DNA from: Minisyncoccota bacterium
Lineage (GTDB): Bacteria; Patescibacteriota; Minisyncoccia; UBA6257
Assembly (NCBI GenBank): GCA_028695015.1
Contig: JAQVJR010000001.1
Location: 180,498 to 244,497, forward strand
Direction: 5' to 3'
DNA length: 64,000 nt
Shown here: piece after piece, positions 1-64,000 of the stretch
How the letters are laid out: each line of letters begins with the position of its first letter
Position numbering within the stretch: position 1 is the stretch's first letter
The notes under the pieces: generated by a model
Databases searched by the model: none
What the model saw: only the letters and a program-made list of their open reading frames with translations
What the model was told of the DNA's origin: nothing
Translations under genes and position numbers: made by a program

Positions 1-979
1 GTTCTAGAGACAATAAATCAAGTTTCATATTATTATAACAGTCAACATCTCTAAAAAACTGCTCTTGAATCTTATCGCAAATAGATGGATCTTGTTTGGA
101 TACAGCTATATATTGATAGCAAATATCTTTTGTGCTGAGATTTGGGTACCTTATTTCTTCCTGCCCATCAATCTTGTCACAGATAGATGGATCTTGTTTT
201 AATGTAGCAATTTCTAAATAACAATAATCTTTTCTTTTTTGATCTTGTATCTTATCGCAAATAGATGAATCTTGCCTAGATCGAGCAACACGCCAATAAC
301 AAGAATCTTTTCTTTTTTGATCTTGTATCAACTTACAGATAGAAAAGTTTTGCCTAGACTCAGCAACTTTTAAATAGCAATAATCTTTTCTTTCTTGATC
401 TTGTATTTTATCACAAGTATTCTCATCGTATAATTCAACAATTGAAGCTTTTTTAACACAACGAACGGAAATCTTCAAGTCTGATTCAAAAAGCTGTGGA
501 GATGTAATGTAACCAAAAATCCCCCACCCAGAAAACCCACACCTTGGATCTCCAAATCTAGAAGACGACCAATAGTAATGACCTGATGGACTCGATGGGT
601 AGCAAACATTAGAATCCCAATTGTTTTTAAAATTAAAATTCCCAAAAAGATCCCTACTATCACAAACTACATAAAGATAGTTCTCGGTGTATAAATCCTC
701 TAAAGTAGTAATATCAGGAAGCTCCCAACCTCCTGTTTTTGCATAGACTAAGTCTTGGCATGCACTAACAGCTTCTTCTTGATAATAGCCCCCCGGCAAA
801 GTATAACTCCACATATTTCCTTCATGGTCGCAATAGACTTTATTTCTTCCAATAGTAATTGAAAATCCTTTGTTTCTACTGCAGTCTCCGCTAAGTTTAT
901 TCTTGTCCGCTGATGCCCAAAACAATAGTCCACCCATTATAACGAACAAAATAAAAGATATTATAATTGCTTTTTTCAT
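1..979 (-). CDS. Secreted Cys-rich repeat protein with N-terminal DUF1566/Lcl-like domain; C-terminus runs off the window; absent from the ORF track
   Basis: My own minus-strand translation from the ATG at 979-977: MKKAIIISFILFVIMGGLLFWASA (signal peptide), then GGWELPDITTLEDLY...HYYWSSSRFGDP (DUF1566-type W.LP...YWSS motif), then 26-aa repeats SICDKIQDQKRKDYCYLEIA. I checked every triplet in this frame from 977 down to position 2 and found no stop. Track ORFs 475..663 and 748..933 are in other frames of the same locus. Confidence 0.6.
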   Translation of the reverse strand, partial: MKKAIIISFILFVIMGGLLFWASADKNKLSGDCSRNKGFSITIGRNKVYCDHEGNMWSYTLPGGYYQEEAVSACQDLVYAKTGGWELPDITTLEDLYTENYLYVVCDSRDLFGNFNFKNNWDSNVCYPSSPSGHYYWSSSRFGDPRCGFSGWGIFGYITSPQLFESDLKISVRCVKKASIVELYDENTCDKIQDQERKDYCYLKVAESRQNFSICKLIQDQKRKDSCYWRVARSRQDSSICDKIQDQKRKDYCYLEIATLKQDPSICDKIDGQEEIRYPNLSTKDICYQYIAVSKQDPSICDKIQEQFFRDVDCYNNMKLDLLSLE

Positions 980-1148
980 ATTTATATTATTAATTATTAC
1001 AATTTTATTATATCACATGCTTGAACATTCTCCGCCATCAATTAAAAAAGCCTTTCTAATAAAGGCTTTTTAGGTCTGCAGGGCCTAGTGGATGAAGTTC
1101 GAACCTATTTTATAGGTTAATCTATATTATCCTTTTATATATTTATGA

Positions 1149-2702
1149 CTACTCTGGAACACAAAGAATATGGCTTGGGGTACCAAAAAAAAGAGCCTCA
1201 AGATCAGAAGTCCAAATTTCTCTGTTTGCATATTGATAACAAATATCTCTATTTGTTTTATTCTTTATTTGCTCACAAATATAGTTTTTTTCTTTATTAC
1301 CAACAAAATAATTATAGTTATTAGTAATAGAAGAAGAATATCTTTCCTCCCTTCCGATTATTCCTACATAACAAAAATCTTTAAGATTTTGATCTTTTAT
1401 TTTATTACAAAGTTTTATATTTTTTGCAAAACTTGTAGCCCTGAAATCACGACAAGATTCATTAATTTCTAAATAACAATAATCTCTGTATTTTCTTATC
1501 GGTATTTGCTCACAAATAGTAAAATCTTCTTGAATTTTTTGAATTTCTTTATGACATTCATCTTTTATATATTCATCTTTAATTCTTTCACATAAAGAGG
1601 AGTCGTATTGTGATATGGCCAACTGTTTATTACAATAATCTTTGTTAATTTCTTCTTTTACATTTTTGCAAAGAGATAATGGATTTTCATAAGCTGAAAT
1701 ATTTATCCTAAATTCAATAAGACTAGAAAAACAATACTCTTTTGTAGATTCACTCGGGAGTTTTTCACAAATAGATAGATCTCCTAAGGTAGCTTTGGCA
1801 ATATCAATATAACAATTGTAATATTGATATTGGTTAATAGATACTTTCTTGCAAAGAGAAAAATCTAGTTTTTTAATGGCTATCCTGAAATAACAATTAT
1901 CTCTATCTCCCGGTAGTTCTATTTTTTCACAAACAGAGAGATTCATGTTAAGGATGCCAAGTTTTCTATAACATGCACTTTCATAATATCTTTCAAATAT
2001 CTTATCACAAATAGATAAGTCATTTTTTAGCTCTGCTAAGTCTACATAACACTCGCCCTTACGATCTCGGCCTTTTATTTTATCACAAATAGATAAGTCT
2101 TCTTGAAGCTTAGCTAAATGTCTAAAACAATAATCTTTATCTTCTTGATATTCTATCTTATCACAAAAAGACAAGTCATTTATTTGTCTAACGAAATATC
2201 GATAACAATTACTTTTATATTCTGGGGTTAATATTTTTTCACAAAAAGAAAAATCTTCCTGTAAGGTAACTACATCTTGATAGCAACTACCTTTATATTC
2301 TTCAACTGTTATCTTGTCGCAAATAGATAAATCATTTTTAAATTTAGCAAGGTGCTTATAACAATCATATTTATATCTTGGTGATGTTTTCTCACAAAGA
2401 GATAAATCATTTTTTATTATGGCCATATCATGATAGCAAATATCTTTAAGTTCAATTACAGCATATGGAATTATTTGTGTGCTTGATATCTTGTCACAAA
2501 TAGATGAATCTTCCTCTACAATAGCAACATCAAAATAACATTGATCTTTATAAAATTCATTCATTATTTGATCACAATCATTCAAAGTTATTTCTTTATT
2601 TAATTTGTTTTTTGTAACAAAATGATAACTTATAAAGATGAAAAATAAAAAAACCAACGCTAGTAGAATAGTTATGGATGTTTTTATGTTAAATATTTTC
2701 AT
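1149..2702 (-). CDS. Membrane-anchored Cys-rich tandem-repeat protein (~17 copies of a 26-aa C-x11-C-x13 unit; motifs DLSICDKI / CY), paralog of the left-edge gene
   Basis: 517-aa ORF; N-terminal hydrophobic anchor ITILLALVFLFFIFISY; ICDKI/FCEKI and CY motifs recur with a 26-residue period. Confidence 0.6.
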   Translation of the reverse strand: MKIFNIKTSITILLALVFLFFIFISYHFVTKNKLNKEITLNDCDQIMNEFYKDQCYFDVAIVEEDSSICDKISSTQIIPYAVIELKDICYHDMAIIKNDLSLCEKTSPRYKYDCYKHLAKFKNDLSICDKITVEEYKGSCYQDVVTLQEDFSFCEKILTPEYKSNCYRYFVRQINDLSFCDKIEYQEDKDYCFRHLAKLQEDLSICDKIKGRDRKGECYVDLAELKNDLSICDKIFERYYESACYRKLGILNMNLSVCEKIELPGDRDNCYFRIAIKKLDFSLCKKVSINQYQYYNCYIDIAKATLGDLSICEKLPSESTKEYCFSSLIEFRINISAYENPLSLCKNVKEEINKDYCNKQLAISQYDSSLCERIKDEYIKDECHKEIQKIQEDFTICEQIPIRKYRDYCYLEINESCRDFRATSFAKNIKLCNKIKDQNLKDFCYVGIIGREERYSSSITNNYNYFVGNKEKNYICEQIKNKTNRDICYQYANREIWTSDLEALFFGTPSHILCVPE

Positions 2703-2762
2703 GTATTTATATACTATATCTTTATTTTATCATAAACTTTACTACTTTGTAATTCTAAATTA

Positions 2763-2785
2763 AAAAGCCTTATTTTAAGGCTTTT
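2763..2785 (-). terminator. Hairpin aaaagcctta/taaggctttt with flanking T-run, downstream of the minus-strand tRNA/rpmG cluster
   Basis: Inverted repeat followed by a T-run when read on the minus strand. Confidence 0.4.
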
Positions 2786-2791
2786 AAAAAG

Positions 2792-2865
2792 CAGGGGCGA
2801 CAGGACTCGAACCTGCAACCAACGGTTTTGGAGACCGCTACTCTGCCAATTGAGCTACGCCCCTT
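2792..2865 (-). tRNA. trnW: tRNA-Trp (anticodon CCA)
   Basis: Reverse complement folds as a cloverleaf: acceptor AGGGGCG/CGCCCCT, anticodon loop CTCCAAA, T-loop GGTTCGAGTCC. Confidence 0.85.
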
Positions 2866-2890
2866 CTAGAATATATTTTATCAAATATTG

Positions 2891-3049
2891 TTATTTTTTG
2901 CCTTCTTTGTGAATTGTATGTTTACGACACCAAGGACAATATTTTTTAAATTCTAACTTACGCTCAACTAATTTCTTATTACGTCGAGTATAGTAATTTA
3001 TTTGTTTGCATTCTGTGCATTGTAATTTAACAATATGTTCTTTTTTCAT
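2891..3049 (-). CDS. rpmG: 50S ribosomal protein L33 (52 aa, under the ORF-track size cutoff)
   Basis: My translation: [52 protein letters not shown], the L33 Cys4 zinc-ribbon pattern. Confidence 0.85.
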
Positions 3050-3079
3050 AACTGATTTTTACTGTTTATTATTGCTCTG

Positions 3080-3151
3080 AGCCGAAGGTGGGAATTGAAC
3101 CCACGACCTCTTTCTTACCAAGAAAGCGTTCTGCCACTGAACTACTTCGGC
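3080..3151 (-). tRNA. tRNA-Thr (anticodon GGT)
   Basis: Acceptor GCCGAAG/CTTCGGC; anticodon stem CTTTC/GAAAG with loop TTGGTAA (anticodon GGU); T-arm GTGGGTTCAATTCCCAC. Confidence 0.8.
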
Positions 3152-3162
3152 TTAGGTTCTAG

Positions 3163-3246
3163 TGGGCAGGATAGGATTCGAACCTATGTAGGCCTAAGGC
3201 CGCGAGATTTACAGTCTCGTGCAATTGTCCACTCTGCCACCTGCCC
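3163..3246 (-). tRNA. tRNA-Tyr (anticodon GTA), long variable arm
   Basis: Acceptor GGGCAGG/CCTGCCC; anticodon loop CTGTAAA; variable arm GCGGCCTTAGGCCTAC; T-loop GGTTCGAATCC. Confidence 0.85.
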
Positions 3247-3254
3247 AAATTAAG

Positions 3255-3326
3255 AGCCGAGGAGAGGATTCGAACCTCCAACCTACGGTTTACAAAACCG
3301 TTGCTCTGCCGTTGAGCTACCTCGGC
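3255..3326 (-). tRNA. tRNA-Thr (anticodon TGT)
   Basis: Acceptor GCCGAGG/CCTCGGC; D-arm GCTCAACGGCAGAGC; anticodon stem ACGGT/ACCGT with loop TTTGTAA. Confidence 0.85.
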
Positions 3327-3337
3327 ATTAAAGATAA

Positions 3338-3937
3338 TTATCTAGCACCACCTCTTTTTTCATACAGCTCAATTAATAAATCCTGCACCACATTATCTTC
3401 TTTATTCAAATGATAAGCTTGTAGTAGGGCCCAACGAGCAGAAGAAAAATCCTCTCGCCAGAGATAAATACGAGCTAAGTTTTTAAAAGCAGCTAAATTC
3501 TCTGGGCTCTTACTGATTTTTTTTAATAATTTCTTTTCTTCTTGTAAACTATCAAGCTTTGTATCTATTTCTGCATTATTTTCCAAAGATGTTTTTTCAG
3601 CAAAAGATTTTATAATATCTTCACTTCCTTTAAAATTAGGTGTTTTTCTCCTAATCCTTATCTTTGTTAAATTTGCTGAAATTGTTTTATCAATTCTTAA
3701 TACTATTATCCGAGAACGAACTAGTACTTTTTCTGTTAAAGAATAAATACCACTACCAACTTTTTTATAACTTAACTTTGTCTGTAGTTTTTCCAGCAGT
3801 TTTTTCTTTTCTTTTTTTATTTTTGCTAATTCCTCTTCTCCCTTAATAATAGATTCTTTGTTTTGTCTGTATTGAAATATGTAAACCAATCCAGCAATTC
3901 CTAAAATAATAAGAAGGGAAGGAATAATATTAAACAT
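3338..3937 (-). CDS. Hypothetical membrane-anchored coiled-coil protein
   Basis: N-terminal TM segment IIPSLLIILGIAGLVYIF; K/E-rich coiled-coil region; TPR-like C-terminus. Confidence 0.4.
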   Translation of the reverse strand: MFNIIPSLLIILGIAGLVYIFQYRQNKESIIKGEEELAKIKKEKKKLLEKLQTKLSYKKVGSGIYSLTEKVLVRSRIIVLRIDKTISANLTKIRIRRKTPNFKGSEDIIKSFAEKTSLENNAEIDTKLDSLQEEKKLLKKISKSPENLAAFKNLARIYLWREDFSSARWALLQAYHLNKEDNVVQDLLIELYEKRGGAR

Positions 3938-3940
3938 ATC

Positions 3941-4528
3941 TTAGATTTGGAAACGAATAAAACGACTAATTTCTATTTTCTCACCAAATTTAGCTGTTGC
4001 TTCCTTAATCAATTGTTCAATAGTTTTTGTTTCATCTTTGATATATGCTTGCTGCTCTAGACAAAGTTCTAAGAAATCCTTTTCTAACTTGCCTTTTATT
4101 ATCTTCTCTACAATCTCAGGTGGTTTTTTTGAACCTTTTAATTCTTCAGTATATTCTTTTCTCTGTGCCTCAATGATTTCCTGAGGCATTTTATCAAAAG
4201 AAACATATTTTGGGTTTAAAGCAGTAACCTGCATGGCTAAATTATAAGCCAATTGTTTAAATTCTGTGTTCTTAGCTACAAAATCTGTTTCACAACGTAA
4301 TTCTATTAAAGCTCCTACCTGATGATTTGAATGAATATAAGCTTCAACCACTCCACTCTTAGTGCGACTCTCTCCTTTTTCTTCTGCCCTTAATTCTCCT
4401 CTTTTTTTTAAAATTTCACCAGCTTTTTCTAAATTACCTTCAGCTTCTTCTAAAGCTTTTTTACATTCTACTACTGGTGATTGAGTTTGTTCTCTTAATT
4501 TTTGAATATCTTGTATTTTAGCTTTCAT
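3941..4528 (-). CDS. tsf: Elongation factor Ts
   Basis: N-terminal UBA-like region ...VVECKKALEEAEGNLEKAGEILKKRG; gene order rpsB-tsf. Confidence 0.85.
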   Translation of the reverse strand: MKAKIQDIQKLREQTQSPVVECKKALEEAEGNLEKAGEILKKRGELRAEEKGESRTKSGVVEAYIHSNHQVGALIELRCETDFVAKNTEFKQLAYNLAMQVTALNPKYVSFDKMPQEIIEAQRKEYTEELKGSKKPPEIVEKIIKGKLEKDFLELCLEQQAYIKDETKTIEQLIKEATAKFGEKIEISRFIRFQI

Positions 4529-4555
4529 TGTATTTGTATAGTTATTAATTATAAT

Positions 4556-5293
4556 TTAAGGTTTTTCTATTATTGCATCAATTTTAGATAAAATATATTT
4601 TATTGAAGATCTAGCACTATCATTTGCTGGAATTGGATAATCCACTAGTGTAGGATCATCATCAGTATCAAGGATTGAAATAATAGGAATCTCTTTTTTC
4701 TGAGCTTCTCTAATTGCTGTTTTATGAATCTTAGGATCAACAATAAACAAAGCGTCTGGTAATTGAGACATCTTTTTTAAACCAATAAACTTCTGCTCTA
4801 AATCATAAATCTCTTCTTCTAATTTCTTTTTTTCTTGTTTAGTATAATTACTCCATTCACCTGATTTTTGCTTCTCCTCTAATTCTTGCAAGTGCTTAAT
4901 CCTATCACTAAGTGTTTGAAAATTTGTCAAAGTTCCTCCTAACCATCGATTTATCACATAAGGAAAATCATGCTTTTTGCTTAATTCCTCTACTGCCTTT
5001 TGTGCTCCTCCTGTAGTGCCAACAAAAAGAATCATCCCTTTCTTCTTAATTATTTCTTTAATAAAATCTATTGCTGCCTGAAGCCCCTTCTTTGTTTCAT
5101 TCAAATCAATTAAAGCAATTTCTGCTGATGATTTTAAGGTAAAATAACCAGCCCGAGGGTGATTATAAGTTCTCTTATGACCATAATGCAAACCTGCTTT
5201 TTTCATTTCTTCCAAATCATTGTCTTTTTGATTCTTTTCAGCATCTAGTATCTCTTCAGGGTCAATTATTTGTGAGTTTTTATTTTCTGTCAT
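4556..5293 (-). CDS. rpsB: 30S ribosomal protein S2 (probable start MTENK at 5293; the track ORF extends to 5341)
   Basis: Motif KAGLHYGHKRTYNHP matches the S2 N-terminal signature; lies upstream of tsf. Confidence 0.85.
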   Translation of the reverse strand: MTENKNSQIIDPEEILDAEKNQKDNDLEEMKKAGLHYGHKRTYNHPRAGYFTLKSSAEIALIDLNETKKGLQAAIDFIKEIIKKKGMILFVGTTGGAQKAVEELSKKHDFPYVINRWLGGTLTNFQTLSDRIKHLQELEEKQKSGEWSNYTKQEKKKLEEEIYDLEQKFIGLKKMSQLPDALFIVDPKIHKTAIREAQKKEIPIISILDTDDDPTLVDYPIPANDSARSSIKYILSKIDAIIEKP

Positions 5294-5358
5294 AGTGTGT
5301 TTTAATTTACCATAAAAAGTACCTAGAATCAAGAAAAACAAATAATTTAAATAAAAAA

Positions 5359-5419
5359 AACGCTGTGATCGTTAAAAATCACAGCGTTCCAGTGGGGTTG
5401 CTCTCTTTAGAAGAGAGCA
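5359..5419 (-). promoter_or_regulatory. Two consecutive hairpins in the rpsB 5' leader; the promoter-distal one is followed by a U-run (possible attenuator or autoregulatory structure)
   Basis: Inverted repeats gctctctt/aagagagc (5398-5419) and aacgctgtgat/atcacagcgtt (5359-5388); the latter has a T8 run on the minus strand. Confidence 0.3.
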
Positions 5420-5498
5420 CTGACATATTAGCATATTCTAAATTATAAGTCAAGTCTTAATTGATTTTAAAAATGTTTTCTGTTATTATAGATTTGCT

Positions 5499-5792
5499 AT
5501 GAAAAAGAACATTCATCCCCCATATTATAACAAAGCAAAAGCAACTTGTACTTGCGGTGCTGAGTTTTCTGTGAGGGCAACAACAGAAAAAATAGAAGTG
5601 GAAATCTGTTCTCAGTGTCATCCTTTTTATACTGGACAAAAAAAATTAGTTGACACCACAGGACAAGTACAAAAATTTAAAAAACGTCTTGAAAAGACAG
5701 AAACTCTAGCTGTTAAAAAACCCCCAAAGAAAAGAATCAAAAAAGATAAAGAAACAAGCCGAAAATCAAAAACCAAACAAGAAGCTAAATGA
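5499..5792 (+). CDS. rpmE: 50S ribosomal protein L31 with Lys-rich C-terminal extension
   Basis: [10 protein letters not shown]...CTCG...[10 protein letters not shown], the L31 zinc-ribbon signature. Confidence 0.85.
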
Positions 5793-6838
5793 ATTTGAAT
5801 ACACTACAAAAGAAAAAAGAAGAACTTTTAAAGAAACTCAGCAACCCTGAGTTTCTTTCTGATAAGGCAAAATTTGAACAAGCTTCTCGTGAATTAAAAA
5901 AAATTGAAAAAGAGCTTCATATTCAAAAAGAAATAGCCCGGGCAGAAAAAAAGATAAAAGAAGCAGAGGAAATCTTAGCTGAAGAAACTGATAGTGAGCT
6001 CTTGGACCTAGCTAAAGAAGAATTACAAAAAAACACATCTTTAAAGGAAACTTTATTCCAAAAACTCCAAGCTGAAGAAGATTCTAATAATAGCTTAAAT
6101 AATATTAAAAGCATTATCCTTGAAATTAGAGCTGGTACTGGAGGTGAAGAAGCAGCTTTATTTGCCCTAGATTTATTCACAATGTATAATCGTTATGCTA
6201 ATATCCAAGGCTGGCCAATAAAAGTAATTGATATTAGCAAAACTTCTCTTGGGGGATTAAAAGAAGGTATCTTAGAAATAGATAACAAAGAATCTTTTAA
6301 TGAATTAAAACAAGAAGCTGGTGTTCATCGAGTACAAAGAGTACCTATTACAGAAAAATCAGGACGAATTCATACTTCCACAGCTACAGTGGCTGTCTTG
6401 CCCCAAATAAAAAATATTGAAATAAAAATTAAACCAGAAGAAATCGAGGAAACTTTTTTCAGGTCTTCTGGGCCTGGTGGTCAAAATGTCAATAAAGTAG
6501 AAACTGCTGTTCGCATTCTTCATAAGCCAACTGGTATATTTGTTGCCTGCCAAAGTGAAAGACATCAAAACCAAAACAGAGAAAAAGCTCTTGAGATTTT
6601 GAAAAATAAATTACATGACCTTCAAGAAGAAGAACAGATTGGTAAAGCAAAAAAAGAAAGGCGCAGCCAAATAGGCAGCGCCGAAAGAAGCGAAAAAATA
6701 CGCACCTATAACTTCCCTCAAGACCGTATTACTGACCACCGCTTAAAAAAATCATGGCATCATATTGATGAAGTTTTAAGCGGAGAAGGATTAAAAGATA
6801 TTATACAAGCATTTAAAAAGGAATATCATCAGACATAA
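5789..6838 (+). CDS. prfA: Peptide chain release factor 1
   Basis: GGQ motif [11 protein letters not shown]; RF1-type PxT region [15 protein letters not shown]. Confidence 0.85.
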
Positions 6839-7256
6839 TCTCTCCTGAATCTTCTTCTAAAACTGGTAAGTCTTCAATTCCTGCCTCTGGTTGTTCTGGA
6901 GGCATTTTAAATTGATCTTCTTCTTGCATTCTCCTTGGACCAAATCTAACATTTTCAGCCACAATTTCTGTTCTAGTTCTTTTTTGTTCATTTGTATCAA
7001 CCCAGCTTCTTGTTCTTATCCTTCCCTCAACTAATACTGAGCGTCCTTTTGCAAGATATTGATTACAAAGTTCAGCCATTTTCCCCCAAACAACTACATT
7101 ATGAAACTCTGCTTCTTGTTGCCTTTGTCCACTCGCATCATTCCAAACTCGATTAGTTGCTACTCCAAAATTAGCCACTGAACGCCCTGAAGGAGTGGTT
7201 CGAAGATCAACATCTCGAGTTAAATTTCCAATAATAAAAACTTTATTTAAATACAT
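6813..7256 (-). CDS. ssb: Single-stranded DNA-binding protein
   Basis: OB-fold N-terminus [35 protein letters not shown]; acidic tail ending DDIPF. Confidence 0.9.
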
Positions 7257-7291
7257 GGTTTTTTATTGTTAATTTTCGACCAAAGCCACCA

Positions 7292-7792
7292 TTATTTGTT
7301 CAAAATTTCATTTAGCTTTTTATCTAATTCCTCTACACTAATTTCTGTTTCTGGTTTTTTATCTACTAAAGTTTCTTTTGATTCTTTATCTTCTTTTAAT
7401 AATAAATCATCTTTTGTTTGTGATTTTAATAATGATTTTTTAAAAGTAGAAGGAGAAATTTTAATTGTTTTCTTTATTTCCTTGCGCACAATAATAAAAC
7501 GAATCAAATCAGTATTAAGATTTAATTTTTTCTGTAAAGCATTAATTAAGTTTTTTGCTAATCCAAATTGAATAAAGGCAAAATAGGCATTCAAATGAAT
7601 GGCCTTACTTTTCCTTATTGGATAACCTAAAGGTTTTAATTGAGGTAATTGAGAAACATTTATAATTGCACCCATCCCTTCTAATTCTTTTAACAAGCTA
7701 TTAAACTTTAATTCAGCTTCCTTTTCATTAAACTCTGGAGAAAGCCAAAGAGTTAATTCATAATTGAAAATATTTTTTTCTTTTTTCACCAT
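7292..7792 (-). CDS. rpsF: 30S ribosomal protein S6 with C-terminal extension
   Basis: S6-like core YELTLWLSPEF...LGYPI; adjacent to ssb (rpsF-ssb-rpsR neighbourhood). Confidence 0.7.
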   Translation of the reverse strand: MVKKEKNIFNYELTLWLSPEFNEKEAELKFNSLLKELEGMGAIINVSQLPQLKPLGYPIRKSKAIHLNAYFAFIQFGLAKNLINALQKKLNLNTDLIRFIIVRKEIKKTIKISPSTFKKSLLKSQTKDDLLLKEDKESKETLVDKKPETEISVEELDKKLNEILNK

Positions 7793-7796
7793 AATG

Positions 7797-8822
7797 CTAT
7801 GTTTTTATTATTTGTTGCCAAAGATTCTTTGCTATCTTTGGGTTTTCTTTTAAGAAATTTCTTGCTACTTCAAAACCAACTCCTAATTTTATATCTCCAA
7901 AACTAAAGGTTAGTCCAGATTTTTTCACTATCTCTTTTTTTAATCCTAAATTTAATAAATCTCCACTAAAAGATATTCCTTCATTATAAAGAATATCAAA
8001 TTCTGTTTCTCTGAATGGAGGAGCTACTTTATTCTTAACCACTTTTACTTTAATTCGCGAACCAATAATCTCTTCGCTTTTTTTAATCTGGGCTGTTCTC
8101 CTTAATTCAATCCTCACTGAGCTATAAAACTTTAATGCCTTGCCTCCTGGTGTTGTGGTTGGATTACCAAACATAACCATTCCTATCTGCATTCTTGTCT
8201 GATTAGTAAAAATGATTGCTGTATTAGTTTTTGCAGCAATGCCAGTTAATTTCCTTAAAGCTCGACTCATTAAGCGTGCTTGTAAACCTATGGTCTGATC
8301 TCCCATTTCTCCTTCAATCTCTGCTTGTGGTGTTAAAGCAGCTACAGAATCCACAATAATCAAATTAATAACTCCTGAACGAACTAAAGATTCCACAATA
8401 TCTAAGGCTTGCTCTCCATTATCTGGTTGGGAAATTAATAAATCTTTAACTTTAACCCCTATCTTTTGAGCATAATCTGGATCTAAGGCATGTTCTGAAT
8501 CAATAAATGCAGCCTTGCCTCCTTTTTTTTGCACCTCAGCAACAATATGAAGAACTAATGTTGTTTTTCCTGAAGACTCAGCACCATAAATTTCTGTAAT
8601 CCTGCCACGAGGAATTCCACCAACTCCAAGGGCTAAATCTAAAGAAGGAGAACCAGTAGGAATAACATCAACATTAACTTTTTTAACCCCTCCTAATTTC
8701 ATTATCGCCCCTTCTCCAAATTTATCTTGTAAATCTTTTAAGGTTTGTTCTAAAACCTGATCTTCTTTTGTTCCTTTATTCTCTAATTTACTTTTTGTTG
8801 TTTTTAATGATTTTTTTGCCAT
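7797..8822 (-). CDS. recA: Recombinase RecA (start likely MAKK at 8822)
   Basis: Walker [17 protein letters not shown]; loop L2/RecA core; overall RecA-length ORF. Confidence 0.9.
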
Positions 8823-8875
8823 ATTGATAAAAATTATATTAACAATTATTAAAAAGTTCTGCAACTTACATATTT

Positions 8876-9607
8876 TTATTCATTAGATAAATCAATTGGG
8901 GTATAAATAATTTGTCGTTCAATTGAGCTAATATGATTTAAAATATTTATCGCCTTAAATTCAATATTATTAAGCCCAGGTAAAAGCATAATCCTATCAT
9001 TAAATTCACCATTTTTCTCTAAAAATATTTCCTTGTCTTTAACAAAAAATCCTTTAGCGCGAATAACCCTACCTGATATTTCAAGCTCTGGCTGAATCGT
9101 AGTAAAATCTTCTAATGGGGAGTAGAGAGTTATCTTTGCTGGTAGAATGAAAAAACTTGCTTCGTAAATAAAGTAAGATAAAATCAAAAACCAAAACATC
9201 CATCTTAAAAATTGCGGTAAAACATTTTTAAAAAACAAGAAAAATTTTGACTCATTGATAAAGAACCTGTTTTCAGGTGGTAAATCATTTTTACCAGAAG
9301 ACAAATTCCTACCATTGCTTTTCTGATAAAGAGCTAATATTTCCTCTTCGTCTAGTTTTAAAAAATTCGCATATTTTTTAATAATGCCTCTTAAATAAAC
9401 TGGGGGTGGCAAGTTTTCATAAGCATTATTTTCTATATCTCTAATAATAGAAGCTAAAATCTTTGTTTCTTCAGCAGTTTTTTCTATACTATATCCTTTA
9501 TCTAAACGTATTTGTTTTAAAAACTCTCCACAAGATTTCATTTCCTCAACTCCTCCAATAGTATTCTTATCTTCAGTGTTTGTTTTTTTATTCTCTGCCA
9601 TAATCAT
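8876..9607 (-). CDS. rodZ: RodZ-like cytoskeletal HTH/TM protein
   Basis: XRE-type [36 protein letters not shown], RodZ-like [13 protein letters not shown], one TM segment, C-terminal domain. Confidence 0.6.
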
Positions 9608-11738
9608 CTTCTTGACTTTGTTTTACAAAAACTTCTCGCGGTTTTGCTCCATCAACAGGACCAATAATCCCATTTTCTTCTAAAACATCTAAAAGACGTG
9701 CTGCCCTAGCATAACCAATTCTTAATCTCCTTTGCAGCAATGAAGCTGAGGCTTTTCCTGCCTTAACAACTATTTCATATGCCTCAGGATACAACTCATC
9801 TTCTTCTATGTTACTCCACTGATCCAAATCTATTTCCTTAAAAGACGAAGGTGTTTTTACAAATTCCTCTAAATCACCTGCTAATCCATTTTCTTCTGTT
9901 TCCATTTGCTTGCTTGATTCTTTAATAAATCCAATTAATTTACTCACTTCTTGTTCTGAAACATATGGGCTTTGTACTCGAATTGGCTTGGATGAATCAG
10001 GAGCCAAATAAAGCATATCTCCACTGCCTAATAATTTTTCTGCACCACCCATATCTAAAATGGTCCTAGAATCAACTTGAGAAGCTACTTGAAAAGCAAT
10101 ACGTGTAGTAATATTTGCTTTTATCAAACCAGTTATTACTTCAACTGAAGGTCTTTGAGTAGATAAAACTAAATGAATTCCAGTTGCCCGAGCCATCTGA
10201 GCAATCCTAATAATCAAAGCTTCTAAATCACGACCATAACTAACCATTAAATCTGCTAATTCATCTATAAATATCACCATATATGGCAAAGTTGATTCTT
10301 TTTGAGCAATTGCCTTAGAATTAAATCTCTCTATATCCCGCACTTTATAATCAGCTAATAAAGCATATCTTTTCTCCATTTCATTTACCACCCAGCGAAG
10401 AACTGGTAGAACTTTTTTATTATCAGTAATTACTGGCGTAATTAAATGACTGATATCATTATAAGAAGATAGCTCAACTCTTTTAGGATCTATTAAAACC
10501 AGCCTTAAGGTTTCTGGAGAATTCTTAAAAAGAAAAGAAGAAAGAATGCTATGAATACAAACAGACTTTCCAGCTCCAGTGGCTCCAGCAATCAATAGAT
10601 GAGGCATTTTACTTAAATCAGCTAATAAAGGCTCTCCTTTTACATTTCTACCTAAGATAAATGACAAAGGGTCAGCTGTTTTTTGAAAATCAGTTTCTTT
10701 AAATAAACTTCCTAATCTAACTAGAGATATTGATTTATTAGGCACCTCAATGCCCACCAAAGATCTGCCAGGAATTGGGGCTTCTATTCTTAAAGGATGA
10801 GCTGCTAAGGCTAAGGCCAAGTCATTTTGAAGTGTAGTAATATTTGAAAGCTTTACTCCTTCAACTGGCTTTAAAGTATATTGAGTCACTGTTGGCCCTA
10901 CATTAACCTCTCCCATTTCAACTTCTATACCAAAACTTTGAAGAGTTCTTTTTATGATATTAGCATTTATCTTAATATCGCCAACTCTTGGCTGAGTATA
11001 TTCAGTATCTAAAAGAGATAAGGAAGGAAACTTGTATTTGCCTTTTAACTTTAATGGACTAATAACAGCTTTTTCCTCTTTTATTTTTACAGGCTCTTTA
11101 ATTTCTTCTTTAAGTTTTTCTTGTTTTTGAGCTTCTTTATTTAAAACTTCAGCTTCAAAAATTGCTGCTTCTTCAGCTTTAGAAAGTGCAGGGGATAAAG
11201 TCGCTTCTGGTTCTTTTTCTCTTTTTTGAAAAAACTTAAGAGGGATGTTTAATATTAACAAAAACCCAGAAACCAAAACTGCTAAATAGATAATCAAAGT
11301 AGCCCAAGGTCCTAAAAAGCGCTCTAAAGAACCACCAAATAAACCAATTAAACCTCCTTTTTCTTTTAAGAAAACTTCTGAGATAGATAACAAAGATAAA
11401 AGAATGAGGAAACAACCTAAAAAAGTAAAAAAATTCAAATTAATTTTTTTTGTTAAAGAGCGTAAATAATTAATAGCAATGATAATCAATAAACCTGGAA
11501 GAATAAAATAACCCCAACCTAAAAGATAATCTAAAACCTTAAAAATATTTTTCCCAAAAGGACCAGCTAAATCAAAAGCACTTAATAACAATATTAAAGA
11601 AATGGCTAAAAAAAGAACAGCTAAAAGACTGTTTTTTACCTCAGTATCTAAAGTTTCTTCTGGGATAATTCTTCTAAAGAAATTTTTTCCAGAATTTAAA
11701 AAATTAATCTTTAAATCCTTTCTTTTTTTTCTAGCCAT
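9588..11738 (-). CDS. ftsK: DNA translocase FtsK/SpoIIIE
   Basis: N-terminal TM segments, Walker A IAGATGAGKS, gamma domain LLQRRLRIGYARAARLLD. Confidence 0.9.
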   Translation of the reverse strand: MARKKRKDLKINFLNSGKNFFRRIIPEETLDTEVKNSLLAVLFLAISLILLLSAFDLAGPFGKNIFKVLDYLLGWGYFILPGLLIIIAINYLRSLTKKINLNFFTFLGCFLILLSLLSISEVFLKEKGGLIGLFGGSLERFLGPWATLIIYLAVLVSGFLLILNIPLKFFQKREKEPEATLSPALSKAEEAAIFEAEVLNKEAQKQEKLKEEIKEPVKIKEEKAVISPLKLKGKYKFPSLSLLDTEYTQPRVGDIKINANIIKRTLQSFGIEVEMGEVNVGPTVTQYTLKPVEGVKLSNITTLQNDLALALAAHPLRIEAPIPGRSLVGIEVPNKSISLVRLGSLFKETDFQKTADPLSFILGRNVKGEPLLADLSKMPHLLIAGATGAGKSVCIHSILSSFLFKNSPETLRLVLIDPKRVELSSYNDISHLITPVITDNKKVLPVLRWVVNEMEKRYALLADYKVRDIERFNSKAIAQKESTLPYMVIFIDELADLMVSYGRDLEALIIRIAQMARATGIHLVLSTQRPSVEVITGLIKANITTRIAFQVASQVDSRTILDMGGAEKLLGSGDMLYLAPDSSKPIRVQSPYVSEQEVSKLIGFIKESSKQMETEENGLAGDLEEFVKTPSSFKEIDLDQWSNIEEDELYPEAYEIVVKAGKASASLLQRRLRIGYARAARLLDVLEENGIIGPVDGAKPREVFVKQSQEDDYGRE

Positions 11739-11817
11739 TTTATTAAATCACACTAGGTATTTTAACATAAAAAGGGGCTTTAATAAACCCCCGTTTTAAA
11801 ACCTTCTTTTTTAAATT

Positions 11818-12300
11818 TTAGGTATATCTATCTGCCACTTTAGTTGCTCCATATGATTCAGGCTTGGTTTTAACCTGAAAACCATAACCCCTTACCATAC
11901 CAATAATTTCTTGAAGCATATCTCTAGTGGCTCCTTTACTGCCAATATCAACATGAACTTCAAAATCAAAAACAATATCTTTGTTTTGTGACAAATTTAA
12001 TAAAACTTCTCCAGCTAATTTTAAAGACATCATCACTTCTTGATAGATTCTTGCCCTTAAACTATCTATCTTTTTCTGATTGAGTCGTCGCCAAAAAAAC
12101 CTTCCTCCATGTCCTTCTCGATAAACTACAATTGCGCTTACAAAATCTGTGGTGCCATGATTAGCAGAATCAGTACCAATAACAATCTTGTATTTCTCTT
12201 GAGGTTCTTCTTTAATATAAAAAAGCACTTCTTTTAAAAGTTCTTTATAAGTAAAAGTTTTCCCACTAGGAGAATGAAATTGTTTATCAATATTTTTCAT
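11818..12300 (-). CDS. Hypothetical protein, possibly DUF458/YkuK-like RNase H-fold
   Basis: 160 aa with an IGTDS motif; assignment is from memory and weak. Confidence 0.3.
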   Translation of the reverse strand: MKNIDKQFHSPSGKTFTYKELLKEVLFYIKEEPQEKYKIVIGTDSANHGTTDFVSAIVVYREGHGGRFFWRRLNQKKIDSLRARIYQEVMMSLKLAGEVLLNLSQNKDIVFDFEVHVDIGSKGATRDMLQEIIGMVRGYGFQVKTKPESYGATKVADRYT

Positions 12301-12308
12301 TAACTAAC

Positions 12309-12509
12309 TTAGTAATTCATAAAAGGAAGCAATCCAGCCACTCGAGCTCTTTTAACTGCTTTCTTTAATAAACGTTGATGTTTAGCACATAGATTAGTTT
12401 TTCTTCTAGGAAGAATCTTCATCTGGCTTGAGATAAAACGTTTTAAGGATTCAACATCTTTATAATCTATTTCTTTTTTATTCTGAAGACAGAAATAACA
12501 TTGATTCAT
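12309..12509 (-). CDS. rpsR: 30S ribosomal protein S18
   Basis: CYFC...IDYKD...[35 protein letters not shown]. Confidence 0.85.
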
Positions 12510-12526
12510 AAACTTTAAAATTAATA

Positions 12527-14011
12527 TTACTGTTTAGCCACACTTTTAAGATAAGAAATATCTTGTGCATATCTATCAGCAATAGCTAAGACACTATCAC
12601 CATAAAAACGATATTTTGTATTTGTACTTCCAGAGAAATAAATCATTGCTGCTCTCCATTCTGCATCTCTTGTTTGTTGTGTTGCTCCCCATTTAGCAAG
12701 ATACAAACCAGCAGCAACAAAAGCATCTTTAATGTCCCAAGGATTTGCTGGATAATTACCTGTAATACTAGAAACTTGGTCTTTGTATGACATCCAAGTT
12801 GAAGGGATGAACTGCGCTGGTCCCATTGCTCCACCCCAACCCATTTGTTGTCCTCCTTGATACATTGGGCAAGATACAGGAGTTGTATCAGGATCTATTC
12901 CTAATTCTTGGCAAATTTTCAAAAATGGTGCTTGATCTCTATCAGGCTTCATTACCTCACGCCAGCTTTTATATGCTGGGTCTCCAGCACGATTACAAGT
13001 GCCAACATTTTGCCCTAAATTAGATTCCTGAGTTAATACAGCCAAGAGCAAAGCTGGTCTCACGCCAAGGCGACTACTAACCCAATTAGCTATGTCTAAA
13101 GCCTCGCCAAAAGTAACTTGAGTTTTAACTCCTAGCAATTGATAAATTCTGCCTTTAATTTCTGTAGCTTTTTGTCTAGATTCAGCTAACATTTGCTGAT
13201 ATCTTTGTTCATTGCCTTTGGTTACTTCTAATAAATTACCTTGTTCTTTTCTTGTTTTTTCCAAGTCTTGTTGTTGAAGCATTTGCATTGCTAATAATAA
13301 CTGCGTTTCTTCCTTGTTGCTTGTTAATTCTTGACTCTGGTTATTTAAAGTAACTCTTAATTCCCCTAATTCTTTAATATTCTCTAAAATCTTTTCTTGA
13401 ATACTATGCAAGGCATTTGAATAATCAAAAAACTCACTAATTGTTTCTGAGCCAAGTAATATTTCTACTAGGGAAGTTTGGTCTAATTGAGAATAAGTTT
13501 GAAGCAAATTAGATAAATTATTCTTAGTGGTATTGATTTTATCATTTGTCTGAACAATTGAAGTTGTTGTTTCATCAATCCTAACATTAAGATATTCCAA
13601 ATTAAGATTAGTAGACTTAATTTGTAAATTAATTTTATCTGCTCTGTTCTTTAACTCATTAATCTTATTTTGTAAAGCAGCTTTTTCCTGCTGAGTTGTA
13701 GCTACCAATCCCTCATATTGTGCAATTTCTTTTTCCACTGCTTCTAACTCTTTTTGTAGCCTTGCCCTTTCTTCATCATTAGAAGCAATTGCTTCTCGAG
13801 ACTGAAAGAAAATAGGCGCCATTACATTATTTTGAATAACAGAAGTTAAAAGAAAAAATAAAACTATAAAAGAAATCGTCTTTTGTTGAATTATTTTTTT
13901 ATTCCAAGAAGAAAAACAAAAAGTATTCTTCTTTTTTTCTACAATCTTATTTGCCTTGCCTAAAGAAGAAATATCTCTGACTTTTTTTCTAGTAATTGAT
14001 TTGATATGCAT
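12527..14011 (-). CDS. Membrane-anchored coiled-coil protein with C-terminal SLT-type lytic transglycosylase domain (start likely MHIKS at 14011)
   Basis: TM segment [13 protein letters not shown]; long coiled coil ([17 protein letters not shown]...); SLT-like motifs [13 protein letters not shown] and [10 protein letters not shown]...AGLYLAKW. Confidence 0.6.
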
Positions 14012-14021
14012 TAGAATAAAA

Positions 14022-14729
14022 TTAATCTTTTTTTTCCTCTTGCTGCTCTTCTTCCTCGCTTTCTTCTTTCTTTTCTTCTTCTTTATCAACTTTTTCAGCC
14101 TCACCTTCTACCTCAACATCTTCTACTGTCTTAGCTTCTCCTAACTCTTTCTCTAATTCTTCTTCTGAGATAGGCTCACTAATACTAGCTATTGGCGTCT
14201 CTTCATCCACTAACACTTTAACCTCTGAAGGAAATTTAATATCTTTAATATAGATTGTCTGATTAAAATCAATTAATTTAGAAATATCAACTGGAATTTC
14301 ATGAGGCAAATCTTTTGGTAATGCTTCTACTTCTATTTCATTCATTGATTTAACTAAAATTCCACCTTTAGCAATTGCTGGAGATTCACCAAAGAAATTT
14401 ACTGGAACATGAGCTTTTATTAACTTATCCATCTCCACTTCATAAAAATCAATATGTATTGGTTGACCATTTAAAAAATGATAACTTACATCTTGCACTA
14501 AAACATTTCTTACTTGTTTCTTGCCTTGTTCTTCAAATTCTAAATCTATAATGTTTGTATCTCCTGATTTTTTATAAATTGTATGAAAATCCTGCGCCTT
14601 GATTTCTAAGGGATAACTTTCTATTTTTTTACCATAAAGAATGGCTGGAATTAATCCTTTTTTCCTTAAGTTTTTATTTTTTTTGCCAAAAATATTTCTT
14701 TTTTCAGCTTTTAAAATTAGTTTTTCCAT
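14022..14729 (-). CDS. rplY: 50S ribosomal protein L25/Ctc with acidic C-terminal tail
   Basis: KAEKRNIFGKKNKNLRKKGLIPAILYGK (L25 N-terminus); Glu-rich tail. Confidence 0.8.
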   Translation of the reverse strand: MEKLILKAEKRNIFGKKNKNLRKKGLIPAILYGKKIESYPLEIKAQDFHTIYKKSGDTNIIDLEFEEQGKKQVRNVLVQDVSYHFLNGQPIHIDFYEVEMDKLIKAHVPVNFFGESPAIAKGGILVKSMNEIEVEALPKDLPHEIPVDISKLIDFNQTIYIKDIKFPSEVKVLVDEETPIASISEPISEEELEKELGEAKTVEDVEVEGEAEKVDKEEEKKEESEEEEQQEEKKD

Positions 14730-14772
14730 GTTATTCCTGCTTATTGTAGCGAAAAATCATCTAAAAAGCAAA

Positions 14773-15426
14773 TTAATTACTTTCTGAATCTGCTAAGATA
14801 TTTTGAAAATACATAATTCTTTCTAAGGGATCTTTATCTTTAAAAATAGCTGACCCAATAGCTACAAAATCCACTCCAGATTTTTTCACCTCTCTTATAT
14901 TTTCTTCATTAATACCTCCGTCTATCTCACATCTAATATGCGGAAGCTTAGATTTAATTTTTTTTATTCTATCTAATACAAACCACTGAAATTTTTGCCC
15001 TGAAGGCCCAGGCGAAACTCCTAGAATTGTTACAAAATTAATCTTACTTAAATACTGATCAAGGTTTTCAAAAGGAGTTTCTGGATTAATAGCTATCCCT
15101 AACTCAGTTTCTTTCTCCTTACACAAACTTAAAAGTAAATCAAAATCTTTTATAGCCTCAAGATGAATTATTACTCTCTTAGGAGCTACTTCTAACCAAT
15201 AGGGAAGTACTAATTCTGGATTATGAACCATTAAGTGAAGTTCAAATTTCTTTTCTATTTTCTTAATTTTTTTTAAAACTTCTGGACTATTCCATGTTTT
15301 CCAAGCTGTAAATTTACCATCAGCAATGTCAATTTGAAACAAACCATCAAGCTCTTGAAGTAAACGGATTCTTTCCTTTAACTTCTGAATTGTTTTTGTA
15401 TTAATAACTGGAATAAGATTAGCCAT
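14773..15426 (-). CDS. rpe: Ribulose-phosphate 3-epimerase
   Basis: DIADGKF, HLMVHNPE, VSPGPSGQKF, EIDGGIN, GSAIF motifs. Confidence 0.8.
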   Translation of the reverse strand: MANLIPVINTKTIQKLKERIRLLQELDGLFQIDIADGKFTAWKTWNSPEVLKKIKKIEKKFELHLMVHNPELVLPYWLEVAPKRVIIHLEAIKDFDLLLSLCKEKETELGIAINPETPFENLDQYLSKINFVTILGVSPGPSGQKFQWFVLDRIKKIKSKLPHIRCEIDGGINEENIREVKKSGVDFVAIGSAIFKDKDPLERIMYFQNILADSESN

Positions 15427-15449
15427 AATAATAAAACAATAAATTTATT

Positions 15450-15890
15450 TTATTTAGGTAATTCATTAATTTTTTTAATTCTTCTTAAGTAGCGAGGCTC
15501 TTGTTTAAAATTAGCTTTAAGCCATTGAGAAACAATTAATTTAGCCTTTGCTGGTTCTGTAGAATCAGCAGCTAAACATAAAATATTAATATCTATAGCT
15601 TTTTTAGCTTCTTTTGCTATTAAATCAGAAAGGCAAAGACCTGCTCTAATACCTTTAAACTTATTAGCCACAATACTCATCCCGATCCCAGAGCCACAAA
15701 TTAAAATTCCCTGATTCTTCTTGCCCTCAGAAACTTTTAAAGCAACCTTAATTGCAAAATCAGGATAATCATCTTCTAAGTCATATTTTGAATTTCCTAA
15801 ATCAACAAATTCTATTTTCTCTTTATTCAAGAAATCTTTAATTTCTTCTTTCAGATAAAAACCTCGATGATCTGCTCCTAAATATAGCAT
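15450..15890 (-). CDS. rpiB: Ribose-5-phosphate isomerase B (start likely MLYLG at 15890)
   Basis: LYLGADHRGFYLK...DYPDFA...GILICGSGIGMSIVANKFKGIRAGLC. Confidence 0.8.
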   Translation of the reverse strand: MLYLGADHRGFYLKEEIKDFLNKEKIEFVDLGNSKYDLEDDYPDFAIKVALKVSEGKKNQGILICGSGIGMSIVANKFKGIRAGLCLSDLIAKEAKKAIDINILCLAADSTEPAKAKLIVSQWLKANFKQEPRYLRRIKKINELPK

Positions 15891-15891
15891 G

Positions 15892-16902
15892 TTATGATTT
15901 TTTAATCTGCTGTAATAAAGTTGAAGAATAGGCCCATTCATTATCATACCAAATAAGAATTTTTACTAAATCTTTATCAATTACTTTAGTAAAACTCAAA
16001 TCTATAATTGCCGGTACTAAAGTTCCAATTATATCAGAGGAAACTACTGACTGTTCTGTTGCTTCAACAATTCCCTGCCATTTTTTTTCTTTTATTGCTT
16101 GTTTTAAAACCTCATTAATTTCTTCTACTGAAGTTGGTTTTTTAGAAACAAAAGTAATATCAGCAATTGAACCACAAATTACAGGCACTCTTAAGGCAAT
16201 GCCATCAAATTTATCTTTAAGATTTTTTATGACCTTAGTTACGCATTTAGCTGCTCCAGTAGTTGAAGGTATTATATTCTGACCAGCTGCCCTTCCTCGA
16301 CGCCAGTCTTTTAAATCAGGACCATCAACAGAACGTTGAGAAGAAGTATAAGCATGAACCGTATTCAAAACAGCTTTTTTAATACCAATAGTTTCTTCTA
16401 ATATCTGAATAACTGGTGCAACCGCATTAGTGGTGCAAGAACCATTAGAGATTACATCAAATTTTGTAAAATCTTCATCATTAATACCTAAAAGCACTGT
16501 TCTCCCTTCTTGTTCTTCTCCTTGCCCAGCTGGAGCAGTAATAATAACTTTTTTAGCCCCAGCTTTAATATGAGCTTGGGCTTTAGAATAATCAGTAAAA
16601 ACACCAGTTGCCTCTATAACCACATCTATTCTTAATTCTTTCCAAGGAAGGTTTTTGGGATCTTTTTCCTGAAAAAATGCAATGTTTTTATCTTCTACTT
16701 TTAATTTTCCTTTTGTTCCTTCAAAAACAGGTATCACTTCTTTATCATATCTTCCATAAACAGTATCATGTTTTAAAAGATAAGTTAGGTTTTCTATTTC
16801 TGCCAAATCATTAATAGCAACAATTTCTATCATTGGGTCTTCAAAAGCTAAACGAAAAAAAGATCTTCCAATCCTGCCAAAACCATTAATTGCAATACGC
16901 AT
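15892..16902 (-). CDS. gap: Glyceraldehyde-3-phosphate dehydrogenase
   Basis: MRIAINGFGRIGR; SCTTNAVAP active-site region. Confidence 0.9.
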   Translation of the reverse strand: MRIAINGFGRIGRSFFRLAFEDPMIEIVAINDLAEIENLTYLLKHDTVYGRYDKEVIPVFEGTKGKLKVEDKNIAFFQEKDPKNLPWKELRIDVVIEATGVFTDYSKAQAHIKAGAKKVIITAPAGQGEEQEGRTVLLGINDEDFTKFDVISNGSCTTNAVAPVIQILEETIGIKKAVLNTVHAYTSSQRSVDGPDLKDWRRGRAAGQNIIPSTTGAAKCVTKVIKNLKDKFDGIALRVPVICGSIADITFVSKKPTSVEEINEVLKQAIKEKKWQGIVEATEQSVVSSDIIGTLVPAIIDLSFTKVIDKDLVKILIWYDNEWAYSSTLLQQIKKS

Positions 16903-16917
16903 ATTTTTAAATAAAAA

Positions 16918-17451
16918 TTAATTTTTTAATAACTCAATAATTGTTTCTCCAAACTTTTTAGCTGCTTCAGGTCCATTAGCTGTAACAATTTGTCCACTAA
17001 CCACTATTGGTTCATCTTTGTACATCGCCCCTTTTTCTTTTAAAATTTCAATATATTCTTTATTTAAAGCTGATGACCAAACTGTTGCTTCTTTGTCTTT
17101 AAGAACCCCTGCTTTAGCCAAAAGAGCTGGAGCAACACAAATTGCCGTTATTAATTTATTTTCTTTATGAAAATCTTTTGCTAAATTCTGAAACATTTCA
17201 TTATCTAATTTTTCAGCCATTCCAGAGCCTCCACAAAAAACTACTGCTTCATATTTTGCTACCTGGACATCTTTAACTATTAAATCAACAACCGCTTCAC
17301 CACCTAAAACACCTTTGGCTATTCCTTTTTCTAGACTTGTTGTCTCTGTTTCAAAACCTGCCTGTTCAAATATCTCTTTAGGGATAAAATATTCTTCATC
17401 CCGAAAATCATCAAAAGAAACTACCATTAAAATTTTCTTTTTTTCTTTCAT
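16918..17451 (-). CDS. DJ-1/PfpI family protein
   Basis: Class I glutamine amidotransferase-like fold with nucleophile elbow AICVAPALL. Confidence 0.6.
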   Translation of the reverse strand: MKEKKKILMVVSFDDFRDEEYFIPKEIFEQAGFETETTSLEKGIAKGVLGGEAVVDLIVKDVQVAKYEAVVFCGGSGMAEKLDNEMFQNLAKDFHKENKLITAICVAPALLAKAGVLKDKEATVWSSALNKEYIEILKEKGAMYKDEPIVVSGQIVTANGPEAAKKFGETIIELLKN

Positions 17452-17626
17452 TGTTTCTAGTAATTTTTTTAAAAGATTCTTTATTTAAAAGATTTTCTGA
17501 ATTTTTCTTAAATACTCTAGGAGTAAAAGAAAGATTCTACATAATTAATCTCCTAATTACAAAATCAAAATTACAAGATAATAAGATTTTCTTATCATCT
17601 ACCTAATTATAACATAAACAAGCTAG

Positions 17627-17660
17627 CCTTCAAAAACAGCGCTTTATCCAGCGCTGTTTT
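17627..17660 (-). terminator. Rho-independent terminator hairpin (aacagcgct...agcgctgtt + T-run)
   Basis: Perfect 9-bp inverted repeat with T-runs on both sides, just downstream of the 17668 gene. Confidence 0.5.
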
Positions 17661-17667
17661 CTTAATT

Positions 17668-17907
17668 TTATGATTCATTAAGTGCCAGTATTTCTTCTAT
17701 TAATGGCTTATTGAAACCAATAATAACCTTATCTCCCATTTCTATCACTGGAACTCCTGTTTGACCGCTTTTCTCTATCATTAACTGAGCAGCTTTTTCA
17801 TCAAGACTAACATCTATATCCTCAAAAGGCATATCTAGTGACTTGAAAAAATCTTTCGCAGCAACACACCAAGGACAATTTGGGGTTGAATAAATTTTAA
17901 TCGTCAT
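17668..17907 (-). CDS. Glutaredoxin-like protein (CPWC active site)
   Basis: IKIYSTPNCPWCVAAKDF...GVPVIEMGDKVIIGF (thioredoxin fold with cis-Pro loop). Confidence 0.7.
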   Translation of the reverse strand: MTIKIYSTPNCPWCVAAKDFFKSLDMPFEDIDVSLDEKAAQLMIEKSGQTGVPVIEMGDKVIIGFNKPLIEEILALNES

Positions 17908-17912
17908 GTTTT

Positions 17913-18878
17913 TTATTCACAATTAGCATTACCTCCTATTAAATCCAAGTCTTCATAAGAAGGAGAAAATCCTGCTGCTGCTTGTTCTTCTGTTAATACT
18001 TGAGAGCAAAACTCTGGTGCTGTATTAAAACCACAACAGATTACTGTTTTTACCGCTTCTGCTGTTCGGCCACCAAAATCAAATTCACTAACATTCTCTT
18101 CATTAAGAATCAATGTTGGTGAACCAGTCACCTCATATTTATCTTGATCGTCAAAATCTCCTTGAGCATATTTTATTCCTTTAAATTCATCTTGCATACA
18201 TTGTTCTAAAGCATTAGTATCTACAGAAGCTGACACTAAGCATTCTTGTGCTTCACCTTCTTTCAGAAAACAATCAATATACTGCCAATATTTATCTTTT
18301 TGTTCATCCCTAATACAAATCTGTCTTAAATTTTCTTCAGCTTCTTCATCTCCATGCATGGCTGCAATTTGCCCATTTTGAATTTCTCCCATATAAGCAA
18401 CCTTAATATAATTACTTAATTCAGGAATATTTTTTACTATTTCATTTAAAATTCTCAACATTTGAGTACCAAATGGACAATAGCTAACAACAAAAGCTTT
18501 TAAAACCGGTTGTTCTTTTTTACTTAAATCTTCACAAGTCTGAGCCACCTCTTGTTCTTCTTCTTGCATTGTAATTCCTTCAGGGAAAAGAATTTTTCCA
18601 TCTTTAGTTACAAAAGAATCATATTCTATATCATCAATCTTCATTTTGAATTTATAAACTCCGCTTTCTTCGACAACAGAAACTAAAGTTGCTCCGCCTT
18701 CTTCTTCTGTTAGTCCAAAAAAATTAAAGTTGATATAATCAACAGCTTTTTGTGCTAAGGTTTCTGCCTTTTTGTTATTAAATAACTTAGCTGAAATCCC
18801 ATTTTTACTGCCATAGCCAACTAAAAAAGCAACTACCATTAAAATGATTAAGAGAAAAGAAATATTTATTTTCTTCAT
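17913..18878 (-). CDS. Secreted or membrane-anchored DsbA-like thioredoxin-fold protein, CPFG variant motif
   Basis: Signal anchor; AFVVSYCPFGTQ; DsbA-like cis-Pro region EVTGSPTLILNEENV; Cys-rich C-terminus. Confidence 0.4.
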   Translation of the reverse strand: MKKINISFLLIILMVVAFLVGYGSKNGISAKLFNNKKAETLAQKAVDYINFNFFGLTEEEGGATLVSVVEESGVYKFKMKIDDIEYDSFVTKDGKILFPEGITMQEEEQEVAQTCEDLSKKEQPVLKAFVVSYCPFGTQMLRILNEIVKNIPELSNYIKVAYMGEIQNGQIAAMHGDEEAEENLRQICIRDEQKDKYWQYIDCFLKEGEAQECLVSASVDTNALEQCMQDEFKGIKYAQGDFDDQDKYEVTGSPTLILNEENVSEFDFGGRTAEAVKTVICCGFNTAPEFCSQVLTEEQAAAGFSPSYEDLDLIGGNANCE

Positions 18879-18957
18879 ATTTTTATTATTGATTTGTTAT
18901 TTATTTTATTTAACTCATTCAAGATAAAGTCAATGAAAAAAGCTTATCAAATTTTTC

Positions 18958-20217
18958 TTACTTCCACAAGACAAAGTAATAATTCTTCTTACCTTTCTTG
19001 ATTATCAAATATTTATTATAAAAAGAATCTTCTTGCCTAATTATCATTTCACTGTCTTTCCAAACTTTGTCATTAATAAATATTATTCCATTTTTAACAT
19101 CTTCCCTTGCCTGTCTTTTTGAAGAACAAACCTGAGCCTTAACTAAAAGTTCAATTAAATTAATGTTCTTAATTTCTTCAATTACTGTTAAGGGAATATT
19201 TTTAAATATCATTTCCAACTCTTTTTGAGAAAAATTCTTAAAATCATTATAAAATAATTTTTGAGAAATCGTTTCTGCCATTAAAGACATTTCTTTCCCA
19301 TGAACTAAAGCGGTAACCTCTTTAGCTAAAGCTTTTTGTGGCTCTCTTTTTTCTGGATTTTTTTGAAAACTTTTTTCTAGATCATCAATTTCCTCTTTAG
19401 ATAAAAAGGTAAAATATTTTAAAAATTGCACCACATCTCTATCATCAGTATTTACCCAAAATTGATAAAACTGATAGGGAGATGTTTTCTGGCCATCTAA
19501 CCAAATAGTACCTGCTTCTGTTTTTCCAAATTTTTCTCCACTAGCTTTAGAAACCAAGGGTACAGTTAATCCAAAAACCTCTTTTTCTTCTTTTTTCCGT
19601 ATTAAATCTATTCCTGCAGTAATATTGCCCCATTGATCACTACCTCCTATTTGCATCTGACAATTGTATTTTTTAAACAAACATAAAAAATCATAAGCTT
19701 GTAAAACCATATAATTGAATTCTGTAAAAGAAATCCCGCTTTCTAATCGCATCTTTACTGCATCCTTAGCTAACATATAAGAAACAGTAAAATATTTACC
19801 AATATCTCTTAGAAAATCTATGGTTTTTATCTTAGCTAACCAATTATAATTATCATCTATCAAAGCTGGATTATCTTTTTTCTTAAAATCTATTAATCCT
19901 TCTATTTGTTTTTTAAATAAAGAACCCCATTTCTTAACTGTTTTTTCAGGATTTAAAATTCTTTCATCTTTTTTTCCACTTGGATCACCAATTAAACCAG
20001 TGCCACCGCCTATTAAAACAATTATTTGATGTCCTGCTTCTTGAAATCTTTTTAAAGTCAATAAAGGCACTAAATTCCCAACTTGGAGGCTATCTGCTGT
20101 TGGATCAAATCCACAATATAAAACAAGTCGCCCTTTTTTAAGCGCTTTCTTTAATTCTTCTAAATTACTAACTTGATAGACTAATCCCCTATATTGTAAA
20201 TCATCTAAAATATCCAT
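18958..20217 (-). CDS. tyrS: Tyrosine--tRNA ligase
   Basis: Class I HIGH-like region CGFDPTADSLQVGNL; KMSKS-like KFGKTE; C-terminal S4-like domain. Confidence 0.9.
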   Translation of the reverse strand: MDILDDLQYRGLVYQVSNLEELKKALKKGRLVLYCGFDPTADSLQVGNLVPLLTLKRFQEAGHQIIVLIGGGTGLIGDPSGKKDERILNPEKTVKKWGSLFKKQIEGLIDFKKKDNPALIDDNYNWLAKIKTIDFLRDIGKYFTVSYMLAKDAVKMRLESGISFTEFNYMVLQAYDFLCLFKKYNCQMQIGGSDQWGNITAGIDLIRKKEEKEVFGLTVPLVSKASGEKFGKTEAGTIWLDGQKTSPYQFYQFWVNTDDRDVVQFLKYFTFLSKEEIDDLEKSFQKNPEKREPQKALAKEVTALVHGKEMSLMAETISQKLFYNDFKNFSQKELEMIFKNIPLTVIEEIKNINLIELLVKAQVCSSKRQAREDVKNGIIFINDKVWKDSEMIIRQEDSFYNKYLIIKKGKKNYYFVLWK

Positions 20218-20239
20218 CTTTTCATTATATTACTACATC

Positions 20240-20275
20240 AAAATAATAAAAACAAATTAAATATAAAAGGAGGAT
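20240..20275 (-). terminator. Hairpin aaggaggata/tatcctcctt with T-run
   Basis: 10-bp inverted repeat followed by a T-run, downstream of the 20299 ORF. Confidence 0.4.
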
Positions 20276-20298
20276 ATTTTTTATCCTCCTTGTTTTAA

Positions 20299-20511
20299 CT
20301 ACCTCCTGTTCTTATTTTTTCTTCCCCAAAAAACCTTTCTCTTTTTTGAAAAATTATTTCTTGGTAAATATCTAGGAAAGGGGTAGCTTTCTGATAAATC
20401 CCCCCAACATGTTTTGCATAACTGCCCCCATCCTTCTACATGCCTTACCCTATTCTGTTCATTATATTGCGTTCTACCTCCACAAGCAGAACATTTAGTT
20501 TTAACTTCCAT
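20299..20511 (-). CDS. Small zinc-ribbon protein (CxxC...CxxC), hypothetical
   Basis: CSACGG...CKTCWG; followed by a terminator hairpin; locally higher GC than surroundings. Confidence 0.35.
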   Translation of the reverse strand: MEVKTKCSACGGRTQYNEQNRVRHVEGWGQLCKTCWGDLSESYPFPRYLPRNNFSKKRKVFWGRKNKNRR

Positions 20512-20549
20512 TTTCTTTCTCCTTTCTTTTTTATTTTTTTCTCCTAATC

Positions 20550-21038
20550 TTAAGAAAGAGGCCAGGTCAAAATAATCATTTTCAATGCCTTATTCCTAAA
20601 AACTTCTGAGGGAACTAGGTTTTCAATAATAAGTTTTGTAGAAACCATTATGTTCCGATTCAAAATCAAAATCTCAGAATTATAATCAATTAAAGAAAAA
20701 ACCCAAAACACTTGATCCCCTTGAAAAACTACTTCAATTTCTTTATTTCTAGGGCACCAACGAACAAATCCTCCCATAATTCTTACTAAGTCTTTCAAAG
20801 GAAGAAAAATATCCCAGTCCTTTCCTTCTACTAGCAGAGGAGTTACTTTTAGTGTTTCATTATAAGAGAGTTCTCCTAAAGGATCTCTAAGCTTTACTAC
20901 ACAATTACTGTCATTAGCACAAAACGTAAAACTTATCTTGTATTTTTCTACCCCTTTGGCCTCTGCTTGTAAAACTATAAATAGCAGCACTGCAAGTAAA
21001 ATTATTAAAAACTTTGATTTCTTCATTCTTATCATCAC
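20550..21038 (-). CDS. Hypothetical secreted protein
   Basis: Signal peptide KFLIILLAVLLFIVLQAEA. Confidence 0.4.
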   Translation of the reverse strand: MMIRMKKSKFLIILLAVLLFIVLQAEAKGVEKYKISFTFCANDSNCVVKLRDPLGELSYNETLKVTPLLVEGKDWDIFLPLKDLVRIMGGFVRWCPRNKEIEVVFQGDQVFWVFSLIDYNSEILILNRNIMVSTKLIIENLVPSEVFRNKALKMIILTWPLS

Positions 21039-21050
21039 CTCCTTTGTTTT

Positions 21051-21380
21051 CTAAAAATTCATTCTAAATTCCTTTCCCCAATGCATAAACCCCAGCCCTT
21101 GATACAATTTATGTACTGCAGGCCTAGAATACCTGCTAGTAGCAATCAATTTATAACATAAGGGCTTGGCCTCTTTTATGACTGCTTTTGTTAAAGATGT
21201 TCCTATCCCTTTACCTCTAAATCCTTCTTCAACAAATACATCTTCTAGTAGCCCAAAAGGCTTGGAATGCAAATCATTAAAGAGAATGTAAAGATAAGCT
21301 CTGCCTACTTCTCTTCCATTAATTTGAGCTGAAAACCTTACTCCATCGCCTTTTACTAATCTTTTCTTAATTAACATCAT
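21051..21380 (-). CDS. GNAT family N-acetyltransferase
   Basis: Acetyl-CoA-binding motif FRGKGIGTSL. Confidence 0.6.
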   Translation of the reverse strand: MMLIKKRLVKGDGVRFSAQINGREVGRAYLYILFNDLHSKPFGLLEDVFVEEGFRGKGIGTSLTKAVIKEAKPLCYKLIATSRYSRPAVHKLYQGLGFMHWGKEFRMNF

Positions 21381-21494
21381 TGCCCCTCCTTTCTTTTATA
21401 TATTTTTTAAAGAACAAAAATACTCACAATTAAGTGTGTATACTATATCACTAAATTAAAATAAAGTCAATATGGTTTTTTTGATAAAAACACC

Positions 21495-24400
21495 CTAGAA
21501 ATCTATAGGTAGAATATGAAAAAGAGTTATTTTAGGTATTTCTGATAATAAACCAACAGAATCCTTAGCCTTAATACCAAAAAAAACATCAAGAGGAACC
21601 CCAGGCAATCTTCTATTATTAATATAGTATATATCTTCTGTTGATACTTGAAGCTGGAATCTATTTATCTGGGAATTAAATATTGGCTCCCCAATAACAT
21701 TTTGTGATTGAGACCATTGCCAAGTTTGTCTTGTTAAATCATTATTGTCTAAACTATCTCCTTGCTTAGCAAAAACATAATGAATTTCATATTTTAAAAC
21801 ATCTTTTGGATCTTGATCAGAAGCAGGGGTCCAAGAAAAAATCAAGTCATCACATGTTCTATTACTACATTCAATCTCAAAGTTTTTAATATTAGTTGGC
21901 GGATGAAAATACCTTAAGGGATTAAAATAAAACTTAGTATCATCATAAGCTATTAATTTTAGATAAGATGATGGACTATTAGCCTGGCCATAATATCCTA
22001 TTGTTACATATTGGTCTGGGGTAAAATCTAAATCCTGTCCTTTAGTAGTTCCAGTAATTTCAATAACAAAGTAATTATCTTCAGGTAATGAATCAATCTT
22101 ATAAGCTAATTTTCTTGGTACTGAAGAATAAATATCTACACTAGTATCTGTTGTAAAGATAACACTTTTTACCTGCCGCGTATTACTAACATATGTTGGA
22201 TAAGTTAAAATTAAACCTGAGGCTTTATTATCAAGTTCCCAATTGTTTTTATCACCTAAATATTCCCAAGGGATACCAAAACTATCTGAAGGATCATCAG
22301 AATCTGAATGAAGGTAAAATGCCATTGCGGTAAAAGCATTTTTTGTTTGTTCTGTTGGAGGAATAAAAGGAAAAGAATCAGCTCTAAGCTCTATTACTTT
22401 TTTTGAAGAATTTTCTGTAAAAGGATGCCAGGAAAATTCAGTAATATAAGGTATTTTTGGCATAGGGGATTCATCTCTTATTAAAGGCAATAAACAATTA
22501 TCAGATGAAAAATCCTTAGGATTAGGGCAATTTTGAAGCTCAAAATCATTAAAATTATTATTAGAATCTAAAAATTTATTATTAATATATTTCCTTTGAA
22601 TACTTTGACCTGGTTCAGGATGCAAAGCACAGCCCCCTGTACAATCATTTGCTTCACCAAAACCAACTTTATCAACTATCTCTCTATTAGGATCTTTTAA
22701 AACAATTGTATTATTATCTGTAATTGTATAATTAGAAGTCACAACATCTGCAATTTGAGTATAAGAACTTGAAGCATGAGCAATTAAGAAAAAATTATTT
22801 GGAGCAATAACTTGTCCTTCTAGCAAGCTTGCTGGCACTAAAGAAGAAAAGCTCTCAGCTTCTTTTGTCTTTTTTTGAAGATACCAACCACTTAAATCAA
22901 CAAGCTCATCATTTGGATTAAAAAGCTCAATAAACTCATCATAAGCATTTATTTTTCCATCTGAAGATAAGCCAGCGACTTTAATTTCAGTGATTAAAAT
23001 TTTTGGATAAACTGGCAAAGAAGGTTTTGTTGTTGTGGTAGAAGGTTTTGTAGTTGTCGTTGGGGAAGAACCTCCTGGGGAAGAATCATTATCTTTAGGA
23101 GAAACAATATACCCAGTACTATTTTCTTTTTTAGGAGTTCCGTTTATTATAGCGCTGGTTTGCCAAGTTAAATCTGATTTTCTTTCCATTGTTCTTTTTT
23201 CCTGGTTATCGCCAGCTGGCCAATCTGGATTAGCTAAAACTTCATCTTGGAGCTTACAATTATCATCAAATAAACGAAGTCCTTCTTCTGTGTTATTTAA
23301 AACTCCAGTATAAATATAATCAGCTGCAATACCAGGAACAGATTCATCACTAGTTCTTTCTAATAAATAAAAACCAAAGGCAGGAATTTTACTTCCTGGT
23401 TCAAATGCAATCTTGATTTGTTTATCTTTATCTAGTAATTGCCAATTACTTATATCAATCACCTTGGAAGAAATATTTTTTAATTCTATCCATTCTGCAT
23501 TAGCACTTCTTTCTGTTCCCATCCAAGCAACTTCATTAATGATCACCTTATCCTGACTTGGTGATTGAAAAGTAATAAAATCACAAAAAGAAATTTCTTT
23601 TAGTTGTTTGGTGGTAGTCGTGGTAGGTTTTAAAGTTGTGGTGGTTGTTTTTTTAAGAGTGGTTGTTGTCGTTTTAGGCTTAGTAGTCGTAGTCGGAACA
23701 GTAGAAGCTTTAGTTGTTGTTGTATTTTGAGAAGCAGTTGGTAAATTAATAAAATAATCATCATCTGATGTATTGTCCGAAGAGCTATAAGAAGAATCCT
23801 CAAGAATTATAAAATCTGAATCTTTTTGAAAAATACCATTAATAAACTTGGTTATTCCCCCAATGGCTGCTAGTAAAAAATTACTCTCATTTTTAGAAAT
23901 GAATCCAGAGTCTAATTTAGCTTTTGCAACCTCTTTAAAAAATAAATTAATTACCCCTACCCCATTTAAAACAGCCTGTCGGGATAGTCTTTCCCAATAA
24001 TCATTTAAAACTTGCTCATCCTCAAGAGAAAAAACTGTTGGGCCTGAAACTAATCGCCAACCAATATTGTTTTTTAACATTAAAGCCAGGTGAAATAAAT
24101 CATTGTTTTCATCTCTTCCCATTGCATAAAAAACTTGTTTTCCATTCTGGATTTCAGGAAATTCAGAATATATAGGCTGAGGCAATTTATACTTTGAATT
24201 AGAAATTGTATCAGGGCTGTAAAAATAATTATTAGAATAAAAAGCCATTGTGTCAAAGTATTCATTCAGATTTCTCTTTTCTCTTATTGACAAATTTTTT
24301 ACTTGTTCTTCTGTTCTTGTATAAAAACTTTTTACACTCTGGGCCGTATATAATTCATAAGGGCTATTAGCACTATTAATAAAGAAAATATGAACATTAG

Positions 24401-24914
24401 CCCTTGTATGCTCTGGCACACTCAAGTCTTGAATCAAATGCAAAATATGGCCTAATGATTTAAAAGCTATCTCTTTATTACCTTTTACATATTCATAAAT
24501 AGCTCTCTGCCAAGTAAAATTAGTTCTTGAATATACTGGGCTTTTAACTATTGGTCCGATAAGAGCTAGATACAAAGGATCATAAACAGCCTGAGCAAAT
24601 GGATTTTGTCCCCATTCTTTAGCGGTTAATGATGGAAATAAATAATCAATGCCTCCAAATTCCCATGTTTCATTAAAAACCGGGTCATAAAAATGATTAA
24701 TACATCTTATTCCTTGATCTTCTTCAATGCTGCCTGAAATTATCCATTGTTTTTCTAAATTATTTATCAAATACTGAATTGAGTTTTGATTATAAAGATT
24801 TACTGTAATCTCTGATAAAATTGGATGGGTTGTTTTTGCATCATAAGCAGAAACAAAAACAAAAGGTAAAAGAGTTAAAAAAATAATTAAAAAAAACAGT
24901 GGGGCTTTTTTCAT
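21495..24914 (-). CDS. Large secreted multidomain protein: Zn-dependent PLC/P1-nuclease superfamily domain + Thr/Pro-rich linkers + two lamin-tail domains (LTD) + FN3-like C-terminus
   Basis: Signal peptide; NHFYDP and HILHLIQDLSVPEH (H-x3-D-x3-P-x-H) motifs; LTD-like VIINEVAWMG...EWIELKN...IDISNWQL and ILITEIKV...EFIELFNPN...VDLSGWYL; TTTTKP linkers. Confidence 0.6.
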   Translation of the reverse strand: MKKAPLFFLIIFLTLLPFVFVSAYDAKTTHPILSEITVNLYNQNSIQYLINNLEKQWIISGSIEEDQGIRCINHFYDPVFNETWEFGGIDYLFPSLTAKEWGQNPFAQAVYDPLYLALIGPIVKSPVYSRTNFTWQRAIYEYVKGNKEIAFKSLGHILHLIQDLSVPEHTRANVHIFFINSANSPYELYTAQSVKSFYTRTEEQVKNLSIREKRNLNEYFDTMAFYSNNYFYSPDTISNSKYKLPQPIYSEFPEIQNGKQVFYAMGRDENNDLFHLALMLKNNIGWRLVSGPTVFSLEDEQVLNDYWERLSRQAVLNGVGVINLFFKEVAKAKLDSGFISKNESNFLLAAIGGITKFINGIFQKDSDFIILEDSSYSSSDNTSDDDYFINLPTASQNTTTTKASTVPTTTTKPKTTTTTLKKTTTTTLKPTTTTTKQLKEISFCDFITFQSPSQDKVIINEVAWMGTERSANAEWIELKNISSKVIDISNWQLLDKDKQIKIAFEPGSKIPAFGFYLLERTSDESVPGIAADYIYTGVLNNTEEGLRLFDDNCKLQDEVLANPDWPAGDNQEKRTMERKSDLTWQTSAIINGTPKKENSTGYIVSPKDNDSSPGGSSPTTTTKPSTTTTKPSLPVYPKILITEIKVAGLSSDGKINAYDEFIELFNPNDELVDLSGWYLQKKTKEAESFSSLVPASLLEGQVIAPNNFFLIAHASSSYTQIADVVTSNYTITDNNTIVLKDPNREIVDKVGFGEANDCTGGCALHPEPGQSIQRKYINNKFLDSNNNFNDFELQNCPNPKDFSSDNCLLPLIRDESPMPKIPYITEFSWHPFTENSSKKVIELRADSFPFIPPTEQTKNAFTAMAFYLHSDSDDPSDSFGIPWEYLGDKNNWELDNKASGLILTYPTYVSNTRQVKSVIFTTDTSVDIYSSVPRKLAYKIDSLPEDNYFVIEITGTTKGQDLDFTPDQYVTIGYYGQANSPSSYLKLIAYDDTKFYFNPLRYFHPPTNIKNFEIECSNRTCDDLIFSWTPASDQDPKDVLKYEIHYVFAKQGDSLDNNDLTRQTWQWSQSQNVIGEPIFNSQINRFQLQVSTEDIYYINNRRLPGVPLDVFFGIKAKDSVGLLSEIPKITLFHILPIDF

Positions 24915-24933
24915 AATTAAAAAAATTAAAGAT

Positions 24934-25476
24934 TTAAAATTCTGTAATTTTCCAAATATTACTTATTCCTTCTTCTTGTTCTGAAAAAATAGGCTGTCTT
25001 AATGCTACTTGAGCAATTAAATAATCATCTTCACTGTATACGCGTATAACATAAGAACCATTAGCTGTTATTTCTCCTCTTTGATTTTCTGGATTTAATA
25101 AATCATTCATCATCTTCTCCCACTGGTTATTATTTTTTATATCTAGAAAAAAATCCTTGTATAATTCTTGCTTATCATAAATGAAATACCTTATTGCTAA
25201 ATCTATATTTTTACTTTCCAAAGCTTCTAAGAACATTTGATATGTTGATTCAGGAGTTGTTGCCCCATATATATCATTCAAATATTTATTTCTTTCTTCC
25301 TGGATTTTTTCATTAAATACCTCTACTTGTTGTTTGTATTGTTTAGCCTTTTGTATTTCTGGATTTAAATACCAAGACTTTATTAAAAGCCCTCCGATAA
25401 CAACAATAAAGATTAAAAAGAATAACAAAAACTTCTTAAAGAATGATTTTTTAACTTGAGAAGTTGTTTTTTCCAT
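24934..25476 (-). CDS. Hypothetical membrane-anchored protein
   Basis: One N-terminal TM segment FLLFFLIFIVVIGGLLI. Confidence 0.4.
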   Translation of the reverse strand: MEKTTSQVKKSFFKKFLLFFLIFIVVIGGLLIKSWYLNPEIQKAKQYKQQVEVFNEKIQEERNKYLNDIYGATTPESTYQMFLEALESKNIDLAIRYFIYDKQELYKDFFLDIKNNNQWEKMMNDLLNPENQRGEITANGSYVIRVYSEDDYLIAQVALRQPIFSEQEEGISNIWKITEF

Positions 25477-25496
25477 TTTTTAATAAAGACCCTTTT

Positions 25497-25575
25497 TTAG
25501 GGTCCGGAAAAGAAAAAACGGTGGGGTAAACTTTTCCGGACCCTAAAAAAAGATCCTTCACCCACCGTTTTAAAT
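25497..25575 (-). terminator. Nested inverted repeats with T-run downstream of rpsP (agggtccggaaaag/cttttccggaccct and aacggtggg/cccaccgtt)
   Basis: Two overlapping strong hairpins; on the minus strand one is followed by TTTTTTCTTTT. Confidence 0.5.
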
Positions 25576-25653
25576 ATGTAATATTTTCTTAAATTTAATC
25601 TTAGCGATAAAATTTTTAAAAGTCAAGTCCTAAATGTGGATAACTTTTTTTCT

Positions 25654-26187
25654 TTATTTTTCTAAATTTTCCACGTCAGATTTTTCTTTTTCATCTACCA
25701 TTTCTTTTTTCTCTTCTTGTGTTTCTGTTTTCTCTGGGGATAATTTTTCTTTTGTTTCTTCTTTTGTTTCTTCTTTTATTTCTGAATCAGTTTTTTCTTT
25801 TTCAGAAACTTCTGCTTGAGGTTCTGTTTCTGATTTGGCTTCTTCTTTTATATCTTCTGTTAATTGCTCTTGTCCTGTTTGCTCTATCGCTTCAGTTGGT
25901 TCGTCTTTTTTAACTTTCTTTTTACTGATTTTAATTGGCCTCTTCTTGCCCTGAATAACTTTGTTTTGAATTAGAAAATTAAAACAGGTGTCTGAAACTT
26001 GAGCTCCTTGATCAAGCCAATAAAGAATTCGTTCTTTTTTTAATTCTGATTGCTTTGTCTTAGGATTATACCAACCTAAAATCTCTTTTGCTTTTCCACT
26101 GTTTACTGCCACTCTAGAATCAACTGCTATAATGCGAAAAACAAAATCTTTCTTTTTTCCTTGTTTTTGAAATCTTAATATTAACAT
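25654..26187 (-). CDS. rpsP: 30S ribosomal protein S16 with long acidic C-terminal extension (start likely MLILRF at 26187)
   Basis: MLILRFQKQGKKKDFVFRIIAVDSR...GWYNP...ILYWLDQGAQVSDT. Confidence 0.85.
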   Translation of the reverse strand: MLILRFQKQGKKKDFVFRIIAVDSRVAVNSGKAKEILGWYNPKTKQSELKKERILYWLDQGAQVSDTCFNFLIQNKVIQGKKRPIKISKKKVKKDEPTEAIEQTGQEQLTEDIKEEAKSETEPQAEVSEKEKTDSEIKEETKEETKEKLSPEKTETQEEKKEMVDEKEKSDVENLEK

Positions 26188-26264
26188 AATTTTTGATATA
26201 ACATTATTACTGAATTTATTACCAAATGTCAAATATATTGATTTGGTATTTTTAAGTTTATTTT

Positions 26265-28352
26265 TTAAACATCTAAGTTTTGAACTTTTTGAGCATAGGC
26301 TTGAATAAATTTCTTACGCGGCAAAACTTCTTTCCCCATTAAAATATCAAACAATCTATCAGCATTTTCAGCATTTTCAATAGTGACTAACTTTAAAACT
26401 CTTTGTGCTGGGTCCATAGTTGTCTCCCATAATTGATCTGGGTTCATTTCTCCCAAGCCTTTATAGCGCTGAATTGATATTCCTTTTAATTCAGCTAATT
26501 CATCTGTCTTTGATTCAGGTATTGGCTCTTCTACAGCTAAAATAGATTCTTCTTTACTTTCAGAAACTATTTTTAATTTTCTTACCTTTGATTTTGAAAC
26601 TTCCTTTTCTTTTGCCTTGCCTTGAATTTTATCTAAAACTTCCTGTTTTTCTGCTTCATTATAAGCATAATGAATTTCCTTACCTTTTTGAATACGATAA
26701 AGAGGCGGTTGAGCAATATAAAGATAACCATGGTCTATAATCGGGCGAAAATATCTAAAGAAAAGCGTTAATAAAAGAGTCCTAATATGAGCACCATCAG
26801 AATCTGCATCAGTCATAATAACAACCTTATGATAGCGAAGCTTGTTCAAATTAAAATCTTCACTTATAGCTGTGCCTAAGGCAACAATTAAAGCCCTTAT
26901 TTCTTCTGAGGACATCATCCTATCAAAACGACTTTTTTCTATATTCAAAATCTTCCCTCTTAAGGGAAGGATTGCTTGGGTATTACGATCTCTTCCAGTT
27001 TTAGCACTCCCTCCAGCACTATCTCCTTCAACAATAAATAATTCTGATTCTTCAGCTCGACGGGAAATGCAATCAGCTAATTTTCCAGGCAAAGTCATTC
27101 CTTCTAAAATTCCTTTTCTTAAAATATTCTCCCGAGCTTTTTTTGCTGCTTCCCGCGCCTTAGCACTTAATAATGATTTTTCAATAATCCTCTTTGCATC
27201 TTCTTTATTAATCTCTAAGAATTCTTTAAAACTTTCACCAACTACCTGCTCTACTGCAGTCCTGACTTCTGGATTACCTAACTTAGCTTTGGTCTGACCT
27301 TCAAATTGAGGCTCTTGTAATTTAACACTAATTACTGCTATTAAGCCTTCACGTGTATCCTCTCCTGTGAAGCTGCCATTACCATTTTTAAAAATCTCTT
27401 GTTCTTTTGCATAGTCATTTAAGCTTCTTGTTAAAGCTGAACGAAAACCAGTTAAATGCATCCCTCCTTCAGGTGTATAAATATTATTAGCAAAAGATGC
27501 TTCAGTACTTTCATTATCATCTATATAAGCTAAGGCTACTTCTACTAAAATATTTTCTTTTTCTTGACTAATATAAAACACATTTCTAGTTAATCTTTTA
27601 TAATCTCTAGCTAAGTATCTTATTAAAGCAATGATTCCACTTTCAAAATGAAAAGTATAAGAAGAAAGCTTGGTTCCTTCACGATAATCCTTAAACCTAA
27701 TTGTTGTCCCTGGGGTTAAATAAGCTTGTTGGCGTAAATGATCTAATATTTTCTTTGTATCAAACTTAATGTCTTTAAAAATTTCTGGATCTGGTTTGAA
27801 AACAATCTTTGTTCCTTCTTGCTTAGATTTACCTGCTTTTTTTAATTTAGTAATTGCTTTTCCTCGACTGTATTCTTGTTGATATAAAATTCCTTCACGA
27901 CAAATCTCTGCTTGTAGGTGCTCTGAAAGGGCATTGACTACTGAAACTCCAACTCCATGTAAACCACCAGCTACTTTATATGACTTGCCTCCAAATTTAC
28001 CTCCAGCATGAAGGGTAGTTAAAACAATTTCCAAAGCTGATTTTTTAGTCTTTTTATGAACATCAACTGGAATCCCTCTTCCATCATCAGTTATGGCGAC
28101 TTCATTTTCTGCTAAGATTTCAATTAAGATATTTTTAGCAAATCCAGCCATTGCCTCATCAATGCTATTATCCACTACTTCCCAAATTAAATGATGAAGG
28201 CCATCAACTCCAGTAGAACCAATATACATTCCTGGTCTTTTTCGAACCGGATCTAATCCTTCTAAAACATAAATATCCTTAGCTGTATATGAATTGTTAT
28301 CATTTAAGGTTTCTTTTTTTTCTGTTGGTTTTTGTTTTATTTTTTTTACCAT
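26265..28352 (-). CDS. gyrB: DNA gyrase subunit B
   Basis: GHKL ATPase motifs LHHLIWEVVDNSIDEA and GLHGVG; TOPRIM EGDSAGGSAK; C-terminal GyrB tail. Confidence 0.9.
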   Translation of the reverse strand: MVKKIKQKPTEKKETLNDNNSYTAKDIYVLEGLDPVRKRPGMYIGSTGVDGLHHLIWEVVDNSIDEAMAGFAKNILIEILAENEVAITDDGRGIPVDVHKKTKKSALEIVLTTLHAGGKFGGKSYKVAGGLHGVGVSVVNALSEHLQAEICREGILYQQEYSRGKAITKLKKAGKSKQEGTKIVFKPDPEIFKDIKFDTKKILDHLRQQAYLTPGTTIRFKDYREGTKLSSYTFHFESGIIALIRYLARDYKRLTRNVFYISQEKENILVEVALAYIDDNESTEASFANNIYTPEGGMHLTGFRSALTRSLNDYAKEQEIFKNGNGSFTGEDTREGLIAVISVKLQEPQFEGQTKAKLGNPEVRTAVEQVVGESFKEFLEINKEDAKRIIEKSLLSAKAREAAKKARENILRKGILEGMTLPGKLADCISRRAEESELFIVEGDSAGGSAKTGRDRNTQAILPLRGKILNIEKSRFDRMMSSEEIRALIVALGTAISEDFNLNKLRYHKVVIMTDADSDGAHIRTLLLTLFFRYFRPIIDHGYLYIAQPPLYRIQKGKEIHYAYNEAEKQEVLDKIQGKAKEKEVSKSKVRKLKIVSESKEESILAVEEPIPESKTDELAELKGISIQRYKGLGEMNPDQLWETTMDPAQRVLKLVTIENAENADRLFDILMGKEVLPRKKFIQAYAQKVQNLDV

Positions 28353-28370
28353 AGTTATAGTTAAAGTATT

Positions 28371-30416
28371 TTATCTAATTTTTGCGCCTAGAGATTTTAA
28401 GGCTTTGTAAATCTTTTCCATTTCTTTATCAATCTCAATATTAGTTAAGGTGTGTTTTGGTGATCTAAAAACAAGATGGAAAGATAGGCTTTTACTTCCT
28501 AAAGGTAAGTTTTTACCCATATAAACATCAAATAAATCTATTTCTTTTAAGAAAGAAGAAGAGGTTTTTTGCAAAATATTGAAAATCTCACCAATAAGAA
28601 TATCTTTTGAAATTACAAAAGAAATATCTCTAATAACAGCTGGGTATTTAGGTAAGGCTTGAAATTCTTTTTCCTTTTTAGCTAAATCAAACAAAGGCCT
28701 TAATTTAATTTCCCAAAACATTGTTTCTCCTTGACAATCATAATGTTTTTTTAAAAAATCTTGAGGTTTACCTAAGGCACCAATGAGTTTTTGATTAATA
28801 AAAATCCCTGCTCCTTGTTCTAATAAATCTGAATACTCTGTCTTTTTTAAGTCTTGAAAAATACAATCATGTTGATTAATACCAAGAATAATTAATAAAT
28901 CCTCAATCATGCCTTTAGCTTGATAGAATAATTGATTATTATCTAAATTGGTTTTTTGAGCCAAAATTCCACTAAAAACATATTCTTCTTTTTTAGGAAA
29001 ATAGATATTCCCTAATTCAAAAAACCTAATTTTATCAACAAAGCGAAAATTATCTCTAGCATTCTTTAAAAGATTGATTAAAAGAGTTGGTCTTAAATAT
29101 TGAGTTAAAGAACTAGTTGGGTTTTCTATTTCAATCATCTTTTGTTGCCATTGTTGAGGTAAGATATTTTTATCTTTATTAGAAATAAAAGAATAGTTAT
29201 AGGTTTCATATAATCTGTATTCTTTGAATTGGTCTTTAATTTTTTCACGAAATAGCCAAAATTCATTTTTAGTAGGAGGTTTTAATTCTTCTTTGGGCAA
29301 AATAGGCTCAATCAAATCAATACCTTCTAATCTAGCTACCTCTCCCATAACATCTTCTTTAATTAAGATATCATTGCGGAATCTAGGTTGAATAACTAAA
29401 AGATGATTTTTATGTTTTGTAAATGAAAAACCTAATAAATCAAGATTTTTTAAGATTCTTTCTTTTTTTATTGACCAGCCTAGAAACTTTTCCCAATCTT
29501 CCCATTTGATAGAAATGGGTTTTTTAACACTTTTCCAACTATTAATATCTTTTATTTTTTCTACTCTTCCTTTTATAATATTACCTCCGGCTATTTGTTG
29601 GATTAACTCTGCTAAGCGATCTAAGGCATAAGAAGTTAATTCCAAAGGCACATTATGTTCAAATCTCCAAGAAGCATCTGTAGCCAAGCCTAGGGATTTA
29701 GAAGTTAAACGAATATTACTCCCTTTAAAATTAGCACTTTCCAAAATTATATTCTGGGTTTTTTTGCTAACAGCTGTTTCCTGGCCTCCTTTAATACCAG
29801 CTAAAGCAATGGGCATTTTACTATCAGCAATCACCATCATTTCTTTATTTAGGAGATATTTTTGATCATCAAGAGCATTAAGTATTTCTTTATCTTTTGC
29901 CTGCCTGATAATAATCTTTTTTTTAGAATTTTCAGGATCAATTGTATCAAAATCAAATACATGAAGAGGTTGCCCAGTTTCTATCATTACATAATTAGCA
30001 ACATCAACTAAATTATTAATTGGTCGAATGCCACAATCTTTTAATCTCTGTTTTAACCATAGAGGAGATTCTTTAACCTTAACTCCTTGTAATATCCTTG
30101 CTGCATAATACCTGCAATTTATTGTTTTAATATCTAAAGATAATAAATCATTAATTGAATTTTTTTTATCTTCTTTAAAAACAGGCTCTGGAGAATTAAA
30201 ACGTTGATTTAAGCAAGCACTTATTTCTCTTGCTAAACTGAGATGACCAGAAGCCCAACCAATTTGATTAGATAATAATTCAACTTCTAGAATAGGTCTT
30301 TTACCCAAACTCTTAACTGTGGTTTCAGCAAAATACATTGTTAAAATCTCTGCCAATTGCTTTGGCGTTTGTTTTAATTTTAATAAATCTTTTAACCAAT
30401 TAAACGAAACTTTCAT
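28371..30416 (-). CDS. pheT: Phenylalanine--tRNA ligase beta subunit
   Basis: MKVSFNWLKDLL N-terminus; B3/4 and class-II-like core domains; directly downstream of pheS. Confidence 0.85.
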   Translation of the reverse strand: MKVSFNWLKDLLKLKQTPKQLAEILTMYFAETTVKSLGKRPILEVELLSNQIGWASGHLSLAREISACLNQRFNSPEPVFKEDKKNSINDLLSLDIKTINCRYYAARILQGVKVKESPLWLKQRLKDCGIRPINNLVDVANYVMIETGQPLHVFDFDTIDPENSKKKIIIRQAKDKEILNALDDQKYLLNKEMMVIADSKMPIALAGIKGGQETAVSKKTQNIILESANFKGSNIRLTSKSLGLATDASWRFEHNVPLELTSYALDRLAELIQQIAGGNIIKGRVEKIKDINSWKSVKKPISIKWEDWEKFLGWSIKKERILKNLDLLGFSFTKHKNHLLVIQPRFRNDILIKEDVMGEVARLEGIDLIEPILPKEELKPPTKNEFWLFREKIKDQFKEYRLYETYNYSFISNKDKNILPQQWQQKMIEIENPTSSLTQYLRPTLLINLLKNARDNFRFVDKIRFFELGNIYFPKKEEYVFSGILAQKTNLDNNQLFYQAKGMIEDLLIILGINQHDCIFQDLKKTEYSDLLEQGAGIFINQKLIGALGKPQDFLKKHYDCQGETMFWEIKLRPLFDLAKKEKEFQALPKYPAVIRDISFVISKDILIGEIFNILQKTSSSFLKEIDLFDVYMGKNLPLGSKSLSFHLVFRSPKHTLTNIEIDKEMEKIYKALKSLGAKIR

Positions 30417-30428
30417 TATGTGAATATT

Positions 30429-31424
30429 TTAAAATTGTTCAAGAAATCTAATATCTGAATTAAAAAACAACCTAATATCATTAATTTTATACTTAATCAT
30501 AGCAATTCTTTCTATTCCTAAGCCAAAAGCAAATCCTTGCCATTGATTATTTTTATAACCTGCTTTTTTAAATAATTCAGGATGCACCATACCTGCTCCC
30601 ATAATTTCTAACCAATCACCATTTTTTAACCTTATATCCACTTCTACTCCTGGAGCTACAAAAGGAAAATAACTAGGTCTAAAACGCACTTCAACTTCTT
30701 GTTGGAAAATATTTTTCATTAATTCATTAATAACTGCTTTAAAATTAGCTAAGGTAATATTTTCTCCAACCATTAATCCTTCTATCTGAAAAAACTGAAT
30801 TTCATGAGAAGCATCAGTGGCCTCATAACGAAAGCACTTTCCAGGTACAATAATACGAAATGGAGGTTGATGTTTTTCCATATAACGCATTTGCATTGGA
30901 CTAGTATGTGTTCTTAATAACAATCTTGATTTTTCTTTTGTGGATTTTGATTTAATCCAAAGCGTATCCCACATTTCTCTTGCTGGATGATCTTCAGGAA
31001 TATTTAAAGCATCAAAATTATAATACTCAGTTTCTATCTCTGGTCCTTCAATAATTGAAAAACCCATTTGTTCAAAGGAAGCAATAATCTCTCTAGCTGT
31101 TAAGGTTAGGGGGTGTAAATGTCCTAAGAATTGTTTTTCCCCTGGCTGGGTAATATCTAAAAAACTATCCTTTTTTTTAAAAATATTCTTTTCTATTTCT
31201 TCTTTTTTATCCTTATACAATGTTATTAATTCCTTATGAACCTTATTAGCTTTCTCTCCTAAATGTTTTTTTTCTTCAGGAGATAATTGAGCTAAAGAAT
31301 TAAAAAATAAAGAAAGGGCGCTTTTCCTCCCTAAATATTGAATCCGCCATTGTTCTAATTCTGATGATTCTTCTATTAAAGAAATACTTTTTTTAGCTTG
31401 TTGCGCTAATTTTTCTAAATCCAT
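30429..31424 (-). CDS. pheS: Phenylalanine--tRNA ligase alpha subunit
   Basis: Class II motifs FRPSYFPFVAPGVEVD and GAGMVHPE...GFAFGLGIERIAM. Confidence 0.9.
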   Translation of the reverse strand: MDLEKLAQQAKKSISLIEESSELEQWRIQYLGRKSALSLFFNSLAQLSPEEKKHLGEKANKVHKELITLYKDKKEEIEKNIFKKKDSFLDITQPGEKQFLGHLHPLTLTAREIIASFEQMGFSIIEGPEIETEYYNFDALNIPEDHPAREMWDTLWIKSKSTKEKSRLLLRTHTSPMQMRYMEKHQPPFRIIVPGKCFRYEATDASHEIQFFQIEGLMVGENITLANFKAVINELMKNIFQQEVEVRFRPSYFPFVAPGVEVDIRLKNGDWLEIMGAGMVHPELFKKAGYKNNQWQGFAFGLGIERIAMIKYKINDIRLFFNSDIRFLEQF

Positions 31425-31555
31425 TTCTTTTCTTATATCTATAAGTTTACGCTAAAATGATGCTTTTTTCAACCCCTAAAAATTAGATAAATTGCGAAAA
31501 TCCCTAAAAAGAGATATACTAATTTTAATTCAATAATATTTCATTTTTATTTATT

Positions 31556-32275
31556 ATGGCTGGACATTCTAAATGGGCAAAAGTAAAATATCAAAAAGCT
31601 ATTAAAGACCCAAAAAGAAGTAAAGCTTTTTCTAAACTATCTGCTTTAATAACGGTTGCTGCTAGAGATAGTGGCGACATTGAGTCAAATCCAAAATTAA
31701 GAATGGCTGTTGATAAAGCTAAGGAAATAGGCATGCCTAAAGAGAATATAGAAAAAGCCATTAAAAGAGGCTCTGGAGAGATAAAAGAAGGAGAAAAATT
31801 AGAAGAAATTATGTGTGAAGCTTATGCTCCTGGAGGTTCAGCCTTATTAATTCAAGCTATTACTAATAATAAAAATCGCACTATTGCCGAGATAAAACAT
31901 ATTTTACAAAAAAATCAGGCTAAAATGGCTGATACCGGAAGTGTCTTATGGTCATTTAAGGAAATGGGAAAAATCATTTTGCCAAAAAAATTCTGGAATG
32001 ATGAAATTTCCTTAGCGGCAATAGAAAAAGGAGCAGAAGAAATCAAGGAAGAAGATAATCAAGTAATTATTTACACTGCTTTTCAAAATTTCTCCCAGAT
32101 GAAAAATTTCCTTTTAGAGCATATAGATGATGAATTTCTTAAAACAGAAATTGATTTTATCAGCCAACAACCAATTGATATTACTGACCCTGAAATAAAA
32201 AACAAATTAGAGCAATTATTTAACGAATTAGATGAACACAATGATGTGGAAGAAATTTACTCTAATATACAATAA
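31556..32275 (+). CDS. yebC: YebC/PmpR family DNA-binding regulatory protein
   Basis: MAGHSKWAKVKYQKAIKDPKRSKAFSKL. Confidence 0.85.
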   Translation: MAGHSKWAKVKYQKAIKDPKRSKAFSKLSALITVAARDSGDIESNPKLRMAVDKAKEIGMPKENIEKAIKRGSGEIKEGEKLEEIMCEAYAPGGSALLIQAITNNKNRTIAEIKHILQKNQAKMADTGSVLWSFKEMGKIILPKKFWNDEISLAAIEKGAEEIKEEDNQVIIYTAFQNFSQMKNFLLEHIDDEFLKTEIDFISQQPIDITDPEIKNKLEQLFNELDEHNDVEEIYSNIQ

Positions 32276-32282
32276 TTAATTT

Positions 32283-32777
32283 ATGATTATCTTAGGCATT
32301 GACCCAGGCACTACTCGTATTGGTTGGGCTGTATTAAAGGCAACTAAAAACAATGTAAAACCAATTGATTATGGCTGTTGGGAAACAACTAAAACAACCC
32401 AGGGTCAAAGATTATTAAAAATATCTAAAAATCTAAATCAAGCTATAAAAAAACACCAACCATCTATAGTGGCTATTGAAAAGGTTTTCTTTTTTAAAAA
32501 CGCTAAAACTGTAATGAGTGTTAGTGAAGCTATTGGTGTTATTATCTTAATTCTTGAAAAACATCATTTACCATATATTGAATTAACCCCATTAGAGATT
32601 AAGCGAAATCTAGTTGGTTATGGCCGAGCAGATAAAAAAGATGTTCAAAAAACTATTCAATGCTTCTTTTCTTTAGAGGTAATGCCTAAGCCTGATGATA
32701 TAGCTGATGCCTTAGCTGTTGCCTTAGCCGGTATTAATAAACTCAATGATTCAAAAACAAAACATAAAAATGACTAA
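32283..32777 (+). CDS. ruvC: Crossover junction endodeoxyribonuclease RuvC
   Basis: MIILGIDPGTTRIGWAVL; yebC-ruvC linkage. Confidence 0.85.
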   Translation: MIILGIDPGTTRIGWAVLKATKNNVKPIDYGCWETTKTTQGQRLLKISKNLNQAIKKHQPSIVAIEKVFFFKNAKTVMSVSEAIGVIILILEKHHLPYIELTPLEIKRNLVGYGRADKKDVQKTIQCFFSLEVMPKPDDIADALAVALAGINKLNDSKTKHKND

Positions 32778-35244
32778 AAAAACTTTTTCCCTTATTGGAT
32801 TAATATTAATCATTGCCTGTGTTTTTGCTGGTTTGTTTGTATTTTTCCTTGCCCAGGGATTACCTGATCCTTCTGCTTTTGATGATCGAGTTGTACCCCA
32901 ATCAACTAAAATCTATGACCGCACAGGAAAGATTTTACTTTATGAAATTCATGGTGGTGAAAAAAGAACTGTAGTTAGCTTAGAAAAAATTTCTCCTTAT
33001 GTTCTTAAAGCTGTTTTAGCAGCTGAAGACCATAATTTTTACAAACACCATGGTTTTTCAATCAAAGGCTTTGCTCGAGCAATGATTCAAAACTTATTAA
33101 ACCCTTCTCAGCTTCGCGGAGGCTCTACAATTACCCAACAATTAGCCCGAAATGCTTTCCTAACTCTTGATAAAACAATGGTTAGAAAGATTCGTGAAGC
33201 GCTTTTAACAATAAAAATTGAAAAAAACTATTCCAAAGATGAAATTATAGAACTCTATCTTAATCAAATAAATTTTGGCCATAATGTTTATGGCATTGAA
33301 TCTGCCAGTAAATTTTATTTTAATAAAGAAGCAGAAAGCCTTACCTTAGCAGAAGCCACTTATTTAATCGCCCTTATCCAATCCCCTAACTACTTATCTC
33401 CTTTTGGTAATCATCTTGAAGATTTAGAATCAAGAAAAGAATGGATCTTATCCAGAATTGAACTTCTAAAATATTATCCTAAAGAAGAAATAGAGAATGC
33501 CCGTGAAGAAAAAGTTGTTTTCAGTCCTTCAGAAAAAGGAGAGTTTTTAGCGCCTCATTTTGTAATGTATGTTCGTGGTTTACTTTATGAAAAATTCAGT
33601 GAGGAAGAATTAGAAAAAGGAGGCTATACCATTATTACTACTTTAGATATGAATCTTCAGAATTTAGCTGAAGATTTAGTAGAAAAATATGGTGATTTTA
33701 ATGAAACACAAGTAGGGGCTAAAAATATGGGCTTTCTTGCTGAAGACCCAAATACTGGTCAGATTTTAGCCATGGTGGGCTCAAGAGATTATTGGGATAT
33801 AGAAGCTGAAGGAAATGTTAATACAACCCTGAGCACTCGTCAACCTGGTTCTTCTTTTAAACCAATTGTTTATGCTACTCTTTTTGAAAAAGGATTTTTA
33901 CCAGAAAATATTGTTTTTGATGTAGCTATTGATGGCCGCACTGCTAATTTCTCTACCAACCCTCAATCACCATATCTAGTTACTAATTATGATAGTAAAA
34001 CTAGAGGCCCAGTAAGTTTACGCACTGCTTTAGCTGAATCCTTAAATATCCCTGCAGTTAAAGTATTGTATTTGGCTGGTGTTCAAAATACTATTGATAG
34101 TGCAAAAAAATTTGGCATTACTACTCTTACTGATTCTCCTCAGCATTATGGGTTAAGTTTGGTTTTAGGTGGTGGTGGTATTAAGTTAACTGAATTAGTC
34201 CATGCTTATTCAGTTTTTAATCAAGATGGAATTTTTCATCCCCAAAGCTCTATTCTTCAAATAAAAGATAGCCATGGAGTGATTATTGAAGAATTTACAC
34301 TAGAACAAAAACAAGTTATCAATCTTCAAACTGCTCGCTTAATCACTGATGTCCTTTCAGATAATAGTGCTCGAGCCCCTACCTTTGGTTGGGATAATCC
34401 ATTACATTTTAATAATTTTCAAGTAGCGGCTAAAACTGGTACTGATTCTGAATATCGTGATGCTTGGACTGTTGGCTACACTACTTCATTAACTGCTGGG
34501 GTTTGGGTTGGTAATAATGATCGGTCAATTGTAAGTCAAATTGGAGCTCCTGGTGCTATGTTAGCTGCTCCTTGTTGGCATGAATTTATGGAAAAGGCAG
34601 TTCAATTTTATCCCCCAGGAACCTTTAATAAACCCTTGCCTTATACTTCTGAAGATATTATTAGATCTTCTACTCCCATGCTTAATGGACAATACATCAG
34701 TTCTCAAGAATACAAAAACATCAACACTGAAGAAACTATCATTAAAAAAGAAGTTCATAATATTCTTTATTATGTAAATAAAAACAATCTTTTAGATTCT
34801 CCCCCTCTTAATCCTTTAGGTGATTCTCAATTTTGGGTCTGGGAAACTCCAGTTCTTTTATGGGCTCAGAGAAATATTCCTAATTTTGATACAGAATATA
34901 ATCAAAACTTAGGACCAGAATACATTCCTCTTAAACCCATTCAAGAAAATGAAGAAATTATTGAATTCCCAGATCTCCCTCAAATAGAATTTATCTCCCC
35001 AGACAATGGTGTTTTTGTTAGTTCAGATTTTAATATTGAAATAGAAATTAATAGTACTGATGGAATTATTGATACTAAAATCTATCTTAATCAAAAACTC
35101 TTAGGTTCTTTAAATAAAATAGAAGAGAATAAATATATCTATAGAATTAACTGGCATGAATTAATTAGTCAAAATGAAATTAAAATTGAAGCCTTTGATA
35201 GCTTCAATCAAAAAGGTACAAATTCTATTATTATCTTTAAATAG
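32770..35244 (+). CDS. Class A penicillin-binding protein (PBP1A: GT51 transglycosylase + transpeptidase) with ~200-aa C-terminal extension (track ORF starts at 32746)
   Basis: TM anchor; GT51 motifs AAEDHNFYKHHGF and GGSTITQQLARN; TP motifs PGSSFKP (SxxK) and KTGTDSEYRDAW (KTG). Confidence 0.85.
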   Translation: MTKKTFSLIGLILIIACVFAGLFVFFLAQGLPDPSAFDDRVVPQSTKIYDRTGKILLYEIHGGEKRTVVSLEKISPYVLKAVLAAEDHNFYKHHGFSIKGFARAMIQNLLNPSQLRGGSTITQQLARNAFLTLDKTMVRKIREALLTIKIEKNYSKDEIIELYLNQINFGHNVYGIESASKFYFNKEAESLTLAEATYLIALIQSPNYLSPFGNHLEDLESRKEWILSRIELLKYYPKEEIENAREEKVVFSPSEKGEFLAPHFVMYVRGLLYEKFSEEELEKGGYTIITTLDMNLQNLAEDLVEKYGDFNETQVGAKNMGFLAEDPNTGQILAMVGSRDYWDIEAEGNVNTTLSTRQPGSSFKPIVYATLFEKGFLPENIVFDVAIDGRTANFSTNPQSPYLVTNYDSKTRGPVSLRTALAESLNIPAVKVLYLAGVQNTIDSAKKFGITTLTDSPQHYGLSLVLGGGGIKLTELVHAYSVFNQDGIFHPQSSILQIKDSHGVIIEEFTLEQKQVINLQTARLITDVLSDNSARAPTFGWDNPLHFNNFQVAAKTGTDSEYRDAWTVGYTTSLTAGVWVGNNDRSIVSQIGAPGAMLAAPCWHEFMEKAVQFYPPGTFNKPLPYTSEDIIRSSTPMLNGQYISSQEYKNINTEETIIKKEVHNILYYVNKNNLLDSPPLNPLGDSQFWVWETPVLLWAQRNIPNFDTEYNQNLGPEYIPLKPIQENEEIIEFPDLPQIEFISPDNGVFVSSDFNIEIEINSTDGIIDTKIYLNQKLLGSLNKIEENKYIYRINWHELISQNEIKIEAFDSFNQKGTNSIIIFK

Positions 35245-35246
35245 AA

Positions 35247-35543
35247 TTATTTAATTTTGTAGAAAATTTTATTAATTTTAATTTCTGGAACTTTTTCCTC
35301 TAAATATTTCCTAAAGTTCAATTCATCTAAACGTAACTCTGATGAAATGACATTTTGAAAACATTGAATAGTTAAACGCCCTTTATCAAAAGAAATGGCC
35401 CGAATTGCATTAGAAGGCCATTTTTTAATATCCCTAAAATATTGATTAGCTAAACTAACTACCTGACGTCCAGAAATAACTGATTTAAATTTATCAGCTT
35501 CTAGCCAAGAATTTAAAATATTTTTAATTGGAATAAAAACCAC
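35247..35543 (-). CDS. Small protein downstream of dnaN, candidate DciA/DUF721-like
   Basis: 98 aa, basic; position immediately 3' of dnaN matches the dnaA-dnaN-(recF)-DUF721 synteny in other phyla; no direct motif confirmation. Confidence 0.3.
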   Translation of the reverse strand: MVFIPIKNILNSWLEADKFKSVISGRQVVSLANQYFRDIKKWPSNAIRAISFDKGRLTIQCFQNVISSELRLDELNFRKYLEEKVPEIKINKIFYKIK

Positions 35544-35547
35544 AGAT

Positions 35548-36684
35548 TTAAATCTTTATTGGCATTAAGATATATACAAAGGTATCATCATCTTTATCTC
35601 TAATTAATCCAGGATTTGATTCTTTATTTAAGCCAATAAAAACTTCTTCATTTTTTACAGCATTTAATCCATCTAATAGAAATCTGTAATTAAAACTAAT
35701 TTCTAAAGCATTCCCTGATATTTCTTTTGGTATTAATACAGTCTGACTCTTGCCTAAAGTTAAATCCTGGGCTTCAAGAATAATTTCTTTTTTATCAGGA
35801 TTAAAACTGAATTTAACATCATTAACCCGACCGCTGAATAAACCTACTATCTTCACTGCTTCAGCTAATTCTTTTTTCTCAAAGACAATTTTATTCTCAA
35901 AATCCTTAGGAATAATTGAAGAATATTTTGGATAATCAGCATTGATTAAACGTGAAATAACTCGAATATTAGAAAAAGAAAATTGAATTTGATTTGATTC
36001 AGGAGTTATCCTGATTAAAGATTCATCACTTTCCATATTTTCTTGAACTAATCTTAAAACTTCTTGAGCTGTTCTTAAAGGAATAATTACTTCAATATCA
36101 TTTTTAATATTTGTTTTTACTTGAGAAGAAGGAAATACTTTTTCTGATAAACGAAAACTATCTGTACCTACTAGTTTTAATGTATTTTTACTTCCTGAGG
36201 TTTCTAATTTAAACAAAACCCCATTTAACTCAGCTTTTGGAGAAGAATAGCTCACACTGGGTAAAATTTGAATTAAAGCTTGTTCAAAATCACTTTTCCC
36301 TATTTCTATATATTTATCTGCTTTTGTTTCTGGAATAATAGGAAATTCTTCAGGATTAAATCCTTGAAAAGTTGTATTGTATTTCCCACTTTTAACAATT
36401 AGATTATTATTCTTTTCTTCTAAGCTTATCTTTTCTTCTGAAAGATTACTCAAGAAATTAGAAAAAGTTTTAGCTGGAATAACAAACTTACCTTCTTTTT
36501 CAGTTTTTCCAGTGATCACTAACTCAATTCCAATTTCCAAATCAGTAGCAAAGACATGAAGTTTATTAGTATTTGTTTTTAAAAGGATATTGCTTAAAAC
36601 AGGAAGAGTTAAATTTTTTCCAGTTATTTTCTCAGCAGAATTAATTGCTTTTTTAATTGTTTCCACCAAAGTAGTAAATTTCAT
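35548..36684 (-). CDS. dnaN: DNA polymerase III beta sliding clamp
   Basis: Three-domain ~378-aa clamp; MKFTTLVETIKKAINSAEKITGKNLTLPVLSNILL. Confidence 0.9.
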   Translation of the reverse strand: MKFTTLVETIKKAINSAEKITGKNLTLPVLSNILLKTNTNKLHVFATDLEIGIELVITGKTEKEGKFVIPAKTFSNFLSNLSEEKISLEEKNNNLIVKSGKYNTTFQGFNPEEFPIIPETKADKYIEIGKSDFEQALIQILPSVSYSSPKAELNGVLFKLETSGSKNTLKLVGTDSFRLSEKVFPSSQVKTNIKNDIEVIIPLRTAQEVLRLVQENMESDESLIRITPESNQIQFSFSNIRVISRLINADYPKYSSIIPKDFENKIVFEKKELAEAVKIVGLFSGRVNDVKFSFNPDKKEIILEAQDLTLGKSQTVLIPKEISGNALEISFNYRFLLDGLNAVKNEEVFIGLNKESNPGLIRDKDDDTFVYILMPIKI

Positions 36685-36952
36685 ATTTTTAATTATTTTA
36701 AATTTTTAATAATAAATTAATATATAATATAAATTATTGTTATAATTAGGGGCTTGTTTTTCTGGGGATAAACCTTTTTAATGTCTTTATTGAGTCTTTT
36801 CTCATGAATTAATATAGGGATAAAATGTTGAAAACTAATGGATATTTTGAGAACAATAAGTGGATTAAAACAGGTGAAAAGGATTTATTAAATTTATACA
36901 ACAAAAGATTCACTTCTAAAACACAATTTATTCACTAATTATCAACAAGGAA
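36685..36952. other. oriC: Putative oriC segment between dnaA and dnaN: AT-rich DUE plus DnaA-box-like 9-mers
   Basis: tggggataa (36761-36769), agggataaa (36814-36822), agtggatta (36857-36865), ttatcaaca (36937-36945) against consensus TTATCCACA/TGTGGATAA; AT-only stretch 36685-36745. Confidence 0.5.
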
Positions 36953-38323
36953 TTATTTGTTATAAATCATCTCTTTTAGGATATTTACTTCCTGAGCAAA
37001 TACTGGATTTTCTTCTATTTCTTTATTAATTTTTTTATAAGCATGAATAATTGTAGTATGATCTCGGTTCCCTATTTTTTCAGCAATATTAGTGTAAGAA
37101 TATTTAAATTCTTCTCTTAAGAGATACATTACAATTTGCCTTGGTTTTACTAGTTCTTTCTTTTTTGAATGTCCTAAAATTTCACTTTCACTTAAGTCAT
37201 AAAAAGAAGCAATCTTTTTTATAACCTCCTTAGGTGGGATATATTGATTAGTTTTATTTAAAATTAAAGATAAGATTTTCTTTACTTCATCAATAGTAAT
37301 CATTCCATTTTTTAATCGGGCATGAACGATAACTCTATTGAGGGCTCCTTCTAATTCTCTAATATTACGAGAAATAGTTTCAGCAATATATTTTAAAACA
37401 TCATCTCCAATTAAATGGCTTACTTCCTGGCTCTTGGCTTTTAAAATAGCTAAACGAGTTTCAAAATCAGGATAACCAATATCAGCAATCATCCCTCCTT
37501 CAAAACGAGACCTCAAACGTTCTTCAATTGAAGGAATGGATTTTGGTGGCCGATCAGAAGTAAAAACAATTTGTTTATTTTTTCCATGCAGATTATTAAA
37601 AGTATGAAAGAGTTCTTCTTGAGTTTTATCTTTCCCAGCAATAAATTGAATATCATCTATTAAAAGTAAGTCTAAATTACGAAAACTTTTTTTAAAATCA
37701 GTCATTTTCTGATTACGAATAGCATTAATAAGCTCATCAGTAAATTTCTCAGAAGAAGCATATTTAATTTTAAGTTTTTTATTTTCTGATTTTAATCGGT
37801 TACCAATGGCCTGTAATAAATGAGTTTTACCTAGCCCAACACCACCATAAATAAATAAAGGATTATATTTACTACCTAGGTTTTCTGTGATTGCTAAAGC
37901 AGCAGCATTAGCCAATTCATTATTAGTACCCACAATGAAATTTTCAAAAGTATATTTAGGATTTAAATTAGTGTCAGGATCAATATTAAATTCTAAGGGT
38001 TCATCCAGGACTGATGTTTTCTTTGATTGGATGGATTGTTTTTTCTTAACCTGACTAATTTTCTTAAGAGCGGTTTTATCTGTAGTTACAATGTATTCGA
38101 TTTGTTTTATTGTGGGCTCTAAGTTATAAAGAGCACCTAAGATTTGTTTATTATATTTATTTTTTAACCACTCTTTTGTAAAATTAGAAGGCACTCCTAA
38201 AAAAACAGTGCTTTCTTTAAAGTCCACAATAAAAGCGTCTTTAAACCAAGTTAAATAATTAGCCTTAGAAATATTTAATTTTATTTCTCCTAAAGCTGAT
38301 TCCCAGAGTTCTTGAAAATTCAT
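36953..38323 (-). CDS. dnaA: Chromosomal replication initiator DnaA
   Basis: AAA+ Walker A GGVGLGKTHLLQAIGN; C-terminal DNA-binding domain; divergent from rpmH. Confidence 0.95.
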   Translation of the reverse strand: MNFQELWESALGEIKLNISKANYLTWFKDAFIVDFKESTVFLGVPSNFTKEWLKNKYNKQILGALYNLEPTIKQIEYIVTTDKTALKKISQVKKKQSIQSKKTSVLDEPLEFNIDPDTNLNPKYTFENFIVGTNNELANAAALAITENLGSKYNPLFIYGGVGLGKTHLLQAIGNRLKSENKKLKIKYASSEKFTDELINAIRNQKMTDFKKSFRNLDLLLIDDIQFIAGKDKTQEELFHTFNNLHGKNKQIVFTSDRPPKSIPSIEERLRSRFEGGMIADIGYPDFETRLAILKAKSQEVSHLIGDDVLKYIAETISRNIRELEGALNRVIVHARLKNGMITIDEVKKILSLILNKTNQYIPPKEVIKKIASFYDLSESEILGHSKKKELVKPRQIVMYLLREEFKYSYTNIAEKIGNRDHTTIIHAYKKINKEIEENPVFAQEVNILKEMIYNK

Positions 38324-38412
38324 AAAATAAATTTAAATAACAATAATAATTAGTAGAAGTTAATATAAGTATAAAACAAATTAATTCTTCTTCCAAATTT
38401 TACAACCGGTTT

Positions 38413-38432
38413 AGTGGATAAAGTGTTGATAA
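38413..38432. promoter_or_regulatory. Two DnaA-box-like sites in the dnaA/rpmH divergent promoter region
   Basis: agtggataa (38413-38421) and tgttgataa (38424-38432), each 1 mismatch from TGTGGATAA. Confidence 0.45.
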
Positions 38433-38521
38433 TTAGTGAATTTGATATTATATAAAGATTTTGTTATGCTGTTTAGTACTGAAGAAATATTCCTAAATAA
38501 ATACAATTTAATTAATTCAAA

Positions 38522-38656
38522 ATGTCTGTTACTTATCAACCTAAAAAGAAAAAAAGAGCCCGAAAGCATGGATTTTTAAAAAGAATGTCCTCTTCTGGTG
38601 GTAAAAGAATTATCACTCATCGACGTAGAAAGAAAAGAAAAAAACTCAGTCCTTAA
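38522..38656 (+). CDS. rpmH: 50S ribosomal protein L34 (44 aa, below the ORF-track cutoff)
   Basis: My translation MSVTYQPKKKKRARKHGFLKRMSSSGGKRIITHRRRKKRKKLSP. Confidence 0.9.
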   Translation: MSVTYQPKKKKRARKHGFLKRMSSSGGKRIITHRRRKKRKKLSP

Positions 38657-38659
38657 AAT

Positions 38660-38692
38660 TGAGCTACTTTTAATAGCTCAAATTTTTTTATA
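38660..38692 (+). terminator. Hairpin gagctac...tagctc followed by a T-run between rpmH and rnpA (partial terminator or attenuator)
   Basis: Inverted repeat plus aaattttttta. Confidence 0.4.
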
Positions 38693-38704
38693 ATAAAATA
38701 ATCA

Positions 38705-39037
38705 ATGTTGCCTAAGAGTAATAGAATTAATTCTTCTATTATTTTCAAAGAAATTTTGCAACGAGGCCAAAGAAAAGAACATCTATATTTTAGAGTTTTG
38801 TTTCTAAAGAACAATCTTAAAAAATCTCGTTTTGCAGTTATTGTTAGTTCAAAAAATTATCGTTTGGCAGTAAAAAGAAATTTAATAAAAAGAAGAGTAA
38901 AAAATATTTTAAGAGAATTAATAAACTCTCTTCCCAAAGGTTTTGATGTTCTTATTTTCATTAAAAAAGATTGCCTTAATATAAGTTTCCAAGAGTTACA
39001 AACTCAGTTAAAAGAACTTTTACTAAGAATATTATAA
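38705..39037 (+). CDS. rnpA: Ribonuclease P protein component
   Basis: Basic 110-aa protein in the rpmH-rnpA position; RnpA-like region FAVIVSSKNYRLAVKRNLIKRRVKNILRE. Confidence 0.85.
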   Translation: MLPKSNRINSSIIFKEILQRGQRKEHLYFRVLFLKNNLKKSRFAVIVSSKNYRLAVKRNLIKRRVKNILRELINSLPKGFDVLIFIKKDCLNISFQELQTQLKELLLRIL

Positions 39038-39040
39038 AAA

Positions 39041-39721
39041 ATGATTCAATTATTAATTTATCAACCTCTGTACAATATTTTAACTGTTTTCCTAAATATC
39101 TTTCAGGGCGAATTAGGATGGGCGATTTTAGTTTTAGCAGCTTTAATTCGTTTTATTATTTGGCCTTGGCATCAAAAAGCAATGGATAATCAAAAAAAAA
39201 TATCTCAATTACAGCCAAAAGTCAAAGATATTCAGAATAAATACAAGCAAGATCCAGTAAAAGCCAATCAAGAAGTGATGAAGATATTTCAGGAAGAAAA
39301 CGTTAGCTTAGGAGGGGCTTATATTTTTTTGATCACTCAGCTCTTTATCTTTTTAAGTTTATTTGCATTTTTTAACCAAGCCATTAATAGTGATTGGTCC
39401 TCATTTCTTTATCCATTTATTAAGTTAAATACGGAAATAAACTATTTATTTCTAGGATTAATTGATTTAAAAATGCCTAGTTTAATTTTAGCTATTGTAT
39501 CTGCTTCTTTAAATTCAACCTTAGCTTTTTCTCAATCTTCAGTTGGGCAAAACAAAACGATGATGCTTCTTTTGCCTTTTATTATCTTGCTTTTTTATCA
39601 AAAATTCTCTGCAGTTGTTATTCTTTATTGGATAGGTTTTAGCTTAGTTAATATTTCACAAGAGTTTTTTATGAAATCCAGGAAAAAACAAGACATTGCT
39701 ACAAGTAATAATAAAATCTAA
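39041..39721 (+). CDS. yidC: Membrane protein insertase YidC (short form)
   Basis: Multi-TM 226-aa protein in the rnpA-yidC-jag context. Confidence 0.75.
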   Translation: MIQLLIYQPLYNILTVFLNIFQGELGWAILVLAALIRFIIWPWHQKAMDNQKKISQLQPKVKDIQNKYKQDPVKANQEVMKIFQEENVSLGGAYIFLITQLFIFLSLFAFFNQAINSDWSSFLYPFIKLNTEINYLFLGLIDLKMPSLILAIVSASLNSTLAFSQSSVGQNKTMMLLLPFIILLFYQKFSAVVILYWIGFSLVNISQEFFMKSRKKQDIATSNNKI

Positions 39722-39737
39722 TAAAGTTTTTATTTAA

Positions 39738-40211
39738 ATGAAAACAATAGAAATTAAACAATTTTTAGAAAATATTTTATCTATTATTGGGTTTTCAGAT
39801 TTTGAAATTAATATTCAAGAAAATCCTCAAGATAATTTAATACAAGTTTTTTTAAAAACTGATTCTCGAATTGATGACAGTGGTTTATTAATAGGTAGAG
39901 ATGGAGAGAATTTACAAGTTTTTGAATATCTTTTAAACATGTTTGTAAGAAAAAACGCCACAGAGATACAATGGCGTATTATTTTAGATATTAATAATTA
40001 TCGGGCAATTCAAGAAGAGAAATTAAGAGAATTTGCTAGGAAAATAGCTCATCAAGTAGCTTTAACTAATCAGATAATGGAATTACCTCCAATGAGAGCT
40101 CGAGACAGGAGAATTATTCATTTAGAAATTGCTTTAAGGAGTGATGTTATCACTGAAAGCATTGGTGAAAACAAAGAAAGACATATTGTAATTAGGCCTC
40201 AAGATAAATAA
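39738..40211 (+). CDS. jag: Jag/KhpB-like RNA-binding protein (KH + R3H)
   Basis: Position after yidC; R3H-like C-terminus RDRRIIHLEIAL. Confidence 0.7.
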   Translation: MKTIEIKQFLENILSIIGFSDFEINIQENPQDNLIQVFLKTDSRIDDSGLLIGRDGENLQVFEYLLNMFVRKNATEIQWRIILDINNYRAIQEEKLREFARKIAHQVALTNQIMELPPMRARDRRIIHLEIALRSDVITESIGENKERHIVIRPQDK

Positions 40212-40219
40212 TTTTTTTA

Positions 40220-41080
40220 TTAAGAACAAAAGAAGGCTCCACCAGTTTTACAATTAGGCATATTAATCTCAAGATGAAAACCACTTCCATATTGAGATCC
40301 TTCTGGGGAGTATTCATCTATAACATCAAAGCCAGATGCATTAGCAGCTTTAATAAAGGCTGTTCTTGTTGTAATGCCTGGGTCTTTACCAAATCCCACA
40401 TCAACACAAGTACCAATTTTATGACAATTTGATACATGATGAACTGTGGTAATGCATTCATTTCCAATAACTGAGACACAAGCTTCTGTGACCTGCCATC
40501 CCTTTGGAGCATTACTATTAACTAATTTTAATAAACTTTCAGCAACACTTTCTTCAATATAAGCTCCATTAGGAAATTCCCAACTCAATGGGATATTAGA
40601 ATATTTTCCAGAACCTGCTCCAATTAAAACAAAATCACCTACAATTACCGGCAATTGTTCCGTTTCTATTGGTGGCTTAACTGTTGTTGGTTTTGGCTCA
40701 GGTGTTGTTTTGAGAAGATTTGGATTAATTGTGTTTAGGATAAGCCAAAAAGAAAACAATAAAACAATTCCAATAAAAGTATTAATAATTCTTTCCTGGG
40801 CTTCTTTTTGTTGTTCAACATTTCCACCAGCAGTAAGATATTGAAATCCAGCATAAATAATCATAATAAAAGCGAATAATCCAGCTAATCTAAAAGCCCA
40901 TAGAACTAGGTATTTAACTAACTCTTCTATTGCATTTTTAGTTTGAAATTCAATTACCTCATAAGAATTAGTGACAGCTTCAACAACTAATCCTTGGCTA
41001 AAATTTAAACAACAAGCGAATACAATCAATAACAGAGTGATATTCTTAAAATTACAATACTGATTTAAAGACAGAAACAT
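40220..41080 (-). CDS. Membrane-anchored protein: N-terminal signal plus two hydrophobic helices (VirB2/TrbC pilin-like topology) fused to a C-terminal LAS/M15-like zinc-peptidase domain; candidate T4SS-associated cell-wall hydrolase
   Basis: Signal-like MFLSLNQYCNFKNITLLLIVFACC; helices LVLWAFRLAGLFAFIMIIYAGF and FIGIVLLFSFWLIL; C-terminal SNCHKIGTCVDV (HxxG, H-x6-D) and GFHLE (HxE), resembling VanY/M15 SxHxxGxAxD...WHxE. Confidence 0.4.
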   Translation of the reverse strand: MFLSLNQYCNFKNITLLLIVFACCLNFSQGLVVEAVTNSYEVIEFQTKNAIEELVKYLVLWAFRLAGLFAFIMIIYAGFQYLTAGGNVEQQKEAQERIINTFIGIVLLFSFWLILNTINPNLLKTTPEPKPTTVKPPIETEQLPVIVGDFVLIGAGSGKYSNIPLSWEFPNGAYIEESVAESLLKLVNSNAPKGWQVTEACVSVIGNECITTVHHVSNCHKIGTCVDVGFGKDPGITTRTAFIKAANASGFDVIDEYSPEGSQYGSGFHLEINMPNCKTGGAFFCS

Positions 41081-41088
41081 TTATTGTT

Positions 41089-41991
41089 TTATTTAAATTT
41101 TAATATTTGTCCTGGTTTAAAAAATCCAGGTAAACCAACCTCCCATTCAAAAAATCGAAATGTAGGCACAGGTATTGTTTGCACCAATTCTTCTACAGTT
41201 TGTTTTGTTGAATAAGCACCTAAAGAAGCTAATAACTCTTTTAGGATTATGGGGCAAGCTTGACCAATAGCCATGGAAACAGGAACTCCTAATCCCCAAG
41301 GAAGAGCAGTAGCTGCATTTGATAACATTCCACAAATCCAATCAACATCTAAACCAACGCCTAATAAATCTAAGAACTTATCCTGAACTAAATCACCTAT
41401 ATCACCAAATTGAAGTGCTGCCTCAAGAAAATCTGAACGCAAGTTTTCAGGAATTGGCGATCCTTGATTGATAACATTTTTTAATATGTTTTTATCAGTA
41501 ACAGAAAAATTACCTTTATCTGCTATTTTATTAAAATATCCTTGTAGCTTTTCTGGAATGTCTTTTCCTTTTTGAATAACATCTTCTACTTCATCATATA
41601 ATTCTGTTGTAATCCCAGAAACATCTGCCAAGTCTTGTAAGGTTTTAATATTTTTAGCAGCTTCAGTTTGAGCAGCAGATTGCTCTACTGAGCCCACAAT
41701 ATAAACAGGTTGTGCTTCGCCTCCACCACAACCACATCCTGGATTTAAAGGCAAAGGGTCAGTAAGAGCTGGAGATTCTCCAGAACATTTATTCTTACAG
41801 AGAGCTTTACAAGTATATTCTCCATTTTCATCATCTCGATAACATTCTTTGGTTTCTGAATTACAAGAATAACGAGCTTGGGAAGCAGCCAAAGCTTCTT
41901 TGGTTATTAATAAGTTCCAAAAAAACAAATTCACAACAAACACAATTAGAAAAAATACAGATATCTTATTATAAAAATTTGTTTGTTTCAT
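41089..41991 (-). CDS. Secreted Cys-rich hypothetical protein (T4SS-like locus)
   Basis: Signal peptide; N-terminal Cys cluster YSCNSETKECY...CKALCKNKCSG...GCGCGGG. Confidence 0.45.
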   Translation of the reverse strand: MKQTNFYNKISVFFLIVFVVNLFFWNLLITKEALAASQARYSCNSETKECYRDDENGEYTCKALCKNKCSGESPALTDPLPLNPGCGCGGGEAQPVYIVGSVEQSAAQTEAAKNIKTLQDLADVSGITTELYDEVEDVIQKGKDIPEKLQGYFNKIADKGNFSVTDKNILKNVINQGSPIPENLRSDFLEAALQFGDIGDLVQDKFLDLLGVGLDVDWICGMLSNAATALPWGLGVPVSMAIGQACPIILKELLASLGAYSTKQTVEELVQTIPVPTFRFFEWEVGLPGFFKPGQILKFK

Positions 41992-42021
41992 ATTTTTATT
42001 TATTTATTTTTAAAATTATTT

Positions 42022-42444
42022 TTATGCTTTAGAAGATTTTTTAGTAATTTTTTCAACAACTCCTTGTGATAAATAAGCAAAAATAACAGTTCCAGTGGTA
42101 ATTGGCAAAATACTAGCAATAGGCAATAAGTCTATTAATTGACCACTTAGGATTAATTTTGTTCTCATGCCAGTGATAATACTAATAAATAATATATAAG
42201 CGGAAAAAGGAAGAGCTATTAACCAAACAAAAAACTGAATTCCTGGAATTAAGCCCAAAACTACTTCTATAATATCCTTCATTATAGCAGGGATAAGAAG
42301 CAAAAGAAAGATAATAATATCCATCTTTTTTTCCTTTGGCTTTGTTTCTGGTGCTTTCTCTTCAGGGGAGGTTTCTTTTTCCTCAAGTCCTGTTGGTTGT
42401 TGTTCTATCAAAGATTCTTCTTTATTTGGTGTTTGTTCTGTCAT
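42022..42444 (-). CDS. Small polytopic membrane protein with acidic N-terminus (T4SS-like locus)
   Basis: About 3 TM segments (IIIFLLLLIPAIM, FFVWLIALPFSAYILFISII, LLPIASILPITTGTVIFAYL). Confidence 0.4.
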   Translation of the reverse strand: MTEQTPNKEESLIEQQPTGLEEKETSPEEKAPETKPKEKKMDIIIFLLLLIPAIMKDIIEVVLGLIPGIQFFVWLIALPFSAYILFISIITGMRTKLILSGQLIDLLPIASILPITTGTVIFAYLSQGVVEKITKKSSKA

Positions 42445-42454
42445 TAATATTTAA

Positions 42455-44251
42455 TTAAGACTCAGATTTTAATTGCTTTTTCGCTTCTTTAATAGCTAAA
42501 AGCTGAGCAGGATTTGAAGTGATAATTTGGTCCTCAGCATAAGAAGCTACAATTTGAATAGCCGCATGTTTTTCTTGGGCAAAAAATAAACCAGTGCCCA
42601 CAGGAGATTGCAAGAGAATTGTTTTTTCTTGCTCAGTAAGATTTAAAGCTTTACCGATTATTTCTATATTTGCTGGAGATTGGCGAAGCAATAATGACAG
42701 GGAAGAATTAGTAATAATAGGTTTACCATAAGGAGAAGCCAAGGCATCTTCAATGTCTTGAGTAATAAAGGTAACTCCTAAATAATATTTTCTAGCTCTT
42801 TTTATTAAACTAAATAAGAAAGAAGCACTTTCCTCATGATTTAAGAGCCACCAACCTTCATCAATAATAGCAATTCTTTTTCTAAGATCTTTCTTTATCA
42901 TTGTCCAGATATAGTTCAAAACAACATACATGGCAATAGGTCTTAATTCATCTGCCAATTCCCTAATGCCAAAAACAACTAGTCGGTTATTAATATCAAT
43001 ATTTGATTGTTTATTAAGAAAACCAGCATAAGTTCCTTTAGTGAATTTATAAAGTTTAGCTGCTAAATCTTCTCCCCCCTCAATATTTTCAAGAACATTT
43101 TCTAAATCTTCCATTAAAGGTGGTGCTTTTTGTTCAGTCATGTTTTCAGGAAAAATATCCCGACTGGCATAAGTTTGAATAATGGCTTGATCTAAAATTA
43201 ATTCTTCTTGAGGGGTTAATCCGCCAAGCATTAATTTAATAAGTCCAATAAGACTCAAGACATGATTTCTAAAAACTTCTTCATTTGTTTCCTCTTCTTC
43301 TTTTACCAGAGGCAATTCAAAAGGATTAATATTATCTTCAGAAGCCACAGCAATATTAAAATAGCTGCCACCAATTGATTCAGCTAAATATTGATATTCA
43401 TTTTCCGGATCAATAATTAAAATATTAGTACCTAATAAAAGAGAGCGGAGAATTTCTAATTTAATAGCATAGCTTTTCCCAGCTCCAGTTTGAGCAAAAA
43501 CTACCATATTTGCATTTGGAAGAGAAAAGCGGTCAAAAATTATTAGACTATTATTATGGATATTAATGCCATAAAGAATTCCTTTATTATCTGAAAGATC
43601 TAAAGAAGAAAAAGGGAAAAGTGTAGATGCTGGTTGAGAATTTAAAGGCGTAGTTAAAAGCAATCTATTAACCCCAAGAGGCATAGTGCTTTCTAATCCT
43701 TCAAATTCTCTAAAAACAGCAGGTTTAGCATAAATAAGTTGTTGCTCTAATATGTTTCGGATTTTACTCTCTACTTTTGAAAGCCCTTCTTGGCTGTTAG
43801 AATAAAAAGTGATATAAACACCAACATCAAATAATCTCTCACTGCCTTGTTGAATTGTATCTCTTAATTTCTCAACATTAGATAAAGCTGCTTCTAATAA
43901 AGGATTACGAACTAATCCTCTTTCAGCTTCAATATTAATCTGAGCTTGAATTTCCGCAGATTTTTTCCTTAAATTTCTTAAAACTTTATTAATATCAAGA
44001 GGATGGAAAAAGATAGAAATATTAAAAGATTCATCAAGATTAACAATCGAAGAAAACCAATTAGAGGCTAAATAATCTGGATAAGTTAAAACAAAAAGAG
44101 TAGCACAATATTGCTCTCCTAATTTAAGGTAATTTGTGTTTATTTCTAATCCAGCTGGAGCAATTAAGTTCTGAAGTGTAGAAAAAGCTTCAGTATAAAT
44201 AGCTTCCTGAGGTTTTATTTGTTTTTTCCGTGAGAAGAAAGGTAATTTCAT
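42455..44251 (-). CDS. virB4: VirB4/TrbE-family conjugative ATPase, C-terminal 598-aa part (gene split, see 44263..44952)
   Basis: Walker A VVFAQTGAGKSYAI; Walker B region IAIIDEGWWLL; N-terminal APAGLEINTNYLKLGEQYCATLFVLTYPDYL typical of Gram-positive VirB4. Confidence 0.75.
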   Translation of the reverse strand: MKLPFFSRKKQIKPQEAIYTEAFSTLQNLIAPAGLEINTNYLKLGEQYCATLFVLTYPDYLASNWFSSIVNLDESFNISIFFHPLDINKVLRNLRKKSAEIQAQINIEAERGLVRNPLLEAALSNVEKLRDTIQQGSERLFDVGVYITFYSNSQEGLSKVESKIRNILEQQLIYAKPAVFREFEGLESTMPLGVNRLLLTTPLNSQPASTLFPFSSLDLSDNKGILYGINIHNNSLIIFDRFSLPNANMVVFAQTGAGKSYAIKLEILRSLLLGTNILIIDPENEYQYLAESIGGSYFNIAVASEDNINPFELPLVKEEEETNEEVFRNHVLSLIGLIKLMLGGLTPQEELILDQAIIQTYASRDIFPENMTEQKAPPLMEDLENVLENIEGGEDLAAKLYKFTKGTYAGFLNKQSNIDINNRLVVFGIRELADELRPIAMYVVLNYIWTMIKKDLRKRIAIIDEGWWLLNHEESASFLFSLIKRARKYYLGVTFITQDIEDALASPYGKPIITNSSLSLLLRQSPANIEIIGKALNLTEQEKTILLQSPVGTGLFFAQEKHAAIQIVASYAEDQIITSNPAQLLAIKEAKKQLKSES

Positions 44252-44262
44252 AATAGTATTAT

Positions 44263-44952
44263 TTATTCATTAAGTTCTGAAGGGATAGGAATAGATTCTC
44301 TTTCAAAAGTTTCTGGATTGTATAAATTAAAAAACAATTCTATCAATTCTTTAGTTGTTAAAGGTTGAGCTTGTAAGTTCATACGATTGAAATTATTTAT
44401 AACATTGCTTTGGCGAATCATTAGTTGCTGATAATATTGGTTAAATTCATCATTAGATAAAGAAAGAGTTTTAGAAAAAGCCTGATGTTTTAAATTAAGC
44501 AGGTTTTTATATGCCTCTACTATTTGTCCAAAAATGTCTTTTGGTTTAAGGATAATAGGATCATAAGGAATCACCACATAGAATTTTTTCTTCATAATAT
44601 TGCTTTCAGTAACTAATCCTTTAATAAAAGAATGATAGTCCTCTCCTTGTAATTTAAGTAAAGTATTTGTTTCTTGATTAATTTTTTCCTGAAGAAAATT
44701 TAAATAAGAAGCAATATGAACACGGCGTGAATGGGCAATAACTTCTAATGTAAAATCTAAGTTATTTAATAAATTACGCCAATTAGTTAAAATACTAAGT
44801 TGTTCTTGTTCTGATTTTAAATCTAAATTTATTCCAGAAACAGCTAAAACAGAACGCAAGGATCCGTTTTTTAATATAACAACTCCTTTTTTAATTTGAT
44901 GAATAGAAAGAAGTGATTGACTACTAAAACTTTCTTTTTGTTTTTGAGGCAT
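44263..44952 (-). CDS. virB4: VirB4 N-terminal fragment (229 aa) as a separate ORF in a different frame
   Basis: IHQIKKGVVILKNGSLRSVLAVSGINLDLKSEQEQ...FYVVIPYD resembles the N-terminus of Firmicutes-type VirB4/TcpF/PrgJ; 11-nt gap to the next ORF. Confidence 0.55.
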   Translation of the reverse strand: MPQKQKESFSSQSLLSIHQIKKGVVILKNGSLRSVLAVSGINLDLKSEQEQLSILTNWRNLLNNLDFTLEVIAHSRRVHIASYLNFLQEKINQETNTLLKLQGEDYHSFIKGLVTESNIMKKKFYVVIPYDPIILKPKDIFGQIVEAYKNLLNLKHQAFSKTLSLSNDEFNQYYQQLMIRQSNVINNFNRMNLQAQPLTTKELIELFFNLYNPETFERESIPIPSELNE

Positions 44953-44953
44953 T

Positions 44954-45352
44954 TTATTTATCTAAAATTTCAGTTAATTTTTGAAGGGTTTCTTTATCTA
45001 AAGATTTTTGAGTGGTCACTGTTTCACTTTTCTCATGTTTGGATGAAAGAACTTGAGAAGGTTTTTTTATAACTTGTTCTTTTTGCCAAAGATAATATTT
45101 TGGTAGCCAAAAATGACGAAAAGCAGATAGAATCAGAGCATAAATTGGTTGATTATGTAATTGGCCAAACGTAAGAAATAATCCAAATGGGGCTATAAAT
45201 GCAAAAACAATAAACCAAAGCCATAATTGTAAAATAAAAAACAAGATAACAAGAATAATAGCAAAACCTAATAAAATCCAAAGCTGGGTAAAGGTAACTA
45301 ATCCCATTAATTTAGTTTCTTCTTCTATAAATTTTGGTACTTGATAGGCCAT
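44954..45352 (-). CDS. VirB3/PrgI-like small 2-TM protein
   Basis: MAYQVPKFIEEETKLMGLVTFTQLWILLGF, then two hydrophobic helices; positioned just 5' of virB4. Confidence 0.5.
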   Translation of the reverse strand: MAYQVPKFIEEETKLMGLVTFTQLWILLGFAIILVILFFILQLWLWFIVFAFIAPFGLFLTFGQLHNQPIYALILSAFRHFWLPKYYLWQKEQVIKKPSQVLSSKHEKSETVTTQKSLDKETLQKLTEILDK

Positions 45353-45358
45353 AATTAA

Positions 45359-46396
45359 TTATGATGTTTTTCCAAAAGGACTTTCCTTTTTATACTTTTC
45401 ATATTGAACCGGCTTAGGATCAAATTCTTTTTCCTTTGATCTTTTTTTCATCTCTTGTAATTTAACATCCAGAACATAAGGTTTTTTATCAGGAGATTTT
45501 TGAATTGGTTTTTCACTTGTAAATTCTTCACCTCTACCTGTTAAAACAGTAGAAGGTTCTGTTTCTGGTACTTTCTTTCTTTCTAAAGGTTTTTCTTCTA
45601 CAGCTTCTTTATCTTCTTTTTTAGATTTTAAAACTTTTTTGATTTCCTCTACAATTTTAGGTTGAGCATCTTTTTTAGTTATGGCCTCTAATAGCTTATT
45701 ACGGATTTTTTCTTGCTTGATTAATGTTGTTTCTGGCACGGTAACTTTTTTAAGCTCTTCTATTTTATTTATTGGTTTTGTTACCTTAACTTCTGTTGGC
45801 TCAGGGGCAATGTATTCAGGAATTGGTTCAGGCTTAATGATTTCTGATTCTGGAATCCTTGCTTGAGGTTTTTCTGTTTGTGGCTTAATAGTTTTGGATT
45901 GAGGCATAGTAAATTTGTCTAAAGGTTCTTTTAGTGCCTCTGGCTTTATTTTTTCTGCAATAGATTGAATATCAATTTCTGTAATTTGATTTTTTTCAGA
46001 AAGTTCTTTTTTAGGCTTTTTTTCAAAACTACCCAAAGCTGGTGTTTTAAATTGTATTGGTGGTTTTTCTTGAGAAATGGTTGGTCTAGATTTAAACTGC
46101 AGTAAGTCTTTTTTGTATTGATCAAAGATTTTATCTTGAATTATCTGATTGATAATTTTTAAAGAAGAATCTTTAATTTTTAAATGAGATTTTAGTTTCA
46201 ATGCAAAGTCATCAGAGGAAATATTTAATAAAAGAACATCAGTAACAATTTCATTTAAGATAAATAGTTCCTCTTCATTTAAACCAGCAAGAGAGCCAGC
46301 ATCTTGGATAATAGAAATAACTTTATCAGAATAAAGGGCTTCTTGGAGAGATTTTGGCAAAACATCAAACTTTTTTAAAAACTCTTCTTTTTTCAT
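45359..46396 (-). CDS. Hypothetical K/E/P-rich protein (T4SS-like locus)
   Basis: N-terminal ~100-aa folded-looking domain, then a low-complexity KPE-rich region; no TM segment. Confidence 0.4.
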   Translation of the reverse strand: MKKEEFLKKFDVLPKSLQEALYSDKVISIIQDAGSLAGLNEEELFILNEIVTDVLLLNISSDDFALKLKSHLKIKDSSLKIINQIIQDKIFDQYKKDLLQFKSRPTISQEKPPIQFKTPALGSFEKKPKKELSEKNQITEIDIQSIAEKIKPEALKEPLDKFTMPQSKTIKPQTEKPQARIPESEIIKPEPIPEYIAPEPTEVKVTKPINKIEELKKVTVPETTLIKQEKIRNKLLEAITKKDAQPKIVEEIKKVLKSKKEDKEAVEEKPLERKKVPETEPSTVLTGRGEEFTSEKPIQKSPDKKPYVLDVKLQEMKKRSKEKEFDPKPVQYEKYKKESPFGKTS

Positions 46397-48789
46397 TCTT
46401 CTTTAAAAATGTTATCCCATGTTGAAGCATCAGATGTGTTTTCTAAATCAATGCCGCTTTCTTCTCTTAATGCCCGAGAATCTTTAATGTGTTTATTGAA
46501 TTTTGCTAATGTTGCAGGATCTCTCTTAATAGATTCTATGAAGAGTTTTTGTTTTTCCTCATCAAAATATTTTGGTCCTAAACCTTTCCAAAAAGCAGCC
46601 ATTTGTGAAGCTGAGAATTTTTTAACCAAAGATTGAAAAACTTTATCATAAGCTTCTTCCATGGCTTTTTCTGTTTCATGGGGCAACCAAGCTCCTTGCT
46701 CAATTGATTTTTGATATTCTTTGTCTATAGTTTTTTCAACAAAATCTTTTAATTGGGTTTTATCTTTTAATTTATCAGGTTTTAATGAAGTTAAGGTGGT
46801 TACCTTTTCTTCTATAGAATCTGGAGTGTTAATTAATCTTCCTCCTTCTACTCTAAATTCATGAGGGATTGCTTCAGTGATAGCTTTTTTATTAAACCTA
46901 ATATCATCTTTGTGAAGATTGATGAATTTTGTAGATTCATCTCCTAGTTCTCCCATTTCTGCTAATTTATTAACCAAAGCAATTCTTTTTTCATAGGCAT
47001 TTTTATCCAATGAAGATGGTAAAGGAGCTTTTTCGAGTTGCTTTAAGCTACCTAAGCTTATATTCTCTAAGCCTTTTTCATATTCTTTAACTCTAGTTGC
47101 CTTAGCTTTTTCTCCAGTTACTAGCATTTCTTGGCCAACACCTTTTAATAAAGGAACATGGGTTAAAGCTTCACCTGCTTTTTTATACATTCCAGTTTCC
47201 TTAATTCCCTTAATTGTTTTAGCTCCAACAAAGGCTCCAGCTAGCCATCCAGCTCGACTAACTTGTTTTTGAACAACTTTTCCCACAGCACCACTACTTT
47301 GAATAGAAACAATTAACCCTCCAATTAAAAACATAGAAAAGAGAACTATTTGAATAATCATTGTAATAATGCCCAATTTCTCCTCTTGGGCGCCAAGATT
47401 TGCAAGAAAAACATTCATTTCAGATACAACAACAAGCCCTGCATACAAGGAAACGGCAAAAGTAATAGGAAAAAGACACCATCTAGAAAATTGTCCCCAC
47501 CATAAATTCCAAAACTTTTCAGTGTTTGGTAACACCCATGCAGCAAAAGCAATAGGTGAAACAGCAAGTAAGATAATAATGAGAAAAGACCGAGCAACCA
47601 TAACAAAGAAAATAGCGATTAAAGAGATGAAAACAAATAATCCAATTATACCTAAAGCAGCGATAATAAGAAGGAAATTACCCCAAGAAAGACCCCAGCC
47701 TTTTGTGCTCATCTTAATGTCTTGTCCTTCTACAGTTATAGTTTTAATTTCAGCTTTATCATCATAAGCAAAATTATATTTTTTAACGCCTGAAATTTCA
47801 TTAGTAGCAAAATTATCCATAATTGCTTGAGCAATGTCTTTTTGGCCAGTTGCTTCTTGAGCTAGATTCAAAAATACATAAGTAGTAAATTGAGAAAGAT
47901 CCAGTAATATGCCTGGTAAAATCAAACTAAAGTTAATAAGTAAAGCAATAACTATTAATTTCCAAAGAATATCTTGCCAGCGATATTTTTTAATCCCTAA
48001 AATAGTCGCAATAGCTATAATTATTAAGATTAAAACAAGGGCTAAATTCATAAAATTTCTTAAGATGCTCCAAATTGCTACTACCCCAGGATTTTTAACA
48101 AATCCTCCATAAGTATCAGGGTTTAAAGCCCAAAGAATATTTCCTGTTAATGTATTAATCATTCCACCGATCATTTTTCCAAGTCCTTCAATAGCTCCTA
48201 TTTGAACCAAACAAGCTTTATGTGCCCACCAAGTATCGTTTGCGTTTTTGTCTGATAACCATCCGAAAATTTCAGCAAACCTGTTTTTTGGATTTTCATC
48301 CCCATAAAAAAGAGCATTACAAATTTTTGCAGCATTTGATTCTTGGGCTGTGCCAACTACATCTTCAACATATCCTTCTCGATGAAACTTATCAGTGGCA
48401 ATATTCATACAACACATTCGTGGTATATTACGAACTGGACCACAAAGCTCAGCTCCTTGTACTATTTCTTCTCCTGGAAGACAAGCGATTCTGCATATAT
48501 ATCCAGCTTGCTCACAAGCAGATTTTGATTTTAATTTTTGCTGATCTACCCATGATTCATAATTAAATTTCTCAGGGACACAGCAATTGGTATTTAAAAA
48601 ACTTCCTGTACAGGTAAGCCGTGACTCAAATTTTTCATCATCATTACATCCTGGTCGACATGTTCCCCCAGCTTCAGTGCAAGAATAAGCAGATGCTTGT
48701 AAATTATTGAATTTAAAAACAGGGCTTATTAATAAAAACAAAAGGATAGTGCCAAAAATCCCAATTTTAAATACATTTTTTATTTTCAT
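46393..48789 (-). CDS. virB6: VirB6/TrbL-like polytopic membrane protein with duplicated N-terminal 6-Cys ectodomain modules and long C-terminal cytoplasmic tail
   Basis: Signal peptide; modules CTEAGGTCRPGC...C...CC and CEQAGYICRIAC...C...CC; at least 6 TM helices in the middle; 798 aa. Confidence 0.55.
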   Translation of the reverse strand: MKIKNVFKIGIFGTILLFLLISPVFKFNNLQASAYSCTEAGGTCRPGCNDDEKFESRLTCTGSFLNTNCCVPEKFNYESWVDQQKLKSKSACEQAGYICRIACLPGEEIVQGAELCGPVRNIPRMCCMNIATDKFHREGYVEDVVGTAQESNAAKICNALFYGDENPKNRFAEIFGWLSDKNANDTWWAHKACLVQIGAIEGLGKMIGGMINTLTGNILWALNPDTYGGFVKNPGVVAIWSILRNFMNLALVLILIIIAIATILGIKKYRWQDILWKLIVIALLINFSLILPGILLDLSQFTTYVFLNLAQEATGQKDIAQAIMDNFATNEISGVKKYNFAYDDKAEIKTITVEGQDIKMSTKGWGLSWGNFLLIIAALGIIGLFVFISLIAIFFVMVARSFLIIILLAVSPIAFAAWVLPNTEKFWNLWWGQFSRWCLFPITFAVSLYAGLVVVSEMNVFLANLGAQEEKLGIITMIIQIVLFSMFLIGGLIVSIQSSGAVGKVVQKQVSRAGWLAGAFVGAKTIKGIKETGMYKKAGEALTHVPLLKGVGQEMLVTGEKAKATRVKEYEKGLENISLGSLKQLEKAPLPSSLDKNAYEKRIALVNKLAEMGELGDESTKFINLHKDDIRFNKKAITEAIPHEFRVEGGRLINTPDSIEEKVTTLTSLKPDKLKDKTQLKDFVEKTIDKEYQKSIEQGAWLPHETEKAMEEAYDKVFQSLVKKFSASQMAAFWKGLGPKYFDEEKQKLFIESIKRDPATLAKFNKHIKDSRALREESGIDLENTSDASTWDNIFKEE

Positions 48790-48825
48790 GTTTTTAATAA
48801 TAAATTTGTATAATATTCAGTATTA

Positions 48826-49626
48826 TTATAACTTATTATTTATTAATAATAAAGATAAACAAGTCCATTGGTTTAAAGAGAGGTTTTGAGCTCTAATATT
48901 TAAAGGCAGATTAAGTTTTTTAAAAGATTTTTCAATAATCTTTTTATCAATTTTAAGATTTAAGCAAAGATTGTTAATTAAAAGCTTCCTTGGTTGTTTA
49001 AAACCAGCTTTAATAATTTTAAAAAAAGATTGTTCAATAGCCTTTGTCCTTTTATTATCAACAAAGGGAGTGATTTGTATGATTGCTGAATCTATCTTTG
49101 GTTTTGGAGAAAAAGCAGTTTTAGGTACATAAGAAATAATTTTAGCATGGGCATAAAATTGAACAGAAGCGGCTAATAAATTCATTTTTGGTGGTTGTTG
49201 AATGATTCTTTGGGCAACTTCTTTCTGAATCATTAAAATAATATCCTCTGGTTGTTTTTTCAATTCTAATAAAAGCTTAATCAAATACGAGGTTAGATAA
49301 TAAGGAATATTGCCTATAACCTTAAAATTAGATTTTAGAATTTGAGAATCAGAAATTAAAAAATCTCTAATATCTCCTTGAATAATTTTTAAATTTAAAT
49401 TGTTTTCAAATCGTTGTTTAAGGAATTTTACTAACTCTGGATCTTTTTCAATAGCAATGACTTGAGCTTTAGTTTTTAACAATGCTTGGGTTAAAATTCC
49501 TTTTCCAGCGCCAATCTCTAAAACTAAATCCTTTTCATTAATTTGTCCTGCCTTGATGATTTTATTAACAAAAGACAGATCTTTGAGAAAAACCTGGCCT
49601 AATTTTTTTTGTTTAATAAATGACAT
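48826..49626 (-). CDS. rsmA: 16S rRNA (adenine1518-N6/adenine1519-N6)-dimethyltransferase (start likely MSFIKQ at 49626)
   Basis: GQVFLKD motif; SAM-binding VLEIGAGKGILT; C-terminal ksgA-like domain. Confidence 0.85.
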   Translation of the reverse strand: MSFIKQKKLGQVFLKDLSFVNKIIKAGQINEKDLVLEIGAGKGILTQALLKTKAQVIAIEKDPELVKFLKQRFENNLNLKIIQGDIRDFLISDSQILKSNFKVIGNIPYYLTSYLIKLLLELKKQPEDIILMIQKEVAQRIIQQPPKMNLLAASVQFYAHAKIISYVPKTAFSPKPKIDSAIIQITPFVDNKRTKAIEQSFFKIIKAGFKQPRKLLINNLCLNLKIDKKIIEKSFKKLNLPLNIRAQNLSLNQWTCLSLLLINNKL

Positions 49627-49705
49627 AGTGTGTTTTGACAAAATTAGTGGCTGTGTTAAAATATTTACAAGGTTGAGAAAGAATTTTAATAAAATAACAA
49701 TTAAA

Positions 49706-50428
49706 ATGAATCCAAAATATAAAAAAATAATTATTATTCTTGCTAGTGCACTTTTAATCGGTCTTTTGGTTTTTGTTTTCTTTTTTTCAAAGAGAGGCAA
49801 AATCAAGCTTGGCTGGGATTCAGATATTTATACAGGATTTCTATTGCCTGAAAAAGGAGCCTGGTCTGAATTAGTCGTATATGATGAAGAAGGCAATGAG
49901 AGCTTGCAAAGATCAATTTACCTTGGAGAATCTTATTTGGAAGGAATGCGAATTTATGGAGTAGAAACAGATCCCAATGTAAATAATAGCACTGGTTCTG
50001 TTCTTCAGGTTTGGTATGATTATGCAACTGAAGATATTATAAAAATGGTAAGTAAGGAGAAGCAAGAAAAAGACATAATTTGTATCAATGTTCCTCTAAT
50101 GGAAACATTATTCCCTACACTTACTAATTACTTACCTACAGTAGTTACTCCGGCCAAATACAGCTCAATAAACAGATACACATATGATACATATACTACA
50201 GAAACTGGAAAAACAATTCAAACAGCTAAATTTGTAGATGATTATGAAACAGAAATATGGCTAAGCACAGAAATTCCTTTTGGAATAGTCAAAGGTGTTT
50301 ATTTACCTAATAATTTAATAGTTGCTTATCTGCGTGATTTTGGTTTATTTGGAGCTACACCTTTAATTTCTGAAATACAAGCAATTAATTGTCAACCAAT
50401 AAAATTACTAAGCGAATTATCTGAATAA
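49706..50428 (+). CDS. Hypothetical membrane-anchored protein (start at MNPKYKK)
   Basis: N-terminal TM segment IIIILASALLIGLLVFVFFF. Confidence 0.45.
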   Translation: MNPKYKKIIIILASALLIGLLVFVFFFSKRGKIKLGWDSDIYTGFLLPEKGAWSELVVYDEEGNESLQRSIYLGESYLEGMRIYGVETDPNVNNSTGSVLQVWYDYATEDIIKMVSKEKQEKDIICINVPLMETLFPTLTNYLPTVVTPAKYSSINRYTYDTYTTETGKTIQTAKFVDDYETEIWLSTEIPFGIVKGVYLPNNLIVAYLRDFGLFGATPLISEIQAINCQPIKLLSELSE

Positions 50429-50728
50429 AACACAAATATTTTTCTTAAAATCCTTTTGGCTTTAGGTTTTTAAAAGGGTTGACTTTTGCAATTCTTTTGA
50501 TAAAATACTGTAAAGCCTTGAAAAAGGCTTTTTAAATAGAACATTTGCTTCTAAATTAACATTTTTACTTGGAAAACACAATTAAATAAAGGAATAGAGA
50601 TTGTTAAGAATAAACTGAAATTCATAGATAAAAAACAACAAATAATAACCACGCCTCTGTTTCAAGTCGTTGTTGGCTTTTTTGCATTTTCTTTCCTTTT
50701 TGGTAATTATTACCTCTCTCCTCAAATT

Positions 50729-51748
50729 ATGGTTGTTCAAAGACAAGGAGAGGGTTTTTTAATTAAGGAGAATATTAACCCAACAATTATTGAAGTCAAT
50801 CAATTAACAAAAACAGCCTATGCTTATTCAGAAAATATTTGTGTTGATGGTAGTCAAATATTAGAAACTGATTTAAATGAAAAAACTGATGAAGAATTTC
50901 CTGATTATTTTATAGTAGTAGATGAGAGTAGTTTTTTAAGCTTAAATGCTCCAACAGAATCTTCAATTCCTTTAATTTCAAGAAATACAACAGTTAGCTA
51001 TACAGTTAAAGAAGGTGATAGCCCTGGGAAAATAGCTGCCCAATTTGGCATTAGTTTAAATACTGTTCTATCAGCTAATAACCTTAATTCAAAATCAGTT
51101 ATTAAGCCAGGTCAAGAGCTTGTTATTTTACCTGTTTCTGGAGTTACTCATAAGGTAAAAAGCGGAGAATCTTTATCATCAATTGCTTCAAAATACAAAG
51201 CATCAATTGATGATATTATTAGTTTTAATAATTTGAAAGATGAAAAATCTATTCAGTCAGGACAGGAAATTATCATTCCTGGAGGAATTCTTGCTTCTAC
51301 AGGCTCTTCAGCAAGCACAACAGTGAAAACAACAAGTGCTTCTTCTTCTGGATTAACACCAATGAAAGAAGATACAAGTTCTTGGACTTGCTATGATGAC
51401 TTTTTTGCTTTTCCAGTTTCTGGTGGTTGGAACAAAGGTGTTCTTCATTACTATAATGCAGTTGACATTATTAGTTCTTGTGGTAGCCCTATTTATGCTT
51501 CGGCAGATGGAATTGTAATAGATGCTAAAGGATCAGGTGCTTATAACTTAGGATATGGTAATTTAGTTAAAGTCCAACATAATAATGGCACAATGACAGT
51601 TTATGCTCACTTAAGTGAAGTTTTAGTAAAAGCAGGAGATAAGGTTTATCAAGGAAGTTTATTAGGCAGAATGGGTGACACAGGGAATTCTAATGGTTGT
51701 CATCTTCATTTTGAAGTTCATGGTGCTCAAAATCCCTTTGTTCAATAA
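50729..51748 (+). CDS. LysM (x2) + M23 peptidase; true start probably upstream at a non-canonical codon, which would add a TM anchor
   Basis: LysM YTVKEGDSPGKIAAQFGISLNTVLSANNL and HKVKSGESLSSIASKY; M23 HLHFEVH. In-frame upstream sense codons encode LFQVVVGFFAFSFLFG with no ATG/GTG/TTG. Confidence 0.75.
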   Translation: MVVQRQGEGFLIKENINPTIIEVNQLTKTAYAYSENICVDGSQILETDLNEKTDEEFPDYFIVVDESSFLSLNAPTESSIPLISRNTTVSYTVKEGDSPGKIAAQFGISLNTVLSANNLNSKSVIKPGQELVILPVSGVTHKVKSGESLSSIASKYKASIDDIISFNNLKDEKSIQSGQEIIIPGGILASTGSSASTTVKTTSASSSGLTPMKEDTSSWTCYDDFFAFPVSGGWNKGVLHYYNAVDIISSCGSPIYASADGIVIDAKGSGAYNLGYGNLVKVQHNNGTMTVYAHLSEVLVKAGDKVYQGSLLGRMGDTGNSNGCHLHFEVHGAQNPFVQ

Positions 51749-51859
51749 ACTAAACAATATTTCTTTTAGGATCAGCTATTATTAGCTGATTTTTTAATCT
51801 AATAAATAAAAACAGTGGTATTCTGAATTACCACTGCTTTTTATCAAATATATTAGTAA

Positions 51860-52228
51860 TTATGGCTTATTAGTACATGAAAGACAGGTTTTGGCTGCTG
51901 GATTAGCTCTTAGGCGACCTAATTCAATCTCTTTATTGCAATTCTCACAATAACCATAAGTATTGTTTTTAATCCTTTCTAAGGCCTCATTAACCTCTTT
52001 TAAGCGAAGCTCTAGGGCATATTCAATAGCTAGGAGGTTTTCATAGGTTTCTACTTCTTTTGCTTCTTCATCTGGAGAAGAAGAGCGCTCGCCAAAGCTT
52101 GGAAAACGGGTATCATAATCATCAGCGACTCTCTTATCTTTATCAGCAAATTTTAACAAACTCTCTTTTAAAAGAGTTCTTTCGCTTTCTAATTTTTTCT
52201 TTAATTCAGTTAATACTTTTTTATTCAT
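51860..52228 (-). CDS. DksA/TraR-family C4 zinc-finger protein
   Basis: Coiled-coil N-terminus; CENCNKEIELGRLRANPAAKTCLSC. Confidence 0.7.
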   Translation of the reverse strand: MNKKVLTELKKKLESERTLLKESLLKFADKDKRVADDYDTRFPSFGERSSSPDEEAKEVETYENLLAIEYALELRLKEVNEALERIKNNTYGYCENCNKEIELGRLRANPAAKTCLSCTNKP

Positions 52229-52284
52229 ACTTGTTTTTAATTCTTCTCTATTATCTATATTAAAGGTATTTTCTTGAAAGTCAA

Positions 52285-52313
52285 TTGACGTTAATTTAAA
52301 AAATTGCTATTAT
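52285..52313 (+). promoter_or_regulatory. Sigma70-like promoter TTGACG-N17-TATTAT upstream of tRNA-Gly
   Basis: -35 at 52285-52290, -10 at 52308-52313, 36 nt before the tRNA 5' end. Confidence 0.35.
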
Positions 52314-52349
52314 TAAAAAAGATCAAATTAAAAAGATATTTTTTTATTT

Positions 52350-52424
<75 letters not shown>

Positions 52425-52451
52425 ATTATAAGAAGTAAATGATAAAAGAAA

Positions 52452-52485
52452 AATTCGTTTTCCAACGAATTATTTTTTTATTTCA
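52452..52485. terminator. Bidirectional terminator hairpin aattcgtt..aacgaatt + T-run
   Basis: 8-bp inverted repeat followed by attttttta. Confidence 0.4.
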
Positions 52486-52724
52486 AGTAGTAATTTTTCT
52501 GTTTCCTCAAGCATAATATCATTCAAATCACCTAAATAGTTTTCAAGAAAATCTTTTTTCTCTGTATCATTTTCTGAGTTAAAGATTTTAGCCATCATTG
52601 CCTTTTTCTCATCTTCTAGATTTTCATAAGCTCTCATTAAAGAACGTTTCAAAATAGTATCATACAAATCAGTAATTGTTTTTTCAAATTCTGGAGGAAA
52701 GTTTTTTAAAAAATTTTGTAGCAT
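52470..52724 (-). CDS. Hypothetical small acidic protein
   Basis: 84-aa ORF; no recognisable motif. Confidence 0.3.
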   Translation of the reverse strand: MLQNFLKNFPPEFEKTITDLYDTILKRSLMRAYENLEDEKKAMMAKIFNSENDTEKKDFLENYLGDLNDIMLEETEKLLLEIKK

Positions 52725-52768
52725 TTATTTTTTTAAATAAATTTTGACCTTTAAATATTTCTAATTGT

Positions 52769-53935
52769 TTAAATTTTTGTTTTACCACCGGCATCAACTA
52801 ATTTTTCAACAGCTTTTAATTCTATAAGCATAAAAAGGATTAATATTAATAATATTCCTGAGCCTAAAATACCAAAAACTTTTCCTAGTGATTCAATTCC
52901 TTTTTTCCCTGCTTTCCCCATTACTTCAAGTCCTTTTTTACTCATTGTTCCGAGTTTTTCAAATCCTTTCTTTCCTTGTCCTTTAATAAATTTAAATGCA
53001 TTATTTATTGCACGAGGATGCTTTTCAAAAGCATTATCTGTTTCTTCTGCTATCCTTTCAATATCATCTCTTAAGACCATCAGGTCCTTTTGTTTTTCTG
53101 GATCATTAAATATATTAGAAGAGTCTTTTATATGTTGCCATACATTATCTGGGTGCCACATATTTTCAATGTCTTTTCCATGCCTAAAAGCTGTTCTTTT
53201 AAGCTCTAGTTCTATTTTTTCTATTTCATTGTCTTTTTCCTTTTGCTCAATAGTTTCTGGTTTACTTGTATCTTTTGTTAAGCTTTCTTCTTGGCTTTCT
53301 TTATCATCTTGTTCTTCAGGCTCATATATTTCTTCGTGTCTAGGAGCTTCTTGAAGCGTTTTTAAAAGTTCAGCAGATTCTTTAAATTCTTCCTCTGAAG
53401 ATGGTAAAGGGCTTTCTGGTTTTGGTTTTATCTTTGGTTCTTCTTTTAATTCTTGTTCTAGTTCTTTTACCAAATTAGATAATTTTTGATGTTGTTTTTC
53501 TATTACCTTTTGTTCTTCAAAATCTTCAGGGATTTTGTATTCTTTCTTTTCTATTTTTTCATATTCTTGATCTAATTTTTCTCTCCAATTATCTATTTTA
53601 GCTATTAGTGCTTGTGTGCTCTCTTTGTCTATTTTTGGTGCTGGTTTTAATGTTGATTCTGGTTTATCTGGCTTAGTATCTTTTAATTCTAGTTCATAGG
53701 TCTTAGTTAAATAAGACAGTTTATCATGCTGTTGTTGGATTTTGTCTACTTCATTTTTATCTTCAATAGTTTTGTATTCTTTTTCTTCTATTTCTTCAAA
53801 TTGCTGATCTAACTCTCTTCTTAATTTATCCATTCCTTGTATATTCCTTTGTACGCTTTCTTTTTCAATTCTTTCGGTTACTTCTTCTTCTGTTTGTCTT
53901 CTTAGGTTTTCAAATGATGGAGTCTCAATTGACAT
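52769..53935 (-). CDS. Tail-anchored acidic coiled-coil protein with internal ~70-aa duplication, immediately downstream of clpP
   Basis: Repeats ...LDQQFEEIEEKEYKTIEDKNEVDKIQQQHDKLS... and ...LDQEYEKIEKKEYKIPEDFEEQKVIEKQHQKLS...; C-terminal TM segment GILGSGILLILILFMLI. Confidence 0.45.
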   Translation of the reverse strand: MSIETPSFENLRRQTEEEVTERIEKESVQRNIQGMDKLRRELDQQFEEIEEKEYKTIEDKNEVDKIQQQHDKLSYLTKTYELELKDTKPDKPESTLKPAPKIDKESTQALIAKIDNWREKLDQEYEKIEKKEYKIPEDFEEQKVIEKQHQKLSNLVKELEQELKEEPKIKPKPESPLPSSEEEFKESAELLKTLQEAPRHEEIYEPEEQDDKESQEESLTKDTSKPETIEQKEKDNEIEKIELELKRTAFRHGKDIENMWHPDNVWQHIKDSSNIFNDPEKQKDLMVLRDDIERIAEETDNAFEKHPRAINNAFKFIKGQGKKGFEKLGTMSKKGLEVMGKAGKKGIESLGKVFGILGSGILLILILFMLIELKAVEKLVDAGGKTKI

Positions 53936-53940
53936 GTTTA

Positions 53941-54558
53941 TTATTTTTTAGGTTTTATAATCTCATCTATAATACCGTATTTTTTAGCTTCTTCTGGCAC
54001 TAACCAAAAATCTCTTTCAGTTTCTTTAGCGATTTTAGTTAATGGTTGTCCAGTATGTTTAGCTAAAAGCTGATTTAATTGTTTTTTAACACGAAGAATC
54101 TGCTTAGCAGCAATCTCTATTTCTGTTGCTTGGCCACCTGCTTGTCCCATTACTTGATGAAGAAGAATTTCTGCATTAGGCAAGGCAAATCTTTTTCCTT
54201 TAGTGCCAGCAGCTAAGAGGACAGCTGCTCCAGAAGCAGCCATGCCTAAACATAAAGAAGAAACATCACATTTAACATGTTGCATTGTATCATAGATAGC
54301 TAAGGCAGAGGTGACAGAGCCACCAGGGGAATTAATATATAAAAGAATATCTTTATTGCTATCTTGATGCTCTAAAAACAGTAATTGAGCAATAATAGTA
54401 TTAGCTAAGGCATCATCAATAGGTCCACCTAAGAAAATAATTCTTTCTTTTAAAAGACGAGAATAAATATCATAAACCCTTTCCCCAATATTGGTTTTCT
54501 CAATTACAGTAGGGATTAAGACCATGTTATTAGAATTTTGATTAGTCATAAATATCAC
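53941..54558 (-). CDS. clpP: ATP-dependent Clp protease proteolytic subunit
   Basis: Catalytic-triad context: [11 protein letters not shown] (Ser), LHQ (His); INSPGG. Confidence 0.9.
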
Positions 54559-54650
54559 TTATTTAAGTAGTTTTTATTATAACAAATTTGTAAATAGTTG
54601 TAAAATAGTTTCTGGCAAAAAAAGAATAAAATTGATATAGTAAAATTATC

Positions 54651-55346
54651 ATGAACACAAAGAAAGAGCAAAAAGAATTAACAATTGTAATTCCTGCTTA
54701 TCAATCAGAAAAAACCATTAAAAATACAATCTCGTCTTTAATTAAATATTTCCCTCAAGCAGAAATTCTTATTGTTAATGATGGGAGTACAGACAAGACT
54801 AAAAAGATCAAAGATATTTTTCAAGAACAAATTGTTTATTTAGAAAATGAAACAAATAAAGGAAAAGGTTATAGTTTGCGAAAAGGATTTGCTCAAGCCC
54901 AAGGAAAATATATTATCTTTACAGATGCTGATTTGCCTTTTAAAGTTCAGGATATAGAAAGAGTGTTTCAAAAATTAAAACAAGGCAATGCTATTATTAT
55001 TGCTCGTCGCGAAGAGTTTTATAATGATGTTTTTTATAAAAAACTATTCAGGCCTTTTCTTTACTTTATGTTATATCTTCTTTTTGGTTTTAAATATCTT
55101 GATACCCAATGCGGACTTAAAGGTTTTAACAAGCAAGCTGGAAAGAAAATTCTAGCAGCGTCAATCACTAATGAATTTGCTATTGATATAGAGATTTTGT
55201 ATTTGGCAAGAAAATTAAATTATCCCATTGCTGAAATTGTAGTCAAACAGGAGCTATTTTCTGCTTCTACTTTTCGCTTAGCTCATATTTTTAGAATGCT
55301 CACTGACTTGTTTAAAATTAAATTTCATCATTATGAAATATCTTAA
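54651..55346 (+). CDS. GT2-family glycosyltransferase (polyprenol-phosphate sugar synthase-like)
   Basis: LTIVIPAYQSEKTI...VNDGSTDKT...FTDADL (DxD). Confidence 0.7.
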   Translation: MNTKKEQKELTIVIPAYQSEKTIKNTISSLIKYFPQAEILIVNDGSTDKTKKIKDIFQEQIVYLENETNKGKGYSLRKGFAQAQGKYIIFTDADLPFKVQDIERVFQKLKQGNAIIIARREEFYNDVFYKKLFRPFLYFMLYLLFGFKYLDTQCGLKGFNKQAGKKILAASITNEFAIDIEILYLARKLNYPIAEIVVKQELFSASTFRLAHIFRMLTDLFKIKFHHYEIS

Positions 55347-57363
55347 ATTACAGAAAATTTTTATTATTTTAATGTTTGTTTTGGTTTATGGATTTTTGAT
55401 TTATCAGATTCCTTGGAAATTAGTTTTTACTGATACCATGATTGCTGGTGGAGATACAGGTTCGCATAATTATATTGCATATTATGCTCAGGAAATTTTT
55501 CCTAAAATAAAATGGTGGTCTCCTGATTGGTATGCTGGTTTTCCTTTTTTATACTTTTATCCTCCTCTCCTCTATTACATAACAGTGATTTTGAGCTTTT
55601 TTATCCCTTTAAATATTGCTTTTAAATTAATTACCTTAACAGGAACTTTTCTATTACCTCTGGCAATATTTCTTTGTTTGTATTTGCTTGATTTTAAATT
55701 CCCAATTCCATCAATTGGAGCTTTATTGAGTTTAAGTTATCTTTTTTTAGAAGAATTTTCTATTTATGGAGGTAATATACCAAGCACTTTAGCAGGTGAA
55801 TTCTCTTATTCTTGCGCCTTTGCTCTTTTCTTTATTTTTATTGGTTTATTAATAAAAGGCATTAAAGAAAACAAGTTTTTAATTTTAAATATCTTGATTT
55901 TATCTTTAATGGTTCTTATTCATCCTTTTTCAGTAATAGTTTCAGTTTTAATTGGTGTTATTCTTTTTATTCAAAGCATAATACAAAAAGAAACCAAAAG
56001 GGTTTTTTGGTATTTAGCAAAAGTATTTGGTCTGGCTTTTGCCTTAACAGCATTTTGGTCTTTGCCTTTTTTAGCGCTTTTACCCTATACCTCAAAAATG
56101 CAATGGACAAAAGTAATTAAGCTTAGTGAGATTTTCCCTTCTTCTTTAATAATTTTCCAAGCACTGGCTGTTTTAGGATTTCTCTTAGCTTTAATTAAAA
56201 AAGAAAAAAGAATTATTCCTTTTCTTTATATTATCATTAGCTCTTTAATTCCATTTTTGGTTTTAAATCATTCTAGCATTTGGAATACCAGGTTTTTGCC
56301 CTTTATTATCATGGGTTATTTAATGCTAGCTGCTTATGGCTTAGGTTCTTTATTGCAAAAAACTAAAAAACTACTTCCTTTTGTCTGTCTTTTAATATGT
56401 TCAATTGGTTTTATTTTTTTCTATCTGCCTGAGAATATATCTTATATCCCCTTTTGGTTAACATGGAATTATGAAGGATTTCAAAACAAGGAAACCTGGT
56501 TTGAAGTGGAGGATCTGGCTGATTATTTAGTTGATTTACCATATGGTAGAGTAATGTGGGAGTATCGTTCTGAATATGATAAATTTGGCACCCCAAGAGT
56601 TTTAGAAAATCTACCGATATGGATTAACAAACCAACTTTTGAAGGTTTATTAATTGAATCTTCTCTTTCTGGATATTTTCATTTTCTTAATCAGGCTGAA
56701 ACTACAGAAACGCCAACAGCAGCCATAGCTGGAATAAAATATCCACCTTTTGATTTTAAAAAAGGGGTCAGGCATTTACAATATTTTGGTGCTCAATATT
56801 TTGTTGCTTTTACCCCAAATATTAAAAACTTAGCAGATGAGCATCTGATTAAATTAAACAATATTGGAGAATTTAATGTTTATAAAGTACCAAATTCAGA
56901 TTTAGTAGAAGTTTTTGAAGATTTTGACTTAATTTTGAAAAACAAACATTGGCTAGATCAATCTATTGATTGGTATCAAGAAACAGATTTATCAAAACCA
57001 ATCATTTTTTATAAAAACAAAAAAGAACTTAAAAACATTCAAGATAATCTGAAAAACCTTAAAGAACCAATTAATGAAGAAGCAGGAATAGAGATAATAA
57101 GAATAGAAAAAGATTCTTTGTCTTTTAAAACTAATCAATTAGGTAAACCTCATTTAATAAAATATACATATTTTCCTGGTTGGCAAGTAAAAGGAGGTAA
57201 GGGTCCTTATTTAATTAGTCCTAGCTTTATGGTAATTATTCCCACAGAGCAAGAGGTGATTTTAAGTTATTCTTATAACCTTTGGGATAAGATAGGTTTT
57301 GCAATGTCAATTGCAAGCCTAGTCATTTTAATTTTATTTGCCTTTGCCTTGCTGTCTCTCTAG
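55333..57363 (+). CDS. Large polytopic membrane protein, possibly a GT-C-type glycosyltransferase
   Basis: At least 12 predicted TM helices over the first ~380 aa, then a ~290-aa soluble C-terminal domain; overlaps the GT2 gene by 14 nt. Function is inferred from context only. Confidence 0.35.
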   Translation: MKYLKLQKIFIILMFVLVYGFLIYQIPWKLVFTDTMIAGGDTGSHNYIAYYAQEIFPKIKWWSPDWYAGFPFLYFYPPLLYYITVILSFFIPLNIAFKLITLTGTFLLPLAIFLCLYLLDFKFPIPSIGALLSLSYLFLEEFSIYGGNIPSTLAGEFSYSCAFALFFIFIGLLIKGIKENKFLILNILILSLMVLIHPFSVIVSVLIGVILFIQSIIQKETKRVFWYLAKVFGLAFALTAFWSLPFLALLPYTSKMQWTKVIKLSEIFPSSLIIFQALAVLGFLLALIKKEKRIIPFLYIIISSLIPFLVLNHSSIWNTRFLPFIIMGYLMLAAYGLGSLLQKTKKLLPFVCLLICSIGFIFFYLPENISYIPFWLTWNYEGFQNKETWFEVEDLADYLVDLPYGRVMWEYRSEYDKFGTPRVLENLPIWINKPTFEGLLIESSLSGYFHFLNQAETTETPTAAIAGIKYPPFDFKKGVRHLQYFGAQYFVAFTPNIKNLADEHLIKLNNIGEFNVYKVPNSDLVEVFEDFDLILKNKHWLDQSIDWYQETDLSKPIIFYKNKKELKNIQDNLKNLKEPINEEAGIEIIRIEKDSLSFKTNQLGKPHLIKYTYFPGWQVKGGKGPYLISPSFMVIIPTEQEVILSYSYNLWDKIGFAMSIASLVILILFAFALLSL

Positions 57364-58632
57364 GAAATTAAAAACTTTTTCATTACGCATAATACTTAAA
57401 GCAAATTCTTTTAAATCCTCTTGATTAATCTTTTCTTTTATTTCAGGCGTTGGAATTTGTTTTAATATGTCATTGATTTTATCTTGAATTTCTTTCTCAG
57501 TAACTTCAATTTTCTCCAAAGAAGCAATTTCTCTTAAAACTAAAGAAGAAATAACTCTTTTTTTTGCTAATTTTTTTAAATCTTTCTTTAATTCTTCTTC
57601 ATTTTTTTTAATTTGCTCTAAGTATTTTTCAAAAGGTAATTGGATCTGATTTAATTGATTTCTTAATTCCCCAATCATAATATTTAATTCACTCTCTACA
57701 AGTATTTCTGGAACTTCAATTTGAGTTTCAGAAGATATTTTTTCTAAAACTTCAGCTTGCCATTTTTCTTTTTCTTTTTGTTGTTTTTCTATTAACAGCC
57801 CATCTTTAATATTTTTCTTCAATTCTTCTATGTTTTTAAATTTACCTACATTTTGGGCAAATTTATCATCCAAATCAGGTAATTCTTTTGTTTTAACTTC
57901 TTTTAAGAATACTTCTATACTTAGAGTTTTACTTTGAAGTTGTTTTTCCGGCCAATTTTTAGGAACAATAATTTCAAAATTTTTCTTATCTCCAGATTTC
58001 ATCTTAATTAAATTGTCTTCAAATCCAGGAATAAAATTTCCCTTTCCAAGAATAAAAGAATAATTCTTATCCTCACCATTAGGAATAGTGTTTTGGTTTT
58101 CTTTAATTTGATAATCAATAGTAACAATATCATCAATCCTTGCCTGGCGGTTAACTGTTTGTAAAACAGCGCGAGAGTTTTGAAGCCAAGAAAGAGCTTC
58201 AGTTATCTCTTTAGCAGTTACTGTTAGTTTATCCTCATCCTTTTTTAGTGTGTTTTTTGCGATTGTTTGATAATCAGGTAAATGAATTTCAGGGATTACA
58301 GTGATCTCAATTTTAAATACCACCTCTTGACTAGGAACGATTTTCGTGATGTAAATATTTGGACGACCTATAGCCTGAATATTATTTTCTAAAATGATTT
58401 CAGGATACATTTTCTCTATAGCCAAAGCAGCCATTCTTTCAGATACTTTCATGGGAGAAAGATGGTTTTCAGCAATAGGCAAAGGAGCCTTACCTAAACG
58501 ATAACCATTAATTTGAAGGTCTTTGTTCAATTCTTTTAAAGCAGTTTCTTTAAAAGGTAAAAGATCTTTATGGTTTAAAGAAACTATAATTTCTTGTTTT
58601 GATTCTGGTAAGGAATTAATTTTTAATTTCAT
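57334..58632 (-). CDS. tig: Trigger factor (start likely MKLKIN at 58632)
   Basis: Ribosome-binding region NGYRLGKAPLPI; PPIase domain; C-terminal chaperone arm. Confidence 0.8.
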   Translation of the reverse strand: MKLKINSLPESKQEIIVSLNHKDLLPFKETALKELNKDLQINGYRLGKAPLPIAENHLSPMKVSERMAALAIEKMYPEIILENNIQAIGRPNIYITKIVPSQEVVFKIEITVIPEIHLPDYQTIAKNTLKKDEDKLTVTAKEITEALSWLQNSRAVLQTVNRQARIDDIVTIDYQIKENQNTIPNGEDKNYSFILGKGNFIPGFEDNLIKMKSGDKKNFEIIVPKNWPEKQLQSKTLSIEVFLKEVKTKELPDLDDKFAQNVGKFKNIEELKKNIKDGLLIEKQQKEKEKWQAEVLEKISSETQIEVPEILVESELNIMIGELRNQLNQIQLPFEKYLEQIKKNEEELKKDLKKLAKKRVISSLVLREIASLEKIEVTEKEIQDKINDILKQIPTPEIKEKINQEDLKEFALSIMRNEKVFNFLERQQGKGK

Positions 58633-59881
58633 CTTTTTTGTTTTTTTCTTTTTTTGAATTTGTTTCTTTGATAGGGTCAAGCTCTGTTTTTGTTTGCTCT
58701 TCAGCTAATTCTTCTGCTTCAGCTATTCCATCTTGTATTGTTTCTTCTGGGGCTAAGGCAGAGCGAATATCAATTTTCCATCCTGTAAGTTTTGCTGCTA
58801 ATCTTACATTTTGTCCATTTTTTCCAATAGCTAAAGATAATTGTTCTGGAGGAACAAAAACCCGAACTTCTCTTTTTTCTGATATAACCTCAGTTTCTGA
58901 AATCTTAGCTGGGCCTAAGGCAGCAGCAACATATTTGGTTGGTTCTTCAGAATAAGGAATAATATCAATTTTTTCTCCATTAAGTTCATCAATAATAGTA
59001 GTTACCCTTGTTCCTTTTTGTCCTACACAAGCGCCTACAGGGTCAACGCTTTCTTCATTAGAGGCAACAGCTATTTTTGTCCTATTGCCTGGTTCTCGGG
59101 CAATAGATTTTATTTCCACAATACCTTCAGATATTTCTGGTACTTCAATTTCAAACAAACCAGAAACAAATTTAGGATGAGAGCGAGATAATAGAATAGT
59201 TGGTCCTCTACCTTTTTCTTCTAAGCGGAGAATATAGAATTTCTTTCTTTCACCAACTCGGTAATATTCTCTTGGAATACCTTCATTAATATAAAGAACA
59301 CCAAAGGTTTTGCCTAAGTCAACATAGATATTTTTTCGTTCAATTCTTTGAATAATACCATTAACTATTTTTCCTTCTTTTTCTTTAAACTCTGAAAGAA
59401 CAGTTTCTCTTTCAAATTCTTTTAATTTTTGTAAGATAACCTGTTTTGCAGTTTGAGCAGCAATACGACTAAAATCACTTTTGATTTCTAAAGGAAAAAT
59501 CAATTCTTCATCAACTTTAGAATCTGGTTTTATTTTTTTTGCTTCAGCTAAAAGAATATGTCTTTCTGGATTAAATTTAATTTTACGCATTTCCTCATCC
59601 CCATCTTCTTTAATTCCAGTCTTTTTTTCTTCTATTAATTTTTCCTCTTCTTCTGCTGTTAAAACAGAAGCTGGGTCTAAAACAAGTTTAGTTTGCCAGA
59701 ATTTTAATTCTCCATTTTCAGGATTAATCTTAGCATGAACGATTTGAGTCTTCTTACCATATTCTTTTTTATACGCAGCAGCAAAAGCAATCTCCAAAGC
59801 TTCAAAAACACTTTGTTCTGATAGTCCTTTTTCTTCTGCTATTTGGCGGATCAATGGTTTTAATGTTTTTAAATCTATCAT
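58616..59881 (-). CDS. nusA: Transcription termination/antitermination factor NusA
   Basis: NusA N-terminal domain MIDLKTLKPLIRQIAEEKGLSEQSVFEALE, S1 and two KH domains. Confidence 0.85.
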   Translation of the reverse strand: MIDLKTLKPLIRQIAEEKGLSEQSVFEALEIAFAAAYKKEYGKKTQIVHAKINPENGELKFWQTKLVLDPASVLTAEEEEKLIEEKKTGIKEDGDEEMRKIKFNPERHILLAEAKKIKPDSKVDEELIFPLEIKSDFSRIAAQTAKQVILQKLKEFERETVLSEFKEKEGKIVNGIIQRIERKNIYVDLGKTFGVLYINEGIPREYYRVGERKKFYILRLEEKGRGPTILLSRSHPKFVSGLFEIEVPEISEGIVEIKSIAREPGNRTKIAVASNEESVDPVGACVGQKGTRVTTIIDELNGEKIDIIPYSEEPTKYVAAALGPAKISETEVISEKREVRVFVPPEQLSLAIGKNGQNVRLAAKLTGWKIDIRSALAPEETIQDGIAEAEELAEEQTKTELDPIKETNSKKEKNKKDEIKN

Positions 59882-60185
59882 TTTTTTAATTTTTATTAAG
59901 AAAGACCGCTTGTCGCGATCTCTTCATTAATATTTATTCTACTCTCTTTTTTTAAAAAGTCAACTTTTATAATTAAGCATTAATAGTTTTTTAATTAAAA
60001 AATTAAAAATCATAATATATAACCCAAAGAAGAATTTTTAAAATAAGGTTTTATTATATAAAAGAACTTAAATTAGTTTTATCAGTTTTCTAAAGAGAGA
60101 ATTATTTTTTTATGAAAAACAATAATTTACATTATATTAGATATTCTTAGGATATATTAACATGTATTTTTTACAATTTTAAGCG

Positions 60186-60405
60186 AAATGTTTCACATGA
60201 AACATTGTGTGAAACAAAGTGTGAAACAATTTCAAAGAAATGGCTTGTTTAAGCGCAAACCCGGCATTCTGGCGGGTTTTGGCTCTGTTAAGCCAAAAAT
60301 AGAAAAATACTCTGATTTATTAGATAAAATGTTTCACATGAAACATTGTGTGAAACAAAGTGTGAAACAATTTTAAAGAAATGGCTTGTTTAAGCGTAAA
60401 CCCGG
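60186..60405 (+). repeat. Two copies (60186-60264 and 60327-60405; 2 mismatches) of a 79-nt element: 16-bp palindrome TGTTTCACATGAAACA + two further direct TGAAACA heptamers + conserved tail ending AAACCCGG
   Basis: Direct reading: 141-bp offset between copies; copy 1 is followed by a weak hairpin aaacccg..cgggtttt; located 180-400 bp upstream of the CDF transporter gene. Confidence 0.8.
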
Positions 60406-60543
60406 TTTTTAAGCATATATTGACTTTATTAGGCTAAAAATAAAATTAATCTTAATTGCTATTAAATTTTGCTTTATTGCAAGGAAAGATAAAAGGTATT
60501 AAATTGTAATTAAGAAATTAGGTTTTATATTTAAAATGAAAAA

Positions 60544-60572
60544 TTGACAAAATGTAGTTATGGGTGTATATT
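60544..60572 (+). promoter_or_regulatory. Sigma70-like promoter TTGACA-N17-TATATT for the CDF transporter
   Basis: Perfect -35 hexamer at 60544-60549; -10-like TATATT at 60567-60572; ATG at 60589. Confidence 0.4.
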
Positions 60573-60588
60573 CAAAATAAACAAAAAA

Positions 60589-61638
60589 ATGAAAGAAAAA
60601 ATTGCTTTAGTTTCTATAATATCTAATATTTTTTTAGCTAGTGCAAAGATTAGCATTGGTCTCTTTTCTAATTTAACAGCTGTTTTGGCAGAAGGAATTC
60701 ATTCCTTAATGGATATTTTTTCCTCAGCTATAGGATTTATTGGTATTAAGATATCAAAGAGACCAGAAGATGAAAAGCATCCTTATGGGTATTATAAATT
60801 TGAGGTCTTGGCGGGGATGGTGATTACCTTAATACTTTTAGTCACAGGAATTGGAATTATTTACGAGGCAGTTCAGAGTTTTGTTAATCCCTCTATAATA
60901 AAGATTCCAATTTTGGCTTTTGGCATTATGATTATCTCTGCTTTAGTTAACGAAATAATGGCTCGATTAAAAATTCATTTTGGCAAGAAAGAAAACTCAA
61001 TCGCCTTATTATCTGATGGAGTCCATTCTCGAATAGATGTTTATGCTTCCTTAGTGGTTTTTATAGGATTGTTTTTAACAAAATATTGGATTTACACAGA
61101 TTCAATTTTAGCTTTTTTAATTGGAATTTATGTTATTAAAGAATCTTTTTCTTTAGGCAAAGAAGCAGCTGATTCTTTATTAGATGTTTCAGCTGATCCA
61201 GAAATTGAGACAAGGATAAATGAAATTGCTAAAAAACAAAATATTCTAATTGATTCTTTAAAGACTCAAAAGAAGGGCTCTGTTATAACTGCTAGTTTAG
61301 AAATAAACTTACCAAGTAATTTAAAAGTCCAAGAGGCAACTGAAATCTCAGATAATTTAAGAAAAGAATTAATGAAGGAGATTAAAAACCTTACTTATGT
61401 AATGATTCAGATTCAAAGCCATGAACTTGAAACAGGGTATTATAAGCCAATGATAGGTCGTGGTTATGGTTGGCAAAGACGTGGCCGATTTAAAAGTAAG
61501 ATAGAGGAAGCAACTGGGTTAGGGCCAGGTGGTTATTGTGTTTGTCCAGAATGTGGGTATAAAATTCCTCATCAGCGTGGCAAACCTTGCTCAATCTTTA
61601 AATGCCCTGATTGTGAAAAAAGCCTAGAGAGAAAATAA
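60589..61638 (+). CDS. Cation diffusion facilitator (CzcD/ZitB-like) metal efflux transporter with appended C-terminal Cys4 zinc-ribbon (start MKEK; track ORF begins at TTG 60544)
   Basis: CDF TM domain with HSLMD and LSDGVHSRID metal-site motifs; C-terminal GYCVCPECGYKIPHQRGKPCSIFKCPDCEK. Confidence 0.75.
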   Translation: MKEKIALVSIISNIFLASAKISIGLFSNLTAVLAEGIHSLMDIFSSAIGFIGIKISKRPEDEKHPYGYYKFEVLAGMVITLILLVTGIGIIYEAVQSFVNPSIIKIPILAFGIMIISALVNEIMARLKIHFGKKENSIALLSDGVHSRIDVYASLVVFIGLFLTKYWIYTDSILAFLIGIYVIKESFSLGKEAADSLLDVSADPEIETRINEIAKKQNILIDSLKTQKKGSVITASLEINLPSNLKVQEATEISDNLRKELMKEIKNLTYVMIQIQSHELETGYYKPMIGRGYGWQRRGRFKSKIEEATGLGPGGYCVCPECGYKIPHQRGKPCSIFKCPDCEKSLERK

Positions 61639-61670
61639 AATCTCTGTTTTAGAAACAAAGATTCTGTTAG

Positions 61671-61741
61671 TGGACTGACCGGGAATCGAACCCGGAATTC
61701 GGCAATGCGAATGCCGTGGTATACCATTTACCTACCAGCCC
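61671..61741 (-). tRNA. tRNA-Ala (anticodon CGC) with G3:U70
   Basis: Acceptor GGGCTGG/TCAGTCC (G3·U70 and G7·U66 wobbles); anticodon stem CGGCA/TGCCG with loop TTCGCAT; T-loop GGTTCGATTCC. Confidence 0.8.
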
Positions 61742-61855
61742 TTTATAAATTTTCTTTTCAAAAGTATATCAAAAAAATAGCATTAATTAAATATTTATTT
61801 TTCTTATTTAATTTCTTTGTTATAATTTGTTATAGTAAAAAATAAAGAATCAAAA

Positions 61856-62110
61856 ATGACAGAAAAAGTGAAAATCAAAATTTACTCATCCCCAGATTGT
61901 TCTTATTGTTATGTGGTTAAAGATTATTTATCACACCAGGGGATTGAGCTCGAAGAAATTGATTTATATGAACAACCAGAAAAGAGACAGGAAATGGAAG
62001 AAATTTCCAAACAAAAAAATATTCCTGTTTTGATAATAAATGATGAAATAATTATTGGTTGGAAAAAAGAAAAAATTGATGAAGCTTTGAAAAAACATGG
62101 AGCAATATGA
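61856..62110 (+). CDS. Glutaredoxin-like protein (CSYC)
   Basis: KIKIYSSPDCSYCYVVKDYL...NIPVLIINDEIIIGW. Confidence 0.7.
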   Translation: MTEKVKIKIYSSPDCSYCYVVKDYLSHQGIELEEIDLYEQPEKRQEMEEISKQKNIPVLIINDEIIIGWKKEKIDEALKKHGAI

Positions 62111-63020
62111 TTTAATTATTCTAGGTGGTGGCCCAGCTGGAATTACTGCTGGTATTTATGCTTCCCGAAAAAAATTAAAAACATTATTAATTACTAAAGA
62201 GTTTTTAGGTCAAGTTGGCCTGTCTTGGAGAATAGAAAACTATCCTGGTTTTCCAAAAATCAATGGTAGGGATTTATTAAAATTATTTCATAATCATTTG
62301 GTTCAAAATGAAATAACTATACAGAATTATGAAGAAGCCATTAAGATAGAAAAACTAAATACAGGCTTTAAATTAAAGACCAAGGAAAAAGAATACAATA
62401 GCCTAGCAATAATCATTGCTACAGGCGCAGAATTAAAAAAATTAAATATTAAAAATGAAGATAGGTTTATAGGGAAAGGAATTTCTTATTGCCTTACTTG
62501 TGATGAAAAGGCTTTTGAAAATAAAAAAGTAGCAGTGATTGGCGGAGGAAATACTGGGGCTGAAGCAGCAATTAGTCTTTTGAAATTTGCTTCAGAAATC
62601 TATTTATTAGAATACTTGGATCATTTGACTTGTGACGAGGTTTTAAAAGAAGAAATTGAAAGTCAGTCAAGAATTCAGGTGATCACTAATGCAGAGACTT
62701 TAAGCTTTGAAGGGAATGAAGAATTAAAAAAAATTGTCTATCAGGAACGAAAAACAAGGAAAATTCATGAAATAGAAACAGATGGTTGTTTTATTCAAAT
62801 TGGTGTTATGCCAAATACAGAATTTGTAAAGGGGTTAATTGATTTAAATAAAAAAGGGGAGATTATTAGTAATTTAAAAACAATGGAAACTTCTCATAAA
62901 GGAATTTTTGTTGCTGGTGATGTTTGCGATTTTCCTTTTAAACAAATTATTGTTGCTGCTAGCCAGGGTGCCTCAGCTGCTCTGTCTGCTTATTTATATA
63001 TCAAAGAATTGAATAATTAA
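62097..63020 (+). CDS. trxB: Thioredoxin-disulfide reductase
   Basis: FAD site DLIILGGGPAG; redox CLTCD; NADPH site VAVIGGGNTGAEAA. Confidence 0.8.
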   Translation: MEQYDLIILGGGPAGITAGIYASRKKLKTLLITKEFLGQVGLSWRIENYPGFPKINGRDLLKLFHNHLVQNEITIQNYEEAIKIEKLNTGFKLKTKEKEYNSLAIIIATGAELKKLNIKNEDRFIGKGISYCLTCDEKAFENKKVAVIGGGNTGAEAAISLLKFASEIYLLEYLDHLTCDEVLKEEIESQSRIQVITNAETLSFEGNEELKKIVYQERKTRKIHEIETDGCFIQIGVMPNTEFVKGLIDLNKKGEIISNLKTMETSHKGIFVAGDVCDFPFKQIIVAASQGASAALSAYLYIKELNN

Positions 63021-63031
63021 TTTCAAAATTA

Positions 63032-64000
63032 ATGAAGAAATATTTTTTATTAGGTTTAATTAGTTTTATTGTAATTTTTGGTTGCGTTGCTGAAAATTCT
63101 TTTGCTCAGGAAAATGAAGTTAATCTTTATTTTTTTTGGGGCCATGGTTGCCCCCATTGCACTCAGGAAGAACTATTTTTAAAATCTTTAGGATCAAAAT
63201 ATCCTACTCTTAAAGTTTATAGTTTTGAGATTTATAACAATAAAGCAAATCGTGATTTATTAATTGAGATAGGAAAAAGCCTAGAAATAGATATTCCTGG
63301 TGTGCCCATAATGATAATAAATGATGAGCCTTTAATCGGTTATCATCAAGATGACACCACTGGCAAACAAATAGAAGAATTAGTTTTGAATTGCTTAAAT
63401 AATGTTTGCTCAGATTCAATTAAGGCTATGCTTTTTACTGATCAAACAACCACGACTACACAACAAACTCCGCCCACAAGCACGACAACAACTACTTTAG
63501 TCAATCAAGAAGAAATCAATGCCTATCTGTTTTGGACAGATGGTTGTCCGCTATGTGCCCAAGAGAAAAATTATTTAGATAAAATTCAAGATAAATATTC
63601 TAACCTTAATATTGTTTATCTTAATACTACTCAGACTAAAAATGCTGATATATTAAAACAAATAATAGAGGAATTTGATATCCAAGATCCAGATTTGCCT
63701 CTATTAGTAATTGGAGAAAAAATTATAATAGGTTGGCACAATGAAGAAGTTTCAGGCAAAACAATAGAAGAATCAATAAAATGCTACACAGAGCAAGAAT
63801 GCCCTGACTTAGTAGGAAGCATTATCACTCGTTTTACTCATTTTGGAGAATCAACAACAGAGAAGCCACTACCAGATAAGATTAAAATTCCTTTAATAGG
63901 TGAAGTAAAAACAAAAGATCTTTCTTTGCCAGTCCTATCTATTGTTTTAGGTGGACTGGATGGGTTTAATCCTTGCGCAATGTGGGTATTAGTTTTTTTA
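63032..64000 (+). CDS. Secreted tandem thioredoxin-like domains (CPHC, CPLC) fused to a CcdA/DsbD-type transmembrane domain; 3' end beyond window; absent from ORF track
   Basis: My translation: signal peptide MKKYFLLGLISFIVIFGCVAENSFAQE; FFWGHGCPHCTQ; T/P-rich linker; FWTDGCPLCAQ; then LGGLDGFNPCAMWVLVFL (DsbD/CcdA TM1 motif). Confidence 0.6.
   Translation, partial: MKKYFLLGLISFIVIFGCVAENSFAQENEVNLYFFWGHGCPHCTQEELFLKSLGSKYPTLKVYSFEIYNNKANRDLLIEIGKSLEIDIPGVPIMIINDEPLIGYHQDDTTGKQIEELVLNCLNNVCSDSIKAMLFTDQTTTTTQQTPPTSTTTTTLVNQEEINAYLFWTDGCPLCAQEKNYLDKIQDKYSNLNIVYLNTTQTKNADILKQIIEEFDIQDPDLPLLVIGEKIIIGWHNEEVSGKTIEESIKCYTEQECPDLVGSIITRFTHFGESTTEKPLPDKIKIPLIGEVKTKDLSLPVLSIVLGGLDGFNPCAMWVLVFL

Follow-up and report, generated by a model that had tools for sequence, protein, structure and literature searches.

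A chromosomal type IV secretion module beside dnaA in a Minisyncoccota bacterium, with a VirB2-like pilin that carries a putative peptidase domain

[quoted passage not shown] We analyzed a 64-kb stretch of DNA, hereafter the window. An earlier note had described there a T4SS-like module, and all eight of its ORFs are present on the minus strand. They are co-directional and tightly packed from 48789 to 40220, after ksgA, with spacings between -4 (overlap) and 30 nt. The physical descriptions made at that time, i.e., transmembrane (TM) segment counts, K/E/P content and Cys content, hold. These eight gene calls are also recorded in independent assemblies that contain exactly this sequence (NCBI GCA_040364315.1, ENA and Logan). 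In the order of transcription, the module comprises the following.

46393..48789, minus strand: extended VirB6-like polytopic membrane protein, 798 aa
45359..46396, minus strand: unannotated cytoplasmic protein, 345 aa
44954..45352, minus strand: PrgI/VirB3-like small membrane protein, 132 aa
44263..44952, minus strand: TrsD/TraC-like protein, free-standing homologue of the VirB4 N-terminal domain, 229 aa
42455..44251, minus strand: VirB4 ATPase, CD1110 family (NF045971), 598 aa
42022..42444, minus strand: unannotated 3-TM protein with a charged N-terminal tail, 140 aa
41089..41991, minus strand: secreted or anchored Cys-rich protein, 300 aa, 9 Cys
40220-41080, minus strand: pilin with a peptidase-like domain, last gene of the module, 286 aa

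The locus is neither absent nor non-syntenic in relatives. Gene order and chromosomal site are shared by 85 loci from ~80 Paceibacteria species, among which VirB4 identity ranges from 50% to 99%; this indicates a vertically inherited core machine rather than a decayed mobile element.

VirB4 is the signature motor of the system. The window protein scored 357.8 bits with the curated NCBIfam model NF045971, for a cut-off of 325 (E 1e-106), and it was above the Pfam cut-offs for PF19044, PF12846 and PF01935. In alignment A1, neither the Walker A (GAGKS) nor the Walker B (DE) residues vary. Among the best 120 database matches listed, identities range from 55 to 99%, and the named ones belong to Paceibacteria or Patescibacteria. 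VirB4 had been described as occupying two ORFs. Two ORFs are indeed present, in different frames and separated by a TAA codon and 11 nt, but they represent a normal TrsD and VirB4 pair. The upstream product matched the TrsD model NF041427 (E 1.4e-8) and the VirB4 N-terminal regions of NF045975 and NF045971, all below the full-length cut-offs, and a precomputed record for this exact protein reports PF26593 (TraC-like). TrsD is a separate ORF just 5' of virB4 in 74 loci, with few fusions (790 aa in L017, 786 aa in L022); thus, the split is ancestral and maintained, and a broken virB4 gene is ruled out.

The PrgI, TrsD and VirB6-like assignments are supported at the family level by profile matches. 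The 132-aa protein gave 24 bits with PF12666 PrgI, for a cut-off of 27 (E 5.9e-5), and 61 of 62 orthologues match this model (best 9.7e-14), 10 of them also matching TcpE; prgI lies directly 5' of TrsD/VirB4 in 75/85 loci. Together with the VirB4 score, this agrees with the initial description of a minimized Gram-positive-type T4SS. The 798-aa protein begins with a signal/TM segment and a Cys-rich ectodomain harboring 14 Cys and two tandem 6-Cys modules, followed by at least five further TM segments (aa 246-496); its C-terminal domain, of ~300 aa, is hydrophilic. Unlike VirB4, it is below the profile thresholds (Pfam TrbL, E 0.59; NF045848, 32 bits for a cut-off of 90), and its VirB6 assignment stands on its family: 10/47 orthologues match PF04610 TrbL (best 6.7e-10), one matches TrbL_4, and that of locus L004 carries PF19590 TrbL_3. 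The family profile also weakly matches TrwI/VirB6 (7o3v_F) in the TM region (E 0.006).

Three members had been put forward as candidates for novel components. Two of them belong to conserved families without annotation, whereas the third is lineage specific. The 345-aa protein, always encoded between the VirB6-like gene and prgI, has no TM segment. It consists of a helical N-terminal domain of ~100 aa, to which conservation of the family is limited, and a K/E/P-rich tail that is probably disordered (39.7% K+E+P overall). Homologues occupy the same position in 58/85 loci after profile iteration. Those of the 140-aa protein lie directly 3' of virB4 in 44/85 loci. Searches of Pfam and the PDB found no relative of the 345-aa protein or of the 140-aa family (41 members). 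In the lineage-specific 300-aa protein, a hydrophobic segment at the N-terminal end is followed by a small module rich in Cys, a helical domain and, at the C-terminal end, a conserved WEVGLPG motif. In the relative L008, this protein forms one polypeptide with the pilin, indicating gene fusion or fission.

The last gene had been called a membrane-anchored peptidase. A peptidase-like C-terminal domain is present, but the protein is not simply an anchored peptidase; its VirB2-like pilin domain had been missed. Its two domains map as follows.

40715..40942, minus strand: VirB2-like T4SS pilin domain (PF18895), aa 47-122
40223..40642, minus strand: Hedgehog/DD-peptidase (LAS)-like zinc-peptidase domain, aa 147-286

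The pilin domain scored 50.3 bits with PF18895 T4SS_pilin (cut-off 26.6) and matched the pilin-like model NF045849 (E 3.7e-7). A signal peptide precedes a two-helix membrane hairpin, with helices at 47-83 and 88-118 in the AF2 model (pLDDT ~90), and a pilin-domain gene is found in this position in 61/85 loci. Signal peptide, hydrophobic hairpin, PF18895 and proximity to the VirB4 gene are shared with the VirB2/TrbC pilins of diderms, and some relatives of the pilin weakly match PF04956 TrbC.

A Pro/Thr-rich linker joins the pilin to the peptidase-like domain, which is predicted to be extracellular. The latter has an invariant H-x6-D...E...H pattern, and its profile matches Hedgehog N-domains in alignments that bring the metal-ligand motifs into register. 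The metal triad H-x6-D...H is common to the Sonic hedgehog (Shh) N-domain, VanX/VanY/VanXYc (MEROPS M15) and the Streptomyces Zn D-Ala-D-Ala carboxypeptidase, and the Glu residue aligns with Shh E177. M15 enzymes carry the signatures SxHxxGxAxD and ExxH, which the CHxxGTCVD and E-x-x-H motifs of our domain resemble. In contrast to the Hedgehog/LAS enzymes, the domain is Cys rich, with 6 conserved Cys, and it was seen only as a C-terminal appendage of T4SS pilins. The Pfam M15 and Hedgehog models gave no match in the window protein (E up to 1) or in nine related pilin fusions (E up to 0.05), and Foldseek found no significant match in the PDB for the full pilin-peptidase model.

The module is framed by conserved neighbors.

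48826..49806, minus strand: ksgA/rsmA, conserved upstream neighbor, 36 nt from the VirB6-like gene; the listed ORF is over-extended at a TTG start
36953..40211: dnaA (minus strand), rnpA, yidC and jag (plus strand), conserved downstream boundary, from the ORF list
35548-36684: dnaN
50729..51748, plus strand: LysM-LysM-Peptidase_M23 wall hydrolase (Pfam LysM 2.8e-30, Peptidase_M23 3e-28), two genes past ksgA

ksgA, whose orthologues carry PF00398 RrnaAD, precedes the module in 37 loci and is probably co-transcribed with it. At the 3' end, 8 nt separate the module from the jag/yidC/rnpA/dnaA block, which bounds it in 40-49/85 loci, many others being cut by contig ends. We call the module origin-proximal, as was proposed earlier, because dnaA, dnaN, rnpA, yidC and jag are 0-4 kb away; DnaA-box matches are not above chance and the GC-skew minimum is broad. 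GC content is uniform, without anomaly, and no flanking or att-like repeats, integrase or tRNA were found at the module borders. A LysM/M23 gene also flanks ksgA in L001 and L004, where it is annotated by Pfam, and probably in L008 (an unannotated 377-aa ORF). VirB1-profile matches with M23/LysM domains, and an association of VirB1 homologues with virB4 in Paceibacteria, have been reported (PMC12102498). The hydrolase at 50729..51748 is thus a possible VirB1-type accessory, of uncertain membership in the system.

The system itself is already described, and most ultra-small Patescibacteria possess such an origin-proximal cluster. The T4SS of Southlakia epibionticum (SEML1_0006-0019) is essential for epibiotic growth and has pilins but no recognizable relaxase or coupling protein (Wang 2023, PMC10633639). 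In a survey of the whole phylum, the VirB4s formed a monophyletic clade within MPF-FATA; TrsD was the most abundant component, VirB2-like pilins were present, relaxases were few, and Paceibacteria T4SSs were located near dnaA, rnpA and ksgA (Quiñonero-Coronel 2025, PMC12102498). Our locus resembles these systems in its MPF-FATA/CD1110-type VirB4, separate TrsD, PrgI/VirB3, VirB6-like protein and PF18895 pilin, in the absence of a nearby relaxase or coupling protein (T4CP), and in its site. It differs by its single pilin gene, in contrast to arrays of 2-11, and by the peptidase-like domain of that pilin, for which no mention was found in the accessible parts of PMC10633639 and PMC12102498. The sub-clade of the window also lacks three accessory families common to most other Paceibacteria loci (two paralogues 5' of virB6, a ~320-aa protein encoded 3' of the 3-TM gene, and a ~390-aa protein encoded 3' of the pilin gene) and has the lineage-specific Cys-rich protein instead. 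Unlike S. epibionticum, this organism is uncultured.

Similarities also exist with the MPF-FATA systems of monoderms (pCF10 Prg, pGO1/pSK41 Trs and the Clostridium CTn2/CD1110 type, exemplified by C. perfringens pSXP-169_2): PrgI-VirB4 adjacency, absence of the outer-membrane core (VirB7/9/10), a TrsD-type free N-terminal domain in the pGO1 subclass, and a wall hydrolase gene beside VirB4. In contrast, the closest plasmid VirB4s, which are from monoderms, are just 27-31% identical to ours; no relaxase, MobC or VirD4 gene lies beside our module, and its VirB4 is split. The hydrolase here would be a small domain of the LAS type attached to the pilin rather than a large SLT/CHAP VirB1, and the site is chromosomal and fixed rather than on a plasmid or an integrative and conjugative element (ICE). 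The VirB2-like pilin, which Gram-positive systems do not have, is a hallmark separating this system from them.

We consider it likely that the locus is a Patescibacteria chromosomal T4SS derived from MPF-FATA conjugation machinery, which has lost its link to DNA transfer and serves a host-dependent lifestyle. A DNA or nutrient import apparatus, such as ComB of Helicobacter or archaeal Ced, that supplies host nucleotides or building blocks is an unlikely alternative reading, which overlaps with the preceding one. Patescibacteria lack nucleotide synthesis, and comEC competence is dispensable in S. epibionticum, so that another uptake route is needed, for which the T4SS was proposed as a candidate (PMC11665869). 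In addition, the ABY1 T4SS co-localizes with comF, recG and radA (PMC12102498), and our VirB4 weakly matches CedB (47.8 bits). Nevertheless, the CedB and CedD matches are far under their cut-offs (700 and 600 bits), showing that the system is not a Ced member, no competence genes adjoin the module among the scanned window ORFs, and the direction of transport is not readable from sequence.

That the module is a working conjugation or DNA export machine, with a coupling protein and a divergent relaxase encoded elsewhere, appears quite improbable. We inspected 64 kb plus the next 10 kb of this genome, and no T4CP (VirD4), relaxase or VirB11 appeared among the 30 largest other window ORFs, scanned with Pfam, or in those 10 kb, extending what had been noted for the window; nor are oriT-like or mobility genes nearby. 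VirD4-like T4CPs occur in 2,918 Patescibacteria genomes, mostly distant from virB4, and highly divergent relaxases might remain undiscovered (PMC12102498), which would fit that reading. However, just 109 relaxases were found, in 103/3,035 genomes, the T4CP homologue is non-essential in S. epibionticum whereas other T4SS genes are essential, and 99.3% of VirB4s are closest to a same-class homologue, the system being inherited within classes (PMC12102498). Its chromosomal site is also fixed. Lastly, a decaying ICE remnant, inserted by the origin and deprived of relaxase, coupling protein and integrase, with VirB4 split by a frameshift, is very improbable: outside the Patescibacteria, the closest VirB4s are encoded by conjugative plasmids of monoderms, with PrgI-VirB4 adjacency beside relaxase and VirD4, and the window lacks relaxase and T4CP, but order and site are kept in ~80 species, TrsD is separate in 74 loci, the Walker motifs are intact, the borders and GC content bear no trace of integration, and the homologous system is essential in S. 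epibionticum (PMC10633639).

Whereas the system and its site by dnaA, rnpA and ksgA were reported in 2023-2025 (PMC10633639; PMC12102498), the pilin-peptidase fusion, the fusion or fission of the pilin and Cys-rich genes, and the conserved unannotated 345-aa and 140-aa families are apparently unreported, as far as the accessible parts of those papers go. In the likely reading of a T4SS for host-dependent life, TrsD and VirB4 would dock onto PrgI and the VirB6-like protein at the cytoplasmic membrane, and ATP hydrolysis would extract pilin subunits from the membrane for assembly into a short pilus or a conduit through the wall. In this lineage, a flexible Pro/Thr linker would connect each pilin to a zinc domain of the Hedgehog/DD-peptidase type outside the cell. 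This domain might cleave peptidoglycan peptide stems locally, in the bacterium's own wall, where it would replace the missing VirB1, or in that of the host. The 300-aa Cys-rich protein may work together with the pilin, because both form one polypeptide in a relative. Our best guess is host interaction rather than conjugation, in agreement with the analysis tools, the literature and the earlier note, which had favored an uptake or host-interaction apparatus over a conjugative element. The apparatus would thus support the host-dependent life of this bacterium through contact, export of effectors or import of host molecules.

The type IV secretion (T4SS) operon lies between ksgA and jag and consists of eight minus-strand ORFs.

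The T4SS operon and its boundary genes (operon members from the ORF listing)
48826-49806, minus strand: ksgA, boundary on one side of the eight-ORF module
46393-48789, minus strand: VirB6-like protein, 798 aa
45359-46396, minus strand: K/E/P-rich protein of a conserved family, 345 aa
44954-45352, minus strand: PrgI/VirB3-like protein, 132 aa
44263-44952, minus strand: TrsD, 229 aa
42455-44251, minus strand: VirB4, 598 aa
42022-42444, minus strand: three-transmembrane (3-TM) protein, 140 aa
41089-41991, minus strand: Cys-rich protein, 300 aa
40220-41080, minus strand: pilin-peptidase fusion, 286 aa
39738-40211, plus strand: jag, boundary on the other side of the module

The spacing among the eight ORFs ranges from -4 to 30 nt, and the module is inconspicuous in composition, with a GC content of 0.29 to 0.33 compared with approximately 0.30 for the window. 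The eight ORFs of the earlier note were confirmed, and their descriptions matched hydropathy and composition; the reading of the locus as a minimised T4SS was supported as well, with two corrections concerning TrsD and the pilin. The exact sequence of the window VirB4 is recorded on 13 contigs, the longest of those shown being a 100-kb contig (GCA_040364315.1). The operon has identical gene calls on the three contigs displayed, except that the 140-aa ORF differs by two residues on one contig, indicating that the ORF structure is not an assembly artefact. The chromosomal order in the window is ksgA, module, jag, yidC, rnpA, dnaA and dnaN, which is the Paceibacteria pattern described in a recent survey (PMC12102498), and it is repeated in the related loci with sufficient flank. 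Scans for promoters, terminators and DnaA boxes yielded no signal above shuffled expectation, and an Rfam scan returned tRNAs and nothing else. The operon (40220-48789) runs towards dnaA (36953-38323), which would be head-on to replication if the origin lies in the dnaA-rnpA spacer; every related locus with sufficient flank has the operon in this orientation. As to the site of the origin, DnaA-box matches did not exceed chance and the minimum of the GC skew was broad.

The 598-aa protein is, by its profile matches, a VirB4 ATPase. It scored 357.8 bits against NF045971 (VirB4-like, CD1110 family; curated cut-off 325) and exceeded the cut-offs of PF19044 (P-loop_TraG), PF12846 (AAA_10) and PF01935 (DUF87). 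Residues G256, G258, K259, S260, D464 and E465 of the Walker A and B motifs are invariant among relatives, and the assignment thus holds at the curated threshold with intact Walker motifs. The 120 best matches listed in a database search were 55-99% identical to it, those bearing names being from Paceibacteria/Patescibacteria, while the best plasmid matches, its nearest conjugative relatives, were 27-31% identical. What had been described as a VirB4 in two ORFs turned out to be TrsD followed by VirB4. The 229-aa ORF matched the TrsD/TraD family (TrsD model NF041427, E value of 1.4e-8) as well as VirB4 models over their N-terminal regions, and a precomputed PF26593 TraC-like match is on record. 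TrsD is a separate ORF in 74 related loci, and a fused TrsD-VirB4 protein is found in a few (e.g. 790 aa in L017 and 786 aa in L022). A frameshifted VirB4 pseudogene was ruled out by this split in 74 loci and by the independent assemblies. An alternative genetic code in which UGA encodes Gly was also ruled out, as the 229-aa ORF ends in TAA and VirB4 begins 11 nt further on in a different frame.

The small membrane protein that adjoins VirB4 is, as judged from its family, a partner of the VirB3/PrgI type. The 132-aa protein itself matched PF12666 (PrgI) with 24 bits, slightly below the cut-off of 27 (E value of 5.9e-5), and 61 of its 62 positional orthologues matched the same model, the best with an E value of 9.7e-14. 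The VirB6 assignment fared differently at the two levels: the 798-aa protein alone fell below the TrbL and VirB6 models (TrbL, E value of 0.59; NF045848, 32 bits against 90), but at the family level it received support, with TrbL recognised in 10 of 47 orthologues (best E value of 6.7e-10), TrbL_4 in one and TrbL_3 in another. The family profile also gave a weak match over the membrane region to TrwI, the VirB6 of plasmid R388 (E value of 0.006), and the topology of the protein is consistent with a polytopic channel protein of the VirB6/TrbL type. The extracellular N-terminal region of the VirB6-like protein contains two tandem 6-Cys modules (aa 37-127; 48409-48681, minus strand) with near-identical spacing, C-x6-C-x3-C-x11/12-C-x8/9-CC. 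Among the 85 related loci, they were found in the window protein only. Their spacing is similar to beta-defensin-type patterns.

A scan with a VirB4 alignment, using one genome per species, gave at least 582 matches, and we analysed the best 80 loci and five added by exact look-up. Gene orders of these 85 loci were rebuilt from iterated profile searches. The consensus is [ksgA], two paralogous unannotated genes (not in all loci), VirB6-like, 345-aa family, PrgI, TrsD, VirB4, 3-TM family, an unannotated family of ~320 aa, the pilin-domain protein and an unannotated family of ~390 aa, then jag, yidC, rnpA and dnaA. Homologues were detected in 85/85 loci for VirB4, 82 for TrsD, 75 for PrgI, 61 for the pilin, 58 for the 345-aa family, 57 for the VirB6-like protein and 44 for the 3-TM family; these counts are lower bounds because contigs end within many of the loci. 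What these data show is the parts list, that it is conserved and that its chromosomal place is fixed. The VirB4 proteins of the loci are 50% to 87% identical to that of the window, indicating that the arrangement is old. Absence or lack of synteny in relatives, which the earlier note had named as evidence against its reading, was not what we found, since order and site are kept across the related loci. The sub-clade of the window (loci L001, L004 and L008) is devoid of the two upstream paralogues and of the ~390-aa gene, and the 300-aa Cys-rich family occupies the place of the ~320-aa family.

In other Paceibacteria loci, the paralogue pair separates ksgA from the VirB6-like gene (42 loci), the ~320-aa protein follows the 3-TM gene (48 loci) and the ~390-aa protein follows the pilin (46 loci), all without a Pfam match; examples of these three families absent from the window are found in L002 (3484-5805, 12203-12892 and 13636-14748), L020 and L057. 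Public labels look unreliable for a number of entries (P0122 and P0123; L071, L079 and L084; many 'uncultured Candidatus Saccharibacteria' records). The name 'Bacteroidales bacterium' is attached to a fragment that matches the window pilin with 100% identity, and Bdellovibrionales or Saccharibacteria appear in the titles of several loci of the Paceibacteria type. These labels probably reflect mis-binning or automatic taxonomy.

We searched for signatures of DNA transfer. No relaxase (MOB) or T4CP (VirD4/TcpA) was found among the operon proteins, among the 30 largest ORFs in the rest of the window or in the 10 kb that follow, which were read on a contig carrying a protein identical to one at the end of the window. 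Pfam scans of the same 30 ORFs detected no VirB11 or integrase, and these were absent from the following 10 kb as well; the scans revealed only housekeeping genes, including recA, ftsK, gyrB, pheST, tyrS, PBP1A, dnaN, clpP, tig, nusA and ribosomal protein genes, in agreement with the initial statement that the window has no VirD4, relaxase or VirB11. FtsK (9588-11738) carries the gamma domain that belongs to the housekeeping translocase. No att-like repeats beyond chance AT-rich matches flank the module, and the nearest tRNAs are at least 3.5 kb outside it. A degraded integrative and conjugative element was ruled out by the synteny in related loci, the uniform composition and the lack of flanking repeats; the conservation of gene order by itself disposes of this idea as it does of the frameshift. 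As for the Ced import system, CedB and CedD models gave 47.8 bits against 700 (NF041017) and 15.8 against 600 (NF053655), scores that we attribute to generic VirB4/HerA P-loop similarity and nothing more.

The window operon is a straightforward member of the published Patescibacteria T4SS. In Southlakia epibionticum, Tn-seq identified an unusual Gram-positive-like T4SS (SEML1_0006-0019) as essential for epibiotic growth; its pilin genes are essential, and neither a coupling protein nor a relaxase could be recognised (Wang et al. 2023, PMC10633639). According to the survey by Quiñonero-Coronel et al. (2025, PMC12102498), VirB4 is present in 2,417 of 3,035 Patescibacteria genomes and forms a monophyletic clade nested in MPF-FATA; TrsD is the most abundant component, PrgI-type VirB3, VirB6 and VirB2-like pilins (PF18895) occur, and relaxases are few. 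The same survey places the Paceibacteria T4SS near dnaA, dnaN, rnpA, ksgA and rpmH, which its authors interpret as a gene-dosage effect. The published systems and that of the window both have a separate TrsD beside virB4 and a PF18895 pilin nearby. The Clostridium perfringens plasmid pSXP-169_2 carries, one after the other, mobC, a relaxase gene, DUF3801, VirD4, a pair of hypothetical genes, PrgI, an unsplit VirB4 and an SLT hydrolase; by comparison, the window has kept PrgI-VirB4 and a wall hydrolase but lost the DNA-processing genes.

The 286-aa protein had been described as a membrane-anchored peptidase. The peptidase-like domain was borne out, but a T4SS pilin at the N-terminus had been overlooked (PF18895, 50.3 bits against a cut-off of 26.6). 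In a full-length alignment of 36 homologues, the pilin hairpin is followed by a Pro/Thr-rich linker and a domain of ~140 aa, in which C219, H220, G223, D227, E256 and G267 are invariant and six Cys residues are conserved. The pattern H-x6-D...H plus Glu is that of a zinc-ligand triad with a catalytic Glu: neither of the two alignments of homologues, A2 and A7, shows any variation at H220, D227 or E256, and H269 is invariant in A2 and nearly so in A7. A divergent subgroup has E-G-N-H-L-H as its last motif. The AlphaFold2 model of the protein has a mean pLDDT of 79.9, with values above 90 over most of residues 150-286.

When the profile of the ~140-aa domain was run against all PDB sequences, Hedgehog N-domains made up the top 13 and most of the 28 matches, all of these being weak (E values of 0.05-0.6). 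The profile alignment places CHxxGTCVD on LHYEGRAVD of Shh and the conserved Glu on its YYE segment; the first of these Shh segments contains the zinc ligands His141 and Asp148, the second Glu177. Set against this, a single-sequence search of the domain in the PDB returned nothing, and Foldseek with the whole model found nothing significant in the PDB, its matches to helical proteins or histidine kinases being spurious. The Pfam M15/Hedgehog models likewise had no match in the window protein (E value up to 1) or in nine related pilin fusions (E value up to 0.05). On the strength of the profile alignment and the conserved motifs, weighed against these negatives, we infer that the C-terminal domain is a Hedgehog/DD-peptidase (LAS)-like zinc domain with putative enzymatic activity. 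HMMER, run exhaustively over 1.84 billion representative proteins, retrieved 14 relatives of the domain and no more. Of the ten that were scanned, nine were genuine, and each of these nine has an N-terminal T4SS_pilin domain. From sequence searches, the family seems to exist solely as a pilin appendage. Across the loci, pilin-domain proteins are 99 to 1231 aa long and are extended at the N- or C-terminus by sequence without a Pfam match (e.g. L014, L024, L032, L046, L055 and L082), and two to four consecutive pilin genes are found at L046, L055, L079 and L082. Pfam recognised the pilin domain alone in ten other pilin proteins with long C-terminal extensions. The pilin hairpin is suggested to be a carrier of variable surface domains.

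The 300-aa Cys-rich protein was modelled with moderate confidence (pLDDT of 65.8) as a hydrophobic helix at the N-terminus, followed by a small beta-hairpin/helix module rich in Cys, a disordered linker, a helical domain (residues 102-256) and a conserved, poorly modelled C-terminus ending in ...WEVGLPGFFKPGQILKFK. Many pilin proteins have a [WF]-E-[VT]-G-[ILV]-P-type motif immediately before their first pilin helix. L008 has no separate Cys-rich gene and encodes instead a single 479-aa protein composed, in order, of the N-terminal 115 profile positions of the Cys-rich family (E value of 2.8e-29), its C-terminal motif (E value of 9.6e-10), the pilin and the peptidase-like domain. This fusion or fission suggests that the Cys-rich protein works with the pilin. 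Neither the VirB5/TraC helical-bundle fold nor a VirB5-type minor pilin or adhesin sequence family was found for it, and a relationship to its ~320-aa positional counterpart or to other accessory families was rejected (hhalign probabilities below 1%).

The earlier note had proposed the 345-, 140- and 300-aa ORFs as candidates for novel structural components; searches matched none of them to a Pfam, NCBIfam or PDB sequence family. Pfam and PDB searches with the 345-aa and 140-aa families and with the accessory families of relatives were empty. The positional conservation of the 345-aa cytoplasmic and 140-aa 3-TM families equals that of recognised components, and they are therefore promising candidates for structural parts still missing from the list, for instance the unrecognised VirB8-type component.

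Two genes lie beyond the ksgA side of the operon.

Genes beyond ksgA
49553-50428, plus strand: membrane-anchored protein divergent from ksgA, true start probably near 49706, overlapping the over-extended TTG start of ksgA
50729-51748, plus strand: LysM-LysM-Peptidase_M23 protein, two genes past ksgA

The membrane-anchored protein, which has no Pfam match, was rejected as a T4SS accessory: its weak accessory-HMM matches (E values of 4e-5 and 3e-4) are probably driven by the transmembrane segment, and an iterative search found one true homologue, in L001. A LysM-M23 gene is at the same place in L001 and L004 (annotated by Pfam) and probably in L008 (as an ORF without annotation). The survey (PMC12102498) associates a VirB1-like hydrolase with virB4 in Paceibacteria, and the LysM-M23 protein may be this hydrolase. 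Elsewhere in the window, a 525-aa protein with an SLT_2 lytic transglycosylase domain (12527-14104, minus strand), 26 kb from the T4SS, is a candidate wall-remodelling enzyme, and a 1139-aa protein (21495-24914, minus strand) with two Lamin Tail Domain (LTD) matches, otherwise unannotated, is probably a large surface protein. The ORFs at 1149-2702 (517 aa) and 52769-53935 (388 aa), both on the minus strand, had no Pfam match at E values of 0.001 or less.

From established T4SS knowledge, VirB4, with TrsD providing its N-terminal domain in trans, would bind VirB3 and VirB6 at the membrane and would power pilin extraction and assembly and/or the passage of substrate. Reviews have speculated on effector delivery or uptake of host molecules (PMC11665869; PMC12857230). 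The operon contains no recognisable gene for a VirB1-type hydrolase, and the extracellular LAS-like pilin domain would replace it by cleaving peptidoglycan peptides locally, possibly also in the host wall. Taken to its full extent, this would make the T4SS pilin itself the wall-breaching tool in the Paceibacteria sub-clade of the window, which we consider rather improbable. A zinc enzyme of the Hedgehog/DD-peptidase type would be exposed on every pilin subunit via a flexible linker, so that the growing pilus would be an enzyme-coated filament digesting its own and perhaps host peptidoglycan cross-links, and the 300-aa Cys-rich protein might be a pilus cap or adhesin. More widely, the highly variable pilin extensions of Paceibacteria (100-1231 aa) would make the pilin a modular carrier of host-specific surface activities. 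To our knowledge, no role of this kind has been described for conjugative pilins.

In the available text of the Patescibacteria T4SS literature, there is apparently no mention of the fusion of a pilin with a zinc-peptidase-like domain, of the fusion or fission of the Cys-rich protein and the pilin, or of the unannotated 345-aa and 140-aa families. These three leads, the pilin fusion, the Cys-rich link and the two families, should be of use mainly to those working on T4SS architecture or CPR biology. The window does not represent a new system; it provides a clean and minimal instance from Paceibacteria (eight genes, one pilin) of the Patescibacteria T4SS, which is among the few machines known to be essential to the host-attached life of these abundant, mostly uncultured bacteria.

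Follow-up and report, generated by a model that had tools for sequence, protein, structure and literature searches.

A probable two-gene VirB4 in the origin-proximal type IV secretion module of a Paceibacteria-type genome

The two reading frames and the module around them

The window analysed here, a 64,000-nt stretch of contig JAQVJR010000001.1 from a Minisyncoccota bacterium, carries two adjacent minus-strand open reading frames of 229 and 598 aa (hereafter the N piece and the C piece, the latter with the Walker A motif GAGKS), separated by an 11-nt gap and a change of frame. This arrangement had been described in the first-pass annotation and is borne out by both the ORF list and the sequence. 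No single polypeptide of ~800 aa combining a full N-terminal domain with the ATPase is encoded; each of the two frames has its own start and stop. The features of the region, in positions of the window, are as follows.

46393..48789, minus strand: VirB6/TrbL-like polytopic membrane protein, 798 aa (NCBIfam MMCAP2_0566 conjugal transfer family, 7.2e-8; orthologues with PF19590 TrbL_3)
45359..46396, minus strand: module gene of unassigned function, 345 aa, Lys/Glu/Pro-rich (no Pfam match; a 296–339 aa gene at the equivalent place in relatives)
44954..45352, minus strand: PrgI/VirB3-like small membrane protein, 132 aa (Pfam PrgI, 5.9e-5; NF045975 positions 16–125)
44263..44952, minus strand: N piece, 229 aa, TrsD-like, putative first N-terminal subdomain of VirB4 (ORF list, profiles, AF2 model)
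44252..44262, minus strand: intercistronic spacer, 11 nt, A/T-rich, from the N-piece TAA to the C-piece ATG (sequence)
42455..44251, minus strand: C piece, 598 aa, VirB4 body comprising the CagE_TrbE_VirB (middle) subdomain and the P-loop ATPase domain (ORF list, Pfam, PDB, NCBIfam)
42022..42444, minus strand: small membrane protein, 140 aa, 3' of the ATPase (a 122–145 aa gene at the equivalent place in relatives)
41089..41991, minus strand: secreted or membrane module protein, 300 aa (a syntenic 231–309 aa gene in relatives)
40220..41080, minus strand: VirB2-like T4SS pilin, 286 aa (Pfam PF18895 T4SS_pilin, 2.6e-13)
39738–40211: Jag/KhpB, origin region
39041–39721: YidC, origin region
38705–39037: RnpA, origin region
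36953–38323, minus strand: DnaA, origin region
35548–36684, minus strand: DnaN, origin region (35548..40211 as a whole)

The N-piece ORF, which includes GVVILKNGSLRSVLAVSGINLDLKSEQEQ, runs into the C piece as ...AAT GAA TAA ataatactatt ATG AAA..., with no Ns at the junction, and the C-piece ATG is out of frame with it (44952 − 44251 = 701; 701 mod 3 = 2). The C-piece frame contains two stops (TAA TGA) 5–6 codons 5' of its ATG, and the N-piece frame, after its TAA, meets another stop 5 codons on, so that the two frames could be joined by a single-base error only within an interval of 1–2 nt. A Shine–Dalgarno motif was sought before the C piece and was absent, which is normal and uninformative here because the genome's genes generally do without such motifs.

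The surroundings are those of a mating-pair-formation cluster, with PrgI-like, TrbL/VirB6-like and T4SS_pilin genes flanking the VirB4 pair. The PrgI/VirB3-like gene lies directly 5' of the N piece and is syntenic in every related locus examined. All eight module genes are intact, in the same order as in relatives and with similar lengths, and no relaxase was found among the module genes and the flanks scanned. The DnaN–DnaA–RnpA–YidC–Jag/KhpB neighbourhood recurs in related loci (L001–L006, L044 and L045).

Homology of the two pieces to VirB4

By sequence comparison, the C piece is homologous to VirB4 far beyond chance. It matches P-loop_TraG of Pfam (4.8e-25), the VirB4 structure PDB 4AG5 (1e-40 over residues 219–578, with ATPase motifs in common) and the NCBIfam model of CD1110-type VirB4, NF045971 (357.8 bits against a cutoff of 325), and its Walker A motif, FAQTGAGKSYA, stands at about residue 263 of the 598. 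It has what is expected of the VirB4/TraC/CagE family, namely a P-loop ATPase domain (Walker A/B) with homology to the C-terminal domain of VirB4. The CD1110-type match covers profile positions 185–729 of 752, and on full-length VirB4 models in general the C piece alone starts at about position 185–235. Its best 120 homologues are nearly all of this short form (565–607 aa in 117), together with two truncations of 496–500 aa and one fused protein of 788 aa.

The N piece is a more remote relative, which is detected by some methods and not by others. A local Pfam scan assigned it to no family, while precomputed Pfam annotation gives PF26593 TraC-like / PF27097 VirB4_TrbE_N. PDB sequence searches with the single N piece or with its 90-sequence profile found no VirB4, the profile finding nothing at all. 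On the CD1110-type VirB4 profile it occupies positions 9–118 of 752. The TrsD model NF041427 matches it at 34.8 bits (E 1.4e-8, profile positions 9–103 of 201), far below the curated cutoff of 200 bits for this TrsD/TraD family, on which TrsD of plasmid pGO1 scores 227.6 bits, so the homology to TrsD is remote and the N piece falls outside the family as curated. Its AF2 model has a pLDDT of 89.7, and the only significant PDB fold matches obtained with Foldseek are TrwK/VirB4 chains; since Foldseek gives no TrwK residue range, the placement of the N piece at the VirB4 N-terminus is taken from the HMM profile coordinates.

Considered together, the two pieces fall on colinear, consecutive and non-overlapping parts of full-length VirB4 profiles, and on the profile of the Mycoplasma VirB3–VirB4 fusion (NF045975) the N piece covers positions 97–273 and the C piece 284–893. 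An AF2 model of the N+C concatenation, an artificial single chain built on an input alignment of naturally fused homologues, aligns with the 799-residue TrwK over 830 columns (E 6e-26, TM 0.58/0.60). Residues 228–252 of this model, which include the junction, have pLDDT below 50, and the cut between the pieces is accordingly predicted to fall in a disordered linker.

These mappings bear on the alternative in which the N piece would be an added paralogue, or an accessory factor, that resembles the VirB4 N-terminus, with the 598-aa protein forming by itself a complete, if short, VirB4. TrsD has been described as a protein of unassigned function with only 'remote homology' to the N-terminal part of VirB4 (Quiñonero-Coronel et al., 2025, Microb Genom, PMC12102498), and the C-terminal domain of Thermoanaerobacter pseudethanolicus VirB4 was solved in isolation (4AG5), both of which would fit this alternative. 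We nevertheless consider this reading unlikely, because the pieces divide full-length VirB4 profiles between them instead of overlapping, the C piece by itself begins well inside those models, natural fused homologues are colinear with N+C, and the concatenated model spans the whole of TrwK.

Conservation of the junction and the reading of the split

The first-pass annotation had left three options open, namely a genuine two-piece VirB4, a sequencing frameshift and early pseudogenisation of the module, and had recommended a comparison with orthologous loci. In that comparison, the N piece ended at its own stop and the C piece began at its own start in 40 of 40 related loci with both genes on one strand, drawn from independent assemblies. 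Spacers in these loci measure 1, 2, 3, 4, 5, 7, 9, 11, 12, 15, 33, 58, 63, 88, 126 or 155 nt, all three relative frames (0, 1, 2) occur, and the stop may be TAA, TAG or TGA. In a further locus (L042) the N and C genes are divergently transcribed from opposite strands. The closest genome match is a Candidatus Paceibacterota MAG (L007; 99% amino-acid identity), whose N and C proteins are both 99% identical to those of the window at a dS of 0.29–0.39. Across comparisons with dS up to ~2, dN/dS is 0.01–0.16 for the N and C pieces alike.

The separation also extends far beyond these relatives. The best 120 N-piece matches, whose identities range from 100% to 63%, are without exception stand-alone proteins of 225–229 aa, and a search of 1.84 billion cluster representatives returned 1591 matches. 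Among the best 150 of these 1591, the 28 proteins of 302–797 aa were read in sequence: 24 are N pieces with a disordered tail at the C-terminus, three are extended at the N-terminus and one is a fused protein of 797 aa; nearly all of the rest are 196–260 aa long and are called stand-alone by length alone, the remainder being nine unread proteins of 270–301 aa and three short fragments. The N piece stays a separate gene among cluster representatives down to ~31% identity. Both genes are intact, purifying selection on them is strong, and hundreds of lineages keep them separate.

An unsplit VirB4 of 775–807 aa occurs in a Colwellbacteria-like clade (P0129, P0377). Together with the tiny spacer of the window, these fused versions from another Patescibacteria clade could suggest that programmed ribosomal frameshifting or stop-codon bypass yields one fused polypeptide here as well. 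We regard this as very improbable: with the C piece in frame 0, +1 or +2 among relatives, spacers of up to 155 nt that contain further stops, and divergent genes in one lineage, no slippery or bypass site and no frame relation could be conserved across the junctions, and in the window itself the C frame is closed by its two stops just 5' of the ATG.

A sequencing or assembly frameshift that cut one virB4 gene in two is hardly credible, although two ORFs in different frames only 11 nt apart are what such an error would leave and errors of this kind do occur in MAGs. Two 600-aa 'C-only' calls in the fused clade (P0408 and P0504) were considered as recurrent recent fission and rejected, as both adjoin 100-N assembly gaps; true artefacts with 100-N gaps (loci L046 and L047) contrast with the clean junction of the window. 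The recurrence of the stop and start in every same-strand locus, with spacer, frame and stop codon varying, refutes the artefact, as do the narrow interval of 1–2 nt within which an indel would have to lie and the absence, from naturally fused relatives, of the ~25 residues found at the ends of the split pieces. Decay of the T4SS module with virB4 as the first gene to break can be dismissed with similar firmness, since nothing except the split itself speaks for it, whereas both pieces are under the constraint described above, the N piece is still its own gene in distant homologues, and none of the eight module genes is disrupted, the sign of a decaying locus that the first-pass annotation had proposed to look for.

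Judged by its conservation, the purifying selection on both pieces, their colinear mapping onto VirB4 domains and the structure models, the locus very probably encodes a genuine two-gene VirB4 within a chromosomal, origin-proximal T4SS module of a Paceibacteria-type (Patescibacteria/CPR) genome. The VirB4 motor would then be made as two separately translated polypeptides, a TrsD-like protein of 229 aa and a protein of 598 aa that carries the rest of the N-terminal domain and the P-loop ATPase. Because the cistrons are tightly packed, one operon would be expected to yield the two products in matched amounts, and these may then associate non-covalently to restore the N-terminal domain of VirB4. 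In the R388 system, the VirB4 N-terminal domain docks the ATPase onto VirB3 and the membrane complex; the counterpart of VirB3 for such docking would here be the PrgI-like protein encoded just upstream.

Comparison with known systems

Canonical single-chain VirB4 proteins such as TrwK of R388 (PDB 7O41/8RTD) have an overall fold in common with the N+C model, at a TM of ~0.6 over ~830 columns, and the PrgI-like protein, N piece and C piece of the window map in that order onto the Mycoplasma VirB3–VirB4 fusion profile. The partitioning of domains is nevertheless opposite to that of the VirB3–VirB4 fusions, in that the window shows a fission and not a fusion, and sequence identity to these proteins is 13–16%.

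The unsplit VirB4 of Candidatus Colwellbacteria and related Patescibacteria lies in the same synteny (PrgI, then VirB4, then Jag–YidC–RnpA–DnaA) and is 50–58% identical to, and colinear with, the N+C of the window. It differs in being one polypeptide with a linker shorter by ~25 residues, without the N-piece tail and the C-piece leader MKLPFFSRKKQ.... In a neighbour-joining tree (a fast distance method, with bootstrap) the fused clade is sister to the clade of the window with 48% support, and because the tree is this rough the direction of change, fission or fusion, is something we infer.

A split at the same point is found in the Staphylococcus aureus plasmid pGO1, where trsC (VirB3-like), trsD (227 aa) and trsE (a 672-aa ATPase) follow in the same order and the breakpoint between TrsD and TrsE matches that between the N and C pieces. 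In hhalign, the 90-sequence N-piece profile aligns with TrsD at a probability of 89.9 (E 1.7e-6) over 175 columns, query 9–206 against TrsD 32–217; this alignment takes in the LKSE.EQ and ELIELFY..YNP motif regions, and the homology spans the full length of TrsD. The C piece and TrsE align beginning with the first residue of each (E 2e-37), and on the CD1110 profile TrsE covers positions 183–730, its start at 183 comparing with 185 for the C piece. In both systems the gene for a protein of ~225 aa thus has a VirB3-like gene on one side and, on the other, the gene for a short VirB4-like ATPase (~600–670 aa) that starts as TrsE does. The similarity is remote, with identities of 19% for the N piece against TrsD and 25% for the ATPase, and plasmid pGO1 is conjugative and, by MOB typing, has relaxases, whereas the module of the window is chromosomal and near oriC. 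TrsD and TrsE of pGO1 belong to MPF_FATA, pGO1 subclass, and TraD and TraE of pSK41 and pIP501 are their equivalents. TraD of the pELF plasmid is a different, VirD4-like protein, which has no bearing on the TrsD/TraD discussed here.

The best reading of TrsD is that it supplies the N-terminal part missing from a split VirB4, a modest clarification for T4SS biology. As to its history, we tentatively suggest, with somewhat less than even confidence, that the TrsD|TrsE boundary goes back to one ancient fission of VirB4 at a disordered linker, common to pGO1/pIP501-type Gram-positive plasmids and most Patescibacteria and marking a common origin, with later re-fusion in the Colwellbacteria-like clade. 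TrsD would then be the first VirB4 N-terminal subdomain turned into a separate protein, coupling the ATPase to VirB3/PrgI, and the free ends at the cut may have allowed lineage-specific disordered tails to arise on both pieces, as in Berkelbacteria-like loci. The occurrence of split and fused architectures within Patescibacteria offers a natural test bed for the assembly of the VirB4 N-terminal domain with VirB3.

In annotation, the two ORFs should be left unmerged and their junction given neither a frameshift flag nor a pseudogene call, and we suggest naming the 229-aa gene TrsD-like / VirB4 N-terminal-subdomain protein. The first-pass annotation was right to entertain a split gene, and what it missed was the correspondence to TrsD/TraD and the earlier description of this arrangement in Patescibacteria. 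TrsD homologues beside virB4 and near dnaA have been reported there as the commonest T4SS component, and the homologue in Southlakia epibionticum (S. epibionticum) is listed as essential (PMC12102498). The two-gene VirB4, a TrsD-like protein plus an ATPase body, is the normal form in most ultra-small Patescibacteria and is already known. What is added here to that work is the colinear, complementary mapping and the common breakpoint, which spell out the 'split VirB4' reading; the phrase 'split VirB4' was not found in the literature searched, and 'TrsD' is absent from the main text of Guglielmini (2014). The chromosomal cluster of the window, with its TrsD homologue adjoining virB4 and its VirB2-like pilin near dnaA, corresponds closely to the Patescibacteria T4SS of that report (PMC12102498): it has the same gene set, VirB6-like, PrgI/VirB3-like, TrsD-like, VirB4 and VirB2-like pilin (PF18895), in the same location beside Jag–YidC–RnpA–DnaA, and nothing essential is different between the two.

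The two genes and their share of VirB4

VirB4 coding sequence is divided here between two neighbouring ORFs, termed the N piece (TrsD-like) and the C piece (ATPase), which lie within a T4SS module together with the genes listed below.

Genes of the T4SS module discussed in the text
46393-48789, minus strand: VirB6/TrbL-like protein, 798 aa, polytopic membrane region
44954-45352: PrgI-like protein, just upstream of the N piece, matching positions 16-125 of NF045975 (894 positions)
44263..44952, minus strand: N piece, 229 aa (ORF listing), sequence starting MPQKQKESF...GVVILKNGSLRSVLAVSGINLDLKSEQEQ
42455..44251, minus strand: C piece, 598 aa (ORF listing), Walker A motif FAQTGAGKSYA

The junction reads ...AAT GAA TAA ataatactatt ATG AAA TTA..., with an 11-nt spacer and a shift of frame. 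The N-piece frame ends in TAA, with a second stop five codons further on, and the C-piece frame carries a TAA TGA stop pair 5-6 codons before its ATG; the first-pass annotation, which had described two adjacent ORFs in different frames separated by 11 nt, was therefore exact. Shine-Dalgarno-like motifs are nearly absent upstream of window genes, which have A/T-rich leaders instead (54 ORF starts), so the A/T-rich spacer is an ordinary start context. Only ~6/54 window ORFs have a match of at least 4 nt to the AAGGAGGTGA core, and initiation in this genome may be SD-independent.

The C piece is a VirB4-type ATPase: Pfam returns P-loop_TraG (4.8e-25), AAA_10 and DUF87, and CagE_TrbE_VirB weakly at residues 44-171, the NCBIfam model 'VirB4-like conjugal transfer ATPase, CD1110 family' scores 357.8 bits (cutoff 325), and the Thermoanaerobacter pseudethanolicus VirB4 C-terminal domain (4AG5) aligns with residues 219-578 at 1e-40, with TrwK of R388 as a further match. 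A search of the N piece against a local copy of Pfam gave no match; its homologues carry the precomputed annotations PF26593 (TraC-like) and PF27097 (VirB4_TrbE_N), and the NCBIfam TrsD/TraD family is matched at E 1.4e-8, well under the model cutoff. On the CD1110 model the N piece occupies positions 9-118 of 752, in the N-terminal part, and the C piece 185-729; on the Mycoplasma ICE VirB4 model (NF045975) they occupy 97-273 and 284-893 of 894. The pieces are therefore consecutive and do not overlap, as a true split predicts, and since the PrgI-like protein, N piece and ATPase fall in order on NF045975, three genes here correspond to one Mycoplasma ICE protein.

Structure prediction points the same way. 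An AlphaFold2 model of the N piece (90-sequence alignment, mean pLDDT 89.7) was searched against the PDB with Foldseek, and its only significant matches were TrwK/VirB4 chains of the R388 T4SS (top match 8rtb_A, E 2.4e-4, probability 1.00, TMq 0.52, 218 columns). An artificial N+C concatenation, modelled from an alignment of naturally fused homologues (mean pLDDT 77.5), aligned with the 799-residue TrwK over 830 columns (E 6e-26, TM 0.58/0.60), and on these models the two pieces would jointly make one complete VirB4 fold. Low pLDDT (< 50) at residues 228-252, the N-piece tail and C-piece leader, indicates that the cut falls in a disordered linker.

Conservation of the junction and the competing readings

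The best 120 database homologues of the N piece (100% to 63% identity), from Paceibacterota/Patescibacteria assemblies, are without exception 225-229 aa long and stand alone. Across 1.84 billion cluster representatives, 1591 matches were obtained; within the top 150, the sequences of 28 longer proteins (302-797 aa) were read, and 24 consisted of an N piece followed by a disordered C-terminal tail rich in Pro/Gln/Thr, three (P0136, P0202, P0247) had a long N-terminal extension preceding it, and one, P0129 (797 aa), was fused. Nearly all others measured 196-260 aa, stand-alone status being judged from length alone, with nine of 270-301 aa left unread and three short fragments. The best 120 C-piece matches comprise 117 of 565-607 aa, two truncations (496-500 aa) and one fused protein.

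Orthologous loci, the comparison proposed in the first-pass annotation, agree with this picture. Where both genes share a strand (six metagenomic contigs and 34 species-representative genomes), 40/40 loci have an N-piece stop and a separate C-piece start, with spacers of 1, 2, 3, 4, 5, 7, 9, 11, 12, 15, 33, 58, 63, 88, 126 and 155 nt, all three relative frames, and TAA, TAG and TGA stops. In the related locus L042 (CAYXKF010000003.1, 1437-4615), a 626-aa VirB4 ATPase gene (minus strand) diverges from the plus-strand PrgI-like gene and 207-aa N piece; the VirB4 halves are in separate transcription units in this lineage.

Three readings had been offered for the split, of which a genuine split gene is the sole survivor. 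Early pseudogenisation is contradicted by dN/dS of 0.01-0.16 in both pieces and by the remaining module genes, all intact and syntenic with relatives. Constraint is unusually strong against the nearest genome, L007 (JAQVJU010000001.1, Candidatus Paceibacterota MAG, STE_70), where both proteins are 99% identical at dS 0.29-0.39 and dN/dS ~0.01; this divergence shows that the window belongs to a different genome from L007. A sequencing error shared among genomes that cuts one virB4 in two, and programmed frameshifting across the junction, are both excluded by the varying spacers, frames and stops together with the L042 divergence.

Individual loci show further variation. In Berkelbacteria-like and related loci (L028-L040) the N piece has a disordered C-terminal tail of 60-200 aa, rich in Pro/Gln/Thr/Ala, and the spacers, reaching 155 nt, are longer; in L031-L040 the ATPase also has a disordered N-terminal extension of 100-200 aa. 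Low-complexity tails have therefore grown on both of the free ends that the split made. The N-piece homologue in L034 (JAQVAO010000041.1, coverage 2.8) contains an in-frame stop (…VQSR*LDL…) at a position occupied by K in P0170, the database protein; the stop probably reflects a sequencing error at low coverage or local pseudogene formation.

Fused relatives

A search with P0129 showed that unsplit VirB4 (775-807 aa) is common in another, large Patescibacteria clade, some members labelled Candidatus Colwellbacteria or Parcubacteria; 118/120 of its best matches (100% down to 59% identity) are fused. The fused proteins P0129 and P0377 share 60% identity through the junction, and the fused state is therefore real. 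Its linker is ~25 residues shorter than the split forms' tail and leader combined, and in L044 and L045 the fused gene has the same origin-proximal chromosomal context as the split pair. True artefacts occur in this clade: in virB4 genes that are otherwise fused, 100-N runs inside the N-terminal region (L046 ~1545-1647, L047 ~1802-2008) lead gene callers to output 600-aa 'C-only' proteins (P0408, P0504) beside assembly gaps, mimicking a split. A rough NJ tree was built from the ATPase region with TrsE as the root; in it the fused clade (79% bootstrap) sits among split lineages, with other split lineages nearer the root and weak support (48%) for its exact position. Parsimony favours an ancestral split and would place re-fusion later.

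Module context, assembly and known systems

The analysis establishes two genes that are separately terminated and initiated, strongly constrained, and jointly colinear with VirB4. As tightly packed cistrons they could be co-expressed, and their products may associate non-covalently, rebuilding the VirB4 N-terminal domain. In R388 structures (7O41, 8RTD) this domain touches VirB3 and the membrane complex; here the PrgI-like product of the adjoining upstream gene may be its partner.

Within 35548-48789, the whole module (VirB6-like, an unknown gene, PrgI, N piece, ATPase, two small genes, pilin) directly adjoins Jag-YidC-RnpA-DnaA-DnaN at the chromosomal replication origin, a synteny shared by all long related contigs. 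In the VirB6/TrbL-like protein, two Cys-rich repeats (…CTEAGGTCRPGCNDDE…C…CC… and …CEQAGYICRIACLPGEE…C…CC…) lie between an initial signal-like segment and the polytopic membrane region, and the gene overlaps the next by 4 nt (ATGA, 46393-46396).

The Staphylococcus aureus plasmid pGO1 has the order trsC (135 aa), trsD (227 aa), trsE (672 aa, DUF87 ATPase). The N-piece profile aligns with TrsD end to end (hhalign probability 89.9, E 1.7e-6), residue 1 of TrsE aligns with residue 1 of the C piece (E 2e-37), and the two ATPases start at 183 and 185, respectively, on the CD1110 profile; the cut site is therefore the same. In Patescibacteria the TrsD homologue mostly adjoins virB4, the T4SS cluster, whose position next to replication-origin genes has been noted before, often lies beside dnaA, and in S. 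epibionticum the TrsD homologue is on the essential list (Quiñonero-Coronel et al. 2025, PMC12102498). The window matches that published context exactly (DnaN, DnaA, RnpA, YidC, Jag, then pilin to VirB6-like). This arrangement is normal for the lineage and had been published before; the present analysis adds the explicit demonstration that the TrsD-like protein and the ATPase correspond to a complete VirB4, the breakpoint common to the window and pGO1, and the presence of both split and fused forms in Patescibacteria.
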